IMG/VR virus record: IMGVR_UViG_3300042465_005589
Coordinates: 248,001 to 312,000 of that record
Length of the DNA stretch: 64,000 bases
Direction: 5' to 3' (one strand)
Program-made: the position numbers and the translations under genes
Notes under the pieces: generated by a model
Databases searched by the model: none
The model's input: only the letters and a program-made list of their open reading frames with translations
What the model was told of the DNA's origin: nothing
In this document: positions 1-64,000 of the stretch, in pieces
How positions within the stretch are numbered: the stretch's first letter is position 1
Layout: each line of letters starts with the position of its first letter

Positions 1-3000
1 TTGACCAATAACGTTTAAACCATATACACTACTTGCTTGAGCACCATAAGAAACTGGTAATGGGTCTTCAAGACCATTCGGAGGTGGAGGACAACTTGGT
101 TTATAAGTTAACGCATTGTTATCTAATTTAGAATAATAACTAAATAATGGTGATGTAAATGATGAAAATGAAGGGGTGTCCGCTGTAAAATCAAACGTAT
201 CGAAATATAATTTTTCCCCAGAATATGAATCTGTCGCTAAATTATTTGGTAAATTATTTTCATCGTGACTTACATTCTTAAATTTACCCTGAATTGGATA
301 ATTCATTTTATAATTCCCTTCAATAATTAATGATGGGTCACTTCCTAAATTTTTACCAAATAAAATATTTAAATCGTATCTAATTTTTACTCTCGGTACA
401 TTAGGGTCAACACCTCTATTTAAGATTAAAACACATTGTTGGTCAGGGTCTTTTAAATAATTTATTGGTTTTTTTAATATCGGAAAATCTTGACTACCAT
501 CTTTAGTGTAATCACCAACCCAACAACCCGGAGTTATTTGACCTCCACCTGCCCATCTTTGAAGAAACATTTCATTAAATAAAAATCGTTCATTAAGAGA
601 ATTAGGTATTGATGTCCCACATTGACCACTAAATTCAGAATAAGTCATACCTGTTATAACTTGGAAATACTCCAAATCCATCGGGAATTTATAATAATTA
701 TTATAACCATTTGTTGTACCAGTAAATTCCGTTGAACCTGTTAACATAACATTATAATTAATCTGTACAGGTGTCCCCGCGAGATTAGGGTTAGCATAAT
801 AGAAAGAAACCTGAGTCATTCCTGTTGATGTAAATCCACTAATCGCTTGATTACCATAAGAATTTGTTACACCACTAAATAAATTAATATCTTTGGTTAA
901 TGTAGGATTTTGGAATGAAATCATTTGACCAACACTTAAACTACTTAAACTATTTTTATCACATAAAATGACTATAGTGTTATCATAATGAAAATTAGTA
1001 GTTTGAGTTGGTGGATTATTATCTGGGTCAAATGTCACTTTTATTCTATTAACACCACCTCCCGGATTTACGCCAGGTGAGTTATCAAAATATTTCGCTT
1101 TTGTATTAAATAAATTTATTCTTTCCGCCAAAGTTAAATTAGATGAAAATATATAATCATTTTCTTGACTACCATTAAGTTCATAAACTATTTCCTGTAC
1201 TTTGGGAATACCAACACTATTATCGCTATCACCAGCAGGTATTTTACCTGAATATATTGATGTAACAGCATTTTTTATATAAGATTCTACTGAATTACCT
1301 GGAATTTTATATAAAGGACTACTAACACCTAACAAAACTAAAGATGACGATAACGCATTATCCGGTTTAGGGTCAAGATATATATACGGACAAGGAAATT
1401 CCTCAGTTGAATCACCTGAAATATCTGAAACGGAAGCCGTGGCATCTTCACTCACAGTACCTTCAGTACTTGGTGTTTGACCAACAGAACAATCGCATAA
1501 ATCACAATCCGGATAAGTCAACATAGGCAATGAAATACCTTTTAAATCCATCTTCCATAATTCCTTTAATATAATAACAAAAGCCGCAATAAGTAATATA
1601 TAAAGAATAATTTGAAGAAGATACCCAACAATTAAACCTAACGCATATGGTACCGTTCCAACAACTAAAATTGCCGTATTAATTATTTGTACAGTATAAT
1701 AAAGTATTAACGCAGGTATCACTAATATTCTAAGCAACATTATTGTAAAATATAATAAGTGCATAGTTATTAATAATCCATACAGTACGGGTCTAAATAC
1801 CATCATTAAAAATGAGTATAAAATATAAATTATATCAAATCTCATATTGGAATCGTTTGTTGGAAATTTGTTGTTTTCACTATTACAACTATCATCTAAT
1901 ATATTTTTAATCCCAATAAATCTATCAGGTGTTATACCTTTTCTAAATTTATCAACTAACTGAGATACCGTATAAACTTTATTGTATTGCATTACATAAA
2001 ATTTATCGTCACAATCAATCGCCTCTTGAATCATTTGACGACCAATATTTGCACCACTACTATTAGACGTACCTGTATATCCATAATCAGCCCAATCTAA
2101 ACTAAACGCGTATGATTTCATAGCCAAGTCATACGGTGAATTTAATGCTCTATTAGAATCACTCAATGGGTCTGAACCACTACTAGTCCACCCATGTTCT
2201 CTAACATTTGGTACAATAAAGTAACCTCTTTTAATTTGTTCTGATAATGATGGTGACTGGTCCCATTTTACTTTAAAACGACATTTGGCTCTTGTTGGAA
2301 CACCTTTTTTAGGGTCGTTTGATAAAACTTGTTCACCAAATTCATTTGTAATGTAATAATCCAAATTCATTGGGATATCAATTAACCATGTCCCATTTGA
2401 ATCAATTACTTTACCACCCTCATCTAAATCAAAAGATTCCAATATTGGTCTACCATATTCATCTTGGAATATTGTTTGACGTATACCTAAAATTTCTCCG
2501 GGACCCGTTGTTAAACTACATAAATAACCCGCATTACCCCTAACTTGACAGGTTCGTTTTAAAGCATCATCATCAGTTGTAGAAACTATGGAACCCATAA
2601 AAATAGCTGTAGGATTAATGTCAATCCCTGCTTCAGATGACAAATCAAAATCAGTTCTTGTAATCCCTAAATTACATATTTGAGGTTGCCCCCATAAAGG
2701 TTCAACTTCAACTGTTCTATTAATTGTAACAATTTGAGGTAAACTTCTTAAATTTGTCGATGATTTAAATGTAACGCCCGCAACTTGTGATGGTGTTGCA
2801 ATACCCATTCTTATTAAATCTTGAGGCGATAATGAAAATTCACCAATATCCGATAAATCAATATCAACAACAATTGTTTGACTACCGGTTGGTAATCCAA
2901 ATATCATATAATCACCACTTGTATTAGTTACTGTGGAAAATTTATAGTACTTATCATAAACTTGGATTAATGTTGGGTCAACTAACACATCTTTTCTAGT

Positions 3001-3366
3001 GAAAAAAGTTCCTGTTGGTATATGACCACTATGGGATTGTGTATAAGGTAATAAATTATAACGATATCCGTCATCATTAAGGTCGGAAAGTGATTTATAT
3101 GGATATAACTCGGAAATTACGGGGTCTAATTCATCAGTACTATCTAATGGTACAAATATTGAAACTTTAGCATTTGGGATACCAAAACCATTATTAACAC
3201 TAACTCTACCAACAAGTACTCCGTAATCAGAGCATTGTCTAGTGTAAATTTGACTTTGTAATATTTTTAGAGATAATATTTCTAAATACTCAAATTCTTG
3301 GTCTATCAAGACATTAAGTGATTTATCAACACCAGGCTCAGTTCTTATTCTAAATGAATTGGACAT
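1..3366 (-). CDS. Large putative baseplate/tail-associated structural protein, truncated at the window edge (>1122 aa), with an internal hydrophobic multi-helix segment
   Basis: Not in the ORF track. ATG at 3366 reads MSNSFRIRTEPGVDKSLNVLIDQEFEYLEILSL...YGVLVGRVSVNNGFGIPNAKVSIFVP. The frame was spot-checked at 1845 and 1515, not read codon by codon. TATTTAT motif upstream; lies in the baseplate cluster. Confidence 0.7.
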   Translation of the reverse strand, partial: MSNSFRIRTEPGVDKSLNVLIDQEFEYLEILSLKILQSQIYTRQCSDYGVLVGRVSVNNGFGIPNAKVSIFVPLDSTDELDPVISELYPYKSLSDLNDDGYRYNLLPYTQSHSGHIPTGTFFTRKDVLVDPTLIQVYDKYYKFSTVTNTSGDYMIFGLPTGSQTIVVDIDLSDIGEFSLSPQDLIRMGIATPSQVAGVTFKSSTNLRSLPQIVTINRTVEVEPLWGQPQICNLGITRTDFDLSSEAGIDINPTAIFMGSIVSTTDDDALKRTCQVRGNAGYLCSLTTGPGEILGIRQTIFQDEYGRPILESFDLDEGGKVIDSNGTWLIDIPMNLDYYITNEFGEQVLSNDPKKGVPTRAKCRFKVKWDQSPSLSEQIKRGYFIVPNVREHGWTSSGSDPLSDSNRALNSPYDLAMKSYAFSLDWADYGYTGTSNSSGANIGRQMIQEAIDCDDKFYVMQYNKVYTVSQLVDKFRKGITPDRFIGIKNILDDSCNSENNKFPTNDSNMRFDIIYILYSFLMMVFRPVLYGLLITMHLLYFTIMLLRILVIPALILYYTVQIINTAILVVGTVPYALGLIVGYLLQIILYILLIAAFVIILKELWKMDLKGISLPMLTYPDCDLCDCSVGQTPSTEGTVSEDATASVSDISGDSTEEFPCPYIYLDPKPDNALSSSLVLLGVSSPLYKIPGNSVESYIKNAVTSIYSGKIPAGDSDNSVGIPKVQEIVYELNGSQENDYIFSSNLTLAERINLFNTKAKYFDNSPGVNPGGGVNRIKVTFDPDNNPPTQTTNFHYDNTIVILCDKNSLSSLSVGQMISFQNPTLTKDINLFSGVTNSYGNQAISGFTSTGMTQVSFYYANPNLAGTPVQINYNVMLTGSTEFTGTTNGYNNYYKFPMDLEYFQVITGMTYSEFSGQCGTSIPNSLNERFLFNEMFLQRWAGGGQITPGCWVGDYTKDGSQDFPILKKPINYLKDPDQQCVLILNRGVDPNVPRVKIRYDLNILFGKNLGSDPSLIIEGNYKMNYPIQGKFKNVSHDENNLPNNLATDSYSGEKLYFDTFDFTADTPSFSSFTSPLFSYYSKLDNNALTYKPSCPPPPNGLEDPLPVSYGAQASSVYGLNVIGQ

Positions 3367-3440
3367 AATAATCTTTTTTAATAAATAGTTTATATACTAT
3401 TTTCAAAAGATAATTCATTATTTAATAAAATAAATTATGA

Positions 3441-4355
3441 TTAAAACTTATATTTCTTAATCTCACTTATCGGATTAACCCCTTTTTCAATAAAATCTTT
3501 TAATAATTGATTAATTTTAAGATAAGTAACATTATCAATAGTAGTATGTGTAGTATTTTTTATTTCAATGTTAACATAATTCACATTATTTGACGATGTT
3601 GATTTACCCCCTGAATTTGTAAAAAATATGAACTCATCACTATATTCAGTTGAAGTTAAATTAATTAATCTATTTATATTTGTAGGGATATTATAGTCAA
3701 CATTGTTTTCTTTTTTATTTGCCGGGTCAATTAAAATAGTCAAATCAATATTAATTTTTTGTTTTTTCAATTCACTTACAACTTGAATAACATTGTATCC
3801 TCCAATACTATGTCCAACCATAATAACTTTCCCATTTGGATTAAATAACTTGTAGTAATAAATCACACTATAAACATCTTCAGGTGTTAAGTTTTCACTA
3901 TGTGAACTCACATAAGTTAAAACTTGAGTATCTTTTGTAAAATTTTTTGATTTAATATATCCCAACCCATTTTCATCACGAGAATTTGTAACGTCAACTT
4001 GAGTTTTGTTTTTAGAGATAAAATCCTTAAATGGATTATTAACCCCTTGTATCACTATAATTAAATTATTTGTAGTTTTTTTAACATGTTCTATGTTATA
4101 TTTTTTAGTCTCAGATTGTCTATCACTATAAATGTTTGTAGATTCATACCCAATCAAGGTCATAAAAAAAATACACATTAATGTTGGGAATATTTTAATA
4201 TTTGTTTTGTTTTTAATAACAATTATTAAATAATGTATAAAAAATGGTATTCCTATCCAAAGTCTAATATGTAAAATTAAACTAATAACGATAGCTTGAA
4301 TCCAAGTACCATTATTACCTTTTATAGCGTCTAAAAATTGTAAAATATAATCCAT
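3441..4355 (-). CDS. Membrane-anchored alpha/beta hydrolase (lipase/esterase-like)
   Basis: GHSIG nucleophile elbow (GxSxG), ILIDPA, late His (THTTID); two to three N-terminal hydrophobic segments. Confidence 0.7.
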   Translation of the reverse strand: MDYILQFLDAIKGNNGTWIQAIVISLILHIRLWIGIPFFIHYLIIVIKNKTNIKIFPTLMCIFFMTLIGYESTNIYSDRQSETKKYNIEHVKKTTNNLIIVIQGVNNPFKDFISKNKTQVDVTNSRDENGLGYIKSKNFTKDTQVLTYVSSHSENLTPEDVYSVIYYYKLFNPNGKVIMVGHSIGGYNVIQVVSELKKQKINIDLTILIDPANKKENNVDYNIPTNINRLINLTSTEYSDEFIFFTNSGGKSTSSNNVNYVNIEIKNTTHTTIDNVTYLKINQLLKDFIEKGVNPISEIKKYKF

Positions 4356-4409
4356 ATTATTTTGTTTGATTAATAATAAGGATAATTCAATAAATTTTAA
4401 AATAAATTG

Positions 4410-6248
4410 CTAAGAGAAATTAACCGTTTTAATATTTTTAACTCTAACATTAATATCTTTGTTTGGATATCTAACTTGATACACTTGTCTTGGTTCGGCA
4501 AAAATTGTATCATCAACTAATTCAATTTGTTTAGTTTCCGAATCAATATATCTTTGTGATGTTTGAGAGGAAGAATATTGACCCCCAACTTTATTAAAAA
4601 ATGTCATGTCAGAAACAGAAATAACCCCATTTTCACTTTGAACTAATCTTCTTAATTCTGATACATTAACATTTTCACCCATTTCTTGGTTTGTTGGGTC
4701 AAAATAATCAGTAATTATATTAATTATTTGAGATATAATTGAACCCTGATTTTGTGAATTATCTAACACAACATCAACATTTATTGCTAAATCAATAACA
4801 TTAGCACTTTCAATTGACACGTAATCATTAATCATTCTATAATTTGATAAATAATTCGCCACATTATTTTTTAATGTATTAGAAACTATTTCAGTTAATC
4901 TACCTGTTTCGTCATAAGATAACATTTGAACTTTAATCTTATTATTTTCTTCAGTTATCGCTACTTTAGCAGGAGCCCCAAATTGAGATGGCATTGTTCT
5001 TATTATGGATTCATAATCATTTATTGTAACCGCTCTATTTTGAGCCGTAAAGTTATATGATACTAAATTTCTAACCTCTTCCGTTGTTGGATAATTAGCC
5101 CCACCAATTGCCGCAGTAACATTATTACATCTCAATGAATTAACCACAGTTGTATTAACAGAATCTGATGGACCATTTACAAAAAATGAAACTGTACCTA
5201 TTTGAGTTATAACACCAACACCTAAATTAGTTCCTGAACCACCACCAATTCTATACTGAACAAATAAAGTAGTATTAGGTTTTAAAGTACTACCTAACGC
5301 AAAGTTATTTGAATATTTATATAAATTTAAAGGTTTTCCGTCTCGAGCAAATTCTCGTAATTGTTCATCCGCAGATTGTGTTCCACCACCAAAAGTCATT
5401 TTAAAAAAACCTTCCGGAGTAAATTCTGTTATAAATTTAGTTGCGGTAGTTACATATCTACCAACTTTAATACCGGGATTATCAGAAACTTTTGTTGGGT
5501 CTTCAATAAAAACTCTATCTTGAGCCAAGGCTTGTACTTCTAACCATCTGTTATCAACACCTAAAAATTCTTGGTTTGATGGGACATTCGCATATTGAGT
5601 ACCGTCTTTTAATAATACACTAGTTACACCTAAAACAGTTTTTTCAGGTAAAAATAATTCAAAAAATGGTTTTACATCATTTGCTGTAATAACTCTTTTA
5701 AAAACTTTGGTAATTCCATTAACAACAGTTTCTCGTTTAGTAATTGTATAATTTAATAATTTATTATTTGAATCAAAATTTGGTATTTTTAATCTATTAG
5801 GGAATCCTTCAGCATTTGAAGGCGATGAAAAATCAATATCATAAACCGTTTCAAATACTTGACCTGCACCGCTTACTTGAGAACCTCTACGTAGTATACC
5901 ACAATATCTTAAATCTTCTTTATCACCAAAAGCGGGTACTGTTATTGAAAAATCAACCAAAGCAACTGATGGTCTTTGACCCGGAACTTTTAATCCATAA
6001 GTCTTGGCAATATTAAAAACTGAAGACCTTTGTTGTGCATATTGTAATACAGTTTCCTGAATACTTCTATCAATATTAAATTGAAGGTTATCCGTAACCG
6101 CAGCATTTAAATCTAATAATACTGAGAATACACTCGCATCATTAAAGTTATCAACTAACTCTGGGTAATAAGTTCTAGTGAAGTTTATTAATTCAGTTCT
6201 AATTGATTGGAAGTCTCTCGTAGTATACGATATTTTTTTATTAGCCAT
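4410..6248 (-). CDS. Baseplate wedge subunit (T4 gp6 / baseplate J-like)
   Basis: N-terminal RDFQSIRTELINF, LQYAQQRSSVFNIAKTYG, and AQNRAVTINDY motif; follows the gp25-like gene. Confidence 0.85.
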   Translation of the reverse strand: MANKKISYTTRDFQSIRTELINFTRTYYPELVDNFNDASVFSVLLDLNAAVTDNLQFNIDRSIQETVLQYAQQRSSVFNIAKTYGLKVPGQRPSVALVDFSITVPAFGDKEDLRYCGILRRGSQVSGAGQVFETVYDIDFSSPSNAEGFPNRLKIPNFDSNNKLLNYTITKRETVVNGITKVFKRVITANDVKPFFELFLPEKTVLGVTSVLLKDGTQYANVPSNQEFLGVDNRWLEVQALAQDRVFIEDPTKVSDNPGIKVGRYVTTATKFITEFTPEGFFKMTFGGGTQSADEQLREFARDGKPLNLYKYSNNFALGSTLKPNTTLFVQYRIGGGSGTNLGVGVITQIGTVSFFVNGPSDSVNTTVVNSLRCNNVTAAIGGANYPTTEEVRNLVSYNFTAQNRAVTINDYESIIRTMPSQFGAPAKVAITEENNKIKVQMLSYDETGRLTEIVSNTLKNNVANYLSNYRMINDYVSIESANVIDLAINVDVVLDNSQNQGSIISQIINIITDYFDPTNQEMGENVNVSELRRLVQSENGVISVSDMTFFNKVGGQYSSSQTSQRYIDSETKQIELVDDTIFAEPRQVYQVRYPNKDINVRVKNIKTVNFS

Positions 6249-6253
6249 ATTCT

Positions 6254-6712
6254 TTAAATATTTAGGATTACAAAATCACTAGCGTTAAACACGTCATTAT
6301 TTATTTGATAATCTATTTTAACTTTCGCAGTATGTTCTTTAGTTCCAATACCCGGTACTCTAAAAACACGAGTATCGTATTGGTCAACATAAGTACCTTT
6401 ATCTTCTTCACCATCAGACGCTGCGGTGATACTTATATTTTTTATTGTTATTCCCGGTATATATTCTTCAACAGCATCTCTAATTTCCGCATCAATATCT
6501 GAAAAGGTTGGACCATCTAATGGTTCAAAAATAAATTCATATAGTCTTGTTCCAAAATCGGGTAAAAAATATCTACTTCCTTTTCTAGTTAATAATAAAT
6601 GTATTAAATCCGTTCTTGTTTCTTGAGTACTGTCTGTAGAAAGGTCTAAATACTTCCCATCATAAGAATCCCTAAAAGGGAAATTAATACCATATGTTTT
6701 TCCATCTGCCAT
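6254..6712 (-). CDS. Baseplate wedge protein gp25-like
   Basis: LLLTRKGSRYFLPDFGTRLYEFIFEP motif. Start moved to MADGKTYGINFPF at 6712, just after a TATTTAT motif. Confidence 0.85.
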   Translation of the reverse strand: MADGKTYGINFPFRDSYDGKYLDLSTDSTQETRTDLIHLLLTRKGSRYFLPDFGTRLYEFIFEPLDGPTFSDIDAEIRDAVEEYIPGITIKNISITAASDGEEDKGTYVDQYDTRVFRVPGIGTKEHTAKVKIDYQINNDVFNASDFVILNI

Positions 6713-6760
6713 ATCTATAAATATAGTGTCATAATTATTTCTTATAAATAGAGTAAAATA

Positions 6761-6785
6761 AAAAATCACGACCGAAGTCGTGATT
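6761..6785 (-). terminator. Intrinsic terminator with cUUCGg tetraloop after nrdA
   Basis: Minus strand AATCACGAC-TTCG-GTCGTGATT followed by a T run. Confidence 0.85.
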
Positions 6786-6809
6786 AATGTTATAATTATT
6801 TTATTTTAA

Positions 6810-9224
6810 TTAAGAACCACATCCAAAACACTCAAATTCAGTATCTGTTGGTTTTGTAGTCAAATCAACTGTTGGTTTCTCAACTGTCTTTGGTTGTTGA
6901 ATTTTTGTAATGTCAACCGCCAAGTGTTTTGCTCCGGTAGATATCGCTTTTGTTCTAACATAATAACAAAGAGTTTTCAATCCTTTACCCCAAGAATGGA
7001 AGTGAGATGATGAAATCTTTGATAATGTTGGTTCAGACATATAGATATTCATCGATTGTGATTGGTCTATGAATGGTGCTCTGTCTGCCGCCATATCAAT
7101 AAGTTCTCTTTGTGATATTTCCCAAATCGTTCTATATTTTGGAATCAAATGTTCAATTCGTTTTACCTTCTTATTGTAATTCTTATCTTCCGGGTCCAAA
7201 TAGTGATTAAAGTTAATATTTTGAACAGACCCTTCATTCATAATGATTTCATTCTTCAAATCCTCACACCAAACACCTAACTTTTCAAAATCGTTAATTA
7301 AGTATTTGTTAACTATTAAGATTTCACCCCCAACTACACGACGATTAAATAATGCTGAGTGAGCTGGTTCTGTCATTTCAAATGAACCTGTAATCTTAGC
7401 AGAAGATGCTACTGGCATCTGAGCTGTGAATAACGAGTTACAAACCCCGTGATTGGATACTTCTAACTTAAGTGAGTCCCAATCCCACATTCTTCCTAAT
7501 CCTTCGTAATCTAACCCCCACATATCAAATTGGAATATACCTTTTGACATTGGTGACCCATTAAAGAAGTCGTATGGTTTGTATTCACCTGTTTTACATA
7601 GGTTCATACTTTCGGTGATTGCTGCGAAGTAGATTGTTTCAAAAATCTCTTTATTAAGTTTCTTCGCTTCTTCAGTTGTAAAGATATAATCCATTAAGAA
7701 GAATACATCAGCAAGACCTTGTGTTCCAATGGCAATCGCTCTTTGTTCCAACCCACCTTTTCTTCCTTGTTCAGTTGAATAACTATTGATGTCAACAACT
7801 TTGTTAAGTGCTCTAACAACCTTTCTAACTTCACTATAAAGTAATTTGAAATCAAACTCTCCTTTTATGATGAAGTTCTTCAATACCATAGATGATAACG
7901 TACAGATTGCTGTGGTATTCTCATCGGTGAATTGGTAAATCTCATTACATAGGTTAGATTGTTTAATCACTCCAATGTTTTGATGGTTTGTCTTTCTGTT
8001 GGCACTATCTTTAGAACATAAGTAAGGAACTCCGGTTTCAACCTGAGATTCAATAATCTTATTCCAAATTGTTTGTGCTTTCACTTTCTTACCTAAACCA
8101 AGTTCAACCGCTTTGTTGTAATTTGATTCATACTCATCACCGTAAGCTTCTTGTAATGGTTTGATACCCGCTTTGATAATGTCGTTAGGACAGAACAAAT
8201 ACCAATCATCATTGTTCTTAACTGCGTTCATAAAGTTGTCCGGTAACCAAATTGAGGTAAATAAATCTTTAGCTCTCAATTCTTCTGCCCCCGTATTCTT
8301 TTTGATTTCAAGTAAATCAATAATGTCTTTATGCCAAGGTTCAATATAGATAGCTGCACTTCCCGGTCTTCTACCTTGTTGATTAAAGAATCTTAACCCT
8401 TCATTAACAATCTTTAGGTATTTCAATAAACCACCCGCAAATCCTCCTGATGAGTTAATACGACTCTCTTTACTACGAATGTTAGACATACATAAACCAA
8501 TTCCAGCCGCATCTGACGAATAGGTTGAAATGTCATTAAATGTATCCAACAAACCTTGTCTTGAATCTCCGTTATTGTACTTCAATACACAAGACGCTAG
8601 TTGAGGTGTTTTGGTACCTGCATTAATCATAATTGGTGTTGCCGGAGAGATAAGTTGATTCGATAACGAATTATAGTATTCAACCGCCTCTTCAAATGAT
8701 TTAGTCACCCATAAAGCAACTCTCATATACATATGTTGTGGTCTTTCAACTACAACACCTTTAGGTGTTTTCAACAAATACATTTCCTGTAATGATTTCC
8801 ACGCAAAATAATCAAAATTGTAATCATTCTCGTGATTTATTACAGAATCAATATCACCCCAACCATATTCGTTAATTGTATCGATTAAGATATCGTTAAT
8901 AACTCCATCCTCGTGTAAACGTTTCATAGTATTACAGAAACTTTCATCAGTCTCTTTGTGATACGCAGATATTGCCACAGATGACGCTAGTCTTGAGTAA
9001 TCGTGATGACTACCGGTATAAGCCGCAGCAATCTCGTAAACCAATTTATCTAACTCTTTAGTGGTAATAACACCTTCAGTTGGAACCGAAGTGATTACTT
9101 TAATGAATACCTCATCAGCATTTACGTTCAACCCTTTGGCTGCTCTCTTTACTCTGTTGTATATTTTTTGGGGGTTAAAGGAAACCTCATCTCCCCCTCT
9201 TTTTCTTATTTTTAGTGACATCAT
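6810..9224 (-). CDS. nrdA: Class Ia ribonucleotide reductase alpha subunit with ATP cone
   Basis: N-terminal ATP cone, SPATP, QLASC, SNLCNEI, MPVASS, YYVRT and C-terminal CxxC (CFGCGS). Confidence 0.97.
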   Translation of the reverse strand: MMSLKIRKRGGDEVSFNPQKIYNRVKRAAKGLNVNADEVFIKVITSVPTEGVITTKELDKLVYEIAAAYTGSHHDYSRLASSVAISAYHKETDESFCNTMKRLHEDGVINDILIDTINEYGWGDIDSVINHENDYNFDYFAWKSLQEMYLLKTPKGVVVERPQHMYMRVALWVTKSFEEAVEYYNSLSNQLISPATPIMINAGTKTPQLASCVLKYNNGDSRQGLLDTFNDISTYSSDAAGIGLCMSNIRSKESRINSSGGFAGGLLKYLKIVNEGLRFFNQQGRRPGSAAIYIEPWHKDIIDLLEIKKNTGAEELRAKDLFTSIWLPDNFMNAVKNNDDWYLFCPNDIIKAGIKPLQEAYGDEYESNYNKAVELGLGKKVKAQTIWNKIIESQVETGVPYLCSKDSANRKTNHQNIGVIKQSNLCNEIYQFTDENTTAICTLSSMVLKNFIIKGEFDFKLLYSEVRKVVRALNKVVDINSYSTEQGRKGGLEQRAIAIGTQGLADVFFLMDYIFTTEEAKKLNKEIFETIYFAAITESMNLCKTGEYKPYDFFNGSPMSKGIFQFDMWGLDYEGLGRMWDWDSLKLEVSNHGVCNSLFTAQMPVASSAKITGSFEMTEPAHSALFNRRVVGGEILIVNKYLINDFEKLGVWCEDLKNEIIMNEGSVQNINFNHYLDPEDKNYNKKVKRIEHLIPKYRTIWEISQRELIDMAADRAPFIDQSQSMNIYMSEPTLSKISSSHFHSWGKGLKTLCYYVRTKAISTGAKHLAVDITKIQQPKTVEKPTVDLTTKPTDTEFECFGCGS

Positions 9225-9225
9225 A

Positions 9226-10176
9226 TTAAAAATCCTCTGTGAATGTTAATGACTCTCCTAACTTAGCTTTTTGGTACTCCATAGTTCTTGATTCAAAAAA
9301 GTTACCTTTTGTTTCAACAGCAATTTGTTCCATAAATTTGAATGGTTGTTCAACATTAAAATGTTTCTTACATCCAAACTTAACTAGTAGTCCGTCAGTT
9401 ACGAATTCAAGATATTGTTTCATCAAGTTTGAATTCATACCAATTAAAGATACAGGTAATGATTCAGTAATAAACTCTTTTTCAATCTCTAACGCTGATA
9501 ATAAGATTTCTTTAATTCTTTTCTCCGTTGGTTTGTTTTCAACGTGATTGTTAATCAAATGAATTGCAAAATCACAGTGTAAATTCTCATCTTTGAAAAT
9601 AAGACTATTAGCGTTACATAATCCCTGCATAATTCCTCTTGATTTCATCCAAAAAATAGAACAGAACGACCCTGAGAAGAAAATTCCTTCAACCGCCGCG
9701 AACGCAACTAATCTTTCTTGGAAAGAAGCGTTCTCAATCCAATCAAGAGCCCATTTAGCTTTCTTTTGAACCGCTGGTAATCTATCAATTGCGTGGAAAC
9801 ATTCGTCTTTCTCTGTCTCATCAGATACATAAGTATCAATCAATAATGAGTACATTAACGAGTGAATGTTCTCCATCATAATTTGGAATCCGTAGAAGAA
9901 TTTTGCTTCAGCATACTGAACTTCTTTTAAGAAATTCTCCGCCAAGTTTTCATTTACAATACCATCAGACGCTGCGAAAAACGCTAATACATTTTTAAGG
10001 AAAAATCTTTCGTTATCAGATAGGTTTTCCCAATCTCTAATATCGTTAGATAAATCCACTTCTTCAGCTGTCCAAAACGCTGCTTGGTGTTGTTTGTAAT
10101 ATTCCCAAATGTCGTTATGTTCTATTGGGAAGATAACGAATCTGTCATTGTTTGGTTCTAATATTTTTTCTTTCAT
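9226..10176 (-). CDS. nrdB: Ribonucleotide reductase beta subunit
   Basis: [46 protein letters not shown] motifs. Confidence 0.97.
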
Positions 10177-10177
10177 A

Positions 10178-11563
10178 TTAATTATTTTGTTGTTGGTTTT
10201 TTTCTTTTCTCTTGTCTAACAAGTCCTTGATTCTCTGTCTATTTCTTTCTTCGGTTTGTTCTTCTAAACCTAAGAATGTTACCGAACTTTCAGTATCAAT
10301 CTCCAACATACCATTATCAAATTTACAATTCTCAAATACAACACCATCATCACCAATACGGGATTTAGTTATTGCTATCGTCGCCAATTTCATTTCTTTT
10401 TGTTGTAGAGATTTAGCCACGGAAATAATTACGTGTCCAACCTGAGCTTTCTTGATAGAACCACCCATTTGGTCGGTTGTTACAACATCTGACGATATTG
10501 AACTTCTATTACCCTGAGTTGCTGTCCATCCTACCAAATCAAGTTCGTGACACATAGATTCAAAACCTCTCATCACAGACCCTTCAGATTTCCATTCATC
10601 CCCCAAGTTTTTATCCGGAACCACACAATCAATGTAGTCTAACAATACCATATCAATTTTGATTCCTTCTGAAATCATTTTTCTGATTTGATTCTTAATC
10701 TGCATCATTGTTATTGTATCAGAGGGTAATTTTTTAAGTATCAATTCATTAGGCATTTTCTCCTTAATTTCTTGAACTTTAATCATAACCTCTTCTTTTT
10801 TTATCGACAATTCATCCGGATGAATCTTTGTCCATAATGTAATGTGTTTACGTTGGATAATCTTTGGGTTATCCTCAAAGAATATTTGTAAAACGTTATA
10901 CCCCAAATTAAATGCGTGATTTGCAATTTTTGTAAGTAAGGTAGATTTACCTACCCCTGTTGGTGCTAAAATAACACCGATTTCACCCTTAGCCAACCCC
11001 CCTTTTAAGAGTCTATCTATACCCGGAATACCCATCGGTATCGGATGACGATAATCTTCGTTTAGAACATCATCTAAGTTACTAAAAACACTTTCCGTTC
11101 CCTTATCGTGTTCCCCAACTTGTAATGCCTTACTAACCATTTCCTCTAATGTGTCATAACTCTCAAATTCACCGGTGTCGATGATTTTTTGAGCTTTAAC
11201 CATTACTTTCTGTAACTCCTGTTGCTTACAGAACTTCATCGATTTTTCTTGTACAAATTCAGCACCTTCAAGCGTGGACTCCTTAACTTTTGTAAGGGTA
11301 TCAATAATGATTTTAGCCGCTAGAGGTTGTTGTATCTCAGATTTTGTAATTTGTTCTAATGTGTCAAAGGTTGGTGTGTGTTCGTATTTTGTGTAATATT
11401 CTTTAATCATTTGAATGATTAATTTGAAGTATTTATTCTCAAAATAACTTGTTTCAATCACATCTATAATAGACCTTGAGAAGTCTTTGTCGATAATGAT
11501 TTGGTTTAATAATTGTATCTGAAAGGTACTCCCCAGATACTCGAAATTTTTGTTTGACGCCAT
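10178..11563 (-). CDS. dnaB: Replicative DNA helicase (DnaB / T4 gp41-like)
   Basis: Walker [28 protein letters not shown] motifs. Confidence 0.9.
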
Positions 11564-11591
11564 ATTTTTTCTTTTAGTGTATTAATAAATA

Positions 11592-12044
11592 CTATACACT
11601 TAGGTTAACTTCTAAATATTTTTTGGTTAAATCTTTTGATGAAAAAATGTCAGTTAAGTTCATCAACAAGTTTTTTAGGTGTGGGCGTACATCCACAGTA
11701 TATCTTATCTTTGGAGGGTATACTTTAGCATCCACCTGTCTATGACAAATTGTCACATCATTTTGTTTGATGAAGATGTTAAAGTACTCCGGACCGTCAG
11801 TATAAGACGTTTCCAAAATAGCAGGATTGTTCACAATTTCGTACATATTGTCTGTCATATATGTTACGGTTTTCAATGATAATTGTGTTTGAATATCGTC
11901 TTTAAATTCACGAAGTAATTCATAAAGTTCTAACGAATATTTCGCCTCATTGTTGAACTCTCTCACGTTAAAAAATCTTTGTACAATGATGTTATCATTT
12001 ACCATCATTAAGAATTCTAATTTTACCGATTCTTGGTCTTTCAT
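11592..12044 (-). CDS. Hypothetical protein in the replication operon
   Basis: 150 aa ORF packed between exonuclease and helicase; no motif recognised. Confidence 0.7.
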   Translation of the reverse strand: MKDQESVKLEFLMMVNDNIIVQRFFNVREFNNEAKYSLELYELLREFKDDIQTQLSLKTVTYMTDNMYEIVNNPAILETSYTDGPEYFNIFIKQNDVTICHRQVDAKVYPPKIRYTVDVRPHLKNLLMNLTDIFSSKDLTKKYLEVNLSV

Positions 12045-12052
12045 AGTTTTAA

Positions 12053-13054
12053 TTAATTGTTTTTATAATTTCTTTTTTCTTTTCTTGTTAGTTTCATAAA
12101 GGGTCTAACAAAGTTTACCCACGCATCATCTCCCTTTGGTAGATACTTAAAAAAACCGTCTTCCATCATCATTTTAATAAGACCCCTATGACCCCTTCCA
12201 TCAGGGTCTAAGGTTTCTTTATAATACAATTCAACAAGTTCCTTAGCATCATCACTAATTAGAGGGTTTGATAAATTTATGATTTTTTCGTTAATCACAA
12301 AATATTCATCACCATAAACACCACTTTTAGTTTTACCAGATAACAAATTTTGTAAGGTCTTGTTATCCTTGTTCTCTTTCAGAAGGATTTCCGCCTTTTC
12401 TAAAATATCGGTAAATGAAACCGGTTTTTCAAGTAGCTCAGGAAAAAACTTTATAAGTGTCTTTTCACCCAACCCATATATCCCATCAATATTGTCCGAT
12501 TTATCTCCTGACAATATCTTATAAGTTTTAATGTTTTCGTGTGGAAATTCGTAAAATTCACATTTGATTTTACTACCTAAATGATAAGTTTCTTTAGTTC
12601 TTGGATAAAATACCGATACCTTGTCTGATATTAGTTGGGTTAGGTCTTTATCCCCCGAATAGATGGTTTTTTGTTCGTTCTCCGAGATTTGGCAATAATA
12701 AGCAATCAAATCGTCGCCTTCGTTATTATCTACGTTGATTTGTCTTATATAACATTCCTCCAAGTATTGTTTGATTCTCTCTTTCTGTTCTTCAAAAGAT
12801 TCATCTTTGAAATCTTCGGTTATACGTCGTTTTTCTTTATATTGGGGGTAAATAAGTTTTCGGGCGGATGAATTATTATCTCCATCCCACATAACAACAA
12901 CCTTATCAAAATTTTGTTCGTCTATAAAACGTCTAATTGTATTGATAAAATGCCATAATCCTCCTATGTGTTTTCCGTTGTGGTAAAAGTCTTTAACCCC
13001 ACAAAATCCAATCTTAAGTAGATTGTTTCCATCCACTAATAGTGTTTTAGTCAC
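12053..13054 (-). CDS. 5'-3' exonuclease / flap endonuclease (T4 RNase H, PolI N-terminal-like)
   Basis: LLVDGNN, YPQYKEKR, EGDDLIA, SGDKDLTQL, GDKSDNIDGIYGLGEKT motifs; GTG start. Confidence 0.92.
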   Translation of the reverse strand: MTKTLLVDGNNLLKIGFCGVKDFYHNGKHIGGLWHFINTIRRFIDEQNFDKVVVMWDGDNNSSARKLIYPQYKEKRRITEDFKDESFEEQKERIKQYLEECYIRQINVDNNEGDDLIAYYCQISENEQKTIYSGDKDLTQLISDKVSVFYPRTKETYHLGSKIKCEFYEFPHENIKTYKILSGDKSDNIDGIYGLGEKTLIKFFPELLEKPVSFTDILEKAEILLKENKDNKTLQNLLSGKTKSGVYGDEYFVINEKIINLSNPLISDDAKELVELYYKETLDPDGRGHRGLIKMMMEDGFFKYLPKGDDAWVNFVRPFMKLTRKEKRNYKNN

Positions 13055-13075
13055 TTGGTTTGTTTGTATTCGTTA

Positions 13076-13804
13076 CTATAAAATTTTGTTACTCTTTTTC
13101 AAATTATCTTCCGCCCATAGTGGTTGGAGATTTTCATAATGACACAACTTATAAAGTTCGTCTTCTGTTTTTGCCGATGATAGTGGAATGATGTGGTCAA
13201 TATGCCACTCACTCCGGTTGTCCCAACTCATACCATCAGTAAATTGGGTTTCTAAATGTTCTTTTAGAAATTGGGGGGAACAACCTACAATATCAAAAGT
13301 TTTGTTTTTTTTGGTGATGTTTCGGGTTTTAAGAAACGATAAAAGTCTAGACCTCATCACACATTTTAATCGAAAAATAACATCATTCTTTAATCTTAAA
13401 GAATGATAAAGATTTCTTTTTACTTTAACTTTCTCCTTATTTTTTTCTGACCATTCTTTTTTATAAGTTAAAATATTTTCTTTATTCTTCTCATAATATA
13501 TTTTATACCTGTTTGGGTCTTTTTGGTATCTTTTTTTTGACCTATCATTATCTTTTATCCTAATAACATCAATATTTTCTTCTCGGTAATTTTTAACTTT
13601 TAATAATATTTTTTCCCGGTTATCAACATATTCTTTTCTTTTTTGGTCTTTTATTTTTTCATCGTTATTATCCCTATATTTTTTCCAAACTAAATAAGAA
13701 CATTGTTTACATTCAGTTCTAAACCCATCTTTAGAATCTTTTCTTTTTCTAAAATTAGACAATTCTTTTTTAAGATTACACTTACTACAAACTTTAGTTT
13801 CCAT
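13076..13804 (-). mobile_element. Free-standing HNH homing endonuclease
   Basis: N-terminal CxxC...CxxC, Lys-rich helical repeats, WHIDHIIPLS...LCHYENLQPLWAEDNLKKSNK. Confidence 0.85.
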
Positions 13805-13946
13805 TTTTAATATATTCTTTTAATAATTTATTAACAAGGGAAGATAAATTTATAGATTTATCCTTAAAGTATTGTGGTAATTCGGGGTCAACCGAAACAC
13901 CAATTTTAACTTTTTTTTCAATTTCTTCTTTTTTCTTTCTTCCCAT
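13794..13946 (-). CDS. Small ribbon-helix-helix DNA-binding protein (50 aa), overlapping the HNH start
   Basis: Not in the track. MGRKKKEEIEKKVKIGVSVDPELPQYFKDKSINLSSLVNKLLKEYIKNGN*; beta-strand plus NLSSLVNKLLKEY helix pattern; TATTTAT motif just upstream. Confidence 0.7.
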   Translation of the reverse strand: MGRKKKEEIEKKVKIGVSVDPELPQYFKDKSINLSSLVNKLLKEYIKNGN

Positions 13947-13997
13947 ACTAATAAATATCTACAAATTATAAAAAAGTAGAATTATTACAACTTTTTT

Positions 13998-14987
13998 TTA
14001 TTCGTCAGAATCATCTTCACCTATCTCATCTAACACCAATTCACCTGTACCACTAAGGATTGCTCCCCAATAACTAGAATATTGTTTTTTATATTTCTCC
14101 AAAGCCTCTTTTGTGTCCGCAATATATCCTTGAGGTACAGCAATAATTTTACCATCTTTATAAGCAATACCATTTACGTGATTTTTTAATATAGACACTT
14201 TTGTTCTGACCGCGTAAGATATGGTTCTCCCATTTTTAGTTGCGGTAATATGACTAACACCAGCATTTTTTTGATTACCAAATAAAAACACCAAAGAAGC
14301 CGCAAGATATAACGCATTTCCCCCTTTAGGTTTTATAGTCGCTTGGCCGAAAGGTGAGTCAGGTAATTCAACCCAAGGTTGTACAATAACAGTTAAAGTG
14401 TTATAGTAAGGATAGTCCTCTTTTTTAGATTTTGAAATTCTAGAATGAATACCCATACCTATTTTATCCGCAAGAACTTTAGCATTGTGCATTCCTCCAC
14501 CTTTTCCGTCAAATGTCATTTGACAGGGGATGCTACCAATACTATCAAAGAAAAAAGGAACACTATAAGGTAACTCCCCTTTTTCTTGAGCATCAAGTAT
14601 ATCATTTATAAAATCAGTTGACTGTTCAATTGTTTCAAAACTATCATTAAAGATAAATTGACCATCCCACTCACCATTTTCATTTTGTTCAGCCTGTAAA
14701 CCCAATTCAACGGCATGTTCCCAACTCCATTTCTTTTCTGTTATTATAAACACAGGTAGATGACCCTTTTTTTGAGCATCAACTGCCGCTAATATCATTG
14801 CCGTTGTTTTTGAAGAATTGGAATGACCCAAGAACATATTAATACCCCCCATTACAGGTCCGGGTAAACCACAAGCATCCATAAAAGCTTCACCGCAGTT
14901 ATAGAAACTTTCAGGTTTGTATTTTGTTTTTGTAGAGAATTTACCCTTTATATCCTCTAACGAGAATGTTTTCTTTTTAATCGCCAT
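13998..14987 (-). CDS. uvsX: RecA/UvsX-like recombinase
   Basis: Degenerate Walker A GHSNSSKTT, FIITE, FFDSIG, KGGNAL, KNHV; adjacent to SSB. Confidence 0.82.
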   Translation of the reverse strand: MAIKKKTFSLEDIKGKFSTKTKYKPESFYNCGEAFMDACGLPGPVMGGINMFLGHSNSSKTTAMILAAVDAQKKGHLPVFIITEKKWSWEHAVELGLQAEQNENGEWDGQFIFNDSFETIEQSTDFINDILDAQEKGELPYSVPFFFDSIGSIPCQMTFDGKGGGMHNAKVLADKIGMGIHSRISKSKKEDYPYYNTLTVIVQPWVELPDSPFGQATIKPKGGNALYLAASLVFLFGNQKNAGVSHITATKNGRTISYAVRTKVSILKNHVNGIAYKDGKIIAVPQGYIADTKEALEKYKKQYSSYWGAILSGTGELVLDEIGEDDSDE

Positions 14988-15019
14988 ATATCTATGTTAA
15001 TTTAATTTTTTAGTTTTTG

Positions 15020-15068
15020 TAGACAAGTAGGACACTAAGTATGTCTTAGTGCCCTATATTTATGTCTA
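15020..15068 (-). terminator. Long hairpin between SSB and recombinase (terminator, attenuator or processing site)
   Basis: Minus strand TAGGGCACTAAG-ACATA-CTTAGTGTCCTA inside an outer TAGACA/TGTCTA pair. Confidence 0.55.
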
Positions 15069-15078
15069 AGTTATTTGA

Positions 15079-15933
15079 TTAGAACGGCATATCATCGTCC
15101 TCTTCAGCACCCGCTTGTGGGTCAATCGGAGCAGATGGTTTAGAACCACCAAACGATATTTCACCTGAATCAGAGTTACCATAATCGTAACCTCCTTTAT
15201 CAGTATTCCATTTTGGAGTTTCACCTCTTGCGATAGCTTCTAAGTACTCAACCGGTTTTTTAGAGTAAACATCTTCCCAAGTTAACTCATCGTTAATCCA
15301 AGAATCAGCCAATACTTTGTCTTCGTGAACCGGAGCCGCATCATCATACATTACTGTTTGAATTACGGTGTAATAAGCCCCTTTTGGTGTTTTTGCCTTA
15401 GTTAATTCAAGAATAAGGTCTCTACCTGTTTCAGGGTCAGCAATATCTCCCTTGTTTCTGTAGATTGGGATAATTTTGTCGAAAATGCCTTCATTCTTGT
15501 AGTTAGATTTAAATCTCCAAAATTTAACTCCGTCCGCTTCGTTATCTCTATCGATAACTTTTACGATATAGAATTTACGAGCCAAGTAATTTGATGCCAA
15601 TTTTTTATCTTCCTCTTTTCCTGTTGAACGAAGTTCCTCATAAACTTCAGTCAAAGGAGAACGTTCGTTGTCGTTTTTTCCTGGGTCATAAAATTTTTGG
15701 AATTTTCCGTCTACTTGAATCTCGTGATAATAAACCACTTTAAATGGTGAAGAACCATCGTTTGTTGGTAAGATTCGTAATCTTCGCTGACCTTGAGTTT
15801 CCTTATCCATAAGGATTGCCGCGAAGTATTTTTTCATTCTTTCTTCTTGTGTGAATTTTGAGGTAGAAGAAGTACTACCTTGTTTTGCTTGCTCATATTG
15901 AGCCAAAACTGCGTCTAATGAATTTGTCGCCAT
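15079..15933 (-). CDS. Single-stranded DNA-binding protein (T4 gp32-like)
   Basis: RLRILP, YIVKVIDR, DPETGRDL and acidic C-terminal EEDDDMPF tail. Confidence 0.85.
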   Translation of the reverse strand: MATNSLDAVLAQYEQAKQGSTSSTSKFTQEERMKKYFAAILMDKETQGQRRLRILPTNDGSSPFKVVYYHEIQVDGKFQKFYDPGKNDNERSPLTEVYEELRSTGKEEDKKLASNYLARKFYIVKVIDRDNEADGVKFWRFKSNYKNEGIFDKIIPIYRNKGDIADPETGRDLILELTKAKTPKGAYYTVIQTVMYDDAAPVHEDKVLADSWINDELTWEDVYSKKPVEYLEAIARGETPKWNTDKGGYDYGNSDSGEISFGGSKPSAPIDPQAGAEEDDDMPF

Positions 15934-15962
15934 AGTGTTTAAAATATTTAAAGGTTTATAAA

Positions 15963-15991
15963 AGTATAAGTGTCAGCCGTGTGTTTGTCAA
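15963..15991 (-). promoter_or_regulatory. Sigma70-type promoter for the SSB/recombinase/replication operon
   Basis: TTGACA-N17-TATACT, 29 nt upstream of the SSB ATG and just after a terminator. Confidence 0.75.
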
Positions 15992-16001
15992 ATTGTTTTG
16001 T

Positions 16002-16028
16002 AAAAAAAAATGGTCCGGAGACCATTTT
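16002..16028 (-). terminator. Intrinsic terminator ending the tail/baseplate operon
   Basis: Minus strand AAAATGGTC-TCCG-GACCATTTTTTTTT. Confidence 0.85.
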
Positions 16029-16030
16029 AA

Positions 16031-16696
16031 TTATCTTAGTTGCTTAAATGGTTTTGTTTCATCTTCAAAATTTCTGAAGGTTTTCTTGATTTCATTTGGA
16101 GAATATTCTTCAACTTCATCTTGAGTTAAAATATATTCATTTTTTCCCGATTTTTCCATATCTTCTTCCTTGTCATCAAAGAATTGACTTAGTTTTTGAT
16201 TAAAAGGACCTGAATCCAATGTTCTTAACTCTAATCTTTCTTGTGGCGTTTTTTCTCGGTATTTTTCAACTTTAGCCTCTAAATCATTTAATTTAGTCAT
16301 GATTCCATCCATTTCTCCTAATTTAGATTCTAAATCCGTTAAATGTTGGAATAAGTTAGTAAAATATTCTTCCTGTTTTTCTTCCACTTTTTTCTGTGAC
16401 TTTACTAAATCAGTGATGTCCATTTCTTCAGTTTTTGATTCAGATTTTTCATCTGCACCAATTTTTTCAACATCAGGGTCAGTCGCAACATCCACAGGTT
16501 GTGGACCTGCAGGAGCAGTTGGTGGAGCCATACCCGCATTTGGGTCTGCCGGTGGAGCCGTTTCAGGAGCCGGTGCAGCATTTGGGTCAACCTCACCAGG
16601 TGGTGGGGGTAACGTAGCGTCTTGTTCTACAATATAATTATTAATTGAATTATATCTGGCGATTTCCTCTAAAATCTGATTGTCTATTTTTTTCAT
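16031..16696 (-). CDS. Hypothetical protein with Pro/Ala-rich linker and coiled coil; possible virion/head protein
   Basis: ILEE..IVEQ N-terminus, PPPPGEVDPNAAPAPE tract, heptad region. Confidence 0.65.
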   Translation of the reverse strand: MKKIDNQILEEIARYNSINNYIVEQDATLPPPPGEVDPNAAPAPETAPPADPNAGMAPPTAPAGPQPVDVATDPDVEKIGADEKSESKTEEMDITDLVKSQKKVEEKQEEYFTNLFQHLTDLESKLGEMDGIMTKLNDLEAKVEKYREKTPQERLELRTLDSGPFNQKLSQFFDDKEEDMEKSGKNEYILTQDEVEEYSPNEIKKTFRNFEDETKPFKQLR

Positions 16697-16700
16697 GTTA

Positions 16701-16925
16701 TTAACCGTTTAATAGTTGTTTTACACCTGTTAAAGTTTCAACTTGAATTTTTTTATTTTTATTTAATGTGTTATCAACTCTTTCTATTAAACCATCTTTC
16801 ATTCTGATAGTATAACAGTCACCAGTATCTAAATCACATACTTGTTTAGAACCATCTCCCAAATCTTTTTCGGTACTTCTGGTATTTTTACCTAAATAGT
16901 TGTCTAATATTAATTTCGTGTTCAT
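16701..16925 (-). CDS. Small hypothetical protein
   Basis: 74 aa ORF with VCDLDTGDC; TATTTAT motif upstream. Confidence 0.65.
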   Translation of the reverse strand: MNTKLILDNYLGKNTRSTEKDLGDGSKQVCDLDTGDCYTIRMKDGLIERVDNTLNKNKKIQVETLTGVKQLLNG

Positions 16926-16968
16926 AATCTTTTATTTATAAATATCTTTTATTTTGAAAAAATTTAAT

Positions 16969-19900
16969 TTAACATGTTGTTCCGTTTCTTGAACACGGTT
17001 TTCCGTCCCAAATAATCTCTGAACCTGTATATGGTTCACTATAACAATTACAACAAATATTATCTTTAATTGCCTCCCATTTACCCACCTCAACTATTTG
17101 ACCATATTTATAATCTTCATCCGGACAACTAATTGGTAAAAGAACTCTTGAATATCCATACCTAATATCCGGAAACGCATTAATTTTAATTATAAGCGTA
17201 AATTCATATGTTTTGTCATTTCTAGCCGTTTCTAAAATTTCATTAATATTAGTAACAGAAACAAATGTTCCAACATTTTTATTAGTTGTCGGTTTTATTG
17301 TAAAAGCACCAATTTGCACATTATTCATTCCTCCTGAAATATATAATTTAGCGGGATAGTCTTGGGTTAATAATTCATCTTGATTGCCAACCTCAAAACT
17401 ACCACTAAGAACATCATTTTTTATTACAAGATTATCTAACGAATCCGTATTAAATTTTTTAGCATTTTCAAAAAGTGCCTCATTACTATTTGTAGTTGGT
17501 GGTGTATTTGGTGGTGGCGTCCCACTTACATTTCCACTACCGGTTTTAAATAGGTCAATAGATTGTTGAACACTAGTTTCCATCTGACTTAATTGACTCG
17601 GATTATCTTTAACCAATTTGTTATAAACATCAATATTTTCAGCATTTGCCGAAAAATATAATGTATAAAATTTAGTAATCTCTTTAGCAGTTATTTCAGG
17701 TAATTGTGTAACTCTACCTTTCCATCTTTGAATTAAAAAGGTAACGTGTTTTGATAAATCTGAAAAAATTGAATAAGGCTCATCACTTGAAATACAATAA
17801 TATTGTTGATTAAAGTACGATTCTCCTGTGGCACCCCAATTTTGTAATAAATTAACACCTGAATAGTTATTTTCTTTTGTTTCTAATTCAGTTCCATTTG
17901 ACGAACCTAAATAAATCGCCGCAAAAACTAAATACCTTAATTTTTGGTCTTGAGTTTGAACTATAATTGTACTGATAGCATCTTTATATTTAGATTTAGT
18001 TGTTGTTGGAGAACTAACATTAACATATTTTTCATAATTACTTATTTTTGGTTTACAATTTGGATTAGTTGACACACTATTAGCTTCTTTAGATGATGCT
18101 TGTTTAACCTTGTCATTAGCTTGACTAATAACATCAGTTCCTTTTGTACCACTTTCTTTTATCGCCGCTTGTTTATCTTGTTTGTTTTTCTCAATAATAG
18201 ACGTTAATAAATTAGTTTTTAATGTTTGGATGTAACTATCAATTTCCGGTAAATTTGAAATGGATTGCCTAATACCTTTAAAAACTGTCTCAAATGTTCC
18301 CGGACCAATACTATGATTAACTTCCTGAATCATATATGCCCCACTAAACATTGGTACATGTCTTAAATTAAAATACATTGTTGGTTGAATCATTGCATTA
18401 CCCATCATAGATACAGTACAAGCATAACTTCTATTTTTATATAAGTTATATAATGAAACATTTTGAGTACCAGCCGCTTTACCTGACGATTGTTTAACTA
18501 ATTCATCTGTTTGTTGTAATGACTCCGCAGTTGCTTGCCCCGCACTTTGGTCTATTTGGAACCCATGAAAAATTGATTGATTTTGTGGTCCCACATCAAC
18601 ATTAAACCCAACAACTTTATTAGATTTATCCCAATCTTGTTTACCTATTTGGTCTTCAATTAATGGATTATCACTCGCTCTTCTTAAATCAAAGGAATCC
18701 CCTTTAAATCTTACGTTAGCATTATTTTTAAAATCCGGTTGTTCACTTGGTTTTCCAGCATAAAAACAAACCATTTTAGCCGAAGAATTTCTATAATCAA
18801 CATTTAAAAATGTTCCAAACATTGTATTCGCAAAATCAATAGTCCCTTCCGGTTTTGGTACAGGATTTTTAACGGCATCTTGTACATTATAAAAATTAAC
18901 ATAAGACGGTATATTCATAACAACAAAATTATTTGTTACTAAAATATCTTGGACAAAAATCAACATACTTGTTTTAGGATTTATATTTGTCAACGTTTTT
19001 TTCAATTTATGAATATCTACTAACACTTTATCCCCAATATTTCTATTTGCTCTATCCATCAATAAAATATCTTCAAAAAGTGTCTTAGTTTTAAAATCAT
19101 TTCCCGCAATCCATTTATCATTTAATGCTTTAAATGATTCCCAATATTCTAATTTTGTTTGAGGACCTTCTAAAGCTGTTGCCAAAACAGCGTCTGGTGT
19201 ACTACCAACATCCGGTAATTGTTTTTGTAATTTAGGCATTAATTTATTAATAATAATACTTTGAAATTTATCCGTACTCGCAATATACTCATTCATTAAT
19301 TTAACAAATTTATTATATGTTAAAGTATTATCATTTAATTTTTGAGTCGCATAAATTTTAATAATTGGTGCAAAAGTTTTAATATTATCAACACTAAAAT
19401 CTATATTACAATCAACAAAGAAATCAGTTATATAAGAACCATTATTACTATAACGTAATTGAGGTATCTCTGAAAACCCTACATATAATTGTAACGCCTT
19501 CCATTCGTTTGGATAGTTAGTAATAGATTGAGATAGTGTAACTGTACCACCTGATGTCGGCAATGGAGTTGGTATTTGAAATGAGTATTTACTCCACGTA
19601 TATGGGTCAGCAATCAACCCATTTGAAAAAGTATAAAATAATCTTTTATCAAAACTTGCCGGATTACCATATTTAAAAACCACGTCATAATTTAAAAATG
19701 ATTGTAAAAGGTTAGATAAAACAGTTAATTGAGATTCTTGGACAGCCGAAACTAATTCAGTATTTATTGTCGTACCAGTTATTTTAGGTATTTTCATTAA
19801 ATTTCTCATTAACATTTGAAAATTCTTAAAGGATTTTGTACTTTCTGTATCACTGTTTGATATAAACTCACTATCAAAATCATAAATTGATTTTGAAAAA

Positions 19901-22900
19901 TTTAAAAATTCTGACTCAAAACTATCTAAAATTTCTTTTTCAAATACTGAGAACATTTCACTAATTTCTGTGTAATCATCTTGTTTTCCATTAATAGAAA
20001 AATTTTCTTGTTTAGTATTTCCGGTAAGATTAAAAACTTGTTTTAAATATTTTAGAGGTGTTGGTTTTACAACTTTAGTAATATCAAAATACCCATAGTT
20101 AGGCGCCGACCAAAATAATCTAACAGAACCATTATACATTGCCGTATTTCCAGTTATCTCATATTTTAATTGATTTGTTTCCTCAGTAATACATTCATTA
20201 CTTGTCTGATTTATTAAAGCACCTTGTGATGGGATAATATATGATGAAGTTTTATCTAATGTTGTAATATAAACTGACCAGGGAATAACCCTTAAATCTC
20301 TTTTTGGATTATTCGGGTCAAACCCTTCTGGCATATTAATAATCGCTTCAGGCACATAATTTAATGTAACACCTGAACTAAACCCATTTTGAATATCGGT
20401 ATCGGTATAACCTGAATAAATTTGGAACCCTTGATAAAACACATTAAAATCATTAATCAATAATGGGTAAAATCCGGTATTCATTAATGATGATGTCTCA
20501 AGACCTAATGTTGTATTTTTTTCTAATACAATATCCATTTGAGCTCCGTTAATTGTTAACCCATAATTTCTAGATGCAGAATTTGTAACAGGGTCATAAT
20601 TATGCACATAACTAAATCCGGACCACGATGTATCAATAATATCAACACCTGTCTCAACAAAATTTTTATATCGGTTCCAAACAGAACCAATTTTTAATAT
20701 CCAAGCATATGGTAATTTATGTACCGCACCAAATTTTTTAAGCGTTGCAAAAATATAGTCTAAATCCGTTACGGAATTTGTCTCATAAGTTTTGTACTTT
20801 TCTCTAAGCGTTGATAATGGTAAACTATTTAAAAACAAATAAGCTGACGCCACAAATGGATATTCACTCCCATTTCTAAAATTTTTAACACCTTCTTGAA
20901 TTGAATTAGTAAAATATGGAGTGTTTAACATTGACACAGTTTGGTTACTTGACACCAATCCTGAATAATTTAAATATCTTAAATTACCTTCTGTCGGTAA
21001 TTGAGAATCAAAACTTCTATTTTCATAAAATAATTTTAAATCAAAATAATAAATTGGGGATTTAATATTATTAAATAAAAAGTTAGTAAAAGGTCTTCTA
21101 TTATCATCATTAGTAATATCTAAAAAATTAGATATTATTTTTTTATTAGTATTATACGTTAACACTTTTGTTGTATTATACGATGATTTAATATCAGAAA
21201 TTGAATTACCATTCGCCAACTCACTTTTAACCCAAGCAAAATTTGTAAATGGATATGTGTCAGTTAAATTAAAAACATTACTTGATGTTGAATTTGATAT
21301 AAAATCATTAATATTTTTTTCACCCGGTAAAGAAACTAATGGTTGTGATTTAGATTCATTTAATAAATTTTGACTTAAAAATTCAAAACTAGAATTATTA
21401 ACTTTGTTTTTAATATATGATGTATTAAAGATACCTCTAATAAAGTTCTGCCAACTCTCACCTGTTCCATCATTTGAGATATGTCTCATCAAAATTTCAA
21501 AATTACCCGCATTAACACCAAACTCTTTTAATTTTTTAATAATAAAAGGATTATCATTTGATAAACTTTGAATAATATTAATACTTTCTGCTTCAGCGAT
21601 AACGTCTGTTACTTTATCCGCATCCTGAGTATTACCATTACTTCTTAATAAACCTGAGTAGTTAGATGTTAAAAATATTCTTTCAAATATTTCATAAAAA
21701 TATTTAATTTCTTCTTTATTATCATAAACAGCATTACTAATTGGAAATTCAATTGCGTCTAACGAAACTCTTTGAATGTCGGTTACAGGATTTGAGGTTT
21801 CTGTCGGGTCAGCCGGTGGTTTTACTGTTTGAGTTGTTGCTCTAATAAATTCTTCAACAAATTCAACTTCAGGCCATAAATCTGTTAAATACGCTTTAGT
21901 TTGACTTATAACATTTTTATCTCCCGGATAAGTTAATTCAAATTTTTCACGACCATCTTTACCTGAAGTCGCTGTCAACATTTGAGGCCAAGGATATATT
22001 GGTAATGTTTTATTATCACCAGATGTTAAATTATCTACAGAAGCATTTGCTGTTTCAGGATTTAAAATTGAGTTTCTTCTGGCTTTAATTTGTGTATCAT
22101 TTAAATTCCAAGCTTGTACATGAACATCATCCATTAATCTTAGGAATGCTTCACCATTTGCAAAAATAACCGCCAATACATTTCTAATATTTGGAACAAA
22201 TCCAATACCATTATCTTTCTTTTGTAATAAATTAGTTAAAGCCTCTGTTAATTCTTCTTGAATATTTTCTTTAGCTTTTTTAACAAGTGTAGCCATTTGA
22301 TTAATTAAATCTTCAAATCTATCTTTACCCTCAAATATATAAAATAGGAATTTTTTTTCTTCAGAACCTTTTTTATTTACTATCACTAATGAATTAAAAA
22401 TTCCTTCAGTTGCTAGTTGATTTTTAAATTCCTGAAGTTGTAATGGTGTTGGTTGTGTTGATAATTTTTTTCTTTGACGATAGGTTTCTTCAACATTAAC
22501 ATCGTTTTCTTTTGGTTCTACGGGAAATATACTTGGTTTAATTTTAAATGGTACTTTTGAATCAGTATTTGTTTTACCATCAATGGTATATTTACCATTA
22601 ACACCACAAACAGGATTTTTATCCATTTTTTCTTGAGCTTCACTAATAATACCTTGTAGTTTAGCCAAAGCGGCATCTCTTTTTGTAGCAGTATTTATTT
22701 CAGGTTTAAATGTATACACCTTACTACCTTCAGTAATTCCATTAACACCATTAACACCTTTCATAACTAAATAATTTTCAGTATCCATATATGTATAAAA
22801 CCATGAAGTTCCGGCACCGGCATAAACATCCTTATCTAAATTACCCAACAATCTTTGATATTCTTCAACATAAGTTAATGGGTCTAAATTTTGTTGTGAA

Positions 22901-23871
22901 AATGAAGATAAAATATTTTTAATAAAATTTTCAATCCTATTTTTCATTTGTACAACAGTAATTTCAGGAAAATCATCAGGTATCATACCTTTTGATTTAT
23001 ATTCACTATATAACTCTCTAACTTTTTGATACCCTCTTGAAACAATAGAATCTTGGACGTTTGAAAAATTACTAGAACCCCCTTTAACTGTTTGTATATT
23101 AACTCTAGATTGATACATATGTGGGACAGCAATTAATGCCGCCATAGGTACCTCACTTAACAATGTATATTTGTAAGTAAAAAATTGTAATTTAATTTTA
23201 AAATTTCCATTAGATGTGTCATATCTAGTTGAAAATGTTTGTAACATTAATTTTAATTTAACCGCTTTACCATAAAACCCTTTTATTGTTAATTGAAACA
23301 TTGGATATGGTAAATTAAAAAATGCGGCGTATGGTGAATTATCACCCGCCTCAAACATGGCTCTACCTTTAACATCTTCTAATTCAATAGTGATTGAAGG
23401 TAAAAAATCTAAACCTTGTCTAATATTAATTGATGTAATACCCAACAATCCATTATCAACTGAGGCTTGTTTACCCCCTGAATTAATAGTTTGTCTAATG
23501 TAAAAATCGCTACTTTTATTTGGGTTTGAAACTGATGTTAGTTTTGGTTGATTTACACCATTACCTTTTATCGTATCTTTACCGGTTAATTCATCTGTAT
23601 ACGAATTATCTAGAAATGTTTTATCACCCGGTTTTAAAAAATTAATAGTGGCTATTGAAACTGTTTGTACTTGGTCGTTATTTGCAACACCAAGTGCTAA
23701 TTTGGTACGAGGTAAAACTTTACACTCCAAATTAGCATACATTACTAAATTTTCCTGCTTAACATATCGTTCTTGTACTTTTCCGTCATTATCTATAACT
23801 TTATTTGGGTCAATGATTGATATGTTATTATAATCAAACTCAACTAATATATTTTCCGATTTATCTACCAT
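16969..23871 (-). CDS. Giant baseplate hub-like protein (gp27/gpD-like termini with large insertions)
   Basis: N-terminal ITIELEDVKGRAMFE and later SYACTVSMMGNAMIQPTMYFNL...YMIQEVNHSI..FETVFKGIR resemble the hub fold; position after the gp53-like gene. Confidence 0.6.
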   Translation of the reverse strand: MVDKSENILVEFDYNNISIIDPNKVIDNDGKVQERYVKQENLVMYANLECKVLPRTKLALGVANNDQVQTVSIATINFLKPGDKTFLDNSYTDELTGKDTIKGNGVNQPKLTSVSNPNKSSDFYIRQTINSGGKQASVDNGLLGITSINIRQGLDFLPSITIELEDVKGRAMFEAGDNSPYAAFFNLPYPMFQLTIKGFYGKAVKLKLMLQTFSTRYDTSNGNFKIKLQFFTYKYTLLSEVPMAALIAVPHMYQSRVNIQTVKGGSSNFSNVQDSIVSRGYQKVRELYSEYKSKGMIPDDFPEITVVQMKNRIENFIKNILSSFSQQNLDPLTYVEEYQRLLGNLDKDVYAGAGTSWFYTYMDTENYLVMKGVNGVNGITEGSKVYTFKPEINTATKRDAALAKLQGIISEAQEKMDKNPVCGVNGKYTIDGKTNTDSKVPFKIKPSIFPVEPKENDVNVEETYRQRKKLSTQPTPLQLQEFKNQLATEGIFNSLVIVNKKGSEEKKFLFYIFEGKDRFEDLINQMATLVKKAKENIQEELTEALTNLLQKKDNGIGFVPNIRNVLAVIFANGEAFLRLMDDVHVQAWNLNDTQIKARRNSILNPETANASVDNLTSGDNKTLPIYPWPQMLTATSGKDGREKFELTYPGDKNVISQTKAYLTDLWPEVEFVEEFIRATTQTVKPPADPTETSNPVTDIQRVSLDAIEFPISNAVYDNKEEIKYFYEIFERIFLTSNYSGLLRSNGNTQDADKVTDVIAEAESINIIQSLSNDNPFIIKKLKEFGVNAGNFEILMRHISNDGTGESWQNFIRGIFNTSYIKNKVNNSSFEFLSQNLLNESKSQPLVSLPGEKNINDFISNSTSSNVFNLTDTYPFTNFAWVKSELANGNSISDIKSSYNTTKVLTYNTNKKIISNFLDITNDDNRRPFTNFLFNNIKSPIYYFDLKLFYENRSFDSQLPTEGNLRYLNYSGLVSSNQTVSMLNTPYFTNSIQEGVKNFRNGSEYPFVASAYLFLNSLPLSTLREKYKTYETNSVTDLDYIFATLKKFGAVHKLPYAWILKIGSVWNRYKNFVETGVDIIDTSWSGFSYVHNYDPVTNSASRNYGLTINGAQMDIVLEKNTTLGLETSSLMNTGFYPLLINDFNVFYQGFQIYSGYTDTDIQNGFSSGVTLNYVPEAIINMPEGFDPNNPKRDLRVIPWSVYITTLDKTSSYIIPSQGALINQTSNECITEETNQLKYEITGNTAMYNGSVRLFWSAPNYGYFDITKVVKPTPLKYLKQVFNLTGNTKQENFSINGKQDDYTEISEMFSVFEKEILDSFESEFLNFSKSIYDFDSEFISNSDTESTKSFKNFQMLMRNLMKIPKITGTTINTELVSAVQESQLTVLSNLLQSFLNYDVVFKYGNPASFDKRLFYTFSNGLIADPYTWSKYSFQIPTPLPTSGGTVTLSQSITNYPNEWKALQLYVGFSEIPQLRYSNNGSYITDFFVDCNIDFSVDNIKTFAPIIKIYATQKLNDNTLTYNKFVKLMNEYIASTDKFQSIIINKLMPKLQKQLPDVGSTPDAVLATALEGPQTKLEYWESFKALNDKWIAGNDFKTKTLFEDILLMDRANRNIGDKVLVDIHKLKKTLTNINPKTSMLIFVQDILVTNNFVVMNIPSYVNFYNVQDAVKNPVPKPEGTIDFANTMFGTFLNVDYRNSSAKMVCFYAGKPSEQPDFKNNANVRFKGDSFDLRRASDNPLIEDQIGKQDWDKSNKVVGFNVDVGPQNQSIFHGFQIDQSAGQATAESLQQTDELVKQSSGKAAGTQNVSLYNLYKNRSYACTVSMMGNAMIQPTMYFNLRHVPMFSGAYMIQEVNHSIGPGTFETVFKGIRQSISNLPEIDSYIQTLKTNLLTSIIEKNKQDKQAAIKESGTKGTDVISQANDKVKQASSKEANSVSTNPNCKPKISNYEKYVNVSSPTTTKSKYKDAISTIIVQTQDQKLRYLVFAAIYLGSSNGTELETKENNYSGVNLLQNWGATGESYFNQQYYCISSDEPYSIFSDLSKHVTFLIQRWKGRVTQLPEITAKEITKFYTLYFSANAENIDVYNKLVKDNPSQLSQMETSVQQSIDLFKTGSGNVSGTPPPNTPPTTNSNEALFENAKKFNTDSLDNLVIKNDVLSGSFEVGNQDELLTQDYPAKLYISGGMNNVQIGAFTIKPTTNKNVGTFVSVTNINEILETARNDKTYEFTLIIKINAFPDIRYGYSRVLLPISCPDEDYKYGQIVEVGKWEAIKDNICCNCYSEPYTGSEIIWDGKPCSRNGTTC

Positions 23872-24187
23872 AATAAAAGAAGTAATTTTCTAGGTCATTG
23901 TTGTAATCCTGTAAAGACGCTATTAAAGGATAGGGTATTGTCAAGATAGCCCCATCGGGGATATTCCACTCTTGACCAGCATATAGTGGATTTGCTTGTA
24001 ATATTAACCAACTAAAGAAAGGACTACCATAATATTGTTGAGAAACTTTATCTAATCTAGATTGAGCAACTTTAAAAATATATCTTTTGTCTGTAGATTT
24101 ACTTGGCAGAGCAATATATGGTACAACTGTTTGTTGTCCATTAACGATAAAATTATTGTATCTATTATAATAATCTTTAGTACCCAT
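23861..24187 (-). CDS. Baseplate wedge gp53 / LysM-like tail protein
   Basis: RLDKVSQQYYGSPFFSWLILQANP...GAILTIP motif. Confidence 0.8.
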   Translation of the reverse strand: MGTKDYYNRYNNFIVNGQQTVVPYIALPSKSTDKRYIFKVAQSRLDKVSQQYYGSPFFSWLILQANPLYAGQEWNIPDGAILTIPYPLIASLQDYNNDLENYFFYYGR

Positions 24188-24189
24188 AA

Positions 24190-27100
24190 TTAATCAAATT
24201 TTATTTTACCATCAAACGTTAATTTATCATTATTAACATTTACAGTTTTATATAAATTAGCAATATCTGTTTTTTGTTGTGTTTCAGTTGCAGGGTCAGG
24301 AACCGTAGTATAAGTAAACTTTCTCAATTTACCTTTAGGATAAGCCGGTTGATTTACAAATTTTAAATAAGATTCTTTTCCTTTAATCGTTTTAATAAAT
24401 TTTTCTTCAGCAATTAATTCTTTTTTAGTTAAATCGGCAAAATCATCACAAATATTATTAAATTTTCTAACTAATTTATTATCACTTTTTAATTCTCCGC
24501 TAATGATAGCATTCTTAAATTGTGTTAATTTATTTTTATCATTAAATATTTGAGCCATTACCATAAATTGTCTTTTATCCTGAACTGACGCTGTTGCAAA
24601 ATCTTTTGAAATTGGTTCAAATTCACCAGGACCTTCATATGGTACAGTAACTGTTGTAATTATTTTTTCAGCATCCATTAACACATTAAAATCGTCTAAT
24701 CTAATACCAACTAAACGATAGTCATCACACAATTCTTGATATGTGTCTAATGGAGACCCAAGACTAGCGGTATTAACTTCGGTTGTACCTGAAATAGTAT
24801 AAACACGAGGAATCCCGGTGTCTAAAATTTTACCATCCGTTTTAGTTGTTACTAAATTTATTTTTCTAATAATTTGAACCATACTTTGTTCTAATATTAC
24901 AATTTCTTGAATTTTAGTGAATAAACCACTACTATAACCCCCTTTTAATGTGGTAATATATTGATTCATATTTGTTTTAACTCGTTGAATTGTCGCATCT
25001 GTAAATTTATAACCCACTAATCTTGATATTATATAATTTTGATTAGTTGGATTATCAGCATTAATATCTGATATAAATGTACTAAATAATGAATCCACTT
25101 TAGTTTCAACACCTTCCGGTTTTCCATAAATTGGAGCTAATATACTACTAGAATTTAAACTTATTTCTCCCGAAGTATACAATCTATCCTGAGTTATTAA
25201 TTGCCACACACCATAATTGTATGATTTCACAATACTATCACTTTGATTTAAAACATTTGTATAATATTCTTTCGTAGCATCTAATATTTTATCCATAATA
25301 CTCATATAGGTAATTTCCCCTGTTTGACCACTAGTAACCGGAATGTTAGTTAATATGTCACCAATAGTATTTCCACCATCATTAGTAATTTCATTTTGAA
25401 CATTATTAACAGTAACCGGTGGTTGAGCATTTAATATTGATTGGATTAATGTAGCATCTAACGCTGAAGTATCTTCTGTCCATTTAGCCCTTTCATCATA
25501 AATTTCAGTATTTGCGTAGAAATTAAATGACAACGCGTTTTGTAATTGTTCGACAGGTCTAGCAAGTCCCATACCACCAATCATATCAAAACTTAAATTT
25601 ACGTTAGCTAACATCGGTTGAATACCAATTCCTTCCGGATTCATATCCAACAATAATGGTTCATATGTAAATGATATTGTTTTTGGAATTATTTTTCCGT
25701 TATAGAAATCCCCAATTCTCAATACTAATACCGGTGGCGCTCCAAATGAAGTATTAACCGCATCATTATATTTTGGTTTACCGTCCGCGCCTATCACAGG
25801 AATTGTTTCACCAGGTCTAACACATTGATTTAAAAATGTAAGTCTAGAATTTAAACCTTCAGGTGTCATAGAGTGAAAAGCGGGATTGAAAAATTTAATT
25901 TTATCCGCTATAGACCCATATACCATAGGATTAGTTTCTTTAATAACATCAAAATAGTCACATTCAGTTAATAATTGTCTAATAATTCTTTTCCCAATAC
26001 CTTCTTTTAATTTTTGTTCAATTGTAACTGTCTGAACAGGTTTAATCGTATTAATTGTTGTATTGGTCACTTCAGGCGTTATTATTTCCGCCTTTTCAGG
26101 TGGTTTTACTATAGTTGTTGGAGCAATTGGTGCAATTGCAATACTATTAATTTTAACTCTTCTACATGCCATAGCATCTGTTGAATATGTCTCAGCTTTT
26201 TTGTTAGAAACATCTGTACCCGATGATGATACAACATTTTTAGTACATTCAACTTGCGTTCCCGTACCAGACTCACTTTGAGGAATAGATATTTTTTCAC
26301 CTTCACCACTTTGTAATGTAATTTGTAAAGTTCCATTTTCAAAAAATGGTGCTAAATTAGCTTCACCTATTTTATACTCTTTCAAAAATTGGATAACCGA
26401 ATCATTTCTTCGTTTAGATAAATTTGTGTTATACGGTACACTAGCAGTTGCTGATGCTGAACCAACCATCTGAATATTTATAGTACCTTTTTTTTCTTTT
26501 AATATGTTATAAGCGTCAACAATGAAGTTTTTATCATTAAGTGCAATTTTTTTATAATTATCCTTAACAATATTAGTAAAGAACTCCCCAACATTTCTAT
26601 TAGTAACACCAACATTAAAAATTGCGCTTGCAGTATCAACATATGTTTTAATATTTCCGTCACTAGTATATGTTTCATATGTTTCATTATAAGGAACTGA
26701 AGAAACAACACCTTTTGAGTTTGGGTCAGGAATATCATTATCAAAATAAAACGCTAACTGAGAATAATTCTTTTTGAAATCGTCAATTGAAGTATCCGGA
26801 TTTGTCGTACTATTTGTTGCATCACCAGGCGTTCCCGCACCTCCTTGAGTTACAGAATTTTCTCTTGGAATACTAGCACTTACACTTTTTAATTCTTCAT
26901 TCGTTAAATTTGGTTTACTTAAAATCTCTTGATACGTATATAAATCCTTTGTTGGTATAGTATTAAATTTTAACGCCAATTCATAAATATCATACTTAAC
27001 ACAACCAGCAAAAAATGAATCAATAATTGAATTAATCCTTTCTTTATTTTGTCCTTTTAATTGTTTTTCCACAACAGCATTCATTACAGATGGACTATCA

Positions 27101-29205
27101 ACAATAATCTTCCAACTTAAACTCCCTGTTCTACTTGTATTTTTATATGTGTAAATTGGTTCAGGTCTACCTAAGAAAGAAGTATCATTCCAATTAGCAG
27201 TACTACTATCTGAAAACTTTAAATCATACGGAGGAAACCACATAACTCTACCACCATTTGGACCTTTCTCACAAACAGGTAATTCATCATAAGTAAATCC
27301 AGGTCTACTTGATGTTCTCCAAGCTAAATTCTCAATTGAGAACATATATTTTTTAGCATATCCCCCCGTTCCATTAACATTATTCGCAATAATGTTTGTT
27401 GAGCCCGGATTTCTTAATGGAGTAATATTCAAATTATATGTGTTATCCAAAACAGAATGAGTAAATCTTCTACCTGATGTAGTTATACCATCTGTTTTTT
27501 GTAAATCATTATATGCGTAATAAGGATTATCTTTTGTGAAAACTCTACAATATTCAATACCGGCAGCCCCACCTGTTGTATTATCAGTATACGATAAAAC
27601 TTGAGAACCTTTAGTAATTTCTTTATAACCATCATTGAATACCTTACTAATCTGATTCATTGCGTTACCAACGTGTTTCAATCGAGCAATACCCGTAACA
27701 CTATCAGCCGAATCAATTAATCTTTGAGTTTGGTCTAATATTGATGTTGATTTAAATTCAATGTTTGTTGATTCATCTCTAGTGATGTTTCCACTAACCA
27801 ATTGATAGTCCTCATCCATAGTTCCGGAACCACCACCCGGTATCGCTCTGAATCCAGCATTGGCTTTATATTTTGGAGATACCCAAACAAATCCTCCGTC
27901 AATACCCCCACCGTCACTATAGGACTTACCTCCTAAACCAAAATTGTTAAGTGTTGATTCATTACCTTCATATAAAATACCCATCTCTGATGGACCATAT
28001 ACAGGTGAAGGGTCTTGTTGACCAAATGCGTTAACCGGTATTTGATTTGGGGGTGATGTAATGTAAGAAGGTTCAGATGTTCTATTACCAACATAATAAC
28101 CTCCAACTAATGTACCATTACCCGGATTAATATTTGGAACTAATAAATTAACAAGACCTTGAGCAACCCCAAATAATAAACCATAATCTTTATCGTATGA
28201 TGGTTGATATCTATTATAATTAATATTTGCAAATAAAACTGACCTTTGTCCGTTACCTGTGTTGGCTAAAAATATTTGTGAACCACCTCTACTAAGATTT
28301 AATATTGGACCTAATAAACCACCTGTTAATTGATTAACAGTACTTAAAGCATTTGATGTTTGTTGTGTTTGACTATTTTCGTTATTATCATTGAAATAAT
28401 CTCCCGGTATTAATGAAACTGGCCAATAAGCACCCGCCAATCTTGTTAAGAAGTCGGCAGCGGCAACAACAGGGTTTTCAGGCACTGTAATCTTCCAATT
28501 TTTATAAATTAAAGGTTGTTGACCTGACAACATCATACTAATCTCAAACGGGTCTTGTAGAGATTGTAAATTTATTTGACCTAATGTGTTTTGAAATAAT
28601 TCAGCATCAATTCTTTTTTTCAATAACGAATTTAATTCAAGAGCTCCAAATCTCGCAATAAAAGAATCCTGAGATAGCAACCCATTACTTCCAATAGGAT
28701 TATTTGATAATAAAATATTATAAGGCGAATAAGTTGATGGAGCAAAACTTGGTGGTTCCCAATAAGGTTGATATATCTTATTGTTATTTTCAACATCTGT
28801 TATAATAACTAAATCATTATAACCACCCGACGGTCCATACCCATTTTGAATATAAGCAGCATCAATAAAAAATTCATTAAGTAAGTCTAACGCTGTGTCG
28901 TTGGGGTTATATTCCCCCTGATTTGAATTTACAGGTAAAGGAGGTCCGTTAAAATTAATTTCTAAATTATACCCACCATTAGGTCCATATTCGTTTAATG
29001 GATATAATAAATTACCATATGGGTCATTCGTTATTAACTCACCTGGTGAATCAATAACATTACTTACACCTAAAATGGTTTCGTAATTAACTTGATTTGC
29101 CGGTGGGGTGTACACTCCTTGAACACTATAAGGTGCCAAGTTTTTCGCCATTAGAGAATTTCTAAAGGAAGACGTGGACGCAAATGATAATGAACTCTCT
29201 GCCAT
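24190..29205 (-). CDS. Baseplate tail-tube initiator (gp48/54-like) with inserted OmpA-like domain
   Basis: FSDSSTANWNDTSFLGRPEPIYTYKNTSRTGSLSW and PPVLVLRIGDFY flank FYFDND..GSAS..YNTNLSKRRNDSV..GEGE..RRVKI. Confidence 0.65.
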   Translation of the reverse strand: MAESSLSFASTSSFRNSLMAKNLAPYSVQGVYTPPANQVNYETILGVSNVIDSPGELITNDPYGNLLYPLNEYGPNGGYNLEINFNGPPLPVNSNQGEYNPNDTALDLLNEFFIDAAYIQNGYGPSGGYNDLVIITDVENNNKIYQPYWEPPSFAPSTYSPYNILLSNNPIGSNGLLSQDSFIARFGALELNSLLKKRIDAELFQNTLGQINLQSLQDPFEISMMLSGQQPLIYKNWKITVPENPVVAAADFLTRLAGAYWPVSLIPGDYFNDNNENSQTQQTSNALSTVNQLTGGLLGPILNLSRGGSQIFLANTGNGQRSVLFANINYNRYQPSYDKDYGLLFGVAQGLVNLLVPNINPGNGTLVGGYYVGNRTSEPSYITSPPNQIPVNAFGQQDPSPVYGPSEMGILYEGNESTLNNFGLGGKSYSDGGGIDGGFVWVSPKYKANAGFRAIPGGGSGTMDEDYQLVSGNITRDESTNIEFKSTSILDQTQRLIDSADSVTGIARLKHVGNAMNQISKVFNDGYKEITKGSQVLSYTDNTTGGAAGIEYCRVFTKDNPYYAYNDLQKTDGITTSGRRFTHSVLDNTYNLNITPLRNPGSTNIIANNVNGTGGYAKKYMFSIENLAWRTSSRPGFTYDELPVCEKGPNGGRVMWFPPYDLKFSDSSTANWNDTSFLGRPEPIYTYKNTSRTGSLSWKIIVDSPSVMNAVVEKQLKGQNKERINSIIDSFFAGCVKYDIYELALKFNTIPTKDLYTYQEILSKPNLTNEELKSVSASIPRENSVTQGGAGTPGDATNSTTNPDTSIDDFKKNYSQLAFYFDNDIPDPNSKGVVSSVPYNETYETYTSDGNIKTYVDTASAIFNVGVTNRNVGEFFTNIVKDNYKKIALNDKNFIVDAYNILKEKKGTINIQMVGSASATASVPYNTNLSKRRNDSVIQFLKEYKIGEANLAPFFENGTLQITLQSGEGEKISIPQSESGTGTQVECTKNVVSSSGTDVSNKKAETYSTDAMACRRVKINSIAIAPIAPTTIVKPPEKAEIITPEVTNTTINTIKPVQTVTIEQKLKEGIGKRIIRQLLTECDYFDVIKETNPMVYGSIADKIKFFNPAFHSMTPEGLNSRLTFLNQCVRPGETIPVIGADGKPKYNDAVNTSFGAPPVLVLRIGDFYNGKIIPKTISFTYEPLLLDMNPEGIGIQPMLANVNLSFDMIGGMGLARPVEQLQNALSFNFYANTEIYDERAKWTEDTSALDATLIQSILNAQPPVTVNNVQNEITNDGGNTIGDILTNIPVTSGQTGEITYMSIMDKILDATKEYYTNVLNQSDSIVKSYNYGVWQLITQDRLYTSGEISLNSSSILAPIYGKPEGVETKVDSLFSTFISDINADNPTNQNYIISRLVGYKFTDATIQRVKTNMNQYITTLKGGYSSGLFTKIQEIVILEQSMVQIIRKINLVTTKTDGKILDTGIPRVYTISGTTEVNTASLGSPLDTYQELCDDYRLVGIRLDDFNVLMDAEKIITTVTVPYEGPGEFEPISKDFATASVQDKRQFMVMAQIFNDKNKLTQFKNAIISGELKSDNKLVRKFNNICDDFADLTKKELIAEEKFIKTIKGKESYLKFVNQPAYPKGKLRKFTYTTVPDPATETQQKTDIANLYKTVNVNNDKLTFDGKIKFD

Positions 29206-29242
29206 ATATTCTAATTTATCTATAAATAGATTGTACTTTATT

Positions 29243-31138
29243 TTATGTTGTTAATGTTGAACTTAAATTAGAGTTCATTAACTGTGTTTTGTTTGCCGTT
29301 GGAGCCAATAAACCATTACTAAACATTCCCTCTTTTATCGCCATAACAATACCTTGTTGAACATCCGTATTCTTAAGTGCCATAACAATTTGATTAGTAT
29401 CTACATTACCATTAGTCTTTAAATCAACATTATGATTTAAAGTGATTTCAATTGGTGTTTTTGTTGTATTACTATTTGAACTTTGTTGTTCATTAGTCGA
29501 CATTGTTGACGTATTTCTAACATTACTAATATCTCTTTTAACATTTGTTGGATTAGCATCCGATGATTGTTTTTTAGCACTAGAGGTGGCTCTTAAATCA
29601 TTTTTCATCAATTGTTCCATTCGGGCAACATTAGGAAAATCTTTATTTAACTTTTCTTGTTCTTCTTTAGCGGTATTCATTCCTGTTTGAAATGCTGATT
29701 TAATCAATGTATTTAACTTTGATAAATTTTCCCCAACTTCCTTTCTAGCCTCAGCAGCTGTTATTTCACCATCTGTTAATCTTTTAAGAGTGTCTAAACT
29801 TCTATCAATCCCTGTATCAATTGTCCCTCTAAGATTTTTTGAGTCTAATTCTTTTGGTGATAGAACTTTTCTTGCACTTGTTGTTGCTGCTCTAGTATAT
29901 TTTTGAACACCAGTCATACTTTTACTACCGGCGAGAGCTAATCCCGGTTTATCAGCCAATGATTTAATGTCGGCAGCAATAGACACCAACGTAGATAATT
30001 GGTCTTTAGCCAACTCCTCCATAGTTTTTGGAGCGGTATTAGCCATTTTTTCAAGATTTGCAACATCTGTAGCATTTAATTCATCTATAGCCTTTGCAAC
30101 TGTTTTTCCTGTTTCTGGGTCAGTTACTTGTACCTCATATTTACCTCCAGCACCCATTTCAGACATATTGGCTATCGTCTTTTGCATCTTTTCGTCTAAC
30201 TCAGGTAACTCAGGAAAACGAATTTTACTCATTTTATCCTCTAACTCCGCACTTGCCAAAGACATTTTTGCCAATTCACCTGCGGGTAATCCCATCGCCT
30301 TCTCTAACTCCCTCATTTGACGTTTTGCTCCCGGCATAATTTCAAATTGACCTTTTTCATTTAATTGAGTAAATGATTTACCCATCTCCGCCATTTGATT
30401 TTGTAATTCAGCGGGGTCATTCTGAGCTAAGTCCATTAATTTTAACGGGTCAAGTAAACTACTTTGAGTAACACCTAATCTTTGCATAGCTGCCGCCATT
30501 TCAATAGCACCTTCAGGGTCAAAAACTTTTTCAGCAAAACCTAACGTTGTTTTCATATCAATTCTTAACATAGCCGCTTGTGCCGCCATTTTTGCTAAAC
30601 CTGATACACCACCTTCAAAATTATATTTACTAAGAGAGTCCATATTTTGTAAAACAGCTGAAGACACTTTTTGTGCATTAACACCTGATTGAGCAGCAAT
30701 ATCCACAACATTTTTCATTTCCTTAGCGACTTGTCCCGCACCATATCCCGCATCTTTAAATCCTTTAACTAATGGACCAATTTGTTCACCAGTAACTTTC
30801 ATTGTTGCGTAAAGGTCTTTATTTACTTCAGCAGATAACACAACATTTCTACCTAAAGCTGATGACGCCTCTTTTTGAGTCTCAATTACATCTTTGATAT
30901 CACCACCTAAAACTCTAACACTACTAACTGCATCCGCCATTGTTGCACTTAATGTTTGAGCCATTTGTTGACCAAGACCAAATTGTTTTAAAAGTTCACT
31001 TGACCCCGCATCTAGTTGTGCAACAACCTTACCAACCGCATCAACACTAAAATTACTTTCTAAAGCATCTCCTAACGACTTAAGAATATCCTTACCTTTT
31101 TTTTCACTAGCCTCTAAATTACTTCCAGCATCTTGCAT
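29243..31138 (-). CDS. Tape measure protein
   Basis: Ala/Met/Lys/Gln-rich helical protein located between the chaperone and baseplate genes. Confidence 0.7.
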   Translation of the reverse strand: MQDAGSNLEASEKKGKDILKSLGDALESNFSVDAVGKVVAQLDAGSSELLKQFGLGQQMAQTLSATMADAVSSVRVLGGDIKDVIETQKEASSALGRNVVLSAEVNKDLYATMKVTGEQIGPLVKGFKDAGYGAGQVAKEMKNVVDIAAQSGVNAQKVSSAVLQNMDSLSKYNFEGGVSGLAKMAAQAAMLRIDMKTTLGFAEKVFDPEGAIEMAAAMQRLGVTQSSLLDPLKLMDLAQNDPAELQNQMAEMGKSFTQLNEKGQFEIMPGAKRQMRELEKAMGLPAGELAKMSLASAELEDKMSKIRFPELPELDEKMQKTIANMSEMGAGGKYEVQVTDPETGKTVAKAIDELNATDVANLEKMANTAPKTMEELAKDQLSTLVSIAADIKSLADKPGLALAGSKSMTGVQKYTRAATTSARKVLSPKELDSKNLRGTIDTGIDRSLDTLKRLTDGEITAAEARKEVGENLSKLNTLIKSAFQTGMNTAKEEQEKLNKDFPNVARMEQLMKNDLRATSSAKKQSSDANPTNVKRDISNVRNTSTMSTNEQQSSNSNTTKTPIEITLNHNVDLKTNGNVDTNQIVMALKNTDVQQGIVMAIKEGMFSNGLLAPTANKTQLMNSNLSSTLTT

Positions 31139-31159
31139 ATTAAATTTCTTTTATAAATA

Positions 31160-31201
31160 AATACACCAAAGACATATTTTAATTTACGTCTTTGGTGTAT
31201 T
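31160..31201. repeat. 14 bp perfect inverted repeat over the end of the gp51-like frame
   Basis: AATACACCAAAGAC ... GTCTTTGGTGTATT. Confidence 0.7.
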
Positions 31202-31342
31202 ATCTTCTATTATTCTGTTTATTAAAAATTTTCTAACATAAGTGGGCATCTCGTTGAAATCATTATAAGAAGTCCTTATAAATTTAGCCATCAAGTAATA
31301 TTCCTCAATTAGAAGTTGCCGATAGTTAAAAGAAAGGCCGAA
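31184..31342 (-). CDS. gp51-like tail/baseplate assembly chaperone frame, probably reached by frameshift
   Basis: Not in the track. FGLSFNYRQLLIEEYYLMAKFIRTSYNDFNEMPTYVRKFLINRIIEDNTPKT*, in the +1 frame overlapping the end of the upstream gene. Confidence 0.7.
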   Translation of the reverse strand, partial: FGLSFNYRQLLIEEYYLMAKFIRTSYNDFNEMPTYVRKFLINRIIEDNTPKT

Positions 31343-32081
31343 AAAACTCCACCCCAAAGGTTATCTCGAAAGATACCAGTTCTCCTGACGGGGCGTTTGC
31401 TGTTCTCTTAAGGTCCAATGACGGTTCATTCTCCCTTAAAAAAGTTCTTATGTATTTAGAGTCCATAATTGGTAAAGTATCTACAAACATAGCTATTTTA
31501 CCTCTATCGTTATCCCCATCAATTTCAACAATTTGTTTTTGTAATTTCCAAGTAATTCTTGGTGCCTGTCTTCCTGCAGGATATTGTTCAACCATTTTAT
31601 CTAACTCAATAGTATCATAGAAAGTTGTTGGTCTTAATTTAACAGTAATACCTGTTTTAGGTAATTTAGTTAAGAAAAATCCATTTTCATCCGGTTGATT
31701 TTGGGTTTTTTTAATATTTAACTCATCCAATATAACAGTATGAGTAAATAATTTGTTAGTTTGTGGGTCAGTTAAATTAACTGTGTATTCAGCGCCAAAC
31801 GAAGTATTTCTTAAAAATATCAAAATAGCTTCAACATCACCATCAAGTAGTTCTTCAGGACGTAAATCATGTTCATATAATTTATTACGTAATAAAGTTA
31901 ATACCACATTTTCTTTACCCGCTAGCGCACCAATTAAATAATTTTCATCAGACGCTGTTAAGTAACCGATTTTAACCGATTTTCTTTTAGATTTATAAAA
32001 AATTCCACCACTAGGTAATGATACCACATCATGTGGTAATGTGAAATTTTCTGTTCCTGCATTAATTAAACTCTCATCCAT
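31326..32081 (-). CDS. Baseplate hub / tail assembly chaperone (T4 gp26-like)
   Basis: VSLPSGGIFY, LTASDE, LLDGDVEAILIFLRNTSFG and C-terminal GVEFFRP; between tube and tape measure. Confidence 0.8.
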   Translation of the reverse strand: MDESLINAGTENFTLPHDVVSLPSGGIFYKSKRKSVKIGYLTASDENYLIGALAGKENVVLTLLRNKLYEHDLRPEELLDGDVEAILIFLRNTSFGAEYTVNLTDPQTNKLFTHTVILDELNIKKTQNQPDENGFFLTKLPKTGITVKLRPTTFYDTIELDKMVEQYPAGRQAPRITWKLQKQIVEIDGDNDRGKIAMFVDTLPIMDSKYIRTFLRENEPSLDLKRTANAPSGELVSFEITFGVEFFRPFF

Positions 32082-32138
32082 ATAAATTTGTTTTTATTAT
32101 AAATAATAATTGTATACTTTTTTTTATAAATAGTTAAT

Positions 32139-32169
32139 AAAAAATCCACATATTTTTGATATGTGGATT
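32139..32169 (-). terminator. Intrinsic terminator after tail tube gene
   Basis: Minus strand AATCCACATAT-CAAAA-ATATGTGGATT followed by Ts. Confidence 0.75.
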
Positions 32170-32195
32170 CTTAAATTTAAATATAAAATATTATT

Positions 32196-32684
32196 TTAGT
32201 AAACTAATATACATCTATCCATACGTAATGTTGTAGAAATAGTTGCTAAAGCATCTTGACTATACCCTAAAGCGTCAAAATTAACATCAGATAAGAAAGT
32301 CCCTTCTAATATCCATTTTTCCACAACAACACCTGTTGGGTCCAACATTTCAAGGTCAATATTCTTTTTATATCCCGCAGCATATCCCATACGTCCGGTA
32401 ACTGATTCAGCACATAAACGTACCCACTCCATAAGAGCTTGTGACGCTGACGGACCAATTGGGTCACGAAATTTAACGTTAATTGTACCCCATGTAAAAC
32501 GACCTGCAACATATGTTTCAGTGTTTAAAAATGGAATCGCAACAGGATTAATTGTTATATGTGGTCTTGCTGCCGATTCTACGAACCATTCATTAATTCC
32601 TAATGTTGAAGGAAAACGTAGAATAAACCTATTTTGTCTTTTAGGTTCGTAAGGTATGGGCATTTTCATTAATAAATCAGCCAT
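32196..32684 (-). CDS. Tail tube protein (gp19-like)
   Basis: EPKRQNRF, YVAGRFTWGTI, YKKNIDLEMLDPTGVVVEKWILEG. Confidence 0.88.
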   Translation of the reverse strand: MADLLMKMPIPYEPKRQNRFILRFPSTLGINEWFVESAARPHITINPVAIPFLNTETYVAGRFTWGTINVKFRDPIGPSASQALMEWVRLCAESVTGRMGYAAGYKKNIDLEMLDPTGVVVEKWILEGTFLSDVNFDALGYSQDALATISTTLRMDRCILVY

Positions 32685-32754
32685 TTCAAATTGTTTTTAA
32701 TTTTATTTTATTTATCTTTATTTAATAAATATCTCTATTTAAAAAATATTTATC

Positions 32755-32783
32755 TTGACTTTTAGAATTTAATTTATTATAAT
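32755..32783 (+). promoter_or_regulatory. Orphan sigma70-type promoter, antisense to the tail operon
   Basis: TTGACT-N17-TATAAT with no downstream plus-strand gene. Confidence 0.5.
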
Positions 32784-32794
32784 TATAATCCAGT

Positions 32795-32837
32795 CTAGTT
32801 TATTTAATACTAGTTTTTTTTTAACTAGTTTTTTTTT
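32795..32837. repeat. Three CTAGTTT direct repeats at 15 bp period with T tracts
   Basis: CTAGTTT at 32795, 32810 and 32825. Confidence 0.7.
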
Positions 32838-32863
32838 ATTTAATTCTATTTTATTATAAGTAT

Positions 32864-33682
32864 TTAATATTCTTTTTTTATTCCTCCTGCTGTTGAATAA
32901 GTTTTAATAATATTTTCTGGGTCTTGCTCAAAATGTTTCTTTACTACATCCACATTTTTTATGTCGTCATCTGAAAAACCTACTTTAGGAACAAAATAAT
33001 TATTTATTTTATTTTTTAAGAACGCCTTTTTTTGAATATGTTGAGACATTGCTTTAACATATTGAACAAATTCTTTTAAAGCTTTAATTTTCCCTTCTTC
33101 CGGATTTGTTGCGGAACCTTCTCCATAACTTACAGGATAAAATTTACATAAATCTAAATATTCTCTAATCATCTCCTTTTTAGAAACATTTTCTTCATCA
33201 GCTAAATCTCTATATTTTTCTAAATTTTTAACTAACTCAGTTGAATTAATTCCATTACGGTTTGATACAATATAATTATAACAAGCCTCTTTTAATACTG
33301 ATGGTGTGTGCCCTCTCGCAGTAACTATAGAAAAAATTGACCCATTATTAATTGCTTCAACAAAATCAGCCCAAGCCGGTCCCGGTTTTGCTAACATAGA
33401 ATCAACAATAAATTGTTTATCACCTTTAACCCCGAAATATCTAAAAGGGTCTTCTGAAAATCCAACAATGGTGTGTTTATCAAATTCAAATGGTTCCTTA
33501 CCTATAATTTCTCTATAAGTTGCGAAATCTTCAGTTGACATTCCAACCTCATCACCATCTTCATCTTTTAAGATTATTTTAGTTGGCATTGAAACTATAT
33601 TATCGTCCCAATCAAAAGCGTAATACTTCTCATCCGGAGCACCTTCCTCGTCAATTCCTTCAATTATTTTATTTTTTAACAT
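32864..33682 (-). CDS. HAD-superfamily phosphatase-like protein
   Basis: Motif I FDWDDN, motif II IVTARG, a Lys, and motif IV GFSDDD. Confidence 0.7.
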   Translation of the reverse strand: MLKNKIIEGIDEEGAPDEKYYAFDWDDNIVSMPTKIILKDEDGDEVGMSTEDFATYREIIGKEPFEFDKHTIVGFSEDPFRYFGVKGDKQFIVDSMLAKPGPAWADFVEAINNGSIFSIVTARGHTPSVLKEACYNYIVSNRNGINSTELVKNLEKYRDLADEENVSKKEMIREYLDLCKFYPVSYGEGSATNPEEGKIKALKEFVQYVKAMSQHIQKKAFLKNKINNYFVPKVGFSDDDIKNVDVVKKHFEQDPENIIKTYSTAGGIKKEY

Positions 33683-33700
33683 ATTTTTGTTATAAGGCTT

Positions 33701-33733
33701 AATTATGACCCACTATTACAATGGGTCATAATT
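33701..33733. terminator. Hairpin after tail sheath gene
   Basis: AATTATGACCCA-N9-TGGGTCATAATT, 12 bp stem. Confidence 0.6.
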
Positions 33734-33740
33734 TTATTAA

Positions 33741-36700
33741 TTATATATTCTCGAAAGAAGCTCCGGTTGGAGTAATATAGAACGTAATGTCTATAAATTC
33801 TAACGATTTGGTTGGTTTGATATAAATCTTACCAGTCATTTGATTTCTGTCTAAATCAGCTGCGTCAGACGAAACAGTTACACGGAAATCATAAAGACCT
33901 CTATCTCTTCTAATAGAGTCTAATATTGGGTTAACAGAATCTAAGAAATCTTGTCTTACTTTAGCATCGTTTTGTTCAAATAATAATCTAACAGAAACTG
34001 CCGATATTAATTTACGTGCTTGAAGTAATAATCTTCTTACGTTGATTCTGTCAAGAGCTGATTGTCTAACTTGAAGAGTTTTATTACCCCAAATTACAGT
34101 TCCAACATCAGAGAACGTTGCGATTGGATTTAAACGACCTTGATATAAAGTATCTCTATTCTCTTGTGTCAATTTAACTCTCGCTTTAACAGCGTTTACG
34201 ATACCTCTTGTGTAACCCGCCGCAGCGAACCAAGGAAATGCAATATTATCCGTTAACGCTAAGTTTCTTGTTACCTCAGCAGTTGCCGGTAAGTAAATCT
34301 GAGTATTGTTAACAGTATCTCTCATTAACACCCAAGGGTAATAAGTAGCGGTATAGTTAGAGTCAATACCTGAATTTGCCAAATTATCTACAGCTTCTTG
34401 TGGGTAAATAAAATCTAATTGATTACCTGTTGACGGAACATACATATTGTAGTCAGGAGTTGTACATACGTACAACGAATCCGCTCTACTATATTCAATC
34501 ATATCAATAGCACTCTCAACTAAATTAGAGTTATTAACATAATCAATACCCGGTGTTACAAACACATTGATGTTTACCGCCTCAGGATTCGCAAATGTTT
34601 GTTGACCTAATAAATAAGCGTAATAATCGGTGTTTGCCCAATCTTGAGTGTTACCAGCAACAATAATTTGTTTAAATGCTCCCCAACCTGATGCCGTAGG
34701 ATATTTGATAGTAGGACAGGAACCATTTAAATAACCTTTTCTACCTAACATAAACTCATCTTTATTTGTTCTAAATTCTCTATAGATATCCCAACCATCA
34801 AAACCACCTTTTACTAAGAATGTGAATTTACGTGCGTAAATTCTATAATAAGGGTTAAGTTCACTATCAGGGTCTGATGTAAATGGTGCGTCACCACAAA
34901 AGAATGCCGGAGTACCACTTGTTACAAATATATTTGGAATTGTAATACCACTTGCGTTTTTGTCCATGTGGAAACCTCTTGTTCTAAAATTCCAAGGATT
35001 ACCTTCAGTATCATTACAAATATCTAAAGGAAGTTGAGTTCCTTTATATTGGAAGAAATCAACATCAATACCTTCAGTATCTGAAATACCTAAATAAGTT
35101 CTTCTTACATTATCACCAGCACTTGTTGTTGAATCATCCGCTCCTGAAGCTAACCCAAACGGTGGATTATAAACTACTTCACCAGGATAATAATATTTAG
35201 ATTTAATTAATGGGAATGGTGGTCTTACACCAGCATATTCTCTATAATCGTATCCTAAGAATCCACAAGGAAGAGCATCTATTGGTGCATCCTCGTTAAT
35301 TTCAACCATAACATAACTTGACAATAAAGGATATTCTCCATCTAAACTACCAATTTTTTTACCAACAAATGAATTATCTTGAGGGTTCATACTACAATTA
35401 GTGTATTTTTCAAGAACAACAGGTGATGAATCAGTATCAAAGAAATCTCTAATTAATACATCAAAAGTACCATTGTTAAATGACATATTTGCAATTGATA
35501 TTTTAATATCAATATTTGCTGAATCACCATCTGCAATAGTTGTAAATTTAAATAAGTTATAAACTTTATTACCTCTTAATTCTGAAACAACCCACGGAGA
35601 AACCGGTGATTGGAATTTTTCTAAGTAAAAAGCTATTGATGTTGGGTCAATCGATTGACGAGCATCAGGTAAAGCTGTTAATTCACAATTTAAACCTCTA
35701 ATATAACCCATTCTCCAAGCATTCGTTAATAAAGCTTGGAATCTTTCTTCAACAAATAATGGAACTACTGTTCTTGGTTTTGAGAAGTTAGTTGAACCAA
35801 ACACTTTACTAATATATTTTGAATCTGAATTTGATAATGATGTTTCAAAGAAATATTGGTCACCATCTTTACTTGTAATATTAACACCAAAAGTTGAAAA
35901 TGGGTTCTTAGTTACACCTGAATATGTCCCGGTACAATCTAAACTAACATCCGTTAAACCCGAAACTTCATAAACAGGTCCATTTTCCAAACCATATGTT
36001 GACAATCCTCTTGAACGAAGTGTTGCAACAACTAAGTCATCATAATCTGTATATGCCGTACCCGAATAAATATAAATCACCCCAATCAATGTACCTGTAT
36101 AACAATTAACAGGTTTTGCTGTTGTTGTTGACGTAGTTGATGTTGATGTTGTTGTTGTACAAGGGTTTGTTGTTGATGTCGTCGTTGAAGTTGATGTTGT
36201 TGTTGTAATTATTGGTGTCAATGTTAATCCTGTAACAACAGACCAAAATGAAAATCCTGTATAAGAAGCATTACCAACATTATCAAATAATGAGTAATAC
36301 CAAGGGTCATTTTGAGGTGCTGAATAATTACATAAATTTGAACTTACATTATCCACTCCGTAAACATTAGTTTCACCAGTATATACTGAACTTAAACCCG
36401 AATAAACACTAGTTGGTATTGCACCATAATAATTAATTGAAGTGTCTTCTTTAGCCGGTGTTGAAACGATATCAAAAATTTGACTTGACATATCATCAAA
36501 CAATGTTGACATTGAACCATCAAATTGTTCGTAAGGTTCATACAAAATTGAAGATATTTCAGATGGTAAACTAGATGTGTTTGTAAAACTAACAGTGTTA
36601 ATACTATTAGTACACGCTGAAAATTCAACAGAATAGTTTATAGTTTTAAAGTCTATACATTCAGTAACACAATTAACTGTAGTTGCACTTTCACAAAAGA

Positions 36701-37067
36701 AATCAACCGTTGTCGGGTTAACATTCGCTTTTGTGGTGATAGACCAAGATGGTCCTGCGTCGTAACCAGATAATCCTAACACTCTTGTTACGAATAATTG
36801 GTTAGATTGTTGTAAGTATGATTTAGCAATATAAGCCGCTTCGTACTTTGGAATTTGTGTATTTATAAATTTTTCTGGAGAAGTTCCACCGAAGAAATTT
36901 GTGAATTCATCAAAATTTCGTATAAAGATAGGCTCGAAAGCGGGACCTTTTAAGGTCTCACCCACAATACCCAACGTGGTAACTCCCACACTTTGTGCTA
37001 CGAAACTTAAATCAACTTCAGAAGTATATACTCCGGGAGATACGAATACTTTTTGATTTGATGCCAT
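33741..37067 (-). CDS. Contractile tail sheath protein (gp18-like) with Thr/Cys-rich insertion
   Basis: FVSPGVYTSEVD, PWFAAAGYTRG, WGNKTLQ, LDRINVRRLL, IKPTKSLEFI. Start moved to MASNQKVF at 37067. Confidence 0.95.
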   Translation of the reverse strand: MASNQKVFVSPGVYTSEVDLSFVAQSVGVTTLGIVGETLKGPAFEPIFIRNFDEFTNFFGGTSPEKFINTQIPKYEAAYIAKSYLQQSNQLFVTRVLGLSGYDAGPSWSITTKANVNPTTVDFFCESATTVNCVTECIDFKTINYSVEFSACTNSINTVSFTNTSSLPSEISSILYEPYEQFDGSMSTLFDDMSSQIFDIVSTPAKEDTSINYYGAIPTSVYSGLSSVYTGETNVYGVDNVSSNLCNYSAPQNDPWYYSLFDNVGNASYTGFSFWSVVTGLTLTPIITTTTSTSTTTSTTNPCTTTTSTSTTSTTTAKPVNCYTGTLIGVIYIYSGTAYTDYDDLVVATLRSRGLSTYGLENGPVYEVSGLTDVSLDCTGTYSGVTKNPFSTFGVNITSKDGDQYFFETSLSNSDSKYISKVFGSTNFSKPRTVVPLFVEERFQALLTNAWRMGYIRGLNCELTALPDARQSIDPTSIAFYLEKFQSPVSPWVVSELRGNKVYNLFKFTTIADGDSANIDIKISIANMSFNNGTFDVLIRDFFDTDSSPVVLEKYTNCSMNPQDNSFVGKKIGSLDGEYPLLSSYVMVEINEDAPIDALPCGFLGYDYREYAGVRPPFPLIKSKYYYPGEVVYNPPFGLASGADDSTTSAGDNVRRTYLGISDTEGIDVDFFQYKGTQLPLDICNDTEGNPWNFRTRGFHMDKNASGITIPNIFVTSGTPAFFCGDAPFTSDPDSELNPYYRIYARKFTFLVKGGFDGWDIYREFRTNKDEFMLGRKGYLNGSCPTIKYPTASGWGAFKQIIVAGNTQDWANTDYYAYLLGQQTFANPEAVNINVFVTPGIDYVNNSNLVESAIDMIEYSRADSLYVCTTPDYNMYVPSTGNQLDFIYPQEAVDNLANSGIDSNYTATYYPWVLMRDTVNNTQIYLPATAEVTRNLALTDNIAFPWFAAAGYTRGIVNAVKARVKLTQENRDTLYQGRLNPIATFSDVGTVIWGNKTLQVRQSALDRINVRRLLLQARKLISAVSVRLLFEQNDAKVRQDFLDSVNPILDSIRRDRGLYDFRVTVSSDAADLDRNQMTGKIYIKPTKSLEFIDITFYITPTGASFENI

Positions 37068-37161
37068 TAGTTTGTCTTTTTTATTTGTAAATTTATTTTT
37101 ATTGATAAATATTATAAAAAAAACCAAAATACTTTACTTCATAAGAAGTATTTATAAATTA

Positions 37162-37190
37162 GGTAGAATAAATTCTGCCTTTATTCTACC
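37162..37190. promoter_or_regulatory. Operator-like 11 bp inverted repeat abutting the RHH gene start
   Basis: GGTAGAATAAA-TTCTGCC-TTTATTCTACC immediately before ATG 37191. Confidence 0.6.
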
Positions 37191-37355
37191 ATGGCAGACA
37201 ACGAAAAAAAGATAAAGAACCTAAAGATATCAATTGAGGTTCATAACGTCCTAAAGACCTATTGCGAAAAGAGGGGTATCAAAATGTATCGTTTTTTAGA
37301 AAGAATGATTGTTGAGAATTGTAAAGAAAAGAAGGATATATACGGCGAGAATTAA
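37191..37355 (+). CDS. Small ribbon-helix-helix (CopG/Arc-like) regulator, 54 aa
   Basis: Not in the track. MADNEKKIKNLKISIEVHNVLKTYCEKRGIKMYRFLERMIVENCKEKKDIYGEN*; TATTTAT at 37149. Confidence 0.75.
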   Translation: MADNEKKIKNLKISIEVHNVLKTYCEKRGIKMYRFLERMIVENCKEKKDIYGEN

Positions 37356-38389
37356 ACTAATTGGTTTTCTAACACAATTGAACCCTCTTGAGTATCATTA
37401 GATTTAACTACTATAATTTTTAAAACATCATTGGTATTGATTTGTATTTGATACAAATCTGACCCATAATATTGATTATTAATGTACACATCAAACGAAT
37501 CTATATTAGTTGTTTCACCTAAATTTAAATCAACAGTATAATCAAAAACTTGTGAAATAATATTATTTCCAACAACGAATAAAATATTTGTTGATGTAGA
37601 TTCATCGGCAATATTTTTTCTTCTTCCACGCATGAACGATTCTTTTTCAAATTCAATAACAGTTAAAACTCTTGAAACCGCCGGAGCAACTTCAAATTCA
37701 TTTTCATCAATTAAGAATCCTAACATTGTAAAATCATAACTTTGAATATAATATTTTCTTTTATCAATATTCATAACTGACTCATCAGTAATGTTATTCA
37801 TGATGATTGGAATATAATGACCTTTGATAGTTGTATATGCTTGACGAGAGGAAAACATTTCAAGAATATTTTTATTAAACTCGTTTAATTCTCTCATTCT
37901 ATTACAAATTATTTTAACACTATATGTAATATCAACAGGTACCGGTTGAGGTATTTTATAAATATCCATACCATTTCTATTACCATCCCACGTTGGTACT
38001 TGAGCATAAAAATATTGTTTTCTATTTGGTATGTTATATAGTAATGCAGGGTTAGTACCAAATTTAACTTCGGGATTTCTAACAACCGTAATAAATGGGG
38101 GTGAGACATTAGAATCCAAATCTTGAAAATTCCAAGTTTCAGTAAATTGAGACCAATTTTGAGCCGTTATTAAAATATCAATTGATGGTATAACATTACC
38201 ATCCACAATAGTCTGTAATTCATTCTGAACAAAGTTTAACATTCCCCCATCCAAATCGGCATGTAAAATGGACTTAGGTAAATAAGTTCCGTCTTTATTA
38301 ATTTTCTCCAACAACTCTTCTCTTCGTGGATATAGAGTTTTTGGAAACGTTAAGGGAATTGTTTTCTTTATTTTGTTTGGTAAACCCAT
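37352..38389 (-). CDS. Tail terminator / sheath stabiliser (gp15-like)
   Basis: PPFITVVR and PQPVPVDITYSVKII motifs; upstream of sheath. Confidence 0.7.
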   Translation of the reverse strand: MGLPNKIKKTIPLTFPKTLYPRREELLEKINKDGTYLPKSILHADLDGGMLNFVQNELQTIVDGNVIPSIDILITAQNWSQFTETWNFQDLDSNVSPPFITVVRNPEVKFGTNPALLYNIPNRKQYFYAQVPTWDGNRNGMDIYKIPQPVPVDITYSVKIICNRMRELNEFNKNILEMFSSRQAYTTIKGHYIPIIMNNITDESVMNIDKRKYYIQSYDFTMLGFLIDENEFEVAPAVSRVLTVIEFEKESFMRGRRKNIADESTSTNILFVVGNNIISQVFDYTVDLNLGETTNIDSFDVYINNQYYGSDLYQIQINTNDVLKIIVVKSNDTQEGSIVLENQLV

Positions 38390-38390
38390 T

Positions 38391-38837
38391 TTATTGTTTT
38401 GTTATAAATATTTTGTTTCTTGAATTTATCATTTCTACTTCACCGGCACGGTATATTGGTTCTTCGGTGTCTTTCATAACATAAGAATTATATTTGTAAG
38501 GGTTATAGGTTACAATATTATTATTAGGTTCACTTGGTAAATTTTCACAAGGGAACTTACAATAATCCATTAATGTTCCAATCACAAATGAATGAACATT
38601 CTTTCTTTTTTCTTTTATAACCTTTTCTCTACCTCCCGGTCTAACTCTAAATTCAACGTCAGATAATTTAACATAGTCACAATGATTAACAACTAATCCT
38701 TTATAGATAATTGAGAATGTCTGTTTATGTAAGTTATAATAAATCATAACTTTTTTACCTATGTAATCATTTTCTTCTTCATCTGAAAAATTTTCAAATA
38801 TTCTTCTATATTGATTTTCGTTAATTATAATTTTCAT
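38391..38837 (-). CDS. Hypothetical phage protein with MKIIINE leader
   Basis: Probable start MKIIINENQ at 38837; YYNLHK...KEKRKNVHSFV domain typical of phage hypotheticals. Confidence 0.65.
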   Translation of the reverse strand: MKIIINENQYRRIFENFSDEEENDYIGKKVMIYYNLHKQTFSIIYKGLVVNHCDYVKLSDVEFRVRPGGREKVIKEKRKNVHSFVIGTLMDYCKFPCENLPSEPNNNIVTYNPYKYNSYVMKDTEEPIYRAGEVEMINSRNKIFITKQ

Positions 38838-39240
38838 AATTGTAATATGTTGACACGGTTTTAACCGGTAATTTAAAATTATCTTCAAACCATCTTTTCA
38901 TTGGTTCTTCCCAATGGTTACCAAACATAGTATCTAAATTTTCTCCATATTCACCCATAACCTCTAAAACAGGTGCTTTTTCTCTAAAAGGTTTTTGTGC
39001 AACATCATTTTCATCATAGAAATCAACATCAAAATAATGAAAAACGACATCTGAATCATATTCACCTTGCCAATCACCTTTAAAGAAAATTAAAAAATTC
39101 TCATTATATTTGTCCATATCAGAATCGTCATCATCTTCATCTATACCATAAACCCAATCCATTTCATTTGGGTTAAAGGTTTTATCCAAATATTTATAGA
39201 TTGTTTCAAATACTCTATTCTCTGTTATTATTACTTTCAT
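38821..39240 (-). CDS. Acidic hypothetical protein with MKVIITE leader
   Basis: ORF track; overlaps its neighbours; shared leader. Confidence 0.65.
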   Translation of the reverse strand: MKVIITENRVFETIYKYLDKTFNPNEMDWVYGIDEDDDDSDMDKYNENFLIFFKGDWQGEYDSDVVFHYFDVDFYDENDVAQKPFREKAPVLEVMGEYGENLDTMFGNHWEEPMKRWFEDNFKLPVKTVSTYYNYENYN

Positions 39241-39542
39241 ATTTCATTTACTCTATAAAAGGCTTTTGCTCTAAACCCAAATTTATTATTACACCAATTC
39301 AATAAAATTTTTCCCGTTTCTTCATAATCTAAACTAAACACCTCACTAATAAAATCCCATAATTCATTAACAATATATAATTGTTTCCCTCTCAAATTAT
39401 ACATAATTTTAAACAATCCATTTTTGGATAAATAAATTTCTCTAAATTCAGTACGATTAAATCTTTCTAAATCACTATAATTTTTATTTAACCAATTTGT
39501 TATAATTGAATTTAATTTATTTTCTGTAATAATTACTTTCAT
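39237..39542 (-). CDS. Hypothetical protein with MKVIITE leader
   Basis: ORF track; ATGA and TAATG couplings; shared leader. Confidence 0.65.
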   Translation of the reverse strand: MKVIITENKLNSIITNWLNKNYSDLERFNRTEFREIYLSKNGLFKIMYNLRGKQLYIVNELWDFISEVFSLDYEETGKILLNWCNNKFGFRAKAFYRVNEI

Positions 39543-40057
39543 TATAATCCTCTAAATTCATTCTCCGTTACCGGAGTCGCTACATATGATTTATAAAATG
39601 GTTTGTAACCGGCATATGTGTGTTTATTATCTGAATTAATTCTTCCATCATCGCTAACCACATAATATCTAACTTTGGTTTCAGTTTCATAATAACCAAT
39701 ATAGTCACCATAATTAATTTGAATACCCAAATCATTAAGTTGTGCGGCATAAATTGAGAATTTCATATTACCAGGTTCTGATTGAGTAATTTTAGAGTTA
39801 CCTAAATATTTGGTCTCAGGTGGGAGTATTTGAACATAAGCTTTAATTTCAATTGGTGGTAAATATTTAATACCATCAGTCATAACCTCACCATAAACAT
39901 CATCTGTTTTAGTTTTTAATCTATCTATCTTATATAGTACTAACGTAAAGTTCATATCACCATATAACCATTCCTCCCCCATAGAGATGTCTAAGTCGTA
40001 ATCCTCCGCTCCGAAGAACTTACCTATTCGTGTAATTGGTACTAATTGTCTGCTCAT
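39542..40057 (-). CDS. Neck / head-closure protein (gp14-like)
   Basis: DDVYGE..PPIEIKAYV..GDYI pattern; probable start MSRQLVP at 40057. Confidence 0.6.
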   Translation of the reverse strand: MSRQLVPITRIGKFFGAEDYDLDISMGEEWLYGDMNFTLVLYKIDRLKTKTDDVYGEVMTDGIKYLPPIEIKAYVQILPPETKYLGNSKITQSEPGNMKFSIYAAQLNDLGIQINYGDYIGYYETETKVRYYVVSDDGRINSDNKHTYAGYKPFYKSYVATPVTENEFRGL

Positions 40058-40379
40058 CTTGATATTTTTTTTGTCTTTCGTAATATGATTCCGATTGAAT
40101 ACTTGAATCATTGATTATAACTCTAACATCAAAATAATCTTTTATTGTTTTAGTAATCTCAGTGTTCCATGATTTTCTATTAAAATCTGAATTTCTCATA
40201 TTTGAACTTCGTAAATATTCGCTATCATCAGGGACAACATATGTTACCCTCATATAATATTCGTCACCAGTATCATCAGTAGGTCTTAATTCATAAATAA
40301 GTTCAGACACACCATTAGGTTTAATGTGCTTTATCATTTTATTTATTAATCTTTCTAATGTTTCTTGTTCCATTCTCAT
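40020..40379 (-). CDS. Hypothetical protein
   Basis: 119 aa ORF after a TATTTAT motif; overlaps the gp14-like start by 38 nt. Confidence 0.6.
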   Translation of the reverse strand: MRMEQETLERLINKMIKHIKPNGVSELIYELRPTDDTGDEYYMRVTYVVPDDSEYLRSSNMRNSDFNRKSWNTEITKTIKDYFDVRVIINDSSIQSESYYERQKKYQDEQTISTNYTNR

Positions 40380-40382
40380 ATA

Positions 40383-40411
40383 TTGATAAATATTAAATAA
40401 TTTATTATATT
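40383..40411 (+). promoter_or_regulatory. Sigma70-type promoter for the SNF2 helicase, overlapping the divergent TATTTAT motif
   Basis: TTGATA-N17-TATATT. Confidence 0.5.
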
Positions 40412-40429
40412 TCTATTAAAAGATTAAAT

Positions 40430-42205
40430 TTGGAAAACAATACATCTGAAAATTCTAATTTAACAATAGAACAACGAGCAATATCTATCCTTGAAACTTA
40501 TCAGGGGGCGAATAACTATATCCTAAAATTAAAACACCAAAAGGAAACTAATAAAAGATTCTTCCCAACTCGGGCACAATCTGACTACATTATGAATTTT
40601 AATGAAGTAACTCCTAAGGTTGCAAAAAGATGGGTTGATTTAGACCCTTACTTCGCTAAAAAAATTGCTGATGAAAAATTATTAATTAAAATCCCTGAAC
40701 AGATATGGGTGGAAAAGTTATTAGTTGAGAAAGAAAAATCCTATCATGTTTGGGGAAAAGTGTTAGAATCCGAGACAATCCACGATTTTTGGTTACCAAA
40801 AGGAGCTTTGATTAAAACACACACAATAAAGAATATTGTTGTGGATTATTCAAAATACTCCAATAGACCACCGTTAGAACATCAAAAAGAAGCTATTGAA
40901 AAACTTGCTGGGTCTAAAAGGTTTATCCTTGCCGATGATATGGGATTGGGTAAGACTACCGCAACCATTATTGCTGCTTTAGAGACAGGTGCGAAGAAAA
41001 TACTAATAGTTTGTCCGGCATCTCTGAAGATTAACTGGCAAAGAGAAATTGAGAACTACACCGATAGAAGTGTTTACATCTCCGAAGGTAAGAATTTCTC
41101 AATAGAACACGATTTTGTGATTATTAATTACGATATTCTTAAAAACTTCTATGATTTAAAAAGTAAAACAGAATCTTTAATCTCACAAGGAAACTTTGAT
41201 TTAATTATTTTGGATGAGGCACATTATGTTAGTAATGGACAAGCAGCAAGAACCAAACTTGTTAATAGTTTCTCTAAAAGTTGTGAAAGAGTGTGGTTAT
41301 TAACCGGAACACCGATGACTAACCGACCGATGAATTATTTCAATCTATTGGCACTTATTGAAAGTCCGGTGGCTCAGAATTGGATGGCTTACGCTATTAG
41401 ATATTGTCAAGGTTATCAATTCACAGCGGGAACTCGTAAGATATGGAACGTAACCGGAGCTTCTAACTTAGAAGAATTGAGAGACAGAACATCAAGACAA
41501 GTTTTACGTAGATTAAAAACGGAAGTTTTAGATTTACCTGAGAAAATTATTACACCGGTTTATCTAAGGTTAAAGTCAAAACTTTATGAAGGGTTGATGG
41601 GAGAATACTATGATTGGTACAATAAAAACCCCGATGAGTCAACATCTCTAACAGTTCAGTTCAGTAAATTAATGAAGGTTCGTCAAGTGATTGCTGAAGA
41701 AAAAATTAAAGATACCATAGAATTAGCTGAGAATATTTTGGAACAAGATAAAAAAGTTATCATCTTTACCAACTTTACTGAGACATTAAACAGAATTGCC
41801 GACCATTTTGGAAAACAAGCGGTGAGATTAGATGGTTCAACATCAAAACCTCAACGACAATATGCGGTTGACCAATTCCAAGACAACGAAAAGATTAAAG
41901 TATTTGTTGGAAACGTAAAAGCCGCTGGTGTTGGAATCACACTAACCGCAGCCGAAGCTGTAATCATTAATGACCTATCATTTGTTCCGGGTGATTTAGC
42001 ACAAGCGGAAGACCGAGCATACAGATATGGACAGAAAAATTCGGTGTCAGTTTACTACCCAATATTTGATAACTCAATAGAAGGAATCATCTACGATATG
42101 GTAAATCAAAAGAAACAAAATATTGGAACCGTGATGGGGGACAACATCTCTGAAAGAGGAGATTTTATCGGAGAACTTATGAATAAGATAAACAATCGGG
42201 GATAA
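40430..42205 (+). CDS. SNF2-family helicase/translocase (SMARCAL1/HARP-like)
   Basis: LADDMGLGKT, VCPASLKINW, DEAH, LTGTP, GVGITLT, QAEDRAYRYGQ; TTG start. Confidence 0.92.
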   Translation: MENNTSENSNLTIEQRAISILETYQGANNYILKLKHQKETNKRFFPTRAQSDYIMNFNEVTPKVAKRWVDLDPYFAKKIADEKLLIKIPEQIWVEKLLVEKEKSYHVWGKVLESETIHDFWLPKGALIKTHTIKNIVVDYSKYSNRPPLEHQKEAIEKLAGSKRFILADDMGLGKTTATIIAALETGAKKILIVCPASLKINWQREIENYTDRSVYISEGKNFSIEHDFVIINYDILKNFYDLKSKTESLISQGNFDLIILDEAHYVSNGQAARTKLVNSFSKSCERVWLLTGTPMTNRPMNYFNLLALIESPVAQNWMAYAIRYCQGYQFTAGTRKIWNVTGASNLEELRDRTSRQVLRRLKTEVLDLPEKIITPVYLRLKSKLYEGLMGEYYDWYNKNPDESTSLTVQFSKLMKVRQVIAEEKIKDTIELAENILEQDKKVIIFTNFTETLNRIADHFGKQAVRLDGSTSKPQRQYAVDQFQDNEKIKVFVGNVKAAGVGITLTAAEAVIINDLSFVPGDLAQAEDRAYRYGQKNSVSVYYPIFDNSIEGIIYDMVNQKKQNIGTVMGDNISERGDFIGELMNKINNRG

Positions 42206-42244
42206 TCCGGTTGTTTAGATATTTATCATAATAAACAAGCCTAC

Positions 42245-43174
42245 ATGAAAAATATTAAAAATAAAATTAAACTCATTATAGAAAAGATTAAATCGGTGGA
42301 AAACCTTAGTAATCAAAAACCCTCCATTAATGAAATGAAAAAAATAGAAATTGAAAAACTTAAATCTATTATATCTGAAGGTAAATCGGAAAGATGTAGT
42401 AGGGAAATGAACGAATCAATTAGAATGGTGTTTAACATTAACCCTAAAGTTAAAACAATTTTTAAAGACGGTATTAATCGAATGATGAAAGAAGTCTTCC
42501 CTGATAACTATTATGGAAATAATGAGTATAGTGAAGGAGAAGTTGCCGGAGTATATGATTTAGAAAAAGATGGTCGTTCTGTTTTAAATAAATTAAACAC
42601 AAACTATAGTTGTTTTTGTATCTTATTAAACGATGTTAATCAAGTCTTAAAATCAAAAAATGAACCCGAAATAAAAATTATTGGTTTAAAACCTTTTGAA
42701 CAAATTAGTGAAGTTAAAAAACTTGTTAATGTTTTAGATGAATATAAGTCTAGAATTTTTTCACAAAAATCCTCAACATTTCAAAATCTTATGAAAGTTT
42801 TAACTCAAACGGATAGTTGGGGTCAAGCTCGTGAAGATAGAACAATTCAAATATTGAAAAAACAATTTGGTGAAAAAAATGTTAACGCCATTGGTAAACT
42901 TGGTAGTAAAGAAGATATGATTGGTGGTATTGATTGTGAAGTTATTATTGATGGAGTTAAAAAAACCGCACAAATTAAACCTTTTACGGGGGAAAAAGAA
43001 ATTGATAATTCTGTTATGATTTTAGGAACCGCAAATGTTAAAAGATATTCAACCGATTGGTTAATTTTTACTAGAAATAATAAAGAAGTATTGGTCTTTG
43101 ATAATAAACACTCAAAAATAATGGGTGGTCAGTATATTTTCCCTAAAGAAGACCTGATTTATACATTAAGTTGA
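42245..43174 (+). CDS. Hypothetical protein with possible C-terminal PD-(D/E)XK-like nuclease fold
   Basis: E..D..GID...TAQIKP pattern; TATTTAT upstream. Confidence 0.45.
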   Translation: MKNIKNKIKLIIEKIKSVENLSNQKPSINEMKKIEIEKLKSIISEGKSERCSREMNESIRMVFNINPKVKTIFKDGINRMMKEVFPDNYYGNNEYSEGEVAGVYDLEKDGRSVLNKLNTNYSCFCILLNDVNQVLKSKNEPEIKIIGLKPFEQISEVKKLVNVLDEYKSRIFSQKSSTFQNLMKVLTQTDSWGQAREDRTIQILKKQFGEKNVNAIGKLGSKEDMIGGIDCEVIIDGVKKTAQIKPFTGEKEIDNSVMILGTANVKRYSTDWLIFTRNNKEVLVFDNKHSKIMGGQYIFPKEDLIYTLS

Positions 43175-43195
43175 TATTTATAAAATAAAAACGTT

Positions 43196-44338
43196 ATGGG
43201 AATATTAACAGGGGCTACATATCAAACAGCTATTATACCGGAACCAGAAAGAACTAAATTATATACAAGAATTAAACATCTTTTAGGAGCACCATTAAGG
43301 AGTGTTGAATTAGATGATGAACAAATGGATAGTTTATTAGAATTATCTATTGGTGATTATTCTCAATATATACAAGATTGGTTAATTGAGTCTCAATGGA
43401 CTTCATTGTACAATTTAAATTTGGACACAGAATCATTATCAAGAGCTTTTGTAACCAAAAGTTTAGATTGGGAAACAAGATACACTTACGCATACTCTAA
43501 AATTGTCGGATTACAAGCCGGTGGTGATTGGGTTTTGAAAAAAGACTTTGTTCAATTAGTACCAAACCAACAAATATACGAAATTCCCGCAAACCGAGAG
43601 ATAAATGAAGTATTATGGTTTACACCTTCAGAATTAAATGGGTTATTATTTGACCCCTGGACTTTTGGTGGTTTAGGTGGTGGTGGTTTTGGTGGACCCG
43701 GAGGTTTTGCTCAAATGGGTGCGTCAGGGTCATATTTTATGATGCCAGCATTTGACATGTTATTGAGAATGCAAGAAATTAATATTCAAAGAAGAATTAT
43801 TGCGGGAGATTTAACTTACACAATAACAGCGTTACCTGAAGGTAAAAAAGCTCTTCACTTAATGAATACACCCGGTGGTAAATTTGATTTTGGTAATCAA
43901 CAAATGGCTAGAGGTAAAGTTTGGTATTGGTATTATGATGTTGGTCCGGCAGATAGAGACAATTGTTTAAAAAACAATCCGGATATCATTAAACTTCCAT
44001 CAGACGTTCCAATTGATTCAATGTCTTGGATTGATTTAAATAATCCCGCACAACAATTTGTGAGAAGATGGTTTACTGCTTATTGTAAAGAAACATTATC
44101 AAGAGTTAGAGGTAAATTTAGTGGTAATATTAAAACACCTGATAGTGAATTAACAATGGACTACGCAACTTTGGCAACAGAAGGTAAGGATGAAAAAACA
44201 AAACTTGAGGAAGAATTAAAGTTAAGATTAGAAAGATTACGACCTGAAAAAATGATGGAACGAGAAGCTTTACTTGCGGAAAATTTAAATAAACAACTTA
44301 AGTTTAGAGCAATGCCAAGACAAATTTATGTAATATAA
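43196..44338 (+). CDS. Neck / head-completion protein (gp13-like)
   Basis: IKHLLGAPLRSVELDDEQMD and RVRGKFSG...EGKDEKTKLEEEL match the gp13 pattern. Confidence 0.8.
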   Translation: MGILTGATYQTAIIPEPERTKLYTRIKHLLGAPLRSVELDDEQMDSLLELSIGDYSQYIQDWLIESQWTSLYNLNLDTESLSRAFVTKSLDWETRYTYAYSKIVGLQAGGDWVLKKDFVQLVPNQQIYEIPANREINEVLWFTPSELNGLLFDPWTFGGLGGGGFGGPGGFAQMGASGSYFMMPAFDMLLRMQEINIQRRIIAGDLTYTITALPEGKKALHLMNTPGGKFDFGNQQMARGKVWYWYYDVGPADRDNCLKNNPDIIKLPSDVPIDSMSWIDLNNPAQQFVRRWFTAYCKETLSRVRGKFSGNIKTPDSELTMDYATLATEGKDEKTKLEEELKLRLERLRPEKMMEREALLAENLNKQLKFRAMPRQIYVI

Positions 44339-44341
44339 TTT

Positions 44342-44728
44342 ATGAATAAAATATCTGATAGATTAACAAGAAAAACAATTAACGAAAAACGATTTTTAGG
44401 AAACACTTTAATCGAAATAGAAGAAACTAAAATAGAGATACCTAAAACAACCCCAATGAAAAAAATAATTAATAACTTAGAATATAGAACAAATGGTGAA
44501 ATATTAATCGTTATAAAAGATGTTGAGGCTTGTCATCTTACATTAGACTCAAATACGACCGAACGTATAATTGTTAAAGCATTTACTAAAGTTTATATCC
44601 GACCAAGTTTTGGTAAAATAGACGAATATTACGATGAAATATTTATCGATTTAGGTGCGTGTGTCGAATTTTATTCGTTAGAAAATAATTGGTATATAGT
44701 TTCCTCAGATGGTTTAAAATTAGAATAA
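44342..44728 (+). CDS. Hypothetical beta-rich protein
   Basis: ORF track; coupled to gp13. Confidence 0.65.
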   Translation: MNKISDRLTRKTINEKRFLGNTLIEIEETKIEIPKTTPMKKIINNLEYRTNGEILIVIKDVEACHLTLDSNTTERIIVKAFTKVYIRPSFGKIDEYYDEIFIDLGACVEFYSLENNWYIVSSDGLKLE

Positions 44729-44756
44729 AAAAAGGTGTCGAATACGACACCTTTTC
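44729..44756. terminator. Bidirectional intrinsic terminator
   Basis: AAAAGGTGTCG-AATA-CGACACCTTTT between convergent genes. Confidence 0.85.
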
Positions 44757-44760
44757 TGTT

Positions 44761-47550
44761 TTAATTAATATGTTCTTCCCAACCAGGTTCCGCTAACTCA
44801 TAAATGTATTCAGAACTAACACCAACTCTATCCCAAAACTTTAATTCTAAGTCGGTTATTGTTAACAAGTCCTCAATTGTGTCTTGGTCACCCTCTTTAT
44901 TTGGAACCCCACCAATTAACTCACACTGAGTTTTAGTAAAGAATCCTCTTTCTTCAGGGTTAGCAATTAACAAACTTTCTCTTAATTCTTTATTGAAAAC
45001 AATCAACAATGGTTCAACCTTTTTATTAAATGTTGAGATTGCTCTTGGAACATTATATTCTCCGGTCAAATCAGGATTATTTTCTATTTCAGTTTGGTCT
45101 AACATATAACAATTAAGTTGAATTGTTGAGGTAGATTTATCTTCGGGTTCTACACCATTTACTGATGTAAACAAATCTAACGCTTTTTTAGTATAATTGT
45201 TTTTAGTAATTTTTTGAACATCCCCGTGAGACGCTTTAACCCCATTATTAACATAACTAATTACATCACCTAATGAAACTTTTAAATCGTGTTTGATGGC
45301 CAATTCCATATGAGCCATTCTACTCATTAACGAACCAGCTTTAGTTTTCATCCCACATCTTTTCTTATAATCTTCGACAGACAATTTAACTCTTGCTCTT
45401 TGAGCGATTTGTTTTAATGGTATTTGTTGGTCGTATATTCTTTGGTGATATTCAAAATACCATTCAACAAATTCCTGACCTTTTCCTTCCAATAATAATC
45501 TCACCCCTTTATCTAAAAACACCTCAATATACAGTGGCAATTTTTTAGACTTAATTGAATTTCCGGTTAATTTAATTTTACCGTTAGATTCCATTGTTGC
45601 GTAATTCTTTCTACTTAAATTAATACAAGAATCCCAAGTTCCATCACAATCTAACCCCATCTCACCTTTCATAAACAAATCGTTGTATTCTGCGGTGTCT
45701 GCGTAATAACCTCTATATTCTTGACCCTCTTTAACTAACCAATTTAATCCTTTTCCAATATAAACTCTATCTTCAACACCGCCTTCAGGTAAACTAAAGT
45801 TGACACCATCCGTATCAAGTACCAAAGGTGTATATCCTCTCTTAACAAAGTATTTCACCATCTGACGAAGATATTGTCTTCCGGTACAAGTAATTCTTTC
45901 TCCACTATTCATTTCGCCCCACTCATAAACGTGTGGTGCCGATAATCCACCAAACATAGAGTTAATAAAGATTTTTAATGGTAATTGTTTTCTATCATAT
46001 GAAAGTGATTTTTTAGAATCAGTTGACTTATACTCAGACGCCAAGTTTTTATACATAATACGAGCGTTACGGAAATAAGTTAACATTCCTTTCATTCCAC
46101 CCATAACATCACACTCAGGGAACACGTCGTGAACTAACTGAATAGATGGGTATAGGGAAGAGTAATCGAGTTTTAGTACGTTGGTAGAGTAACCTACCTT
46201 AAGTAGTCTTGAAAGTCCTCCTACGAAGTCTGTCTTCTCTTCTTTTGCGGGAATAGCCAAATTGTTCTTGAATGACCAAGCTAACATAATCATTCTCCAT
46301 AGAGTTGCGGTTCCCATAGTCGAAACTCTTTCATAGGTTGTTGGTACCATCGATGCTAAAAGAAACGTTCCCTGATTGAATTCATCATCCACTGTTAACG
46401 TTTCCTCTAAATCGTCATCAAGATATCTCTCCACAACATTATCCCCTGTTACTTTAATATATTTTCCGGGAAATCTTGTGTCTAAGTTATTAAAGTCCGG
46501 ATTGTCGGCTTTCTTATATTTTCCATTTTCAACATTTAACCAATACTCCTCTTTTTTAGCATACATTGGTCCAATTTCTAAGTGGTCAATATAAACTCGG
46601 TCGGGAGCTTCCGCTTTAATGTATTGAGTAATATATTTAAGACCTGCTGACTTAATACTTGAATTAATCGCCTGAGCTCTACGAACGGAGTGAATAATAT
46701 CTATAATGTTATAACCCCATAATTGAGTTTGTGAGAATCTCTCCACCTCATTAGCAAGTTTTAACATACCATCCTTTTGAGATATAGGTCTTGCCGGGTT
46801 TAGTGATTTAGCAATCTTTTTGATGTCTAAGTTAAGAGCTTTACATCTCTCGAATATCCAAAACCAGTCAAAGTTCGCTGAATTATATCCACCGATGATA
46901 GATGGTTTAAGTTCGTCAATAATGTTGAAGAACTCCACCAAACCTCTTCGTTCTTGGTCTTCGTCGGCACACTCAATAACTTTTTGATATCCTTTATTTG
47001 TTTTGATTCCAATCATAAATATACGACCATCTTTAGGTTCTAAAGCGGTCGTCTCCAAGTCAAATCCGAGTCGGGTGATGTCGTTATACTCTTCATATCC
47101 TTTGAATAATCTTTTTTCTCTTGAAATAAGGAATTGTTCTACCGGTGGAAGTACCGTTAATTTACCTTTTGTTTTTTCTCCCCACGGGTCTACACCACCA
47201 TCTCTGAAGAATTGGATAAGTGAACGATACCCTTTCATTGACTTAACCATAAACTTAAGACCTTTTTCTAATCTCTCATTACCTTTGGTTTCTAATTTCT
47301 CAATGATGATACCATGTTTCTTCATCGCCTCTTTTTGTTGGTCTTTAGATTTTGAATAAAAATTCAAATCTCTTAAATCCCCAACCCAAGCAAATGCCGT
47401 AAATGTGTCTTTTTTGATTATCTTTCCCTGACCAGGGATTTCTTTAATTTTGTAGATAGCGTCTGACGCGTAATCATACTCGATAGCAACGATGTGCTCT
47501 TCAGGGTCATTCCCCTCAAGGAATGCTTTAATTTCTTCTTGTGTTACCAT
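44761..47550 (-). CDS. Family B DNA polymerase with 3'-5' exonuclease
   Basis: FDLET, GYNSANFD, DYSSLYPSI, KIFINSMFG, DTDG, KNYA motifs. Confidence 0.95.
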   Translation of the reverse strand: MVTQEEIKAFLEGNDPEEHIVAIEYDYASDAIYKIKEIPGQGKIIKKDTFTAFAWVGDLRDLNFYSKSKDQQKEAMKKHGIIIEKLETKGNERLEKGLKFMVKSMKGYRSLIQFFRDGGVDPWGEKTKGKLTVLPPVEQFLISREKRLFKGYEEYNDITRLGFDLETTALEPKDGRIFMIGIKTNKGYQKVIECADEDQERRGLVEFFNIIDELKPSIIGGYNSANFDWFWIFERCKALNLDIKKIAKSLNPARPISQKDGMLKLANEVERFSQTQLWGYNIIDIIHSVRRAQAINSSIKSAGLKYITQYIKAEAPDRVYIDHLEIGPMYAKKEEYWLNVENGKYKKADNPDFNNLDTRFPGKYIKVTGDNVVERYLDDDLEETLTVDDEFNQGTFLLASMVPTTYERVSTMGTATLWRMIMLAWSFKNNLAIPAKEEKTDFVGGLSRLLKVGYSTNVLKLDYSSLYPSIQLVHDVFPECDVMGGMKGMLTYFRNARIMYKNLASEYKSTDSKKSLSYDRKQLPLKIFINSMFGGLSAPHVYEWGEMNSGERITCTGRQYLRQMVKYFVKRGYTPLVLDTDGVNFSLPEGGVEDRVYIGKGLNWLVKEGQEYRGYYADTAEYNDLFMKGEMGLDCDGTWDSCINLSRKNYATMESNGKIKLTGNSIKSKKLPLYIEVFLDKGVRLLLEGKGQEFVEWYFEYHQRIYDQQIPLKQIAQRARVKLSVEDYKKRCGMKTKAGSLMSRMAHMELAIKHDLKVSLGDVISYVNNGVKASHGDVQKITKNNYTKKALDLFTSVNGVEPEDKSTSTIQLNCYMLDQTEIENNPDLTGEYNVPRAISTFNKKVEPLLIVFNKELRESLLIANPEERGFFTKTQCELIGGVPNKEGDQDTIEDLLTITDLELKFWDRVGVSSEYIYELAEPGWEEHIN

Positions 47551-47613
47551 AAATATATTTTTTAGAATGACATATTAGCACTGACTTTAAATCAGGTTTG
47601 TCTTGTTTCTATA

Positions 47614-47642
47614 AATATAAAAGATAATAATTAATAAATCAA
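47614..47642 (-). promoter_or_regulatory. Sigma70-type promoter for the DNA polymerase
   Basis: TTGATT-N17-TATATT, followed by a structured leader. Confidence 0.5.
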
Positions 47643-47649
47643 TTTTAGA

Positions 47650-48495
47650 TTAATGACATGGAAGTAAATTGTTAAAATTAACTATTCCGGTAATAACAGA
47701 ATTAAACACTGAAATTATTTGATACCCATTTATTTGAGTAACATAATTACCATCGTTAATTAATGATATGGTTTGCCCATTAGGGTCACTATAAATTGTT
47801 GCACCTATTTGTAGTGGAGTGTACATATAATAATTCTCACCACCAATTATATAAAAAGGAGGGGCCAATACATAATCTTCAACAATACATTTAATTAGTT
47901 GAGGACCATCAGCAATAAAATCAATAAATAAATGACCAATATCATCATAAATACCTGAACCCATATTAACTTCAGATAATACAGGAATTGTTGTTGTTGT
48001 AGTTGTAGTATGATTAATTGTGGTAGTAGTTGTCGTACAAGGACAACATTCTGTAGTTGTTGTTGTAGTATAAGGACCATTGATACAACAAGGGAATTCT
48101 GACACATAACAACTATCGTAAACTAAATCGTCTGCAATAAACGAATCTTGTACATTTATAAATAAATCTTCCCTAATTGGTAATATAAGAACTCCATCTG
48201 AATTTCTTAACATAAATTGACCAGCGTATCTACCAACTCTATTTGTATCTCTCGGAGTAAATTGATAATATATATAATATTCAGGACCAGCATTTAAATC
48301 AACAAAAGTTTTTTCAACAAACCCCGCAGGTCTTGAACTTATTTTTGGAATACCGGTTTCTACGTCAACCATTGAGAAGAAAATGGCAGATTCTTCAATC
48401 ATATCCATAAACTTATTATAGTCACTTCTTCCGTCTTTAACTACTTGTAATTTTAATACCGGTAAGGTTGCGTTTTTCTTTATAAAAAAATCCAT
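47650..48495 (-). CDS. Putative virion appendage protein with BppU-like N-terminus and poly-Thr/Cys linker
   Basis: FFIKKNATLP...YQFTPRDT..GRYAGQF; YTTTTTTECCPCTTTTTTINHTTTTTTTIP; TATTTAT upstream. Confidence 0.55.
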   Translation of the reverse strand: MDFFIKKNATLPVLKLQVVKDGRSDYNKFMDMIEESAIFFSMVDVETGIPKISSRPAGFVEKTFVDLNAGPEYYIYYQFTPRDTNRVGRYAGQFMLRNSDGVLILPIREDLFINVQDSFIADDLVYDSCYVSEFPCCINGPYTTTTTTECCPCTTTTTTINHTTTTTTTIPVLSEVNMGSGIYDDIGHLFIDFIADGPQLIKCIVEDYVLAPPFYIIGGENYYMYTPLQIGATIYSDPNGQTISLINDGNYVTQINGYQIISVFNSVITGIVNFNNLLPCH

Positions 48496-48578
48496 CTATT
48501 GTTTTTATTTATAAATACTTTGATTTACAAAAATAAACAAATTAACTTTCTTTTCTTAAAAACTCATGATAAATATTT

Positions 48579-49682
48579 TTATAATATTGTTATGTCATCT
48601 AATTTACCCCAGTCAATTTCGCCATACCATTCATAAGTGTGGTATAATTCAAAATTAGGTTGTTTAATGTTAATTATGAAAAAACTATTTTTATTTGATT
48701 GAAATTTATGAATAAATTCCTCATCACCCATCTTAACTTTAAAAATATGGTCAAGAAACTGTTGGTCGGTTTCTTCCAATCCCCAATAAAATTCAACATT
48801 CAAAAATTTGTCAAATTTGTACATTTTAATATTTAATGGAATATTTTCCCCTTTAAATTGTACAAAATATTTTTTATTAAAAACTTCATCACCTTGAGAC
48901 ATTTCTATGTAATCTAAATAAGATTTGTAGGTATCTCTAACTGCCGGATAACTTACAAAATGTAAACATTCTACTTTAGAGATGTCTATATTTTGAAAAT
49001 ATGGTATTCTATGTTTTTCTTCGTCTAATGGGACGTATCTACCATCTTTTAAAAACATATGAGCATATGCCGATTGTTCAATCCATGAAGGAAAATAATT
49101 CACACCTTTTCCAATGAGGTTAGTTAGGGCAAATTCAAGAGAATTTATATTATAATAATCTTCAGATGGTATATAAATAAGTCCGGTATTAACTTTTTCA
49201 GGAACTAACACTTCACTTTTAGGTTCATTAAAACAATATGAACTTTGACAATCTGGAAAATAAAATGGTGTATTTGTATTTATTAAATTAATAACATTAT
49301 CGGGTCTTCTAATAAAAAGAAGGTCGGTATCCATACCCAATATTTTTTTAGATTTAGAAAAAAAGAAATAATCAAAGGTTTTAATTTTATGCCATAAATT
49401 TATTGGGTTATTCCCAAGACGGTAACTCAAACAATTAGGATAATTCTTAATATATTGTTCAATTTCTTTATCAGCATCCGCTCGTTTAATTATTATTACA
49501 TTTCTTATATCTGATAATAATTCAATATCCGAATCAGTTAAAGACCCGTCATCGTGAAGATAGACCGGAAGAGATTTAAATTCTTCAAACTTCTGTAATG
49601 ATTTAAAATTATTTATTGCTAATAATATATCTCTATTACATATTAGTGTGTGTATTTCTAATCCTTCAAAATTTTTATTCAT
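48579..49682 (-). CDS. GT-A fold glycosyltransferase (GT8-like) with C-terminal YHTYxWYG domain
   Basis: HDDGSL, MDTDLLF (DxD), VNTGL, EQSAY, HFV. Confidence 0.7.
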   Translation of the reverse strand: MNKNFEGLEIHTLICNRDILLAINNFKSLQKFEEFKSLPVYLHDDGSLTDSDIELLSDIRNVIIIKRADADKEIEQYIKNYPNCLSYRLGNNPINLWHKIKTFDYFFFSKSKKILGMDTDLLFIRRPDNVINLINTNTPFYFPDCQSSYCFNEPKSEVLVPEKVNTGLIYIPSEDYYNINSLEFALTNLIGKGVNYFPSWIEQSAYAHMFLKDGRYVPLDEEKHRIPYFQNIDISKVECLHFVSYPAVRDTYKSYLDYIEMSQGDEVFNKKYFVQFKGENIPLNIKMYKFDKFLNVEFYWGLEETDQQFLDHIFKVKMGDEEFIHKFQSNKNSFFIINIKQPNFELYHTYEWYGEIDWGKLDDITIL

Positions 49683-49705
49683 AATTAATTGTTTTTTGTA
49701 TTATA

Positions 49706-50479
49706 TTATCCGGCGATATTCCATGGTTTAGTTCCATTAAGTTTCTCTTCATAATTTGAAATAAAAATTTCATTTATTTTTGAAGATAACGGACTAACAC
49801 CATTACATGTTATCCCACTATTATAACTGGCAATTGACATAGACGAGCCTTCACCGGAACCAATTGTTTCTAAATAGTTGTGACGAATATCAAACTCTTC
49901 AGTAAACACAGATAGGTCATCCCATATTTTAAAAAAATTTTCTTCAGTTCCTCTGTCTTTTTTAATAATCCATTTACCTTCCAAATAGTGTTCTATATAA
50001 TCTTCAGGATGACCTTCATGAAACACTTTTTTTAATTTAAAACCATTTTTTTCCGCAAAATCAATACCTTCTTGACCATATTTAGTATTTCTTCTACCTT
50101 GTACTTCACAAGTACTAACATCGTCTGAACAATATGTGAACCCTATATTACCAAACGTTGCAAAAATATGTAGACCAGAGTTTATATCTGATAAAAAATC
50201 AATGTTATCAGTATCTTTAATAAAGACATCAGCATCTAAAAAAACTGCAGTGTCATAGTATTTTAAACATTCTTTCATCACCACTTTTTTTTCATGAAAT
50301 GAAAAATATGGTTTAGTATATTCTATTACTGTTAACAAATTATTTGGTGTATAATGTTCCGGAGAATTAGTCATTACAAAAATATGATGTCCCATATCAT
50401 TTATTTGTTTAATTAATGAATCTCCAAATGTTACATATTTTTCACCATATGTTAATGTACAAAACGCAAAATTACTCAT
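49706..50479 (-). CDS. GT-A fold glycosyltransferase
   Basis: GEKY, VMTN, VFLDADV (DxD); probable start MSNFAF by ATGA overlap. Confidence 0.65.
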   Translation of the reverse strand: MSNFAFCTLTYGEKYVTFGDSLIKQINDMGHHIFVMTNSPEHYTPNNLLTVIEYTKPYFSFHEKKVVMKECLKYYDTAVFLDADVFIKDTDNIDFLSDINSGLHIFATFGNIGFTYCSDDVSTCEVQGRRNTKYGQEGIDFAEKNGFKLKKVFHEGHPEDYIEHYLEGKWIIKKDRGTEENFFKIWDDLSVFTEEFDIRHNYLETIGSGEGSSMSIASYNSGITCNGVSPLSSKINEIFISNYEEKLNGTKPWNIAG

Positions 50480-52206
50480 ATTTCCTCTATTAATGTCCAA
50501 TCTTTATCCCCATACCAATCATAAGTGTGGTAAATTTTAATTTTATCTTTTTTATCAAAAAATAACTCATTTGTTTTTTCACTATTAAAGTGATATACAA
50601 CATCATTAATTTTAAACTCATGGTCTAAAAACTCAACATTATTTTTTAAATTCCAATTAAAATTTAAAACAAATAGATTATCATTTAATTCAAAAATTGA
50701 ATAACTTAAATCTATCTTGTGTTCTTTAAATTGAATGTCTGATACCTTTTTTGAAATTAGTTTACCCTCACTTAATTGTACTGTTTTTCTATCAGGAAAA
50801 TTTTTAATATAATCACTAATAAACCCACCATAAAAGTTATATTTAATATCTTCACCAAGTTTATTAGATATGTTGTGTGAATTAATTTTAAGTCCGCTTT
50901 TAGCTACACATAAACCAACAATATTACCCTCACCAACACCTATTTTATCCACCCCATTAATCATTTCATGAGCATCTAAAGATGATGATAATTCTTTCCA
51001 TGTATCTAAAAAAACTTTCCATTTATTTTCTTCTTTTGAAACAATTAAAACACCTTCTTGATAGTGATAAGCATCATTTATTGGGATATTTAATTTTTCG
51101 GATATACTTAACGCTAATTCACCATAACCCACAACCCTATTAGTAATGTCTTTACTTTCAAAAAAACCTCCGGAAGGTCTTGATATTAATCCCCAATCCC
51201 AAGATGGGTGAAATCCTGGTTTAATTATTCTAATTAAATTGGTGTAACAATTTTTATAATTTTTAAAAAATAATCTACAATCAGAATCAACATATACAAC
51301 AGCATCTTCATATTTAAATCCCTCTTCAAAACAAATTAATTTATCATTATATGAGAATTTTTTATTAGGATAATCTACTAATATAACATTATCTAAAGAA
51401 TCATAGAATTCTTTTTGGTCTGTAACTATTAATATTTTTTGTTTAAAATAATTTAAATCAAAAGCCAATTTAACCGCGTTTTTATTAGCTGTTTCACCAT
51501 GAGCAATAGTTGTAAAAATATAGTTTTGTTTTTTATAGTTTTTTTTACAACTATTATTTCCTTGTATATCTGTTGTAAAATCATTTTTAACTTTTACAAT
51601 TCTTTCATTTGAAACATACACATTGAATTCAGATAATCTAATATATAATGCGGTATCAATTTGATTATCTATATTAGTAAGTTTTTCGATTAATTTTTTT
51701 GCACCATTTGGGGATATTATTAAAGATGGTAAACACGTTACAATACCTTTAGGTATAGATAAGTTTTTACTAAATGGATGTTTTTCTACATCAGTATCAC
51801 CATGACCTAAATAACAATAATCAAAATCATTAGGTAATTCAGATAAAATCATCTTTAATTTATCATCAAATGAATTATCAATTTCCACATCATCTTCAAA
51901 AGTTATTGCAGGAGAATCTAATTCTGATATTTTTTGAAATAAATTAAGATAACTCATTAAAACCCCCAAACCACCTTGAGTCATTGATAATCCCCAAGCG
52001 GTTACTGTATCCATTAAAATATCTTGGATTGCATTTTCACTTAATATACCTTCTTTTAAAGTTCTTGGATTTATAGTAGACCCATCAACTGCGTCAAACC
52101 TTTGATAAATATTTTTTAAAATAGTACTTTTATTTAATTGATTTTCTATAAATAACTTCCTATCCGTTCTTTTTTCTAAATTAATATAAAAACAATGTTT
52201 TAGCAT
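50476..52206 (-). CDS. Bifunctional glycosyltransferase: GT25 + GT-A domain + C-terminal YHTYxWYG domain
   Basis: YINLEKRTDRK, RFDAVDG, FEDD, GAKKL, QID (GT25); second domain VYVDSD. Confidence 0.8.
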   Translation of the reverse strand: MLKHCFYINLEKRTDRKLFIENQLNKSTILKNIYQRFDAVDGSTINPRTLKEGILSENAIQDILMDTVTAWGLSMTQGGLGVLMSYLNLFQKISELDSPAITFEDDVEIDNSFDDKLKMILSELPNDFDYCYLGHGDTDVEKHPFSKNLSIPKGIVTCLPSLIISPNGAKKLIEKLTNIDNQIDTALYIRLSEFNVYVSNERIVKVKNDFTTDIQGNNSCKKNYKKQNYIFTTIAHGETANKNAVKLAFDLNYFKQKILIVTDQKEFYDSLDNVILVDYPNKKFSYNDKLICFEEGFKYEDAVVYVDSDCRLFFKNYKNCYTNLIRIIKPGFHPSWDWGLISRPSGGFFESKDITNRVVGYGELALSISEKLNIPINDAYHYQEGVLIVSKEENKWKVFLDTWKELSSSLDAHEMINGVDKIGVGEGNIVGLCVAKSGLKINSHNISNKLGEDIKYNFYGGFISDYIKNFPDRKTVQLSEGKLISKKVSDIQFKEHKIDLSYSIFELNDNLFVLNFNWNLKNNVEFLDHEFKINDVVYHFNSEKTNELFFDKKDKIKIYHTYDWYGDKDWTLIEEI

Positions 52207-52212
52207 ACTTTA

Positions 52213-53460
52213 TTATAAATTACCGGTTATTCTATCACGCCAACCTTTTGACGTACTATATGGCCATACAACCCAATATTTTGGTTTTGATGTTGTTTGG
52301 AAATCTCTCCAAACTTTACAATATCCGTCATGGTCTTTCATCATAGCATTTATCTCATTAATATCGGCATCTTTTCTATAAAGAGTTTCATCATTTTCAT
52401 TATGAAATGCTACAACCCAAAATTCATAATCTTTTTCCGGTACTTGTTTAAATGAGATATCGATACAATGTTTGAAAATACTCGCAAAACTTGATAACCA
52501 TTCTTCTTCCGTCTCATATATGGTAGGGTTTGGTGCGTATTTTTTATCTAAAGTATATTGTTGGACAGCTCTATTTGAAAATTTAAGACCTGAATAAATT
52601 TCATAATCTTTTAATGTTCTTTCAGTTCCAAATCCATACTTACTAAAATCCATAGTAACTTCTTCACCGTCCATTCCAAAAAGCTGTCTATTCTTTTTGT
52701 GAGATAACTCATTCTTTTTACCCCACTCTTTATCATCATCCCATTGTTTGGTTCTACCCTTACGAGTATATTCGTGCCAAATAACGGTCTTATGTGGGTG
52801 GAATAAATCATATCCGTGAGTGAATGCTCTAACAGCAATTGATATTTCTTCCCCGTGAAAATAAAATTCAGGGTCGTGTTGAACCTCCACACTAAATTGA
52901 CCTAATGTGAATGCCATGTGAGCAGAATAAAAACGAGAAGTGATTGGTTGTTTTAATTTTTCCCAACCAGGTATTGTTTCAGGTAAGAAGAATACCGCAC
53001 CTTCAGGAATGAATCTATCAAAAGACATTCTCCACGGCTCTTTAACTCTACCTGCCGGGTCATTCTCGGGGTCAAATGATGAAACATACCCCGTTAACAA
53101 AGGTTTCTTAAATCCTTTCTTTTGAAGTTGTTTAATCATTTTGATTAAGGTAGTATCCCAATCTTTTTCAAATCTCATATGAGAATCTATTTGAAGTGTA
53201 TACTCCTCACCATCATATAATTGTTGTACTTGATTTCTTGCCCAACAAACACCTTTAGCGTCGGAATACAAAACATCCTTAACTCTAAATCGTTTATCTT
53301 TTTTAAATTTTTCTAAATTATCAAACCCATCTTCAGGGTGATATTGACGACATATACCTATTCTTAAGTTTTTAGGTCTTTTAGCATTTTCAATCATGCT
53401 ATCAAGTGTCGGGATAAGCTGGGGGTCACGATAGGAGGCTATCTGTACAAATATTTTCAT
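52213..53460 (-). CDS. GT60-like polypeptide alpha-GlcNAc transferase (Gnt1/OGNT family)
   Basis: IFVQIASYRD, GVCWAR, LQIDSHMRFEKDWD, FHGEE..IAVRAFTHGYD, WHEY, YGFGTERTL..Y. Confidence 0.85.
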   Translation of the reverse strand: MKIFVQIASYRDPQLIPTLDSMIENAKRPKNLRIGICRQYHPEDGFDNLEKFKKDKRFRVKDVLYSDAKGVCWARNQVQQLYDGEEYTLQIDSHMRFEKDWDTTLIKMIKQLQKKGFKKPLLTGYVSSFDPENDPAGRVKEPWRMSFDRFIPEGAVFFLPETIPGWEKLKQPITSRFYSAHMAFTLGQFSVEVQHDPEFYFHGEEISIAVRAFTHGYDLFHPHKTVIWHEYTRKGRTKQWDDDKEWGKKNELSHKKNRQLFGMDGEEVTMDFSKYGFGTERTLKDYEIYSGLKFSNRAVQQYTLDKKYAPNPTIYETEEEWLSSFASIFKHCIDISFKQVPEKDYEFWVVAFHNENDETLYRKDADINEINAMMKDHDGYCKVWRDFQTTSKPKYWVVWPYSTSKGWRDRITGNL

Positions 53461-53599
53461 TTATCTCTTGTTTTACACAAAAGATAATAATCTATAATCA
53501 AATATAAATAATATTATTTTAATAATTTATTAAGGGGATGAAACAAAAGTTGATGGATTTATTAACCTAATTTTAAGATTATAAGTTTATTGATTTTAG

Positions 53600-55528
53600 T
53601 TAGTTTATAAAAGAAAGAAATTTTTTATTACTACTACTGTAAAGTACCCAAGAAGCACCATAGTTAGAAGATATTTGAGTTTGAAACGCAATTGTAGTTC
53701 CAAGCATATATTGTCCAGAATTAGATATATCTGTTTTGATAATAGAACTACCAAAAGTATTCGTAGTCCAACTAACACCAAAATTATTTGTGGTAATAAC
53801 TCTATTATTAGTAGCACCTACTATTCCATATCTTCCATCATAACTTAACTTAAGGTCTTCATTAAAATCTTGACTAACAATACTCATTATTGACCAAGTT
53901 GCACCAAAATCAGTACTTCTGTAACTATTTCCAACTGCTGAAACTAACATCATATATAATCCATTTCCTGATACTGCAACACCTTGAAAATTACTAGAAT
54001 TTGCGGCTGATTGCGAAGGAAAAATATTTAATGTTATATTTGTAAAAGTTATTCCATAATTTGTAGATAGTAAAACATATTTTAATGAACTTGAATCATA
54101 ACCTGCAATAATAACATATTGACCATCCCACGATACACTAGATTGGATAATTAATGTAAAAGCCACAGGAAATGATGCAGGACTCCAACTTGTTCCAAAA
54201 TCACCACTTCTTAAAAGAGTGCCTCCTGATTCAACATACATATATTGTCCATTTTTAGATATTGAAGTCTCCCCAATAAAACCAGAACCCACCCCAATAG
54301 GTGTTGAGTAAGAATTACCATAATCTGAAGATATCTTTACTTGTAAAGGAGAAGTTGCTCCTGCAGCCGCTATAGAGTATTGGTAATTATCGGAAGCATT
54401 TATTCCATAATTTGTAGTGACGCCAACAGACGTTAGTTGACTTATTTCAACAAGTGTATCATCATATATTCTAAAAAATGGAGATGAATTAGATGTACCT
54501 AACATATCCCCTACTCCAAAAACAGGTGTAGGTATTGATGTTGGAGTAGGTGTTGGAGTCGCAGTTGAGGTTGGTGTTGCCGTTGGTGTAGGTGTAGATG
54601 TCGGAGTAGATGTCGGAGTTGATGTTGGCGTCGCAGTCGGTGTTGGTGTGGATGTCGGAGTAGATGTTGGTGTTGATGTTGGTGTTGCCGTTGGAGTTGA
54701 TGTTGGAGTCGCAGTTGGTGTAGGTGTAGGTGTTGGAGTCGCAGTTGGTGTTGCCGTTGGTGTAGGTGTTGGTGTAGGTGTAGGACAAGGATTTAAAATT
54801 TGACAAGTATTAATATCCGGTTGACTATTTAATAAAATGTATGAATACTGATTCGTTGAGGTTATTGGTGATATTGATGTTACACAACCAACATATCCAC
54901 TACTTTGAACATAATAAACCCCTGACAATGGAGAATAAGATGTAGGAATATTATAAACTATAAAAGTGTTTGATGGGTTACAACTATCTTGGAAATACCC
55001 CACAATAGGTGCTAATGTTTGTGTTGGAGTAGTTGTTGGTGTTGCAGTAGGTACTGGTGCACAAGTATTATCAACACACACCTCATTAATCAGAATGTTT
55101 ACCCCCACATCAGCAGAAGGTAATCTACCGCAATAATATAAGGTAGTCCCTGATTGAATAACACTGTTTAACACAACGTTATTACATTGGGTTAAACTAA
55201 AGTTTAAAGTTCCCGAAGTTGTATTTTCAAATGATATACAATTACAAACAACAACCATTGTTGGAGTCGGAGTTGGTGTTGTTGTTGGAGTTGGTGTTGG
55301 TGGTAATGGACAACTTTCTAATAAAAATTCTTCACACCCTATTGAATCAGTCACAACAACTAAAACCTGACTAGCACCTTCTAATTGAGAAGGGATTGGA
55401 AGTTCTAATGTTGGAGGAACAGAAACAACACCGGTTGCAACCACATAACAATACGTTAATGTTAAATCACATATTGATATATCAAATGGTGAGTGTCCGT
55501 TTAAACTGGTTATTTCTATTACTTGCAT
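53600..55528 (-). CDS. Mucin-like Pro-Thr repeat protein with Cys-rich modules and C-terminal Asp-box (BNR) beta-propeller; putative fibre/adhesin
   Basis: Three PT tracts and six SxDxGxxW-type boxes. Probable start MQVIEITS at 55528 after TATTTAT. Confidence 0.75.
54525..54785 (-). repeat. Coding low-complexity repeat (TPT[P/A/S])n, about 85 aa
   Basis: Degenerate 12-nt units such as gttggtgtaggt and gtcggagtagat. Confidence 0.9.
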
Positions 55529-55632
55529 TACAATAAATATAGTTAGAATTATTTTACCATAAATACTTAACAATATTAAAGTTTACTATGGAACTTTATT
55601 AGTAATTTATTATTTTTATAATAAAAAAAAAT

Positions 55633-58600
55633 ATGTCGTTAAAGATTAACCATTACGATTTTATTGAAATTGGTACGTCAGATTTTGATACTTTAATTGA
55701 AACCTCCAATGACAATACTGTCGGTATTAGTATTGAACCTATAAAATATTACATAAATAGATTACCTGATAAACAGAATATTATTAAAGTCCAAGCGGCA
55801 TTATCAACAACAGATGGTGAAGTCGATGTGTACTATATTGAAGATTCTAAAATAGAAGAGAATAACTTACCTTGGTGGGTTAGAGGAAGTAACTCAATAA
55901 ATAATCCTCACCCTTTTGCTATTAAAGAATTAGGTGAAGAATTATACAATAGTTTGGTAACTATTGAAAAAGTTCCAACAATTAGTTGGGAAACATTAAT
56001 TAAAAGATATGATGTTGGTTCAATCGGTTATCTAAAGATTGATACTGAAGGTCACGACCATATCATCTTCAGAGATTTTTTAAACTATTGTAAAGAACAT
56101 TCATTTCCAATCCCAAACAAAATAACACTAGAATATCACGATGGTGTGTCAAACAAAGTTGAGATTGATAAATTAATATCGGAATTACCTGAATATCAAA
56201 TTATCAAACACATTAGTGATATTACATTAATGAAACCTCTAATACCGAGAGTAATACATCAAACATATAAAACTAATGATTTACCAACAGAAATAAGTGA
56301 GGTAGTTCAAAGGTTAAAAGATATGAATCCAACTTTTGAGTATAAATTCTACAACGATAACGATTGTGTTGAATTTATTAAAGAAAATTATGATGAAGAA
56401 ACTCTTAATCTTTATTTAAGTATTAACCCAAATTATGGGTCGGCTAAATCTGATTTTTTTAGATACCTTTTAATGTATAAAGTTGGTGGTGTTTATTTGG
56501 ATATTAAAAGTTGTACTACTAAACCTTTGGAAGAAGTTTTATTACCAACCGATGAATATCTATTAACTCATTGGGAAGGATTGGATTGGGCAGATGAATT
56601 AAAATATTATTTTGGCGAATTTCAAAATTGGCATATTATCTGTAAACCAAATCACCCATTTTTAAAAAGGGTAATTGAAATTGTTAAAGACAATATTAAA
56701 AATTATATTGGTGGGTCGGATAAATATTCTGTGTTAAGATTGACAGGTCCAATCGCTTATAGTAAAGGAATTATTGAACTTATATCTCAACATAAGAAAA
56801 ATAGTGTTGATTCACCCGTTAGAGAATTTTTATTAGAAAACGAGATTGGGTTACAATATATGTCAACCACAATACATCATCATAATCTAATTGATAGTTC
56901 GTATTCAAAAAGAGAACCTTTAATTTTAAAAGATAAGGTTGAGAAATCATATCTATTATATGCAACCGAAAACTATTTGGATGTTGCAAAGATGTGTATT
57001 AAATCAATCCGAGAATATAGTGATTTACCAATTTTCTTATATCTTATTAATTCTAATAAAGTTGTGGATATTAAAGATGTTGCAACCATAAATTGGAATG
57101 TAGAATTAGTTGATGATAATTCTGATAGATACATTCAAGAGGGTGACAATTTTTACATTAATAGAACCAATAAAACGATTTATAACATCTTAATACAAAA
57201 ACCATTAATCACTAAAGACGTTTTATCTAAATACACTAAAACGGTTGCATTTATTGATTGTGATTCAATTGCAACACCATATGTTGATAGAATCTTTGAC
57301 TTATACGATAATGATAAAGATTACCCTTATTTTGTTGAAGGGATTTATGATTTTCTACACGTAGGTGAACGAGGTGGTGCTATGACTAGAGATGATATGT
57401 CAACCACGTTGGAACATCCGGCGTGTGAATTATTTAATGTTAATCAGTATGTTAGAGAAAAATACCGACAAACAGGTTATTATGTTGCAAATGAAAAATG
57501 TATTGATTTTTTATACGAATGGTATCAAATGTGTTCTCACCCTGAAGTATTAAATAATATACCATATTATGCGGCATATAATGAGGAGACCATCCTAAAT
57601 GTGTTATTGTGGAAAAAATTAATATTTGATGGATTACCTTACATTTACGCTAACGGAAATTTAGAATTGATTGATAATATCTATTCAAACTACAATATTA
57701 GTGAAGAAAGTTTATGGATTAAGATTCCAAATAAGAAAGATGATTTGTTATTTATTCACGGAGAAAAGAACATTTTAGAAATGGGTAAAATAATATCAAA
57801 AATTAAAAACCATAATAAAGAAAAAATTAAAGTATTATTCTTGGCACCACATCTGTCAACCGGAGGGATGCCATCATTCCTATTAAAACGAATCGAATCG
57901 TTATTAGAATATTATAAAGATAAAACGGAATTATTTGTTGTGGAATATTCTAACCATAGTGACCACTATGTGGTTCAAAAAAATAGAATTAAAAAATTAA
58001 TACCTCCATCACATTTTTGGACGTTAGGTGAAGATAAAAACGAATTAAAGAAAATTATTGAGGAAAATTATTTTGACATAATTCACTTGGATGAAATGAT
58101 TGAAGATTTTGATGCTCATAATAAATTATCAAATGAGTTAATGAATTTCATTTATAAAAATGACCGAACTTGGAGAGTAGTGGAAACTTGTCATAACGTT
58201 GTATTCCAACCGGAAAAAGATAAAGTGTTTCATCCTGAAGCATACGCTTATTGTTCACCATTTCATAAAGAATCAACATTCTTGAATATGCCATCGTATG
58301 GTGAAGTAATTGAATTTCCGTATAACCCTACAATTGTAATAGATAAAGAAAGTAATAAAGAAAAATTAGGTTTAGACCCAAATAAAATTCACATTATAAA
58401 TGTTGGATTATGGACACCAGGTAAAAATCAAGAAGAAGGTGTTGAGATTGCAAAATTAGTTGAGGGTATTCACCCTGAATTAGAATTCCATTTCATTGGG
58501 AATCAAGCACCTAACTTTCAAGATTATTGGATACCAATTATGAAAGATTTACCATCAAACGTTAAAGTATGGGGGGAGAAAGATAATGTTAGTGATTTTA

Positions 58601-59976
58601 TGTGTGCCGCTGATGTATTGATGTTTAACTCAACTTGGGAATGTAATCCGTTAGTATTAAGAGAAGGTATTTCTTATGGATTAAAAATTTTAGCAAGAAA
58701 CTTACCTCAATATATGGATATGTTTACACCTTATATAACACAATTGTCAGGTGATATTTTTGACATGAAAAATCAACTTTTAGATTTAATTAAAGATGAA
58801 AGTTATTACGAATTCCCAACATATAGAACAAAAGAATTTGCTGAAAAAAATTACGAGTTATACCAAAAAATATTAAACGAACCAATTAAAAAACAAACCA
58901 TGATAGATAATGAAGTACAAATATTCCAACATTTTGTTAAAGAACCATTTTTAGAAATAAAAGGAACTGGAGACAAAGATTACAATGTTAAATTCTTTGA
59001 TGAAGAAGGTATTTGTCATTATGAGAATACCATAAAACCAAATCATTGGGTTAAATTAAATAGAAGTTATTACACCAAATGGAGAGCAGTTGTTACTCGA
59101 GATAATGAGGTAATTTATGATAACACTATGGATTTAACAAATAAAAGAGTTTACATATCTTTCGATAGTAAATCTTTAGGTGACTCGATTGCTTGGATTC
59201 CTTATGTTTTAGAATTTAAAAAGAAACACGATTGTAAAGTTATTGTATCTACATTTTGGAATCATTTATTTGAAAATGAATATCCTGAAATTGAGTTTGT
59301 TGTACCGGGAACGACCGTACATAATCTTTATGCTATGTACACAATCGGATGGTTCTACAATACAGATAAAGAACCTGTATTACCAAACACAATACCATTA
59401 CAACAAACAATTACTAACATATTAGGATTAGAATTTAAAGAGATTAAACCTAATATACACAACACCATTCACCCAAGACCTTATCAAAAGAAATATGTTA
59501 CCATAGCAACTAACTCAACAGCAGGGTGTAAATTTTGGACAAGAGAAGGATGGCAATCACTAATTAACTATCTTCATAATTTAGGATATAAAGTAATAAA
59601 CGTATCCAAAGAAGATAATCCGTTTGAAAATGCAAACAAGATTAAAAACACCTCAATTCATCACACAATGAATGTAATTCACCATAGCGAATTCTTTATC
59701 GGATTATCTAGTGGTTTATCTTGGTTAGCTTGGGCGTTAGGTAAACAAGTTGTAATGATTTCTAACTTTACAAATGAGGAACATGAGTTTATGTTTAATT
59801 GTACTAGAATTGTAAATCATTCTGTTTGTAACGGATGTTGGAATAAACCTGAATTTACCTTTGATAAAGGTGATTGGAATTGGTGTCCTGTTAATAAAGG
59901 AACTGAAAAACAATTTGAATGTCATAAATCGATAACACCGGAAATGGTTATTAATCAAATACAACATTTACTATAA
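55633..59976 (+). CDS. Five-domain enzyme: FkbM methyltransferase + GT32 + GT-A + GT4 + AAH/TibC-like heptosyltransferase
   Basis: FIEIG/LKIDTEGHD; IPRVIHQT/SDFFRY/GGVYLDIK/LTGP; FIDCD; HLSTGG/KNQ/ECNPLVLREG; SLGDSIAW/FIGLSSGLSWLAWA/CNGCW..C..C. Confidence 0.85.
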   Translation: MSLKINHYDFIEIGTSDFDTLIETSNDNTVGISIEPIKYYINRLPDKQNIIKVQAALSTTDGEVDVYYIEDSKIEENNLPWWVRGSNSINNPHPFAIKELGEELYNSLVTIEKVPTISWETLIKRYDVGSIGYLKIDTEGHDHIIFRDFLNYCKEHSFPIPNKITLEYHDGVSNKVEIDKLISELPEYQIIKHISDITLMKPLIPRVIHQTYKTNDLPTEISEVVQRLKDMNPTFEYKFYNDNDCVEFIKENYDEETLNLYLSINPNYGSAKSDFFRYLLMYKVGGVYLDIKSCTTKPLEEVLLPTDEYLLTHWEGLDWADELKYYFGEFQNWHIICKPNHPFLKRVIEIVKDNIKNYIGGSDKYSVLRLTGPIAYSKGIIELISQHKKNSVDSPVREFLLENEIGLQYMSTTIHHHNLIDSSYSKREPLILKDKVEKSYLLYATENYLDVAKMCIKSIREYSDLPIFLYLINSNKVVDIKDVATINWNVELVDDNSDRYIQEGDNFYINRTNKTIYNILIQKPLITKDVLSKYTKTVAFIDCDSIATPYVDRIFDLYDNDKDYPYFVEGIYDFLHVGERGGAMTRDDMSTTLEHPACELFNVNQYVREKYRQTGYYVANEKCIDFLYEWYQMCSHPEVLNNIPYYAAYNEETILNVLLWKKLIFDGLPYIYANGNLELIDNIYSNYNISEESLWIKIPNKKDDLLFIHGEKNILEMGKIISKIKNHNKEKIKVLFLAPHLSTGGMPSFLLKRIESLLEYYKDKTELFVVEYSNHSDHYVVQKNRIKKLIPPSHFWTLGEDKNELKKIIEENYFDIIHLDEMIEDFDAHNKLSNELMNFIYKNDRTWRVVETCHNVVFQPEKDKVFHPEAYAYCSPFHKESTFLNMPSYGEVIEFPYNPTIVIDKESNKEKLGLDPNKIHIINVGLWTPGKNQEEGVEIAKLVEGIHPELEFHFIGNQAPNFQDYWIPIMKDLPSNVKVWGEKDNVSDFMCAADVLMFNSTWECNPLVLREGISYGLKILARNLPQYMDMFTPYITQLSGDIFDMKNQLLDLIKDESYYEFPTYRTKEFAEKNYELYQKILNEPIKKQTMIDNEVQIFQHFVKEPFLEIKGTGDKDYNVKFFDEEGICHYENTIKPNHWVKLNRSYYTKWRAVVTRDNEVIYDNTMDLTNKRVYISFDSKSLGDSIAWIPYVLEFKKKHDCKVIVSTFWNHLFENEYPEIEFVVPGTTVHNLYAMYTIGWFYNTDKEPVLPNTIPLQQTITNILGLEFKEIKPNIHNTIHPRPYQKKYVTIATNSTAGCKFWTREGWQSLINYLHNLGYKVINVSKEDNPFENANKIKNTSIHHTMNVIHHSEFFIGLSSGLSWLAWALGKQVVMISNFTNEEHEFMFNCTRIVNHSVCNGCWNKPEFTFDKGDWNWCPVNKGTEKQFECHKSITPEMVINQIQHLL

Positions 59977-60653
59977 TGGATTATAATAATTTTGATTGGG
60001 GATGGATGGGACAAAGTGAAGAAGGTTTGTTTCATAAAGAACAAATAACTCAAGAAACATTTGTTGATAAAATATATGAAAAGTTTTTTGAAGTTTCTGA
60101 AGGTGATATTGTTTTAGATTTTGGTGCTAGTGTTGGACCATTTACGTATAGTATTTTATCAAAAAAACCAAAACACGTATATTGTCTTGAACCAAGTGAA
60201 TTTGAATTTCCCACATTAGTTAATAATACAGTTGGTCATCCGGTAACACCAATATTGAAGGGTGTCTCAAATACCAACACATATACTGAGGGTAATGACA
60301 TTTATGGTGGTTCAAAACAAATGGAAGGAATTACTTTTAAAAAACTTTGTGAGTTATATAATTTAAAAACCATAGATTTTTTAAAAACAGATTGTGAGGG
60401 TGGTGAATACGATATTTTTAATGATGAGAATTTTGAATTTATTAAAAATAATGTCAAAAAAATCACCGGTGAGTGGCATTTAGGTACACCAATTTTAAAA
60501 GAAAAATTTAAAAAATTCAGAGATACTTACTTACAATACTTTATAAATGTTGAGGTGTACTCAATAGATGGTGTTAATGTAAAATGGAATTTAATGTCTG
60601 ACAATTTTTTAGAACACTATACAGAAATAATAATACACATATATAACGTTTAA
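59976..60653 (+). CDS. FkbM-family methyltransferase
   Basis: VLDFGASVG, CLEP, IDFLKTDCEGGEY, GEWH. Confidence 0.88.
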   Translation: MDYNNFDWGWMGQSEEGLFHKEQITQETFVDKIYEKFFEVSEGDIVLDFGASVGPFTYSILSKKPKHVYCLEPSEFEFPTLVNNTVGHPVTPILKGVSNTNTYTEGNDIYGGSKQMEGITFKKLCELYNLKTIDFLKTDCEGGEYDIFNDENFEFIKNNVKKITGEWHLGTPILKEKFKKFRDTYLQYFINVEVYSIDGVNVKWNLMSDNFLEHYTEIIIHIYNV

Positions 60654-60657
60654 TTAA

Positions 60658-61476
60658 ATGAAACAAATATTTTTTAACTCTTCCCTACCTAGAAGTGGAA
60701 GTACATTAATTCAGAATTTATTAGCTCAAAATCCTGAAATTTACTCAACACCAACATCAGGGTTGGTAGATTTTGTAATCGCTTGTAAAAACAATTACAA
60801 TCACTCACAAGCATTCCAAGCTCAAAATCAAGATGAAATGACCAAAGCCTTTGTCGATTTTTGTCAAGATGGTATGCAAGGTTATTTTAAAAGACTTACT
60901 GATAAACCAATCGTAATCGATAAAAGTCGAGAATGGGGAATCAATTATGGTTTATTGGAAATGCTACAACCAAACCCAAAAATTATTTGTATGGTTAGAG
61001 ATGTTAGAGCTGTCTATAGTTCAATGGAAAAGAATTTTAGAAAAAACCCTCATAGAGAAAATGGGATTCAAAGACCGGCAGAATTAATTGGGACAACCTT
61101 AAACAAACGTGTTGATATTTGGGCTAGTGGTGTTCCTGTTGGTGTTGCAATTGATAGGTTATTAGATACCATTCAACAAGGTATTGCCGAAAAAATGTTA
61201 TTTATTCGTTACGAGGATTTAATGAGTAATCCTGAAGAAGAAATGAGTAGAATATACAATTATTTAGAACTACCATATTATGAAGGACATGACTTTGAGA
61301 ATATATCTCAACTAACTCATGAAGATGATAGAGTACATGGGATATTTGGTGACCACCAATTAAGACCTAAATTTGAAAGAAAACCGGATGATTACATGGA
61401 AGTGTTGGGGTATGAGATATCAATGAACATTAAAAATCATTATAAATGGTTTTATGACTATTTTGGATACGTATAA
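60658..61476 (+). CDS. PAPS-dependent sulfotransferase
   Basis: 5'-PSB SLPRSGSTL, DKS, 3'-PB MVRDVRAVYSS, RYEDL. Confidence 0.9.
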   Translation: MKQIFFNSSLPRSGSTLIQNLLAQNPEIYSTPTSGLVDFVIACKNNYNHSQAFQAQNQDEMTKAFVDFCQDGMQGYFKRLTDKPIVIDKSREWGINYGLLEMLQPNPKIICMVRDVRAVYSSMEKNFRKNPHRENGIQRPAELIGTTLNKRVDIWASGVPVGVAIDRLLDTIQQGIAEKMLFIRYEDLMSNPEEEMSRIYNYLELPYYEGHDFENISQLTHEDDRVHGIFGDHQLRPKFERKPDDYMEVLGYEISMNIKNHYKWFYDYFGYV

Positions 61477-61488
61477 AAAATTTTAATT

Positions 61489-61941
61489 ATGGCAATATAT
61501 TGGTTTACAGGTCAGCCCGGAGCAGGTAAGACCACATTAGCAAAACAACTTAAAGATTATCTACACCCAAGTAATGTAATGCTTGTTGATGGAGATGACA
61601 TTAGAGATGTGTTTCAGAATAAAGATTACTCTGAAAATGGCAGAAGAAAAAATATTGAGAAAGCACAAGACATCTCATTATTTTTAGATTCAAAAGGATT
61701 TGATGTAATAGTTTCATTAGTATCTCCTTATAAAGACCAACGTGATGAATTTAAAAACAAACATAATGTTTTAGAGTTTTACATTCACACCGAAGATATT
61801 AGAGGAAGAGAAGATTATCACGTATCTAACTATGAACCACCAACTGAAAATTTTGTGGATGTGGATACAACAAATGTTATTGAACAAATCTCTATAGGAA
61901 TAATTATAAATAAAATTAATGAATATAAATTAAATGGATAA
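61489..61941 (+). CDS. cysC: Adenylylsulfate (APS) kinase
   Basis: WFTGQPGAGKTT, VDGDDIR, YSENGRRKN, VSLVSPY, YEPP. Confidence 0.9.
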   Translation: MAIYWFTGQPGAGKTTLAKQLKDYLHPSNVMLVDGDDIRDVFQNKDYSENGRRKNIEKAQDISLFLDSKGFDVIVSLVSPYKDQRDEFKNKHNVLEFYIHTEDIRGREDYHVSNYEPPTENFVDVDTTNVIEQISIGIIINKINEYKLNG

Positions 61942-62344
61942 TTGGGAAAGAAAAACACACGTACAAGCAGCATTCGCTTCATCATCGTCAAATAAAAAAT
62001 ATTCAATGTTTGTAGGTAGATGGCAACCGTGGCATCATGGTCATAGAGCATTAATTGACCAACAATTGAATAGAGATAAAAATATCCTACTATGTGTTAG
62101 AGATGTTGAAATTGATGATAAAAATCCGTTTTCAACAGAATGGGTTATTGAAAACTTAAACAAAGAATTAAAAGACCTAATTGATGAAGGAAGATTAGTG
62201 ATTCAGGTTATTCCGGATATAGAAAGTGTTAATATTGGTAGAGGTGTTGGATATGATGTTTATGAACATTTCCCTCCTGAGGATATTAAAAACATTTCTG
62301 CAACAAAAATTAGAGAACAAATGAAAAAAGACGGTAAACTATAA
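61934..62344 (+). CDS. Small HIGH-family nucleotidyltransferase (candidate minimal ATP sulfurylase)
   Basis: GRWQPWHHGH and ISATKIRE; coupled to cysC. Confidence 0.75.
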   Translation: MDNWERKTHVQAAFASSSSNKKYSMFVGRWQPWHHGHRALIDQQLNRDKNILLCVRDVEIDDKNPFSTEWVIENLNKELKDLIDEGRLVIQVIPDIESVNIGRGVGYDVYEHFPPEDIKNISATKIREQMKKDGKL

Positions 62345-62559
62345 TGGTAGAAGTAAAACGACACATAGGTAAAGCCGTTAGTTATAGAATGTTAGGGACA
62401 TTACAAACCTGTATAATCTCATACTTATTTACAGGAAATTTTTTGATTTCAGGTAGTATCGGATTAACAGAATTATGTATAAAACCATTAATATATTTCC
62501 TACACGAAAGAGTGTGGTATAAATGGATAAAGTTTGGATTAAAAGAAAATAAAGAATAA
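62344..62559 (+). CDS. DUF2061-like small membrane protein
   Basis: RHIGKAVSYR...IYFLHERVW signature. Confidence 0.8.
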   Translation: MVEVKRHIGKAVSYRMLGTLQTCIISYLFTGNFLISGSIGLTELCIKPLIYFLHERVWYKWIKFGLKENKE

Positions 62560-62560
62560 T

Positions 62561-62596
62561 ATGAATGTAATTTTTCAAATCAAACTATTTATATAA
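62561..62596 (+). pseudogene. Stranded original 5' end of the GT9 gene
   Basis: ATGAATGTAATTTTTCAAATC (MNVIFQI) versus ATGAATGTAATATTTTCTATA (MNVIFSI) at 63307. Confidence 0.7.
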
Positions 62597-62611
62597 TAAA
62601 ATAAGTTTAAA

Positions 62612-63310
62612 ATGGAAAATAATATTTGTGTTTATTTACATAAAAAACCTAATGGTGATATATTTTATGTGGGAATTGGGACTAATAAAAGACCTTATGA
62701 AAAATTTAGAAAAAATGTATATTGGAAAAATATAACAAATAAATACCCTAATTATATTATTGAAATAATTGAAGAAAATTTAACTTGGGAAGATGCCTGT
62801 ATTATTGAAAAACAATTAATTAGAAAATACGGTAGAAAATGTGATGGTGGTATATTATGTAATATAACTTTAGGTGGTGATGGGGTTTATGGTTTAAAAC
62901 ATTCTCAAGAAACTAAAGAAAAATTAAAAAAATTATCAACCGGAAATAAAAATTGTGTTGGATTTAAACATACTGAAATAACTAAAGTAAATATGAGTAA
63001 ATCTCATTTAGGTAAAATAACACCAAAAGAAGTTAGAGAAAAAATGTCAAAAACTCATTTAGGTAGACCAGGTAGAGAATCAGATAAATTAAATGTTAAA
63101 AAGGCACATATTAAAAATATAGGTAGAGTTCAAAATGAGGATGAAAAAGAAAAAAGAGCCAAAAAATTATGTAAACCAATTGAGGTTAATGGTGTAATAT
63201 ATGAATCAATAAAACAATATTCTGAAATAACTAATATTAACCGAAGTAAAGTTTGGCGAAATTTAAAAGACGAAAAAAATAAAAACTACAAATACATAAA
63301 TAAAAAATGA
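62612..63310 (+). mobile_element. GIY-YIG homing endonuclease with NUMOD3 repeats
   Basis: CVYLH...FYVGIG..R..E..N; repeated KHSQETKEKL / KHTEITKVNMS / EVREKMSK. Confidence 0.88.
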
Positions 63311-64000
63311 ATGTAATATTTTCTATAGAAGGTGGATTAGGAAAATCCATAATGGGTACGGCAGTATTAAAAGCAATAAAAAAACAATATAGTAAAGCTA
63401 ACATAATTGTTGTTAGTAGTTATCCGGATGTCTTTATTGGTAATCCAAACGTTAATAAAGTTTTGACTCACGAAACAATGAGTGGGATATATGAAAAATA
63501 TATCATGGGTAAAGAAGCAAAAGTATTTGTTTCTGACCCATACTCAACTTCAGATTATATTACCGAAGAAAAACATCTAATTCAGTTATGGTGTGAAATG
63601 TATGGTCTAAATTACAATGGTGAAAAACCTGAATTATTTATAAGTAAAGCCGAAAAACAATACTTTGAAGGGTTCTATAAGTTAGATAAACCAATTATGG
63701 TTATTCAACCTCATGGGGGTGCATTTAACCAACCGTTAAAATATAGTTGGACAAGAGATATACCTCAACCAATTATGCAAGACATTATAAATCATTTTGC
63801 AAATGATTACGCTATCTTACACGTTAAACGAGAAGACCAAATTATTTACGAAAATACGTTCCAAGCATTAGATTCATTTAGAAGTATTGCTGTATTATTG
63901 AGTATGGCAACAAAACGATTATTAATCGATAGTAGTGTTATGCACATTGCGACGGCATTAAATTTACCATCAGTGGTGACTTGGGTTGGGACAAATCCGG
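63307..64000 (+). CDS. GT9 (heptosyltransferase-like) glycosyltransferase, truncated at the window edge
   Basis: Not in the track. MNVIFSIEGGLGKSIMGTAVLKAIKKQY..YPDVFIGNPNV...IDSSVMHIATALNLPSVVTWVGTNP. Confidence 0.85.
   Translation, partial: MNVIFSIEGGLGKSIMGTAVLKAIKKQYSKANIIVVSSYPDVFIGNPNVNKVLTHETMSGIYEKYIMGKEAKVFVSDPYSTSDYITEEKHLIQLWCEMYGLNYNGEKPELFISKAEKQYFEGFYKLDKPIMVIQPHGGAFNQPLKYSWTRDIPQPIMQDIINHFANDYAILHVKREDQIIYENTFQALDSFRSIAVLLSMATKRLLIDSSVMHIATALNLPSVVTWVGTNP

What the first reader, a model, noticed from the sequence alone, without database searches (positions are those of the whole stretch)
36110..36215. Mucin-like Thr/Ser tract inserted in the tail sheath
ITTTTSTSTTTSTTNPCTTTTSTSTTSTTTAKP sits in a Cys-containing insertion of a 1108 aa sheath. 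The PCTTTT motif recurs in the 47650 protein, and PCPTPT in the PT protein. With many sheath copies per tail, glycosylation here would form a brush along the whole tail.
Basis: partly seen in the sequence, partly recalled or inferred. Interest (0 to 1): 0.65.

Follow-up and report, generated by a model that had tools for sequence, protein, structure and literature searches.

The report
Threonine-rich exposed loop on phage sheath
Each tail-sheath subunit of an abundant lake jumbo phage carries a short, floppy, threonine/serine-rich loop on its outer side, and the phage encodes the type of enzyme that sugar-coats such tracts in eukaryotes, so a sugar-coated tail is plausible but unproven.

Summary
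Residues 287-319 of a 1108-aa T4-type tail sheath (window 36111-36209, minus strand) form a tract with 26 Thr/Ser in 29 residues. It has two 13-residue arms around an N-P-C motif.

It is not a plain insertion. It lies in the clade-specific outer part of the sheath, between two strands of a PAS-like domain. Related phages carry a ~95-aa folded module at this same site. The low-complexity form arose or was transferred at least 4 times. The anchor points (N/D-P-C, then 16-19 residues, then Cys) never change, while the arms drift between poly-Thr, Pro-Thr repeats and poly-Pro.

The phage has a conserved soluble GT60 polypeptide GlcNAc-transferase homologue and an Aah/TibC-type protein heptosyltransferase domain. 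GT60-positive jumbo phages carry 10-15 proteins with Thr/Pro-rich tracts; three GT60-negative ones carry 0-1. The cultured GT60-positive phage XacN1 has stainable virion glycoproteins.

Two results weaken the specific link. Relatives without the sheath tract keep GT60, and poly-Thr tracts occur in phages without GT60.

Verdict: an exposed mucin-like loop, probably (about 0.5) O-glycosylated. It is a new variant of known phage virion glycosylation.

The parts
33741..37067 (-). Tail sheath gene, 1108 aa (T4 gp18 type)
   Evidence: Residues 790-1107 align to gp18 325-653. The N-terminal 100 aa are conserved with the Mel-JY01 sheath.
34713..36761 (-). Outer region of the sheath (about residues 103-785) that replaces gp18 domains I/II. 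It holds ten invariant Cys.
   Evidence: Only residues 103-489 were shown to lack a counterpart in the nearest isolate's sheath (Mel-JY01). The extension to residue 785 is inferred from where the T4 gp18 alignment begins.
36057..36689 (-). PAS-like alpha/beta decoration domain (about residues 127-337). The tract interrupts it between strands 268-289 and 318-338.
   Evidence: AlphaFold2 model, pLDDT 80-90 outside the tract. VIA-align gives Z about 5 to PAS domains and Z 6.3 to sheath 9ezm. These matches are weak.
36168..36206 (-). Arm 1: residues 288-300, 10 Thr and 3 Ser. In 'long-form' relatives a ~95-aa beta module occupies this site.
36159..36167 (-). N-P-C motif (residues 301-303). It is (N/D)-P-C in 79 of the 80 aligned sequences (S-P-C in one, L078); P302 and C303 are invariant.
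36102..36158 (-). Arm 2 plus the closing Cys: residues 304-322. There are 16-19 residues between the two invariant Cys in all relatives.
52213..53460 (-). GT60-family glycosyltransferase, 415 aa. It is soluble, has an invariant D-S-H motif, and has an extra C-terminal beta domain.
53600..55573 (-). Pro-Thr repeat protein next to GT60. It has Cys-rich modules, a ~100-aa (TP)n tract and Asp-box-like repeats. It is the likeliest main acceptor.
   Evidence: A homologue lies next to GT60 in G022, and one is also present in G049.
47650..48495 (-). 281-aa protein with a conserved ~140-aa N-terminal domain, a Cys/poly-Thr linker and a variable C-terminal module.
   Evidence: The same N-terminal domain heads 3709-aa and 1416-aa TP-tract proteins in G049.
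50476..52206 (-). GT25-domain protein, 576 aa. It is an accessory part of the island.
   Evidence: It is absent from G013, G018, G022 and G049.
55633..59976 (+). 1447-aa fusion enzyme: FkbM methyltransferase, a DXD sugar-binding glycosyltransferase region, GT4, and an Aah/TibC-type protein O-heptosyltransferase domain (aa 1115-1445).
   Evidence: TIGR04414, 282.6 bits, cut-off 200. It is present in 5 of 14 relatives' fragments.
59976..61476 (+). FkbM methyltransferase (59976-60653) and sulfotransferase (60658-61476).

Best explanation
The tract is a solvent-exposed, extended low-complexity loop on the outward-facing decoration part of each sheath subunit. It has two Thr/Ser arms pinned by an invariant N/D-P-C motif and a second invariant Cys 16-19 residues later.

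Most likely, the phage's own soluble GT60-type enzyme O-glycosylates these arms in the host cytoplasm. The enzyme would add a first GlcNAc to Thr/Ser from UDP-GlcNAc. Other enzymes of the island (GT25, GT4, methyltransferases, sulfotransferase) may then extend or decorate the sugar. Every sheath subunit would then carry a small mucin-like tuft.

Shown: the anatomy, the conservation, the outer location by homology, the presence and conservation of the enzymes, and the co-occurrence of GT60 with Thr/Pro-rich tracts across whole proteomes.

Inferred: that GT60 acts on this loop, what the glycan is, and what the coat does. Protection of an exposed linker from proteases, or reduced unspecific sticking, are guesses.
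For: (1) GT60 membership is solid. PF11397 scores 242.8 bits against a cut-off of 21. D92-S93-H94 is invariant in 22 homologues. The model has a GT-A fold, and its widest-coverage structural matches are the mucin-type ppGalNAc-transferases. There is no signal peptide or membrane segment.

(2) A characterised enzyme of this type (the T. cruzi transferase encoded by TcOGNT-2) puts GlcNAc on Thr of mucins and accepts a peptide with eight Thr flanked by K-P-P (PMC3769586).

(3) The island also holds a second GT domain of a protein-directed family, an Aah/TibC equivalog. The genome's only thymidylate-synthase homologue is a canonical ThyA, so there is no sign of a glycosylated-DNA pathway.

(4) Among ORFs of 200 aa or more, those with Thr-rich T/S/P tracts number 10 (this phage), 11 (G049) and 15 (XacN1) in GT60-positive genomes. 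They number 0, 0 and 1 in GT60-negative Mel-JY01, Flavobacterium phage immuto and RaK2.

(5) GT60 lies directly beside a Thr-tract gene in this clade. In an unrelated 69-kb contig the two are 1.5 kb apart.

(6) XacN1 has a 48.6%-identical GT60 homologue, and its virions show at least two Schiff-stained glycoprotein bands.

(7) The loop is predicted disordered (pLDDT below 50). It sits in the region that replaces the outer gp18 domains.

(8) The low-complexity form appears at least 4 times on the sheath tree, always in a GT60 background.
Against: There is no direct evidence of any sugar on this protein.

Long-form relatives have no low-complexity arms yet keep GT60 at about 76% identity. Eight of 15 such records are positive, including both complete genomes. 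The sheath loop is therefore not the substrate that keeps GT60 under selection.

Poly-Thr tracts are common in viral contigs: 50 of 80 pattern hits are in frame. Only 1 of 14 searchable carriers has GT60, and 3 near-complete carriers have none.

In some relatives the arms are mostly Pro, with few acceptor sites.

One 98-kb fragment (G018) keeps a Pro-Thr loop but has other genes at the GT60 site.

The proteome comparison rests on only 3 positive genomes (2 independent lineages) against 3 negatives.

The glycoproteins of XacN1 were not identified, and its 718-aa sheath has no such tract.
Confidence: 0.5

Rival explanations
1. The tract is an unmodified spacer. When the ~95-aa module at this site was lost, a 13-17-residue extended hydrophilic linker was needed to bridge the same two anchor points. 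Thr, Ser and Pro are simply what such linkers drift to. The glycosylation island serves other proteins, such as the Pro-Thr protein, the giant modular proteins or the collagen-like proteins.
For: Arm length and anchor points are fixed while composition drifts freely, down to poly-Pro. The long form is ancestral by parsimony, and the module sits exactly where arm 1 is. GT60 is retained without the tract. Poly-Thr and Pro-rich linkers are widespread in phages without GT60.
Against: Arm 2 keeps its length in both forms, yet it also turns Thr/Pro-rich whenever arm 1 does. A soluble Thr-directed GT made in the same cytoplasm would have to ignore the densest Thr/Ser run in the genome. Tracts of this kind are nearly absent from three GT60-negative large myoviruses.
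Confidence: 0.33
2. The Cys residues are the functional part. C303 and C322 close an 18-residue disulfide loop, or link to one of the other eight invariant Cys or to a neighbouring subunit. This would stabilise the outer layer of the sheath outside the cell. The Thr arms would be incidental filler.
For: P302, C303 and C322 are invariant in 80 sequences of this set and were recovered in most of the long-form sequences. The C-to-C spacing is 16-19 residues. The outer region holds ten invariant Cys, an even number.
Against: AlphaFold2 places the N-P-C motif with low confidence (pLDDT about 40), so no partner can be named. This reading does not explain why both arms become Thr-rich. It is also compatible with glycosylation rather than exclusive of it.
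Confidence: 0.1
3. The GT island does not act on virion proteins at all. It would instead modify phage DNA or host envelope glycans, and the Thr tracts would be unrelated to it.
For: Many phage glycosyltransferases modify DNA or host O-antigen (as noted in PMC12619734 and PMC5852040). GT25, GT4 and GT9-like domains are typical of lipopolysaccharide pathways.
Against: The two best-assigned enzymes belong to protein-directed families, GT60 and the Aah/TibC equivalog. ThyA is canonical, so no hydroxymethyl-pyrimidine route was seen. XacN1 virions contain glycoproteins.
Confidence: 0.07

Closest known systems
Mycobacteriophage virion glycosylation (Freeman et al. 2023, as summarised in PMC12619734)
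   Same: Phage-encoded glycosyltransferases decorate abundant virion subunits, so the whole particle carries a glycan coat.
   Different: In mycobacteriophages the glycans sit on the C-termini of capsid and tail-tube subunits. Here the candidate site is an internal loop of the sheath, the initiating enzyme is GT60, and nothing has been measured. I could not read the original paper.
Mucin-type O-GlcNAc initiation by polypeptide alpha-GlcNAc-transferases of Trypanosoma cruzi and Dictyostelium, which I take to be CAZy GT60 (PMC3769586)
   Same: The enzyme family is the same by Pfam (PF11397). The acceptors are Thr runs flanked by Pro/Lys, very like the arms and their A-K-P end.
   Different: Those enzymes are Golgi membrane proteins of eukaryotes. 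The phage enzyme is soluble, would act in a bacterial cytoplasm, and carries an extra C-terminal beta domain.
Xanthomonas jumbo phage XacN1 (PMC5852040)
   Same: It has a GT60 homologue (ORF334, 48.6% identity) near the DNA polymerase, a GT9 gene, many Thr/Pro tracts in large proteins, and Schiff-positive virion proteins.
   Different: Its 718-aa sheath has no such tract, and the stained proteins were not identified. It is only distantly related (the sheath matches over 163 residues).
Pro/Thr linkers of secreted modular enzymes such as Cellulomonas cellulases (own knowledge)
   Same: They are extended low-complexity Thr/Pro spacers between folded, often disulfide-bonded, modules. Some are O-glycosylated, which protects them from proteases.
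   Different: Those linkers join separate domains of secreted proteins. This one is a loop that leaves and re-enters one domain of a virion protein made in the cytoplasm.
Outer decoration domains of contractile sheaths (T4 gp18 domains I/II, phiKZ gp29, phi-kp24)
   Same: Variable domains are inserted after about residue 100 of a conserved sheath core and face outward (gp18 domain layout from own knowledge).
   Different: The outer part here is about 680 residues, Cys-rich, and carries a low-complexity loop. I know of no such loop in solved sheaths.
Aah/TibC autotransporter heptosyltransferases
   Same: There is an equivalog-level match for a cytoplasmic protein O-glycosyltransferase.
   Different: Here it is fused to three other enzyme domains in a phage. 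Its acceptor is unknown, and it is an accessory present in only some relatives.

Membership tests
T4-type contractile tail sheath (gp18; Pfam Phage_sheath_1 / 1C) | The C-terminal sheath domains match the family models and solved gp18. | tested here: met
   PF17482 scores 37.7 bits (cut-off 26.9). PHROG 23 gives E 1.6e-54. gp18 residues 325-653 match at E 3e-33. PF04984 is below its cut-off (26.5 against 31.4).
T4-type contractile tail sheath (gp18; Pfam Phage_sheath_1 / 1C) | The gene lies in a tail module next to tube and baseplate genes. | tested here: inconclusive
   The gp19-like tube at 32196-32684 scores 22.2 bits, below its cut-off of 28.2. T4_baseplate at 31326-32081 scores 36.1 bits, above its cut-off.
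GT60 polypeptide GlcNAc-transferase (Pfam PF11397) | The sequence matches the family model above the curated cut-off. | tested here: met
   242.8 bits against a cut-off of 21. The family was also found in 14 of 24 records of the first sheath set, one more in truncated form, and 8 of 15 long-form records.
GT60 polypeptide GlcNAc-transferase (Pfam PF11397) | GT-A fold with a metal-binding D-x-H/D motif. | tested here: met
   D92-S93-H94 is invariant in 22 homologues. The model's N-terminal half has pLDDT 85-95. Foldseek hits are GT-A enzymes, including GalNAc-T2, T4 and T12.
GT60 polypeptide GlcNAc-transferase (Pfam PF11397) | The enzyme transfers GlcNAc from UDP-GlcNAc to Thr, Ser or Hyp of a polypeptide. 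| not testable with these tools
   This needs an enzyme assay. The complex prediction gave no verdict.
Mucin-like O-glycosylated tract | Dense Thr/Ser (with or without Pro) of low complexity, predicted unstructured and exposed. | tested here: met
   26 of 29 residues are Thr/Ser. pLDDT is below 50 for residues 290-315. The outer location follows from homology.
Mucin-like O-glycosylated tract | Glycans are actually attached. | not testable with these tools
   No proteomic or glycan data exist for this uncultured phage.
Mucin-like O-glycosylated tract | Presence of the tract co-varies with presence of the initiating transferase. | tested here: inconclusive
   At the sheath site there is no co-variation. 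At proteome level there is a clear contrast but with few genomes. Poly-Thr without GT60 exists.
Mycobacteriophage-type virion glycosylation | Glycans are on the C-terminal ends of capsid and tail-tube subunits. | tested here: not met
   The candidate site is an internal loop of the sheath.
Aah/TibC protein O-heptosyltransferase (TIGR04414) | Equivalog model match above the cut-off. | tested here: met
   282.6 bits against a cut-off of 200, over aa 1115-1445 of the 1447-aa protein.

The most novel reading that the evidence does not exclude
A very abundant group of lake jumbo phages, and distantly the XacN1-like phages, runs a eukaryote-like mucin-type O-glycosylation pathway inside bacterial cells. 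A soluble GT60 enzyme starts glycans on Thr/Pro-rich tracts of many virion proteins, and lineage-specific enzymes extend, methylate and sulfate them. The sheath has repeatedly traded a folded decoration module for a glycosylated Thr loop, giving a sugar-coated tail.
Probability: 0.3. Interest if true: 0.8.

Novelty: new variant of a known kind. Interest (0 to 1): 0.6.

Why it matters
Phage virion glycosylation is known from a few cases only, and there it changes how particles are recognised.

This candidate system is different. Its initiating enzyme belongs to a family otherwise characterised in protists, and many Thr-rich acceptor tracts are spread over the virion proteins.

The phage group is very common in lakes. 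The sheath stretch occurs in 20 lake-water runs from 20 studies. More than 7,500 GT60 homologues were found, and the best 120 are 82-94% identical.

The idea can be tested now, because four cultured jumbo phages carry the GT60 homologue: XacN1, Xoo-sp13, CM1 and RAS14. One of them already shows unidentified virion glycoproteins.

If true, this would be, as far as I know, the first mucin-type protein glycosylation described in a bacterial virus. It would also explain why Thr/Pro tracts pile up in these proteomes.

Tried and rejected
Complex prediction of GT60 with sheath residues 276-330 gave no verdict (score 0.01). It counts neither for nor against binding.

The full-length sheath fold has mean pLDDT 50. 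The conserved N- and C-terminal core was not modelled (the alignment is shallow). Only residues 104-289 and 318-470 are usable, and no coordinates were available for measuring exposure. The fold matches are weak (Z at most 6.3).

phmmer of GT60 against PDB sequences returned only chance T7 RNA polymerase hits.

PHROG and Pfam scans of the other tract-bearing proteins found almost nothing. I could not show that they are virion proteins.

I looked for a natural 'GT60-minus' relative. Eight of the ten negative fragments simply end before the GT60 site. One of the others holds a truncated GT60 at its end, and one (G018) truly lacks it at that site but is only 34% complete.

The P-C-Thr motif as a signature was rejected. 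Cys within 8 residues of poly-Thr occurs in 19 of 58 cases against about 26% expected, whereas Pro is truly enriched (16% against 4.8%).

The contingency-locus or slippage idea was rejected. Codons are mixed, and contigs from other lakes show no length change.

The Freeman 2023 paper could not be read.

Whether this phage is a 'moraphage' (PMC12619734) could not be decided.

No alternative genetic code was used.
Full report
**What is there.** The window is part of a 318,164-bp virus record with 31% G+C, judged complete. The minus-strand ORF at 33741-37127 encodes a tail sheath. From the ATG at 37067 it is 1108 aa, and it starts with the N-terminus conserved in all relatives. The assignment rests on Pfam, PHROG and PDB matches. 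Residues 790-1107 align with T4 gp18 residues 325-653 at E 3e-33.

It has two arms of 10 Thr and 3 Ser each around N-P-C, then A-K-P-V-N-C. Thr and Ser each make up about 7% of the long open frames, so this is not chance. The related motifs in the 47650 and 53600 proteins are also real.

**Where it sits.** The nearest isolated phage sheath (Microcystis phage Mel-JY01, 812 aa) aligns only with residues 3-102 and 490-1105. T4 gp18 aligns only from residue 790 onward. About 680 residues therefore stand in the place of gp18 domains I and II, which are the outward-facing domains of that sheath (domain layout from my own knowledge).

The AlphaFold2 model is poor overall (mean pLDDT 50) but confident for residues 104-289 and 318-470. 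The tract (290-315) falls below 50 and lies between two long strands, 268-289 and 318-338. Structure search matched residues 98-470 weakly to the outer domains of solved sheaths (Z 6.3) and residues 140-335 to PAS-like folds (Z about 5). The tract is thus a loop that leaves and re-enters one decoration domain. It is not an inter-domain linker.

**Conservation.** A scan of IMG/VR returned the maximum of 600 matching stretches, of which 599 encode a relative. I read 79 sheath sequences at 62-96% identity.
- All have the loop at the same place, with P302-C303 and C322 invariant and N or D (S in one sequence) at position 301.
- There are 16-19 residues between the two Cys.
- The arms drift between poly-Thr, Pro-Thr repeats and poly-Pro.
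- Thr codons are mixed.
- Contigs from other lakes are identical through the tract, with no length change.

Selection therefore acts on length, anchor points and general character, not on sequence, and DNA slippage is not the driver.

A second set of relatives has sheaths of about 1190-1210 aa. They carry an ordered ~95-residue beta module exactly where arm 1 sits, and a Gly/Asn/Ser/Thr-rich arm 2 of the same 18 residues. On a tree of 126 unique sheaths rooted with Mel-JY01, the long and short forms are interleaved. Parsimony puts the long form at the root and needs at least four changes to the short, low-complexity form. The short-form clades have 24 tips (including this phage), 35, 2 and 1, with supports of 0.99-1.0. 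This is a gene tree, and recombination could mimic repeated origin.

**The enzymes.** Fifteen kilobases upstream lies a 415-aa protein that matches Pfam PF11397 (GT60) at 242.8 bits against a cut-off of 21. It begins directly with the first strand of the fold and has no signal or membrane segment. D-S-H is invariant. Its model has a GT-A fold, and the widest structural matches are human polypeptide GalNAc-transferases. The T. cruzi enzyme of this type puts alpha-GlcNAc on Thr of mucins and accepts a peptide with eight Thr flanked by K-P-P (PMC3769586).

Around GT60 lie:
- a Pro-Thr repeat protein and a GT25 protein;
- a 1447-aa fusion enzyme whose last domain is an equivalog of the Aah/TibC protein O-heptosyltransferases (282.6 bits, cut-off 200);
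- an FkbM methyltransferase and a sulfotransferase.

The genome's thymidylate synthase homologue is canonical, so I saw no route to glycosylated DNA. Among relatives GT60 is the constant element and the other enzymes come and go.

At the sheath itself the test fails.
- GT60 is present in 14 of the 24 largest fragments from the first sheath scan, which are short-form apart from L080's record, plus one more cut by a contig end. Eight of the other nine end before the site.
- GT60 is equally present in long-form relatives that lack the tract. Eight of 15 records have it, including both complete genomes.
- Conversely, a pattern scan for ten Thr codons found in-frame poly-Thr in 50 of 80 viral loci. 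Of 14 carriers that could be searched, only one has GT60, and three near-complete genomes have none.

At the level of whole proteomes the picture is different. ORFs of 200 aa or more with Thr-rich T/S/P tracts number 10, 11 and 15 in three GT60-positive jumbo phages (this one, G049 and XacN1). They number 0, 0 and 1 in three GT60-negative large myoviruses, among them RaK2, a relative of XacN1.

The single poly-Thr carrier with GT60 is an unrelated contig of 45% G+C. There the two genes lie 1.5 kb apart. Only 4 of 50,697 isolated phage records have a GT60 homologue, and all four are jumbo phages. For one of them, XacN1, the authors stained at least two virion glycoproteins and suggested that the phage's own transferases make them (PMC5852040).

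**Reading.** GT60 and Thr/Pro-rich tracts go together in these phages, and the protein next to GT60 is the most obvious acceptor. The sheath loop is a later recruit. It is an exposed, disordered run with the highest Thr/Ser density in the genome, made in the same cytoplasm as a soluble Thr-directed transferase.

I rate glycosylation of this loop at about 0.5. The main rival (0.33) is a bare spacer left after loss of the module. A role centred on the invariant Cys (0.1) does not exclude either reading. A role of the island outside virion proteins rates 0.07.

**Novelty.** The held literature has no paper that treats a GT60-family enzyme in a bacteriophage, and none on a glycosylated sheath. A 2025 paper on large aquatic phages notes glycosyltransferases as core genes but mentions neither threonine nor mucin. 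I file the finding as a new variant of phage virion glycosylation. It is unproven, but testable in cultured relatives.

**Limits.**
- No coordinates of the models were available.
- The comparison uses few genomes.
- The complex prediction gave no verdict.
- Read laying was given 901 bases.

Noticed in passing
G000:C1:2-2800 (-) and G000:C1:312220-318162 (-), outside the window: Collagen-like G-X-Y repeat ORFs (Gly-Thr-Ser / Gly-Ser-Ser triplets) run off both ends of the 318-kb record on the same strand. They may be one gene split by the record's ends. As I recall, GT25, the family of a protein in the island, includes collagen galactosyltransferases.
   Followed up: no
window 52213-52500 (-), GT60 residues about 320-415: The GT60 protein has an extra beta-rich C-terminal domain (pLDDT 75-89) outside the Pfam model. 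Its position recalls the lectin domain of mucin-type GalNAc-transferases, but I did not test it.
   Followed up: no
window 53600-55573 (-): The Pro-Thr protein has small Cys-rich modules joined by Pro-Thr linkers and a ~100-residue Thr-Pro repeat. Its C-terminal half has about six S-x-(D/N)-x-G-x-(S/T)-W motifs that look like Asp-box propeller blades.
   Followed up: partly
window 47650-48495 (-); G049 189376-200502 and 200570-204817: The ~140-aa N-terminal domain of the 47650 protein is conserved while everything after it varies. Relatives have nothing after it, a short Thr tail, or a 527-aa form. In G049 it heads proteins of 3709 and 1416 aa full of Thr-Pro linkers. This resembles an anchor domain for exchangeable fibre modules.
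   Followed up: partly
window 34713-36761 (-): Ten Cys are invariant across 80 sheaths (positions 133, 137, 152, 303, 322, 558, 601, 684 and 784, and nearly so at 125). All lie in the outer region, which suggests disulfides or metal sites in a protein made in the cytoplasm.
   Followed up: no
window 38391-38888 (-): A 165-aa protein matches the Mycobacterium phage L5 gp82 family (PF25735, E 4.8e-30). It sits just upstream of the sheath module.
   Followed up: no
L128:1-5600 (record G018): One relative has other genes where GT60 normally lies upstream of the DNA polymerase. They include a 734-aa ORF of Asn-rich pentapeptide-like repeats.
   Followed up: partly
window 36103-36164: In four lake metagenomes the contig depth rises five- to twenty-fold in two of the runs (two- to five-fold in the others) over the ACA-rich codons, because other organisms' sequences map there at 85% likeness. 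Poly-Thr-coding repeats are common in lake communities. Some assemblers also break contigs here.
   Followed up: partly
G000:C1:127243-128529 (-), outside the window: The thymidylate synthase is 428 aa and has inserted segments relative to the 264-318-position family models, yet it keeps the canonical catalytic motifs.
   Followed up: no
loci L132-L211 (viral contigs): In-frame runs of ten or more Thr occur in many unrelated viral contigs, and Pro is strongly enriched beside them (16% against 4.8%). Poly-Thr/Pro linkers look like a general, undescribed feature of environmental phage proteins.
   Followed up: partly

What the first reader, a model, noticed from the sequence alone, without database searches (positions are those of the whole stretch)
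52213..55528. GT60 initiator enzyme directly downstream of its plausible PT-repeat substrate
GT60 is best characterised in protists, where it starts O-glycans on Thr-rich mucins or on hydroxyproline. Here it is co-oriented immediately after a gene with an 85 aa TPT[P/A/S] stalk topped by an Asp-box propeller, the architecture of a glycan-stiffened adhesin stalk.
Basis: partly seen in the sequence, partly recalled or inferred. Interest (0 to 1): 0.75.

Follow-up and report, generated by a model that had tools for sequence, protein, structure and literature searches.

The report
Phage mucin-type glycosylation island
A lake jumbo phage carries a protein-directed sugar transferase (GT60) right behind a fibre-like protein with a long Pro-Thr stalk, and the same enzyme-next-to-Pro-Thr-tract pairing recurs across its relatives and in many bacteria, which suggests a little-known way of sugar-coating phage and bacterial surface proteins.

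Summary
Window 52213-53460(-) encodes a GT60 glycosyltransferase (PF11397, 243 bits). Its DxH motif is intact, and its closest predicted fold is Dictyostelium Gnt1, followed by the mucin-type GalNAc-transferases. The gene 139 nt upstream on the same strand (53600-55528) encodes three small modules joined by PT linkers, an 83-aa PT tract and a seven-bladed BNR/Asp-box propeller.

The pair opens an island of at least 16 kb in a 318-kb lake myovirus. The island holds at least eight GT domains, FkbM methyltransferases, a sulfotransferase and an APS kinase.

Among related phages, 58 of 64 distinct proteins encoded directly upstream of GT60 carry a PT tract. Those proteins range from 114 to 3315 aa, and the tailoring genes downstream are reshuffled.

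In bacteria, 24 of 80 GT60 loci hold a PT tract within 6 kb, against 0 of 37 control regions. The carriers are T6SS VgrG tails, Tat-signal proteins and another PT-plus-BNR-propeller protein. XacN1, a cultured phage with a GT60 homologue, has stained virion glycoproteins.

The enzyme-substrate reading is supported by comparative genomics only; no biochemistry exists. PT tracts also occur widely without GT60. I rate this a new variant of a known kind.

The parts
53600..55528 (-). Gene for the PT-stalk protein (642 aa from the ATG; P0002 residues 16-657). Its layout is a conserved N-terminal module, two further small Cys-containing modules, three PT tracts and a C-terminal propeller.
   Evidence: All homologues begin at the ATG at 55528, not at the upstream TTG at 55573.
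55310..55528 (-). N-terminal module of about 72 aa (begins MQVIEITS, with two Cys pairs). It is shared by 36 distinct GT60-adjacent proteins of 148-2641 aa. Probably the part that docks on the virion (inferred).
   Evidence: One search finds only viral clusters and a small beta-sandwich fold.
55259..55303 (-). PT linker 1 (15 aa)
55022..55051 (-). PT linker 2 (10 aa)
54536..54784 (-). Main PT tract, 83 aa. Proposed acceptor region for O-glycosylation.
53603..54520 (-). Seven-bladed BNR/Asp-box beta-propeller, the distal (binding or enzymatic) domain.
   Evidence: Its close homologues always follow a T/S/P-rich stalk.
52213..53460 (-). GT60 glycosyltransferase (P0001). A GT-A catalytic domain (residues 2-~300, DxH at 92-94) is followed by a beta-rich C-terminal part. 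The C-terminal strands lie at residues 325-414, and the region past residue 325 is not covered by the match to Gnt1. Proposed initiating polypeptide O-HexNAc transferase.
50476..52206 (-). GT25 domain fused to a further GT-A-like region (P0003)
   Evidence: clusters it in one family (F33) with the next ORF.
49706..50500 (-). 264-aa ORF (P0318). It clusters in one BLAST family with P0003. I read it by eye as GT-A-like with a DxD-type 'DAD' motif; no family match.
   Evidence: No Pfam hit.
48579..49682 (-). 367-aa ORF of unknown function, part of the variable cassette.
47650..48495 (-). 281-aa protein (P0317) of family 'F1', found in 69 of 79 related loci. It has a conserved N-terminal domain (a lead to BppU_N-like), Thr-rich tracts (poly-T here, PT in many relatives) and a small C-terminal domain. 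Second candidate substrate.
55633..59976 (+). Divergently transcribed 1447-aa fusion of an FkbM methyltransferase, a DXD sugar-binding (Gly_transf_sug) domain, GT4 and GT9.
59976..60653 (+). FkbM-type methyltransferase
60658..61476 (+). Sulfotransferase
   Evidence: PF13469, 1.5e-22
61489..61941 (+). APS kinase, which would supply PAPS to the sulfotransferase.
   Evidence: PF01583, 5.5e-17
61934..62344 (+). Nucleotidyltransferase / ATP-sulfurylase-like ORF (weak match).
   Evidence: PF01467 3e-05; PF01747 0.0033, below cut-off
63307..63999 (+). GT9-like ORF running off the window's end.
   Evidence: weak, E 2.6e-4

Best explanation
The GT60 gene encodes a soluble, Mn-dependent polypeptide O-glycosyltransferase. 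It acts in the infected cell's cytoplasm and puts the first sugar on threonines of the Pro-Thr tracts of phage fibre-like proteins. By family analogy that sugar is most likely alpha-GlcNAc from the host's UDP-GlcNAc.

The protein encoded immediately upstream is the prime substrate. Its layout is virion-docking module, PT stalk, seven-bladed BNR propeller. The Thr-rich protein at the far end of the island and the other PT proteins of the genome are further substrates.

The surrounding enzymes then extend and decorate the glycan. They include GT25, GT-A-like proteins, a four-domain methyltransferase/GT fusion, FkbM methyltransferases, and a sulfotransferase fed by a phage APS kinase. This enzyme set differs from phage to phage.

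The outcome would be a stiff, protease-resistant, strain-specific glycan coat on the stalk that holds out the propeller.

Shown here: gene identities, intact catalytic motifs, predicted folds, conserved adjacency, and enrichment of PT tracts beside GT60 genes.

Inferred: the acceptor, the sugar, the order of the steps, virion location, and the biological role.
For: **1. The enzyme belongs to a protein-directed family.**
- PF11397 at 243 bits.
- D92, H94, E204/E205, R211 and H229 are invariant in 44 homologues.
- The model has pLDDT 95.3.
- Best reviewed-protein match: Dictyostelium Skp1 GlcNAc-transferase Gnt1, E 1.4e-26, TM 0.66. Best solved folds: GT27 polypeptide GalNAc-transferases.
- DxH in place of DxD, plus a C-terminal His, is the stated GT27/GT60 signature (PMC7185993).
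- The first beta-strand starts at residue 3, so there is no signal peptide or anchor.

**2. Conserved pairing in the phage clade.**
- 390 IMG/VR contigs encode relatives.
- 58 of 64 distinct proteins encoded just upstream and co-oriented carry PT tracts of 14-651 aa.
- Their length ranges from 114 to 3315 aa and their C-termini fall into at least 28 clusters.

**3. Island logic.**
- GT60 is held at 75-100% identity, while the genes behind it form about 50 arrangements drawn from 74 families.
- A conserved HtrL_YibB-like gene and a Thr/PT-tract protein close the island.
- This is the pattern of a fixed initiator with variable tailoring.

**4. Independent signal in bacteria.**
- A PT tract of at least 16 aa lies within 6 kb of GT60 in 24 of 80 genome loci, against 0 of 37 random 20-kb regions of the same genomes (Fisher p = 4e-5).
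- In genomes of 4.5-7.9 Mb, the only or nearly only exact (PT)6 tract lies 0.6-4.2 kb from GT60 (coordinates).
- The association is spread over at least 10 clades of the GT60 tree.
- One carrier, in an Opitutaceae genome, is fn3 + PT + BNR propeller directly upstream of GT60, the same design as here.

**5. Experimental hint.** Phage XacN1, whose ORF334 is 48.6% identical to this GT60, has at least two Schiff-stained virion glycoproteins (PMC5852040).
Against: - No biochemical or proteomic evidence exists for this phage.
- Adjacency within the phage clade is largely inherited synteny, so the 58/64 count is not 58 independent events.
- Six upstream proteins lack a PT tract. Three are complete and three are cut by the contig end.
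- In XacN1 and Xoo-sp13 no PT tract lies within 8 kb of GT60. In XacN1 the nearest found is in a 3313-aa ORF about 9 kb away.
- PT-coding tracts are common without GT60. The exact (PT)8 pattern occurs in 36 of 145 GT60-less Burkholderiaceae genomes. One such tract is a linker in a DnaX-like protein, identified by eye. Genome-level co-occurrence there is not significant.
- Several neighbouring families (GT9, GT25, GT4, HtrL_YibB) are typical of LPS-core synthesis.
- Coverage of the gene by metatranscriptome contigs does not prove transcription.
Confidence: 0.6

Rival explanations
1. The island builds or remodels a non-protein glycan, such as host LPS core, O-antigen or capsule, during infection. 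The purpose could be to block superinfection or to stop progeny sticking to debris. On this view the PT-protein gene lies beside it only because both sit in one inherited, hypervariable accessory region.
For: - GT25, GT9, GT4 and HtrL_YibB-like genes are LPS-type families.
- JGI's automatic name for the GT60 relatives is 'glycosyltransferase involved in cell wall biosynthesis'.
- A jumbo-phage review reads phage GT clusters as modifiers of outer polysaccharides (PMC7824862).
Against: - The conserved head enzyme is a GT60. Its nearest structural relatives all act on polypeptides.
- Bacterial GT60 genes are enriched for neighbouring PT-tract proteins, not for polysaccharide loci.
- Among the 16 ORFs scanned between 47.6 and 64 kb, none matched a family I recognise as a flippase, a polymerase or a lipid-carrier priming transferase.
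Confidence: 0.15
2. GT60 does glycosylate protein, but not the PT tracts. The target would be another phage or host protein, and the PT tracts would be plain flexible linkers.
For: - PT linkers exist widely without GT60.
- In XacN1 and Xoo-sp13 no PT tract lies within 8 kb of GT60.
- Three complete upstream proteins lack PT.
Against: - PT tracts lie beside GT60 in at least 10 bacterial clades, but in none of 37 control regions.
- In several genomes the only long PT tract lies within about 4 kb of GT60.
- Characterised GT60 enzymes act on Thr-rich mucin-like sequences (PMC3769586, PMC8724618).
Confidence: 0.15
3. The enzyme works like Gnt1: it adds GlcNAc to hydroxyproline, not threonine, after prolyl hydroxylation of the PT tract.
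For: The best structural match is the Hyp-directed Gnt1. Pro makes up about a third of the tract.
Against: No 2OG-Fe(II) prolyl hydroxylase family (PF13640) is found in the complete phage genome. A host enzyme would be needed. The Thr content (46%) fits the mucin-type branch.
Confidence: 0.05

Closest known systems
CAZy GT60 polypeptide alpha-GlcNAc-transferases of protists: Dictyostelium Gnt1 (cytoplasmic, Skp1 hydroxyproline) and the Golgi mucin-type enzymes of Dictyostelium and Trypanosoma cruzi
   Same: - Same Pfam family, with the DxH motif and C-terminal His.
- Gnt1 is the best structural match (TM 0.66, 26% identity).
- Soluble and cytoplasmic, like Gnt1.
- The proposed acceptor is Thr-rich and Pro-rich, like the mucin substrates (PMC8724618, PMC3769586).
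   Different: - Encoded by a phage, and groups with bacterial (Bacteroidota) copies.
- The region past residue 325 is not covered by the match to Gnt1 and is beta-rich.
- It sits in an operon-like island with its presumed substrate.
- Donor and acceptor are untested.
Virion glycosylation by phage-encoded glycosyltransferases in mycobacteriophages (Freeman et al. 2023, cited in PMC12619734) and virus-encoded glycosylation in chloroviruses and mimiviruses
   Same: The virus brings its own GTs, encoded near structural genes, to decorate virion proteins in the host cytoplasm. The glycan sets vary between relatives.
   Different: - Different initiating family (GT60).
- The proposed acceptor is a long PT stalk rather than capsid or tail-tube C-termini or capsid N-linked sites.
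- Sulfation and methylation modules are present.
- Nothing has been demonstrated experimentally here.
Serine-rich-repeat adhesin islands of Gram-positive bacteria (GtfA/GtfB O-GlcNAc initiation plus variable extending GTs). This comparison is from general knowledge and was not tested here.
   Same: A low-complexity hydroxy-amino-acid stalk holds out a binding domain. Its gene lies beside a cytoplasmic initiating HexNAc transferase and a variable set of extending GTs.
   Different: The initiator there is a GT4-type GT-B enzyme with an accessory Sec export system and Ser-rich repeats. Here the initiator is a GT-A GT60, the tracts are Pro-Thr, there are no export genes, and release is by lysis.
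O-glycosylated PT linkers of secreted bacterial and fungal glycoside hydrolases (from general knowledge)
   Same: PT linker between modules. Glycosylation is thought to extend the linker and protect it from proteases.
   Different: Those linkers are glycosylated during or after export by membrane mannosyltransferases, not by a cytoplasmic GT60.

Membership tests
CAZy GT60 / Pfam PF11397 | Sequence match to the family model above the curated cut-off | tested here: met
   242.8 bits against a cut-off of 21, E 9.4e-72. It is the only copy in the genome.
CAZy GT60 / Pfam PF11397 | GT-A fold with a DxH metal-binding motif (in place of DxD) and a C-terminal His, as in GT27 and GT60 | tested here: met
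   - D92-S93-H94 and H229 are invariant in 44 homologues.
- The model has pLDDT 95.3.
- Best matches are Gnt1 (E 1.4e-26, TM 0.66) and the GT27 enzymes.
- The motif definition comes from PMC7185993.
CAZy GT60 / Pfam PF11397 | No C-terminal ricin-type lectin domain (the feature that separates GT60 from GT27) | tested here: inconclusive
   No Pfam domain is found in residues 295-415. The model shows a beta-rich C-terminal part (strands at residues 325-414) that the Gnt1 match does not cover. Its fold was not searched on its own.
CAZy GT60 / Pfam PF11397 | Transfers GlcNAc from UDP-GlcNAc with retention to Thr, Ser or Hyp of a polypeptide | not testable with these tools
   Only indirect evidence: PT tracts are enriched next to GT60 genes. 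The complex prediction gave no answer.
BNR/Asp-box beta-propeller | Repeated Asp-box motifs on a six- to seven-bladed propeller | tested here: met
   - Six motifs at residues 415, 456, 503, 553, 595 and 635.
- Profile matches to GH74, sortilin, Ycf48 and sialidases.
- The model has pLDDT 87.9 and matches seven-bladed propellers and BNR hydrolase 3b7f.
Sialidase / GH74 catalytic propellers | Catalytic residues of the enzyme families | not tested
   Only fold and repeat similarity were examined. Whether the propeller binds or cleaves a glycan is open.
Phage virion-glycosylation systems | Glycan demonstrably attached to virion proteins | not testable with these tools
   The only experimental hint comes from a relative: Schiff-stained bands in XacN1 virions, with the proteins not identified (PMC5852040).
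Phage tail fibre / receptor-binding protein | Recognisable fibre, collar or chaperone domains, or detection in the virion | tested here: inconclusive
   No Pfam or PHROG structural family matches P0002. More distant propeller homologues carry Collar (PF07484) or Peptidase_S74 (PF13884) tail-fibre domains. The pattern of a conserved N-terminus with a variable C-terminus is fibre-like.

The most novel reading that the evidence does not exclude
GT60-initiated, cytoplasmic 'mucin-type' O-glycosylation of Pro-Thr tracts is a general prokaryotic system that has gone unrecognised. It would coat the exposed tips of contractile-injection machines (jumbo-phage fibres and the C-terminal PT tails of type VI secretion VgrG spikes) as well as Tat-exported PT proteins. 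The hypervariable tailoring cassettes would write a strain-specific glycan code that governs adhesion or recognition.
Probability: 0.25. Interest if true: 0.85.

Novelty: new variant of a known kind. Interest (0 to 1): 0.72.

Why it matters
If GT60 really starts glycans on PT stalks, four things follow.

- **An abundant lake phage clade would make mucin-like fibre glycoproteins.** The locus is found in at least 23 lake metagenomes, and thousands of GT60 homologues turn up in metagenomes. The sugar chains would be methylated, sulfated and strain-variable. That bears on how these phages find hosts, resist proteases and diversify.
- **The uncharacterised bacterial half of family GT60 would get a function.**
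- **Eukaryotic mucin-type initiation would be linked to a prokaryotic and viral counterpart.**
- **A direct test becomes possible.** T6SS spikes with PT tails and Tat-exported PT proteins may be glycosylated in the cytoplasm. The gene pairs are compact enough to test by simple co-expression.

Tried and rejected
- **Complex prediction.** GT60 with a 45-aa piece of the PT tract gave 'no answer' (score 0.00). It counts neither for nor against.
- **Sequence searches of solved structures.**
  - With the single GT60 sequence, only spurious T7 RNA polymerase hits appeared.
  - With the GT60 profile, nothing appeared.
  - Structural comparison was needed instead.
- **Promoter and terminator scan** of 47.4-56.0 kb: counts were no higher than in shuffled sequence, so operon structure cannot be read from it.
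- **Hydroxyproline route:** no PF13640 prolyl hydroxylase in the genome.
- **Genome-level co-occurrence of GT60 and (PT)8 in 151 Burkholderiaceae.**
  - 3 of 6 GT60-positive genomes carry the pattern, against 36 of 145 GT60-negative genomes. This is not significant.
  - Of four pattern sites inspected in GT60-less genomes, one was a linker in a DnaX-like protein. The other three lay in no convincing ORF.
  - I kept only the proximity test.
- **tblastn of the PT protein against 50,697 phage records:** no match.
- **Metatranscriptome contigs** cover GT60 and PT-coding stretches of relatives but not the propeller. DNA carry-over cannot be excluded.
- **P0003 against the HtrL_YibB-like gene of relatives:** no similarity. 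This phage lacks that otherwise conserved gene.
- **Phylogeny against protist GT60:** not done, because no protist sequences were available through the tools.
Full report
**What is there.** On the minus strand, an ORF at 53600-55573 is followed after 139 nt by an ORF at 52213-53460. The downstream protein (415 aa) matches Pfam PF11397 'GlcNAc', the CAZy GT60 family, at E 9.4e-72 (242.8 bits; cut-off 21). It also matches a full-length phage family, phrog_24687, at E 1.5e-168.

The upstream protein starts, as in all its relatives, at the ATG at 55528. Its parts, in order:
- a module of about 72 aa
- a 15-aa PT linker
- a second small module
- a 10-aa PT linker
- a third module
- an 83-aa PT run (nt 54536-54784; T 42, P 29, S 9, A 7 in the 91-aa window)
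- a C-terminal domain of 306 aa with six Asp-box-like motifs

A profile of the C-terminal domain matches GH74 xyloglucanases (3e-23), sortilin Vps10 domains and Ycf48. The AlphaFold model (pLDDT 87.9) is a seven-bladed propeller. The PT run has a 6-nt period with only 66% matches and mixed codons. It is therefore maintained as amino-acid composition and is not a recent slippage product.

**Whose genome.** The window is bases 248001-312000 of a 318,164-bp single-contig virus record with 31% G+C, estimated to be complete. It encodes a tail sheath, a baseplate J protein, ribonucleotide reductase, a DnaB-like helicase and a family B polymerase. It is therefore a jumbo myovirus. The locus is held almost word for word by at least 23 lake-water metagenomes.

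Only four cultured phages carry a GT60 homologue, at 46-49% identity. They are the jumbo phages XacN1, Xoo-sp13, CM1 and RAS14. In a tree, this phage's GT60 groups with copies from Bacteroidota, and several close copies sit in Saprospiraceae bins. This hints at the host phylum. The XacN1 and Xoo-sp13 copies are sister to a Burkholderiales clade.

**The enzyme.**
- In an alignment of 44 two-domain homologues, D92, H94, E204, E205, R211 and H229 are invariant.
- D92-S93-H94 is the DxH motif, which together with a C-terminal His marks GT27 and GT60 (PMC7185993).
- The model is confident (pLDDT 95.3). Its first strand starts at residue 3, so there is no signal peptide or membrane anchor.
- The best match among reviewed proteins is the cytoplasmic Dictyostelium Skp1 hydroxyproline GlcNAc-transferase Gnt1 (E 1.4e-26, TM 0.66, 26% identity, residues 2-325). 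The polypeptide GalNAc-transferases follow. These GT27 enzymes are also the best solved structures.
- The region past residue 325 is beta-rich and is not covered by the Gnt1 match.
- No prolyl hydroxylase family is found in the genome, which favours Thr over hydroxyproline as acceptor.

**The pairing is conserved while everything around it changes.**
- 390 IMG/VR contigs encode relatives. I examined the best 80 of them, plus eight further assembly loci and the window itself, at 75-100% GT60 identity.
- Of 64 distinct proteins encoded directly upstream and co-oriented, 58 carry a PT tract of 14 to 651 aa.
- 36 of them share the N-terminal module seen here but range from 148 to 2641 aa. The C-termini fall into at least 28 clusters.
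- Close homologues of the propeller are few (eight). Each follows a T/S/P-rich stalk but has a different N-terminus.
- This is the behaviour of a fibre-like protein with a fixed docking end, a stalk and an exchangeable tip.

**The pair heads a glycan island.**
- Downstream of GT60, related phages carry about 50 different gene arrangements drawn from 74 families. These include FkbM and CmcI methyltransferases, GT10 and GT_PLOD.
- The arrangements are usually closed by an HtrL_YibB-like gene (77 of 79 loci) and a protein family 'F1' (69 of 79 loci), just before the polymerase gene.
- F1 has a conserved N-terminus followed by Thr- or PT-rich tracts. 29 of 47 distinct members pass a 10-of-12 T/S/P window. 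Five more, including the window's own copy at 47650-48495, carry poly-Thr runs just under that threshold.
- In this phage the cassette holds a GT25 fusion, an ORF that clusters with it, and an unknown ORF.
- On the other side of the PT gene, diverging from it, lie:
  - a 1447-aa fusion of FkbM, a DXD sugar-binding domain, GT4 and GT9
  - a second FkbM methyltransferase
  - a sulfotransferase
  - an APS kinase
  - a weak nucleotidyltransferase/ATP-sulfurylase-like ORF
  - a GIY-YIG homing endonuclease
  - a GT9-like ORF
- A conserved initiator with variable tailoring enzymes is the usual layout of surface-glycan loci.

**Independent evidence from bacteria.**
- GT60 with the same two-domain layout is widespread. 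There are 4,702 cluster representatives at E below 1e-3 and at least 565 hits in reference genomes.
- In 80 genome loci (GT60 plus or minus 6 kb; 893 kb in total), 24 hold a PT tract of at least 16 aa, 49 tracts in all. None of 37 random 20-kb regions (724 kb) from ten of the same genomes does (Fisher p = 4e-5).
- Whole-genome pattern scans show how rare such tracts are.
  - In a Ralstonia genome (6.0 Mb) the one long tract lies 1.1 kb from GT60.
  - In Paraherbaspirillum, Paraburkholderia and Achromobacter genomes (4.7-7.9 Mb) the only exact (PT)6 tract lies 2.6-4.2 kb away.
  - In an Acidimicrobiaceae genome both tracts lie within 3 kb (locus coordinates).
- The carriers are diverse:
  - T6SS VgrG spikes ending in (PT)17 to (PT)60 tails, in Burkholderiales. 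In Ralstonia the GT60 gene follows a TssA-like gene.
  - Small PT-rich proteins with twin-arginine-type N-termini, directly adjacent to GT60 in three unrelated phyla.
  - A large protein with PT linkers and an Rv2525c-like domain.
  - In an Opitutaceae genome, an fn3-PT-BNR propeller protein directly upstream of GT60, the same design as in the window.
- PT-adjacent loci are spread over at least ten clades of the GT60 tree.

**What weakens the case.**
- Within the phage clade the adjacency is mostly inherited, so its counts are not independent events.
- Three complete upstream proteins have no PT tract.
- XacN1 and Xoo-sp13 have many PT tracts genome-wide: 110 and 78 pattern hits against 3 and 1 in the reversed control.
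  - None lies within 8 kb of GT60.
  - In XacN1 the nearest found is in frame in the 3313-aa ORF325. That ORF follows the baseplate wedge genes and borders the GT9-carbamoyltransferase-GT60 cluster.
- PT tracts do not need GT60. In 151 Burkholderiaceae genomes the exact (PT)8 pattern occurs in 39 but GT60 in only 6, with 3 genomes having both. Of four GT60-less sites inspected, one was a linker in a DnaX-like protein (identified by eye). The other three lay in no convincing ORF.
- Several neighbouring families are LPS-type.
- The complex prediction gave no answer.
- RNA-library contigs over the gene do not prove transcription.

**An experimental pointer.** The XacN1 paper reports at least two Schiff-stained glycoprotein bands in purified virions. 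It attributes them to its two glycosyltransferases, one of which (ORF334) is the GT60 homologue (PMC5852040). The proteins were not identified.

**Most likely mechanism.**
- GT60 is made in the infected cell as a soluble enzyme. It uses a host UDP-HexNAc, by family analogy UDP-GlcNAc, to start O-glycans on threonines of PT tracts. The targets would be the upstream fibre-like protein, the Thr-rich F1 protein and probably the other five PT proteins of the genome.
- The island's other transferases extend the chain. Methyl and sulfate groups are added, with the phage supplying PAPS through its own APS kinase.
- A densely glycosylated PT stalk would be extended and protease-resistant, and would hold out the propeller. 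The variable cassette would give each phage lineage its own glycan.
- Only the gene content, motifs, folds and associations are shown. Acceptor, sugar, order of steps, virion location and role are inferred.
- I put this at about 0.6. The rivals are a non-protein glycan product (0.15), a protein target other than the PT tracts (0.15) and a hydroxyproline-directed reaction (0.05).

**Comparison and novelty.**
- The enzyme is a member of GT60 by sequence, motif and fold. Its activity is untested.
- The system works like three known cases: protist mucin-type initiation, phage-encoded virion glycosylation in mycobacteriophages, and the serine-rich-repeat adhesin islands of Gram-positive bacteria. 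It differs from each in enzyme family, acceptor or setting.
- Literature searches for GT60, PF11397, PT repeats, VgrG and phages found nothing linking GT60 to phage fibres, PT tracts or VgrG.
- A 2025 description of aquatic jumbo 'moraphages' with Bacteroidota hosts notes four core glycosyltransferase groups, without this link (PMC12619734). Whether that is the same lineage was not verified.
- I class the finding as a new variant of a known kind.

Noticed in passing
window 60658-62344 (+): A sulfation module in a phage. A sulfotransferase (PF13469, 1.5e-22) is followed directly by an APS kinase (PF01583, 5.5e-17) and a weak nucleotidyltransferase/ATP-sulfurylase-like ORF. The phage may make its own PAPS to sulfate a glycan.
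   Followed up: partly
L148:8267-11131(-), L227:3401-5764(+), L121, L163, L169, L175: In Burkholderiales, T6SS VgrG spike proteins (Phage_GPD + Gp5_trimer_C) end in (PT)17 to (PT)60 tails and lie 1-4 kb from one or two GT60 genes. In Ralstonia the GT60 follows a TssA-like (ImpA_N) gene and a fimbrial-like gene. This raises the possibility of glycosylated T6SS spikes.
   Followed up: partly
L139:7608-8243(+), L140:7548-8129(+), L153:4460-6001(+): Small PT-rich proteins with N-termini that I read by eye as twin-arginine (RRxF) signals lie directly beside GT60. They occur in Acidimicrobiaceae, alphaproteobacterial and Vicinamibacterales genomes. This would fit cytoplasmic glycosylation before export of the folded protein.
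   Followed up: no
L164:4598-5950(+): An Opitutaceae genome encodes an fn3 + PT linker + BNR_2 propeller protein directly upstream of its GT60. This architecture is close to the window's PT-propeller protein.
   Followed up: partly
proteins P0168, P0169, P0170, P0175: Some metagenomic proteins of 1600-2500 aa contain up to four GT60-like stretches in one chain.
   Followed up: no
window 62612-63310 (+): A GIY-YIG/NUMOD3 homing endonuclease sits inside the glycan island, between the sulfation genes and a GT9-like ORF.
   Followed up: no
window 16969-23871 (-), 24190-29205 (-), 33741-37127 (-): Two giant ORFs (2300 and 1671 aa) have no Pfam match. The tail sheath protein is unusually long (1128 aa), with the sheath domains only at its C-terminal end.
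   Followed up: no
genome G000:C1 7639-8133, 8151-10376, 47247-47930, 96021-97241, 219441-220343, 231344-233809: Six further ORFs of the phage, all outside the window, carry PT tracts of 16-36 aa. None has a Pfam match, and only the first has a PHROG match (to a family of unknown function). They are candidate additional substrates.
   Followed up: partly
L001 (XacN1) and XacN1 coordinates 203370-213311: In XacN1 a 3313-aa ORF follows the baseplate wedge genes and carries an in-frame PT tract near its C-terminus. It borders a cluster of GT9, carbamoyltransferase and GT60 genes. Related lake phages have PT proteins of at least about 3315 aa (cut by the locus end) directly upstream of GT60 (L064, L065, L068).
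   Followed up: partly
L099-L103, L105; tree: The nearest non-viral GT60 copies (61-72% identity in these loci) are in Saprospiraceae, Lewinellaceae and other Bacteroidota bins, one on a 230-kb contig. They may be mis-binned phage contigs or a pointer to the host.
   Followed up: no
L007:15840-16913 and relatives: Related phages carry a LCIB_C_CA (carbonic-anhydrase-like) gene between the glycan island and the polymerase gene. This phage does not.
   Followed up: no

What the first reader, a model, noticed from the sequence alone, without database searches (positions are those of the whole stretch)
55633..59976. Five-enzyme glycan assembly line in one polypeptide
Approximate order: FkbM (55633-56230), GT32 (56240-56925), GT-A (56940-57820), GT4 (57830-58890), AAH/TibC-like (58915-59973). 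The last domain keeps a CxxC..C..C set like the iron-binding motif of dodecameric autotransporter heptosyltransferases. Read from C to N terminus it suggests initiate, extend three times, then methyl-cap (inference).
Basis: partly seen in the sequence, partly recalled or inferred. Interest (0 to 1): 0.75.

Follow-up and report, generated by a model that had tools for sequence, protein, structure and literature searches.

The report
Phage five-domain fibre-glycan assembly enzyme
A 318-kb lake-water jumbo phage encodes one 1447-residue soluble protein that joins a methyltransferase to four glycosyltransferases, ends in a relative of the bacterial adhesin-glycosylating enzyme TibC, and sits next to serine/threonine-rich phage fibre genes that it most likely coats with sugars.

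Summary
Window 55633-59976(+) is one intact 1447-aa ORF with five domains at almost exactly the stated coordinates:
- FkbM methyltransferase
- GT32-like GT-A
- a Pfam-less GT-A domain, shown here by modelling to be GT8/GT6-like
- GT4
- an Aah/TibC-type domain (TIGR04414, 283 bits, cut-off 200)

The four iron-finger cysteines, the catalytic Asp and three of the four donor-binding residues of TibC are kept. Two features of the bacterial family are lost across the whole phage clade: the adenine-reading Arg286 (now Thr) and the hydrophobic beta-hairpin thumb needed for the dodecamer ring. I would therefore claim neither "heptosyl" nor "dodecameric".

The window belongs to a lake-water jumbo phage. 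More than 1500 homologues and 380 viral contigs carry the same invariant GT4-TibC-like C-terminal pair. The modules in front of it are shuffled (FkbM, GT32, GT25, GT2, pyruvyl transferase, other methyltransferases), and sequence identity steps sharply at domain borders.

The gene lies in a glycan island that also has GT25, a GT60-type polypeptide GlcNAc transferase, a second FkbM, and a sulfotransferase with APS-kinase-like and nucleotidyltransferase-fold genes. It is flanked by Ser/Thr-rich proteins: a mucin-like (T/S-P)n protein and a 1876-aa collagen-like/beta-solenoid fibre.

Best reading: a lipid-carrier-independent O-glycan assembly line for phage fibres. The acceptor, the donors and the order of steps are inferred, not shown.

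The parts
55633..59976 (+). Whole ORF, 1447 aa (P0001). Soluble: no hydrophobic segment (maximum Kyte-Doolittle 19-residue mean 1.1).
55633..56232 (+). Domain 1, FkbM-family SAM methyltransferase (aa 1-200). The conserved FIEiGTS, siEP and KiDTEG motifs are present.
   Evidence: PF05050 E 2e-8 to 7e-10; conservation in 92 homologues
56233..56922 (+). Domain 2, GT32-like GT-A (aa 201-430). The IHQT and DfFRY..GGVYLD-I-K-S motifs are conserved. The second Asp of the canonical DXD is a conserved Lys (D290, K292).
   Evidence: PF04488 E 1e-10, PF05704 E 4.5e-5, Och1 9n3s E 1.5e-4
56923..57828 (+). Domain 3, a Pfam-less GT-A domain of GT8/GT6-like (retaining-type) fold (aa 431-732). Invariant D542-x-D544, E651-E-T..N and H709-G-E-K.
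   Evidence: only 419 50%-identity clusters in 1.84 billion representatives
57829..58902 (+). Domain 4, GT4 (GT-B) glycosyltransferase (aa 733-1090). Has the N-terminal PHLSTGG, GKNQ and an E-x7-E motif (E1003..E1011).
   Evidence: PF00534 E 5e-10, PF13692; WaaG 2iv7 and 2jjm weak hits
58903..59973 (+). Domain 5, Aah/TibC-type (BAHT, GT9-related) protein O-glycosyltransferase domain (aa 1091-1447). D1184 = TibC Asp110; T1296/K1300 = Thr226/Lys230; W1364 = Trp305; T1345 replaces Arg286; S1359 replaces Pro300; the thumb region is 10 residues shorter.
   Evidence: TIGR04414 282.6 bits; phmmer to 4rb4/4rap E 1e-50 with alignment; residue roles from PMC4358343
59827..59925 (+). Iron-finger-type cysteine cluster C1399-x2-C1402 ... 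C1418 ... C1430. All four are at least 95% conserved in 107 homologues.
59976..60653 (+). Stand-alone second FkbM methyltransferase, 225 aa. Its start overlaps the stop of the big ORF. Present next to the big ORF in 31 of 80 related loci.
60658..61476 (+). Sulfotransferase, 272 aa (PF13469 E 1.5e-22; weak likeness to NoeE).
61489..62344 (+). APS-kinase-like ORF (150 aa) and an overlapping nucleotidyltransferase-fold ORF (136 aa). Together a putative phage PAPS supply. The two are fused in phrog_10255.
63307..64000 (+). Small GT9-like glycosyltransferase, 291 aa in full. It runs 182 nt past the window end and is followed, convergently, by the 1876-aa fibre gene (L083:2217-7847:-).
53600..55573 (-). 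Candidate acceptor 1: a 657-aa protein, 29% Ser+Thr, with three (T/S-P)n mucin-like linkers (the longest about 80 residues) and a C-terminal BNR/Asp-box repeat domain. It is transcribed divergently from the big ORF.
52213..53460 (-). PF11397 (GT60-type polypeptide GlcNAc transferase family) protein, 415 aa.
   Evidence: PF11397 E 9e-72; phrog_24687 E 1.5e-168
50476..52206 (-). 576-aa protein with an N-terminal GT25 domain.
   Evidence: PF01755 E 4e-17

Best explanation
The ORF is a soluble, cytoplasmic, multi-enzyme protein of a freshwater jumbo phage. I propose that it builds a short O-linked glycan directly on phage structural proteins, without a lipid carrier.

Proposed mechanism (inferred):
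1. The C-terminal Aah/TibC-type domain puts the first sugar on Ser (or Thr) of the Ser/Thr-rich fibre proteins encoded beside it. These are the 1876-aa collagen-like/15-residue beta-solenoid fibre and possibly the mucin-like (T/S-P)n protein.
2. The GT4 domain, the GT8/GT6-like domain and the GT32-like domain extend the chain. All three belong to retaining-type families.
3. The FkbM domain methylates a sugar, and the stand-alone FkbM encoded just downstream may add a second methyl.
4. The neighbouring sulfotransferase, with its own PAPS genes, and the GT25, GT60-type and small GT9 genes add further decoration.

Sugar donors come from the host, because the phage encodes no nucleotide-sugar pathway. 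The donor of the first step need not be ADP-heptose.

Recombination at domain borders swaps modules between phages and so diversifies the fibre glycan.

Shown: the domain identities, motif conservation, modular shuffling, synteny with Ser/Thr-rich fibre genes and viral distribution. Inferred: the acceptor, the donors, the order of steps and the biological role (cloaking or tuning of fibres).
For: Domain calls.

Catalytic-type motifs are kept at 95% or more in 45-110 homologues for every domain.

The TibC-type domain scores 282.6 bits on the Aah/TibC equivalog model but only 25.8 bits on LPS heptosyltransferase I. It keeps the catalytic Asp, Thr226/Lys230, Trp305 and the four Cys (roles from PMC4358343).

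There is no TM segment.

The genome is a 318,164-bp virus record, and the gene is intact in at least 19 lake-water runs.

Distribution: 1552 homologues and 380 IMG/VR contigs, against 6 MAG contigs among 185,579 species genomes.

Synteny:
- 62 of 80 related loci have at least one Ser/Thr-rich ORF of 200 aa or more in the flank.
- That is 137 of 603 ORFs, against 3 of 160 in the rest of this genome (Fisher p 2e-12).
- With low-complexity filtering off, 39 loci have a neighbouring ORF matching the fibre's C-terminal segment at E <= 1e-10. About a dozen share the beta-solenoid repeats. Several of the weaker matches run through collagen-like G-S/T-S repeats.

The fibre has collagen repeats (Pfam E 2e-33; tail-fibre PHROGs). 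It also has about 60 fifteen-residue xSTIGGGxxNxASxx rungs that model as a beta-solenoid with pLDDT about 90. TibC modifies Ser in ..NSGGA.. / ..TSAA.. turns of a beta-helix, and BAHT genes sit next to their acceptor genes (PMC4358343).

A GT60-type polypeptide GlcNAc transferase lies next to the mucin-like protein.

Module swapping is seen as sharp identity steps at domain borders. In relatives the same pathway genes occur as separate ORFs.

Precedent: PBCV-1 A064R (GT-GT-methyltransferase) with the stand-alone methyltransferase A061L acts on a viral capsid glycan (PMC9614988).
Against: - No direct evidence exists for any acceptor or donor.
- Arg286, which reads adenine N1 in TibC, is Thr in the whole clade. 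The thumb needed for the active TibC dodecamer is missing. The TibC F265D and V266D mutants were inactive, so the phage domain must work in another quaternary form or be impaired.
- The GT32 domain lacks a canonical DXD.
- GT8-, GT4-, GT9- and GT25-type enzymes are also the classical LPS-core toolkit. WaaO, RfaI and WaaG are among the structural or sequence hits, so a lipid-linked or envelope acceptor is not excluded.
- 18 of 80 loci showed no Ser/Thr-rich neighbour, although most of these have short flanks.
- The fibre model matched solved beta-helices only weakly (TM 0.17 or less).
- The complex prediction gave no verdict.
Confidence: 0.55

Rival explanations
1. Host-envelope remodelling. 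The enzyme builds or alters a lipid-linked or LPS/LOS-core-type oligosaccharide of the host during infection, for example to block superinfection or the loss of progeny on cell debris. The fibre synteny would then be incidental.
For: Domain 3 resembles the LPS-core GT8 enzymes LgtC, WaaO and RfaI/J. The GT4 domain weakly hits WaaG. GT9 and GT25 are LPS/LOS families. The changes at Arg286 and the thumb show that the C-terminal domain has diverged from protein-specific BAHTs.
Against: - The score on the Aah/TibC model is ten times that on the WaaC model.
- The TibC-specific iron finger, which contacts the TibA substrate in the bacterial enzyme, is strictly kept.
- There is no membrane-association segment.
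- The association with Ser/Thr-rich fibre genes across divergent phages is strong.
- The family is almost absent from bacterial genomes.
Confidence: 0.2
2. Protein glycosylation, but of other targets. The acceptor would be another virion protein (capsid, sheath, or the other Ser/Thr-rich fibre cluster at genome 219-240 kb) or a host protein, rather than the adjacent fibre or mucin-like proteins.
For: Mycobacteriophage glycans sit on capsid and tail-tube subunits (cited in PMC12619734). This genome has a second cluster of 21-25% Ser/Thr structural-size ORFs far from the island. 18 of 80 loci lack an adjacent Ser/Thr-rich ORF.
Against: The adjacency rule known for BAHTs and the enrichment statistics favour the neighbours. 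Nothing points to a specific alternative target.
Confidence: 0.15
3. Glycosylation of hypermodified phage DNA, or synthesis of a free or secreted polysaccharide.
For: Phage glycosyltransferases can hypermodify DNA (Pyle et al. 2024, cited in PMC12619734). The genome has a thymidylate-synthase-family ORF of 429 aa.
Against: That ORF is 175 kb away. No known DNA glycosyltransferase fold or family was hit. Methylation, sulfation and an Aah/TibC-type domain fit a protein or glycan acceptor rather than DNA.
Confidence: 0.04
4. One or more domains are catalytically dead scaffolds (GT32 with D-x-K; the TibC-like domain without thumb and Arg286), so the protein carries out fewer than five reactions.
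For: Non-canonical DXD and loss of two residues or elements whose mutation inactivates TibC.
Against: The substituted residues are themselves at least 95% conserved, and the surrounding motifs are under strong constraint. Both domains also recur as stand-alone or differently fused genes, which would be odd for dead scaffolds.
Confidence: 0.15

Closest known systems
TibC / Aah bacterial autotransporter heptosyltransferases (BAHT family, TIGR04414; PDB 4rap, 4rb4)
   Same: Clear homology (E 1e-50, 283 bits). The catalytic Asp110, Thr226, Lys230, Trp305 and all four Fe-coordinating Cys are kept. The enzyme is cytoplasmic and soluble, and its gene lies beside a gene for a Ser-rich beta-solenoid surface protein.
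   Different: It is the last domain of a 1447-aa phage protein, not a 400-aa stand-alone bacterial enzyme. Arg286 (adenine contact) is Thr. Pro300 is Ser, as in Aah. The beta-hairpin thumb region is 10 residues shorter and lacks the Phe-Val tip. There is no autotransporter, and the donor is unknown.
Chlorovirus PBCV-1 A064R (two rhamnosyltransferases plus a methyltransferase), its partner methyltransferase A061L, and A111/114R (three GT domains)
   Same: A virus-encoded, soluble, multi-domain enzyme that combines GTs and a methyltransferase and acts on the virus's own structural glycan. A second stand-alone methyltransferase lies nearby. Domain 3 here shares the GT-A fold of A064R-D1 (2p6w, Z 13.4).
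   Different: Those are eukaryotic giant viruses that make N-linked capsid glycans with three domains. This protein has five domains (up to about seven in relatives), a BAHT-type initiating domain and fibre-type candidate acceptors, and it is in a tailed phage. Apart from the shared GT-A fold of one domain, no sequence relationship to A064R was found.
Mycobacteriophage virion glycosylation (Freeman et al. 2023, as cited in PMC12619734)
   Same: Phage-encoded GTs that O-glycosylate virion proteins in the infected cytoplasm.
   Different: Those phages use single-domain GTs on the C-termini of capsid and tail-tube proteins. No BAHT-type domain, multi-domain fusion or sulfation genes are reported there.
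Microcystis phage Mel-JY01 CDS WWT39291.1 (1226 aa, annotated 'methyltransferase FkbM') and huge phages LR756501/3/4
   Same: The only INPHARED records with a homologous TibC-type domain (37-47% identity). Mel-JY01 also fuses it to a GT4 domain and lies beside a 'structural protein'. The catalytic SLGD motif and the cysteine motif are kept, and the thumb region is also short.
   Different: GT4 is N-terminal and the middle of the protein is unassigned. None of these proteins has been characterised.
LPS/LOS core glycosyltransferases (LgtC, WaaO/RfaI/RfaJ of GT8; WaaG of GT4; WaaC/F of GT9) and bifunctional WbbM
   Same: Folds and families of domains 3 to 5. WbbM is also a multi-domain GT with a GT8-like module (Z 15.4).
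   Different: Those act on lipid-anchored acceptors at the membrane, as separate proteins. Sequence identity here is 10-14%.
Glycosylated collagen-like surface fibres (Bacillus anthracis BclA exosporium nap; Mimivirus fibrils). From my own knowledge, not tested here.
   Same: Collagen-like G-x-T/S stalks carrying O-glycans with methylated sugars on the surface of a dormant or extracellular particle.
   Different: Different enzymes and organisms. This is an analogy only.

Membership tests
BAHT (Aah/TibC) protein O-heptosyltransferases | Scores above the curated cut-off of the equivalog model TIGR04414 | tested here: met
   282.6 bits against a cut-off of 200; 286 bits in the genome search
BAHT (Aah/TibC) protein O-heptosyltransferases | Catalytic base Asp110 and beta-phosphate/sugar ligands Thr226, Lys230, Trp305 | tested here: met
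   D1184, T1296, K1300, W1364 align; at least 95% conserved in 107 homologues
BAHT (Aah/TibC) protein O-heptosyltransferases | Arg286 contacting adenine N1 (basis of ADP-sugar specificity; R286A inactive) | tested here: not met
   Thr1345 at this column, conserved in the phage clade. The alignment confidence at this column is moderate.
BAHT (Aah/TibC) protein O-heptosyltransferases | Four-Cys 1Fe-0S iron finger | tested here: met
   C1399, C1402, C1418, C1430 align to Cys339/342/358/370. Iron binding itself is not testable here.
BAHT (Aah/TibC) protein O-heptosyltransferases | Beta-hairpin thumb with a hydrophobic Phe265-Val266 tip, required for the dodecamer | tested here: not met
   The segment between conserved anchors is 26 aa against 36 aa in TibC and has no Phe-Val pair. 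The length is the same across the clade. It is also short in Mel-JY01.
BAHT (Aah/TibC) protein O-heptosyltransferases | Dodecameric ring; ADP-heptose donor; Ser of a beta-helical passenger as acceptor | not testable with these tools
   No gmhA, NTP_transferase or epimerase gene in the phage. The complex prediction with a fibre segment gave no verdict.
BAHT (Aah/TibC) protein O-heptosyltransferases | Gene adjacent to its acceptor (an autotransporter) | tested here: inconclusive
   There is no autotransporter, but a Ser/Thr-rich beta-solenoid/collagen-like fibre gene lies within 5 kb. Ser/Thr-rich ORFs are 15-fold enriched next to homologues.
FkbM methyltransferases (PF05050) | Pfam gathering score and conserved SAM-binding and family motifs | tested here: met
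   34.8-39.8 bits against 22.7. Motifs conserved in 92 homologues. TIGR01444 is below its cut-off (17.6 against 37.7).
GT32 (PF04488 Gly_transf_sug) | Pfam gathering score | tested here: met
   42.3 bits against 23
GT32 (PF04488 Gly_transf_sug) | Canonical DXD metal-binding motif | tested here: not met
   D290-I-K292, with Lys at least 95% conserved in 45 homologues
GT8/GT6-type retaining GT-A enzymes (domain 3) | Sequence membership in a curated family | tested here: not met
   No Pfam hit at E <= 10. No PDB sequence hit.
GT8/GT6-type retaining GT-A enzymes (domain 3) | GT-A fold with DXD | tested here: met
   Model pLDDT 86.7. LgtC Z 16.4, BoGT6a 15.6, glycogenin 15.0. Invariant D542-x-D544.
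GT4 (PF00534) | Pfam gathering score and E-x7-E motif | tested here: met
   39.7 bits against 26.4. E1003-x7-E1011 invariant.
Multi-domain viral glycan-building enzymes (PBCV-1 A064R type) | Several GT domains plus a methyltransferase in one soluble virus-encoded polypeptide, acting on a virion glycan | tested here: inconclusive
   The architecture is met. Action on a virion glycan is inferred only. This is an analogous system rather than a homologous family.

The most novel reading that the evidence does not exclude
Abundant freshwater phages, both jumbo and about 100 kb, carry a recombination-shuffled, lipid-carrier-independent protein O-glycan assembly line. Its invariant C-terminal pair is a BAHT-derived initiating domain, no longer ADP-specific and no longer ring-forming, followed by a GT4 domain; this pair lays a conserved core on fibre Ser/Thr. 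Its interchangeable N-terminal modules (GT-A types, GT25, GT2, pyruvyl-, methyl- and, in trans, sulfo-transferases) write a variable, capped outer glycan. Module content would then predict glycan structure, and the glycan would cloak or tune the receptor-binding fibres.
Probability: 0.3. Interest if true: 0.85.

Novelty: new variant of a known kind. Interest (0 to 1): 0.72.

Why it matters
Virion glycosylation in tailed phages is known from very few cases, and multi-domain glycan-building enzymes are known mainly from giant algal viruses. Here a five-transferase polypeptide, with up to about seven modules in relatives, is common in lake phages, is soluble, and is built on a domain family known to glycosylate folded proteins in the bacterial cytoplasm.

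If it does decorate fibres:
- Many environmental phages would carry complex methylated and sulfated glycans on their host-recognition organelles. That bears on host range, decay, grazing and immune or lectin recognition.
- It would provide a natural library of swappable glycosyltransferase modules for cytoplasmic glycoengineering.
- It would provide a natural experiment on how a BAHT enzyme works without its dodecamer ring and adenine contact.

The Pfam-less GT-A domain (419 clusters at 50% identity) may also define a new glycosyltransferase family.

Tried and rejected
- Complex prediction of the TibC-type domain with 150 residues of the fibre solenoid scored 0.00 and gave no verdict. It is evidence neither for nor against binding.
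- The idea that the 15-residue repeats are YadA-head-like or TibA-like was not supported. The fibre model matched only phage tailspike beta-helices, weakly (TM 0.17 or less, E 8e-4 or worse). I describe it only as a beta-solenoid.
- Pfam on domain 3 alone at E 10 found nothing. A PDB sequence search of aa 1-1110 found only weak GT32 and GT4 hits.
- A DNA search of cultured and deposited phages found only a 9% match in huge-phage records.
- PHROGs gave nothing for the 2300-aa, 1671-aa and 1122-aa ORFs.
- The promoter/terminator scan was no better than shuffles (58 against 70 expected; 4 against 3.8) and so says nothing about operon structure.
- Searches of the phage genome for Epimerase (PF01370), NTP_transferase (PF00483) and GmhA were negative, so phage-made ADP-heptose or other NDP-sugars are not supported.
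- A search with the C-terminal domain alone returned only fragments and stand-alone members of the same phage clade. It did not reach bacterial BAHTs, so no phage-versus-bacteria tree was built.
- Literature searches found no description of this enzyme family. The 'moraphage' paper notes core glycosyltransferases in aquatic jumbo phages without detail. I did not test whether this genome belongs to that lineage.
- The host hint (MAG bins of Chitinophaga, Sediminibacterium and Bacteroidota) is weak, because these are short, probably mis-binned phage contigs.

Full report
**1. What is there**

Window 55633-59976(+) is one uninterrupted ORF of 1447 codons plus a stop. The window is bases 248001-312000 of a 318,164-bp IMG/VR virus record with about 31% G+C that is judged complete. 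Tail sheath, baseplate, DNA polymerase, helicase and ribonucleotide reductase genes in the same window show that it is a tailed jumbo phage. The gene is present, essentially identical, in at least 19 lake-water metagenome runs.

**2. The five domains**

Profile searches place four of the five domains:
- FkbM methyltransferase at aa 29-172.
- GT32-type sugar-binding region at aa 219-302.
- GT4 at aa 904-1058.
- An Aah/TibC "autotransporter strand-loop-strand O-heptosyltransferase" at aa 1115-1445, with 282.6 bits against a curated cut-off of 200. LPS heptosyltransferase I reaches only 25.8 bits.

The third stretch (aa 431-732) has no Pfam or PDB sequence match. I aligned 28 homologous segments (A1) and folded it, giving pLDDT 86.7 and pTM 0.87. 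Three searches agree that it is a GT-A fold of the retaining GT8/GT6 kind:
- Foldseek against the PDB.
- Foldseek against Swiss-Prot models.
- An exhaustive VIA-align search, where LgtC scores Z 16.4, BoGT6a 15.6, WbbM 15.4, glycogenin 15.0 and PBCV-1 A64R 13.4.

The domain has an invariant D-x-D (D542, D544). A profile search of 1.84 billion cluster representatives found only 419 related clusters. Some are stand-alone proteins of about 300 aa and many lie inside long multi-domain proteins.

**3. Are the domains catalytically plausible?**

I compared each domain with 45-110 homologues of 90% identity or less. The expected motifs are at least 95% conserved:
- FkbM: FIEiGTS, siEP and KiDTEG.
- GT32: IHQT and DfFRY..GGVYLD.
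- Domain 3: D-x-D-S, EET..N and HGEK.
- GT4: PHLSTGG, GKNQ and E-x7-E.
- TibC-type domain: SLGD, NST.GCK, GLSSGLSW and the four Cys.

Two departures stand out, and both are conserved in the clade.

First, the GT32 module reads D290-I-K292 where a DXD is expected.

Second, the last domain differs from TibC at two elements. The alignment to TibC and the residue roles from the TibC structure paper (PMC4358343) show the following:
- Asp110 (catalytic base), Thr226 and Lys230 (beta-phosphate ligands), Trp305 (heptose O4) and Cys339/342/358/370 (ferric ion) are all kept.
- Arg286, which hydrogen-bonds adenine N1 and explains ADP-sugar specificity, is Thr1345.
- Pro300 is Ser, as in Aah.
- The segment that forms the beta-hairpin thumb is 10 residues shorter and has no Phe-Val tip.

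In TibC, the F265D and V266D mutants give inactive dimers, and R286A is inactive or strongly diminished. The phage domain therefore cannot simply be assumed to be a dodecameric ADP-heptose enzyme.

The phage genome has no gmhA, NTP-transferase or epimerase/dehydratase genes, so donors must come from the host. Its cultured relative infects Microcystis. From my own knowledge, not tested here, cyanobacterial LPS generally lacks heptose. That also argues against heptose as an obligatory donor.

**4. Relatives and modularity**

A search of 5.8 billion proteins gave 1552 homologues. I mapped the five domains on the best 120:
- The GT4-TibC-type pair is present and C-terminal in every complete protein.
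- Domain 3 is nearly always present.
- The rest varies. FkbM occurs with or without GT32. A pyruvyl-transferase module (PF04230) can be inserted between domain 3 and GT4. GT25 (PF01755), GT2 (PF00535) or another methyltransferase (PF13489) can be added.
- One relative has a permuted order (P0029), and lengths range from 1023 to 1914 aa.

Sliding identity shows sharp steps at domain borders. For example, P0024 is about 55% identical through FkbM and domain 3 and then about 92-98% identical through GT4 and TibC. P0105 goes from about 28% to about 90% at the same border. This is the signature of recombinational module swapping.

In other relatives the accessory functions are separate genes at the same place: a small GT9, methyltransferase, GT2, DegT-type fragment, PglD-type acetyltransferase and GT34. 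Stand-alone or FkbM-only versions of the TibC-type domain also exist.

The family is viral:
- 380 IMG/VR contigs, several of 317-326 kb and many of 90-160 kb.
- Six short MAG contigs among 185,579 species genomes.
- In the deposited-phage collection, only three huge-phage records and Microcystis phage Mel-JY01. In Mel-JY01 a 1226-aa CDS annotated merely "methyltransferase FkbM" carries GT4 and the TibC-type domain.

**5. Context and the likely acceptor**

The ORF heads a tightly packed, partly overlapping run of same-strand genes: a second FkbM methyltransferase, a sulfotransferase, an APS-kinase-like ORF, a small nucleotidyltransferase-fold ORF, a homing endonuclease and a small GT9-like enzyme.

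Upstream and divergent lie three genes:
- A 657-aa protein with 29% Ser+Thr, long (T/S-P)n mucin-like linkers and a BNR-repeat domain.
- A PF11397 enzyme (E 9e-72). From my knowledge, the characterised members of that family put GlcNAc on Thr or hydroxyproline of polypeptides.
- A GT25-containing protein.

Immediately past the window end, convergent with the run of genes, is an 1876-aa protein with 30% Ser+Thr (L083:2217-7847:-). It has three notable parts:
- A (G-S/T-S/T)n collagen-like stalk (Pfam collagen E 2e-33; "collagen-like minor tail/tail fibre" PHROGs).
- About sixty 15-residue repeats of consensus xSTIGGGxxNxASxx, which AlphaFold2 models as a regular beta-solenoid with repeat pLDDT about 90.
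- A C-terminal globular end.

TibC modifies serines in ..NSGGA.. and ..TSAA.. turns of the TibA beta-helix, and BAHT genes typically sit beside their acceptor genes.

Across the 80 fetched viral loci, 62 have at least one Ser/Thr-rich ORF of 200 aa or more in the flank. That is 137 of 603 ORFs, against 3 of 160 elsewhere in this genome (Fisher p 2e-12). Collagen-like stalks occur in 43 loci. With low-complexity filtering off, 39 loci have a neighbouring ORF matching the fibre's C-terminal segment at E <= 1e-10. About a dozen share the beta-solenoid repeats, and several of the weaker matches run through collagen-like G-S/T-S repeats. The sulfation cassette recurs in roughly a quarter of loci.

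The protein has no hydrophobic segment. This fits cytoplasmic action on folding fibre subunits.

**6. Mechanism proposed, and what is inferred**

Shown:
- Five transferase-type domains with conserved catalytic motifs.
- A BAHT-derived C-terminal domain.
- Modular recombination.
- Viral distribution.
- Synteny with Ser/Thr-rich fibre genes and with methylation and sulfation genes.

Inferred:
- Domain 5 initiates on fibre Ser/Thr. GT9-related enzymes are inverting.
- GT4, domain 3 and GT32, all of retaining-type families, extend the chain.
- FkbM, the second FkbM and the sulfotransferase cap or decorate it.

Two observations are compatible with a conserved inner glycan and a variable outer glycan. 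The C-terminal pair is the most constant part in presence and position, and the N-terminal modules are the most exchangeable. The permuted and inserted architectures show that domain order need not equal reaction order.

**7. Rivals**

- An LPS-core-like or other lipid-linked acceptor is the main alternative, because GT8, GT4, GT9 and GT25 are the classical core toolkit. Against it stand the ten-fold better fit to the protein-specific BAHT model, the retained iron finger (which in TibC contacts the protein substrate), the lack of membrane segments and the fibre synteny.
- Other protein targets remain possible.
- DNA glycosylation, a free polymer and partial catalytic decay are possible but less likely.
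- The complex prediction gave no verdict and carries no weight either way.

**8. Comparison with the known, and novelty**

The enzyme works like a fusion of two known ideas. One is cytoplasmic hyperglycosylation of a beta-helical surface protein by TibC/Aah. The other is the multi-domain GT-GT-methyltransferase enzyme A064R of chlorovirus PBCV-1, which has a partner methyltransferase, A061L. [quoted passage not shown]

As a member of the BAHT family, the last domain passes the sequence, catalytic-residue and iron-finger tests. It fails two features that the structure paper calls highly conserved, the thumb and Arg286. I therefore file it as a divergent, phage-specific BAHT-derived subfamily, not as a heptosyltransferase.

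I found no paper describing these proteins. Public annotation calls them either "autotransporter strand-loop-strand O-heptosyltransferase" or "methyltransferase FkbM".

Verdict: a real feature and a new variant of known kinds. The strongest open question is the acceptor.

Noticed in passing
window 60658-62344 (+): A phage-encoded sulfation cassette: a sulfotransferase (PF13469 E 1.5e-22, weakly NoeE-like), a 150-aa APS-kinase-like ORF and an overlapping 136-aa nucleotidyltransferase-fold ORF that could be a minimal ATP sulfurylase. The last two are fused in phrog_10255. The cassette recurs beside the big enzyme in about 20-25 of 80 related loci.
   Followed up: partly
window 52213-55573 (-): A PF11397 (GT60-type polypeptide GlcNAc transferase family, E 9e-72) gene lies directly beside a 657-aa protein with roughly 80-residue (T/S-P)n mucin-like linkers and a BNR/Asp-box domain. 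This is a second possible enzyme-acceptor pair in the island.
   Followed up: partly
window 62612-63310 (+): A GIY-YIG/NUMOD3 homing endonuclease (phrog_314 E 4e-22) is inserted within the glycan operon, between the nucleotidyltransferase-like ORF and the small GT9 gene. It is absent at this spot in most relatives (3 of 80 loci).
   Followed up: no
L083:2217-7847 (-), which is genome 312217-317847, just past the window end: An 1876-aa fibre with a G-S/T-S/T collagen-like stalk of about 340 residues, then about 60 fifteen-residue xSTIGGGxxNxASxx rungs interrupted four times by a conserved Cys-rich insert (..NECCSLG..). It models as a beta-solenoid with no good match among solved structures.
   Followed up: partly
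window 16969-23871 (-) and 24190-29205 (-): Two very large ORFs (2300 and 1671 aa) next to the tail genes have no PHROG match at all.
   Followed up: no
window 33741-37127 (-): A tail sheath protein of 1128 aa. Only the last 290 or so residues match sheath families, so about 800 residues of N-terminal extension are unassigned.
   Followed up: no
L016:12847-15585 (+), a related 102-kb viral contig: A 912-aa ORF just downstream of the glycan genes combines AXH-module matches (PF08517, E 3e-35) with Hint/intein-splicing domains.
   Followed up: no
G000:C1:127222-128487 (-), outside the window: A 429-aa open frame of the thymidylate-synthase family (290 bits). It could be ThyA or a pyrimidine hydroxymethylase. 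This matters only for the DNA-modification rival.
   Followed up: no
L085-L090 (MAG contigs): The only six hits in 185,579 species genomes are short contigs binned as Chitinophaga, Sediminibacterium, Bacteroidetes, Bacteroides and Muiribacterium. They are probably phage contigs in bins and give a weak hint of Bacteroidota hosts.
   Followed up: no

Follow-up and report, generated by a model that had tools for sequence, protein, structure and literature searches.

How does a phage that encodes a sulfotransferase and an APS kinase, but no recognizable ATP sulfurylase, obtain the APS from which "active sulfate" (PAPS) is made? This question arose from a block of four genes in a window of 64,000 nt, i.e. 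the whole stretch of DNA analysed here, which belongs to the 318,164-bp record of a lake jumbo phage. We assign this phage to the T4-like type because the same record encodes a Gp23-type major capsid protein (PF07068, 217.7 bits) and gives no match to the NCLDV capsid family PF04451. The initial annotation had proposed a 136-aa nucleotidyltransferase (hereafter NT) in this block as a candidate minimal ATP sulfurylase, on the grounds that the window contains neither Sat nor CysDN and that Sat belongs to the same superfamily. This argument alone is weak for a phage, as APS could simply be supplied by the host. We therefore inspected the locus and its relatives in phages, bacteria and archaea, and found that independent evidence points in the same direction, although in the absence of any biochemical data the assignment remains an inference held with moderate confidence.

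All four genes lie on the + strand. The first encodes a 272-aa sulfotransferase (60658-61476; Sulfotransfer_3, PF13469, 1.5e-22, 81.4 bits against a cut-off of 27; Sulfotransfer_1, PF00685, 2.3e-15, 57.1 bits against 22), the predicted consumer of PAPS, which carries PRSGST and RDVRAVYSS stretches that appear to resemble the 5'-PSB and 3'-PB PAPS-binding motifs and is the only Sulfotransfer_1 match in the genome. It is followed by a 150-aa APS kinase (61489-61941; PF01583), the NT (61934-62344) and DUF2061, a predicted small membrane protein of 71 aa (62344-62559; PF09834, 5.6e-19, 68.8 bits against 23.1). The sulfotransferase stop and the kinase ATG are 12 nt apart, kinase and NT overlap by 8 nt (ATGGATAA), and NT and DUF2061 overlap by 1 nt (TAATG). 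Neither PF01747 (Sat) nor PF01507 (CysD/CysH) had a match in the window or anywhere else in the virus record. The arrangement is not due to chance, as the same kinase-NT(-DUF2061) order recurs in hundreds of independent contigs.

The block is embedded in a glycosyltransferase island. Upstream, on the - strand, are a glycosyltransferase family 25 protein of 576 aa (50476-52206; PF01755, 3.8e-17), a GlcNAc-type glycosyltransferase of 415 aa (52213-53460; PF11397, 9.4e-72), and a 657-aa protein with long Pro/Thr/Ser/Ala linkers and Asp-box-like repeats but without Pfam or PHROG hit (53600-55573), which by inference only is a possible glycosylated or sulfated acceptor. On the + strand, a 1447-aa fusion of an FkbM methyltransferase, a DXD glycosyltransferase, a GT4 and a GT9-like domain (55633-59976; PF05050, PF04488, PF00534, PF01075) precedes a 225-aa FkbM-family methyltransferase (59976-60653; PF05050, 2.6e-8), which stops 4 nt before the sulfotransferase ATG. 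A DNA-level search of cultured phages found only an FkbM gene match. Downstream of DUF2061 lies a GIY-YIG/NUMOD3 homing endonuclease (62612-63310, +; PF07460 and PF01541, weak), followed by a GT9 (heptosyltransferase)-like gene that runs off the window (63307-63999, +; PF01075, 2.6e-4, sub-threshold). The endonuclease is a mobile insertion and not part of the pathway; it is absent at this position in the nearest relatives (loci L104, L216 and L217), in which the GT9-like gene follows DUF2061 after 5 nt. The GT9-like gene itself is conserved downstream of DUF2061 in relatives, with a 94% identical gene in L104 and 52% in L025. In RNA libraries, contigs 90-99% similar to the kinase, NT and DUF2061 were found in four runs; however, these are contigs of relatives and DNA carry-over cannot be excluded, so that transcription of this phage's cassette is not shown.

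The kinase is a short form. It scores above the Pfam threshold (5.5e-17, 62.6 bits against 21.1) but matches only profile positions 4-106 of 152, and NCBIfam adenylyl-sulfate kinase models (5e-18) remain below their equivalog cut-offs (TIGR00455, 65 bits against 138.7). Alignment with canonical kinases showed that the P-loop and the APS-contacting DGDxxR, RxxN and SPYxxxR residues are kept (G8, G13, K14, D34, D36, R39, R52, N55, P80 and R85 are invariant across short and canonical forms), whereas about 18 residues of the lid (KGLYxKARxGxIxxFTGI), including the FTGI segment, are deleted.

We next asked to which family the NT belongs. It is a member of the HxGH nucleotidyltransferase superfamily (PF01467, CTP_transf_like, 3e-5, 24.7 bits against a cut-off of 21), with HxGH at residues 34-37 and ISATKIR at 121-127; H34/H37 and S122/T124/R127 are invariant in 33 aligned sequences. 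Residues G28, R29, H34, H37, P65, G102, G106, S122, T124 and R127 are family-invariant, and R56, D57, N64, R103 and Y107 are nearly so. Importantly, the NT is not a small Sat. The ATP-sulfurylase profile reached only 17.3 bits against a cut-off of 24.3 (E 0.0033, residues 31-94 only), and no Sat chain was among the 70 PDB sequences found at E<=1. Likewise, profile-profile alignment with five Sat domains covered only the C-terminal ISxT region (probability 78%), so that Sat's sulfate ligands could not be mapped onto the NT residue by residue. An AF2 model (pLDDT 87.4) was most similar to NMNAT and then PPAT, with soybean ATPS ranking 37th by Foldseek. Collectively, this indicates that the protein derives from an NMNAT-like ancestor, its nearest relatives being archaeal NadM-type NMNATs.

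Is the NT, then, an NMN adenylyltransferase for NAD salvage, as JGI's automatic annotation names many homologues? The best NCBIfam, PDB and Foldseek matches are indeed NadM-type NMNATs, and large phages can probably carry NAD-salvage genes. However, all NMNAT models score far below their cut-offs (TIGR01527/PRK01153; 30.0 bits against 181.2, and 33.4 against 127), with only the N-terminal half aligning, and a segment of about 31 residues is absent compared with a true NMNAT from a carrier genome. Moreover, an MGIII archaeal genome (G027) holds a true archaeal NMNAT (185 bits, above cut-off) in addition to the kinase-NT pair, and a closed Fidelibacterota genome (G016, see below) has other full-length CTP_transf_like genes. 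As NMNAT function also gives no reason for near-universal fusion or adjacency to APS kinase and APS reductase, we consider this reading very unlikely.

To determine the context of the NT family, we collected related loci from viral contigs and cellular genomes. The kinase lies directly upstream of the NT in 79 of 80 viral loci found with the NT, the NT is present in 79 of 79 viral loci found independently with the kinase, and the kinase is adjacent or fused in most of 80 genome loci. Fusions exist in both orders, one of them being PHROG 10255, and some contain full-length canonical kinase domains (230.7, 179.9 and 172.5 bits in three such proteins). In four Nitrospiraceae loci without adjacent kinase, the NT instead follows sulfite reductase and a CysH with the ECCRIRK and SIGCAPCT Fe-S signature of APS reductases, i.e. 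a second APS consumer. Sulfotransferases of three Pfam families lie nearby in the window, in loci L003, L008, L012 and L036, and in at least about 28 other genome loci. No canonical sulfurylase was found within 8-10 kb in the 80 viral loci, and only one among the 80 genome loci.

These loci also bear on whether the NT is a sugar-phosphate or glycerol-phosphate nucleotidyltransferase that supplies an activated sugar, e.g. ADP-heptose for the GT9-like enzymes, to the glycan island. Enzymes of about 130 aa with this fold may do such jobs (TagD and HldC types), and GT9-like genes flank the block. In contrast, the phage has a separate canonical 136-aa CTP_transf_like gene elsewhere (54.6 bits, full-length match), and L008 has such a gene paired with a PfkB kinase in addition to the triad. 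The module also occurs with no glycosyltransferase nearby (locus L004) and in the sulfite reductase/APS reductase operon. This alternative therefore seems improbable.

We then tested whether carrier genomes encode a canonical sulfurylase. Of 50 NT-bearing genomes, 7 have Sat and 6 have CysD (12 genomes with one or both, 13 counting a partial CysD hit), and 37-38 have neither, including all 14 Marinimicrobia/Fidelibacterota and all 4 MGIII/Thermoplasmata genomes sampled. Most of these genomes are SAGs or MAGs of unknown completeness, and at least one 'genome' locus (L025) is really phage DNA, as it carries a terminase. However, the closed Fidelibacterota chromosome OZ243041.1 (969,550 bp) has a single APS kinase, the NT and a Sulfotransfer_5 gene in a polysaccharide cluster, but no Sat, CysD, CysN or AprA.

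Some observations argue for caution. In one Acidobacteriota locus (L012) an NT-kinase fusion lies divergently next to cysD and cysN, where a second sulfurylase would be redundant, and the Nitrospiraceae genomes hold a Sat-CysC fusion elsewhere, whose neighbourhood (rml and car genes) did not explain why both systems coexist. Thus, the NT could work with the kinase without being a sulfurylase, either by making a different adenylylated anion (a PAPS analogue) or as a regulatory or scaffolding partner of the short kinase, which lacks part of its lid and might need one; APS would then come from the host or an unrecognized enzyme. APS-kinase homologues that phosphorylate another nucleotide-anhydride may have a precedent in Campylobacter capsule phosphoramidate synthesis. 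Structure prediction of a kinase-NT complex gave no answer (score 0.00), which is evidence neither for nor against binding. The invariance of the catalytic HxGH and ISxTxxR residues argues against a purely structural role, the neighbouring sulfotransferases, APS reductase and sulfite reductase are all sulfate-specific, and the closed genome has no other source of APS among the families searched (Sat, CysD, CysN and AprA). We regard this alternative as unlikely, but it is the strongest of those considered.

DUF2061 is an accessory third gene of the phage module, found in 33 of 80 and 65 of 79 related viral loci. The initial annotation had guessed at a role in sulfate handling, and this is supported by context: DUF2061 also lies inside a Flavobacteriaceae cysH-cysD-cysN operon and overlaps CysQ-like genes. 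A look-up in the ESM Atlas returned only other viral DUF2061 clusters.

Collectively, we propose that the four genes form a self-contained sulfation module inside a phage glycan-modification island. In this model, the NT binds MgATP through its HxGH and ISxTxxR motifs, as all enzymes of this fold do, and lets sulfate, instead of the phosphate of NMN, attack the alpha-phosphate to give APS and PPi; this step is inferred, not shown. The NMN-binding segment of the NMNAT ancestor would have been deleted, and the family-specific invariant arginines R56 and R103 are candidate sulfate ligands. As inferred from their families, the kinase would phosphorylate the 3'-OH of APS to PAPS, pulling the unfavourable first step forward, and the sulfotransferase would use PAPS to sulfate a glycan or glycoprotein built by the neighbouring glycosyltransferases and methyltransferases. 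DUF2061, a predicted two-helix membrane protein genetically tied to sulfate activation, may supply sulfate or localize the enzymes, which is the weakest step of the model.

Alternatively, the module could serve to boost host assimilatory sulfate reduction (cysteine supply), as phage cysC is interpreted in the literature (PMC10914622; 10.1101/2021.01.05.425418). The Nitrospiraceae context is assimilatory, 64 of 80 viral loci show no recognizable sulfotransferase within 8 kb, albeit with only a limited seed set used for detection, and cultured Xylella/Xanthomonas phages carry the fusion with no annotated sulfotransferase nearby. Here, however, the sulfotransferase lies only 12 nt upstream of the kinase and within a glycan island, and the phage has no cysH, which makes this purpose doubtful for the present locus.

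Our literature searches found no description of the NT partner, of a non-Sat/non-CysDN sulfurylase, or of DUF2061 function. It is about as likely as not that the NT family represents a third, independently evolved solution to sulfate activation, in which an NMNAT-derived enzyme of about 110-135 residues replaces Sat and CysDN, and pairs or fuses with APS kinase to form a minimal PAPS synthase, with DUF2061 as a possible, previously unrecognized small sulfate-supply membrane protein in phages. The family is widespread in aquatic phages (at least 576 IMG/VR contigs) and in streamlined marine lineages (Marinimicrobia, MGIII archaea, Flavobacteriales) currently scored as unable to activate sulfate. 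ATP sulfurylase is the entry point of the biological sulfur cycle, and only Sat and CysDN are used in genome annotation and metabolic reconstruction. If the proposal holds, genomes of these abundant ocean lineages would have to be re-read, and the many phage 'cysC' auxiliary genes from lakes and oceans would become two- or three-gene PAPS factories, often serving sulfotransferases, rather than lone assimilation genes, implying phage-directed sulfation of glycans. A sulfurylase of about 12 kDa plus a 17-kDa kinase would also be an attractive minimal PAPS-regeneration system for enzymatic sulfation.

How does the module compare with known systems? Sat/MET3-type homo-oligomeric ATP sulfurylases share the superfamily fold and the proposed reaction, and are likewise often fused or adjacent to APS kinase; however, the catalytic core of the NT is about 110 residues against about 210, there is no PUA-like N-terminal domain, and the NT has GRWQPWHHGH and NIGRGVGY (GRWQPxHxGH and NxGRxVGY in the family) instead of QTRNPxHRxH and GRDHAG, with only P-x-H-x-x-H and a G-R pair coinciding. 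The GTP-coupled CysD-CysN sulfurylase has the same proposed product and is also found with CysC in sulfation clusters (NodPQ-like), but its fold is unrelated (PP-loop ATP pyrophosphatase plus GTPase), no GTPase partner is present here, and it is absent from the phage and from most carrier genomes. The closest sequence and fold relative, the archaeal/NadM-type NMN adenylyltransferase (PDB 1f9a, 1ej2, 2qjt; profile E 1.6e-12, Foldseek TM 0.62), shares the GRxQPxHxGH, NPFT, IPDI and (S/T)xxR motifs, yet the NT lacks the roughly 31-residue segment between the IPDI strand and GY(E/D)V, has family-specific invariant R56-D57 and G102-R103, and is found in a sulfate-pathway gene context. PPAT (CoaD) plus dephospho-CoA kinase (CoaE) offers analogous chemistry, with a small HxGH adenylyltransferase followed by a P-loop kinase acting on the ribose 3'-OH, but the kinase here belongs to the APS-kinase family, and the context is sulfotransferases and APS reductase rather than CoA synthesis. 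Finally, bifunctional PAPS synthases (Sat-CysC fusions, metazoan PAPSS) follow the same two-step logic, with the nucleotidyltransferase fused to APS kinase in either order. In the proposed model the kinase-NT pair would act like a split version of these enzymes, in which the nucleotidyltransferase half comes from a different lineage and is about half the size, the two halves are separate overlapping genes in the phage, and the kinase lid is shortened.

The 318,164-bp IMG/VR virus record to which the window (bases 248001-312000) belongs is rated as complete by CheckV, and the window has a G+C content of about 30%. The record contains a T4-type Gp23 capsid gene and no NCLDV capsid, and near-identical DNA occurs in many lake-water metagenomes; it is therefore a freshwater T4-like jumbo phage. 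The tight coupling of four sulfation-related genes described in the initial annotation was confirmed in full. On the + strand, ORFs at 60658-61476 (272 aa), 61489-61941 (150 aa), 61934-62344 (136 aa) and 62344-62559 (71 aa) match Sulfotransfer_3/_1, APS_kinase, CTP_transf_like (with a sub-threshold ATP-sulfurylase hit) and DUF2061 respectively. The junctions are a 12-nt gap, an 8-nt overlap and a 1-nt overlap, and the upstream FkbM methyltransferase gene stops 4 nt before the sulfotransferase ATG. The whole phage genome has no Sat (PF01747) and no CysD/CysH (PF01507).

The block lies in a larger glycan island, which holds a GT25 enzyme, a PF11397 GlcNAc-transferase, a 657-aa Pro/Thr-rich repeat protein (53600-55573, - strand), a single 1447-aa ORF (55633-59976) fusing an FkbM methyltransferase, a DXD glycosyltransferase, a GT4 and a GT9-like domain and, downstream, a GT9-like enzyme. 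The 657-aa protein, located between the GlcNAc-transferase and the 1447-aa fusion, has long Pro/Thr/Ser/Ala linkers and six or so Asp-box-like 'S-x-D/N-x-G-x-S/T-W' repeats but no Pfam or PHROG hit; it looks mucin-like and could be the acceptor of the island's glycosylation and sulfation. Further upstream in the window are very large ORFs of 2300, 1671 and 1128 aa (16969-23871, 24190-29205 and 33741-37127, - strand), which are presumably structural or fibre proteins. A GIY-YIG/NUMOD3 homing endonuclease (62612-63310) separates DUF2061 from the GT9-like gene only in this phage and is a lineage-specific insertion: in the relatives L104, L216 and L217, whose nucleotidyltransferase (NT) is 97% identical, the two genes are 5 nt apart. 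In two further IMG/VR loci (L214 and L215), the flanking FkbM, sulfotransferase, kinase, DUF2061 and GT9-like genes are 87-94% identical to window positions 59976-63999 while the NT is only about 51% identical, i.e. a divergent NT allele has been swapped into an otherwise conserved cassette. Short contigs 90-99% similar to the kinase, NT and DUF2061 genes (61200-62600) occur in four metatranscriptome-type libraries from lake and marine samples, which is compatible with expression of relatives but does not prove it.

To determine what the 136-aa protein is by homology, we compared it with sequence, profile and structure collections. It belongs to a large family of more than 2,700 clusters at 90% identity and 1,103 representatives at 50%, whose members are 110-135 residues long and carry the motifs GRWQPxHxGH, (V/I)RD..D.KNP(F/W)T, IPDIES(V/I)NxGRxVGY and ISATxIR; ten positions are invariant in 33 diverse members. 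The best NCBIfam matches are NadM-type NMNATs, albeit far below their cut-offs. Likewise, a family profile recovered archaeal NMNAT structures first (1f9a, 1.6e-12), followed by PPAT, and no Sat chain. The AlphaFold model (pLDDT 87.4) is most like M. thermautotrophicus NMNAT (TM 0.62) and PPAT, whereas soybean ATP sulfurylase appears only at rank 37. When aligned with a genuine NMNAT taken from a genome that also carries the family, the NT lacks about 31 residues between the IPDI strand and the GY(D/E)V strand, a region that probably contributes the NMN pocket in NMNATs, and has an invariant G-R at the deletion edge. The protein is thus a member of the HxGH superfamily, but neither a member of the Sat family nor a bona fide NMNAT.

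We next asked with which genes the NT family is associated. The same kinase-NT-DUF2061 triad was seen in unrelated phage-like contigs. Of 80 IMG/VR loci retrieved with the NT, 79 have the kinase directly upstream, the exception being located at a contig edge; of 79 loci retrieved independently with the kinase, 79 have the NT and 65 have DUF2061. Most of the 80 loci from species-representative genomes have the kinase adjacent, overlapping or fused. Fusions occur as kinase-NT and as NT-kinase, several of them with full-length canonical APS kinase domains. PHROG 10255 ('kinase') is such a fusion and is carried by cultured Xylella, Xanthomonas and Stenotrophomonas phages. In Xylella phage Sano (15406-16143) and Stenotrophomonas phage DLP_6, the 245-aa kinase-NT fusion is annotated as 'kinase' or 'hypothetical'; in Sano, it lies among early genes near a 'cysteine dioxygenase' and a MazG-like pyrophosphatase, with no annotated sulfotransferase. 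Some loci carry a second nucleotidyltransferase gene beside the NT (L069:9597-9995; L051:8391-8741; L176 and L179): in L069, a 132-aa CTP_transf_like gene lies between the kinase and the NT, while elsewhere there is a second family member.

In contrast, in four Nitrospiraceae loci (L055, L057, L061 and L062; NT at about 9935-10471) the NT stands without a kinase, directly behind an 819-aa sulfite reductase with a TusA domain and a CysH whose ECCRIRK and SIGCAPCT motifs are expected to mark the Fe-S, APS-specific reductases, i.e. a second APS consumer. The NT of these loci is 165-178 aa long and has a conserved W..KxxNHGG N-terminal extension. However, the same genomes also hold a 582-588-aa Sat-CysC elsewhere, next to rml and car genes. 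Among 50 genomes carrying the NT, 7 have Sat and 6 have CysD (one has both, and one more has a partial hit), so 37-38 have neither; the latter include all 14 Marinimicrobia/Fidelibacterota and all 4 MGIII/Thermoplasmata genomes. Although most of these are incomplete SAGs or MAGs, OZ243041.1 is a single 969,550-bp chromosome. It encodes one APS kinase, the overlapping NT and, two genes downstream in a capsule-type cluster, a Sulfotransfer_5 protein, but no Sat, CysD, CysN or AprA; something in that cell must make APS. No Sat domain lies within 8-10 kb of any of the 160 loci, and CysDN lies near only one, an Acidobacteriota locus in which cysD/cysN are located next to an NT-kinase fusion.

Two other activities were considered for the NT. 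NMNAT activity is very unlikely: although the closest homologues are NMNATs, the MGIII genome G027 has both a true NMNAT and the kinase-NT pair. Sugar-phosphate activity is similarly improbable, as the phage has a separate, canonical 136-aa CTP_transf_like protein (54.6 bits, full-length match) outside the window, at 131418-131828 of the record; its neighbours have no Pfam hits, and a ClpP gene lies about 2 kb away. Likewise, locus L008 has one such gene paired with a PfkB kinase in addition to the triad.

Compared with canonical APS kinases, including those fused to the NT, the phage/Marinimicrobia/MGIII form of the kinase lacks 4 + 14 residues of the lid, including the FTGI stretch. It keeps the P-loop, DGDxxR, RxxN, SPYxxxR and YExP residues as invariant positions, and is probably still an APS kinase, although it fails the equivalog thresholds.

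We found no paper that assigns DUF2061 a function. In the 3.9-Mb contig of a Flavobacteriaceae genome (G007:C1:3674000-3679000), it sits between an Rrf2 regulator and cysH-cysD-cysN-sulfite reductase, overlapping cysH by 16 nt. In two Bacteroidetes SAGs (L191:1459-2690 and L192:463-1689), a tandem-duplicated DUF2061 (143-145 aa) overlaps an inositol-monophosphatase-family (CysQ-like) gene about 10-12 kb from the kinase-NT pair, and elsewhere DUF2061 lies two genes from a TauE/SafE permease. It therefore travels with sulfate activation whichever sulfurylase is used. Tandem two- and three-repeat versions suggest that it works as an oligomer of helical hairpins, as small channels and transporters do; this, and a role in sulfate supply, are inferences. 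In the NT-kinase module, DUF2061 appears essentially only in phage DNA. The 'Flavobacteriaceae' triad locus L025, on a contig binned in a MAG, carries the same sulfotransferase-kinase-NT-DUF2061-GT9-like cassette (51-57% identity) together with a terminase large subunit and phage repeat proteins; it is phage DNA inside a MAG, and possibly a hint at a host lineage.

Collectively, the gene content, order, motifs and associations support, as the leading hypothesis, the proposal of the initial annotation that the small NT is an ATP sulfurylase. In the most likely mechanism, every catalytic step of which is inferred in the absence of assays, the NT adenylylates sulfate to APS, the kinase makes PAPS, and the sulfotransferase sulfates a glycan or glycoprotein assembled by the island's transferases, with DUF2061 assisting at the membrane. 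We consider the sulfurylase reading more likely than not, although cysD/cysN accompany the NT-kinase fusion in one Acidobacteriota locus, Sat-CysC coexists with the NT in Nitrospiraceae and a phage could draw on host APS; a different kinase-coupled role for the NT is possible but doubtful. In the open-access literature that we searched, phage cysC is treated as a lone assimilatory AMG without mention of the NT partner, DUF2061 or sulfotransferases, and no non-canonical sulfurylase was found, which does not prove novelty. Compared with known systems, the module works like a split PAPS synthase, but its NT does not satisfy the criteria for Sat; it is best described as a new NMNAT-derived family proposed to have converged on Sat's reaction.
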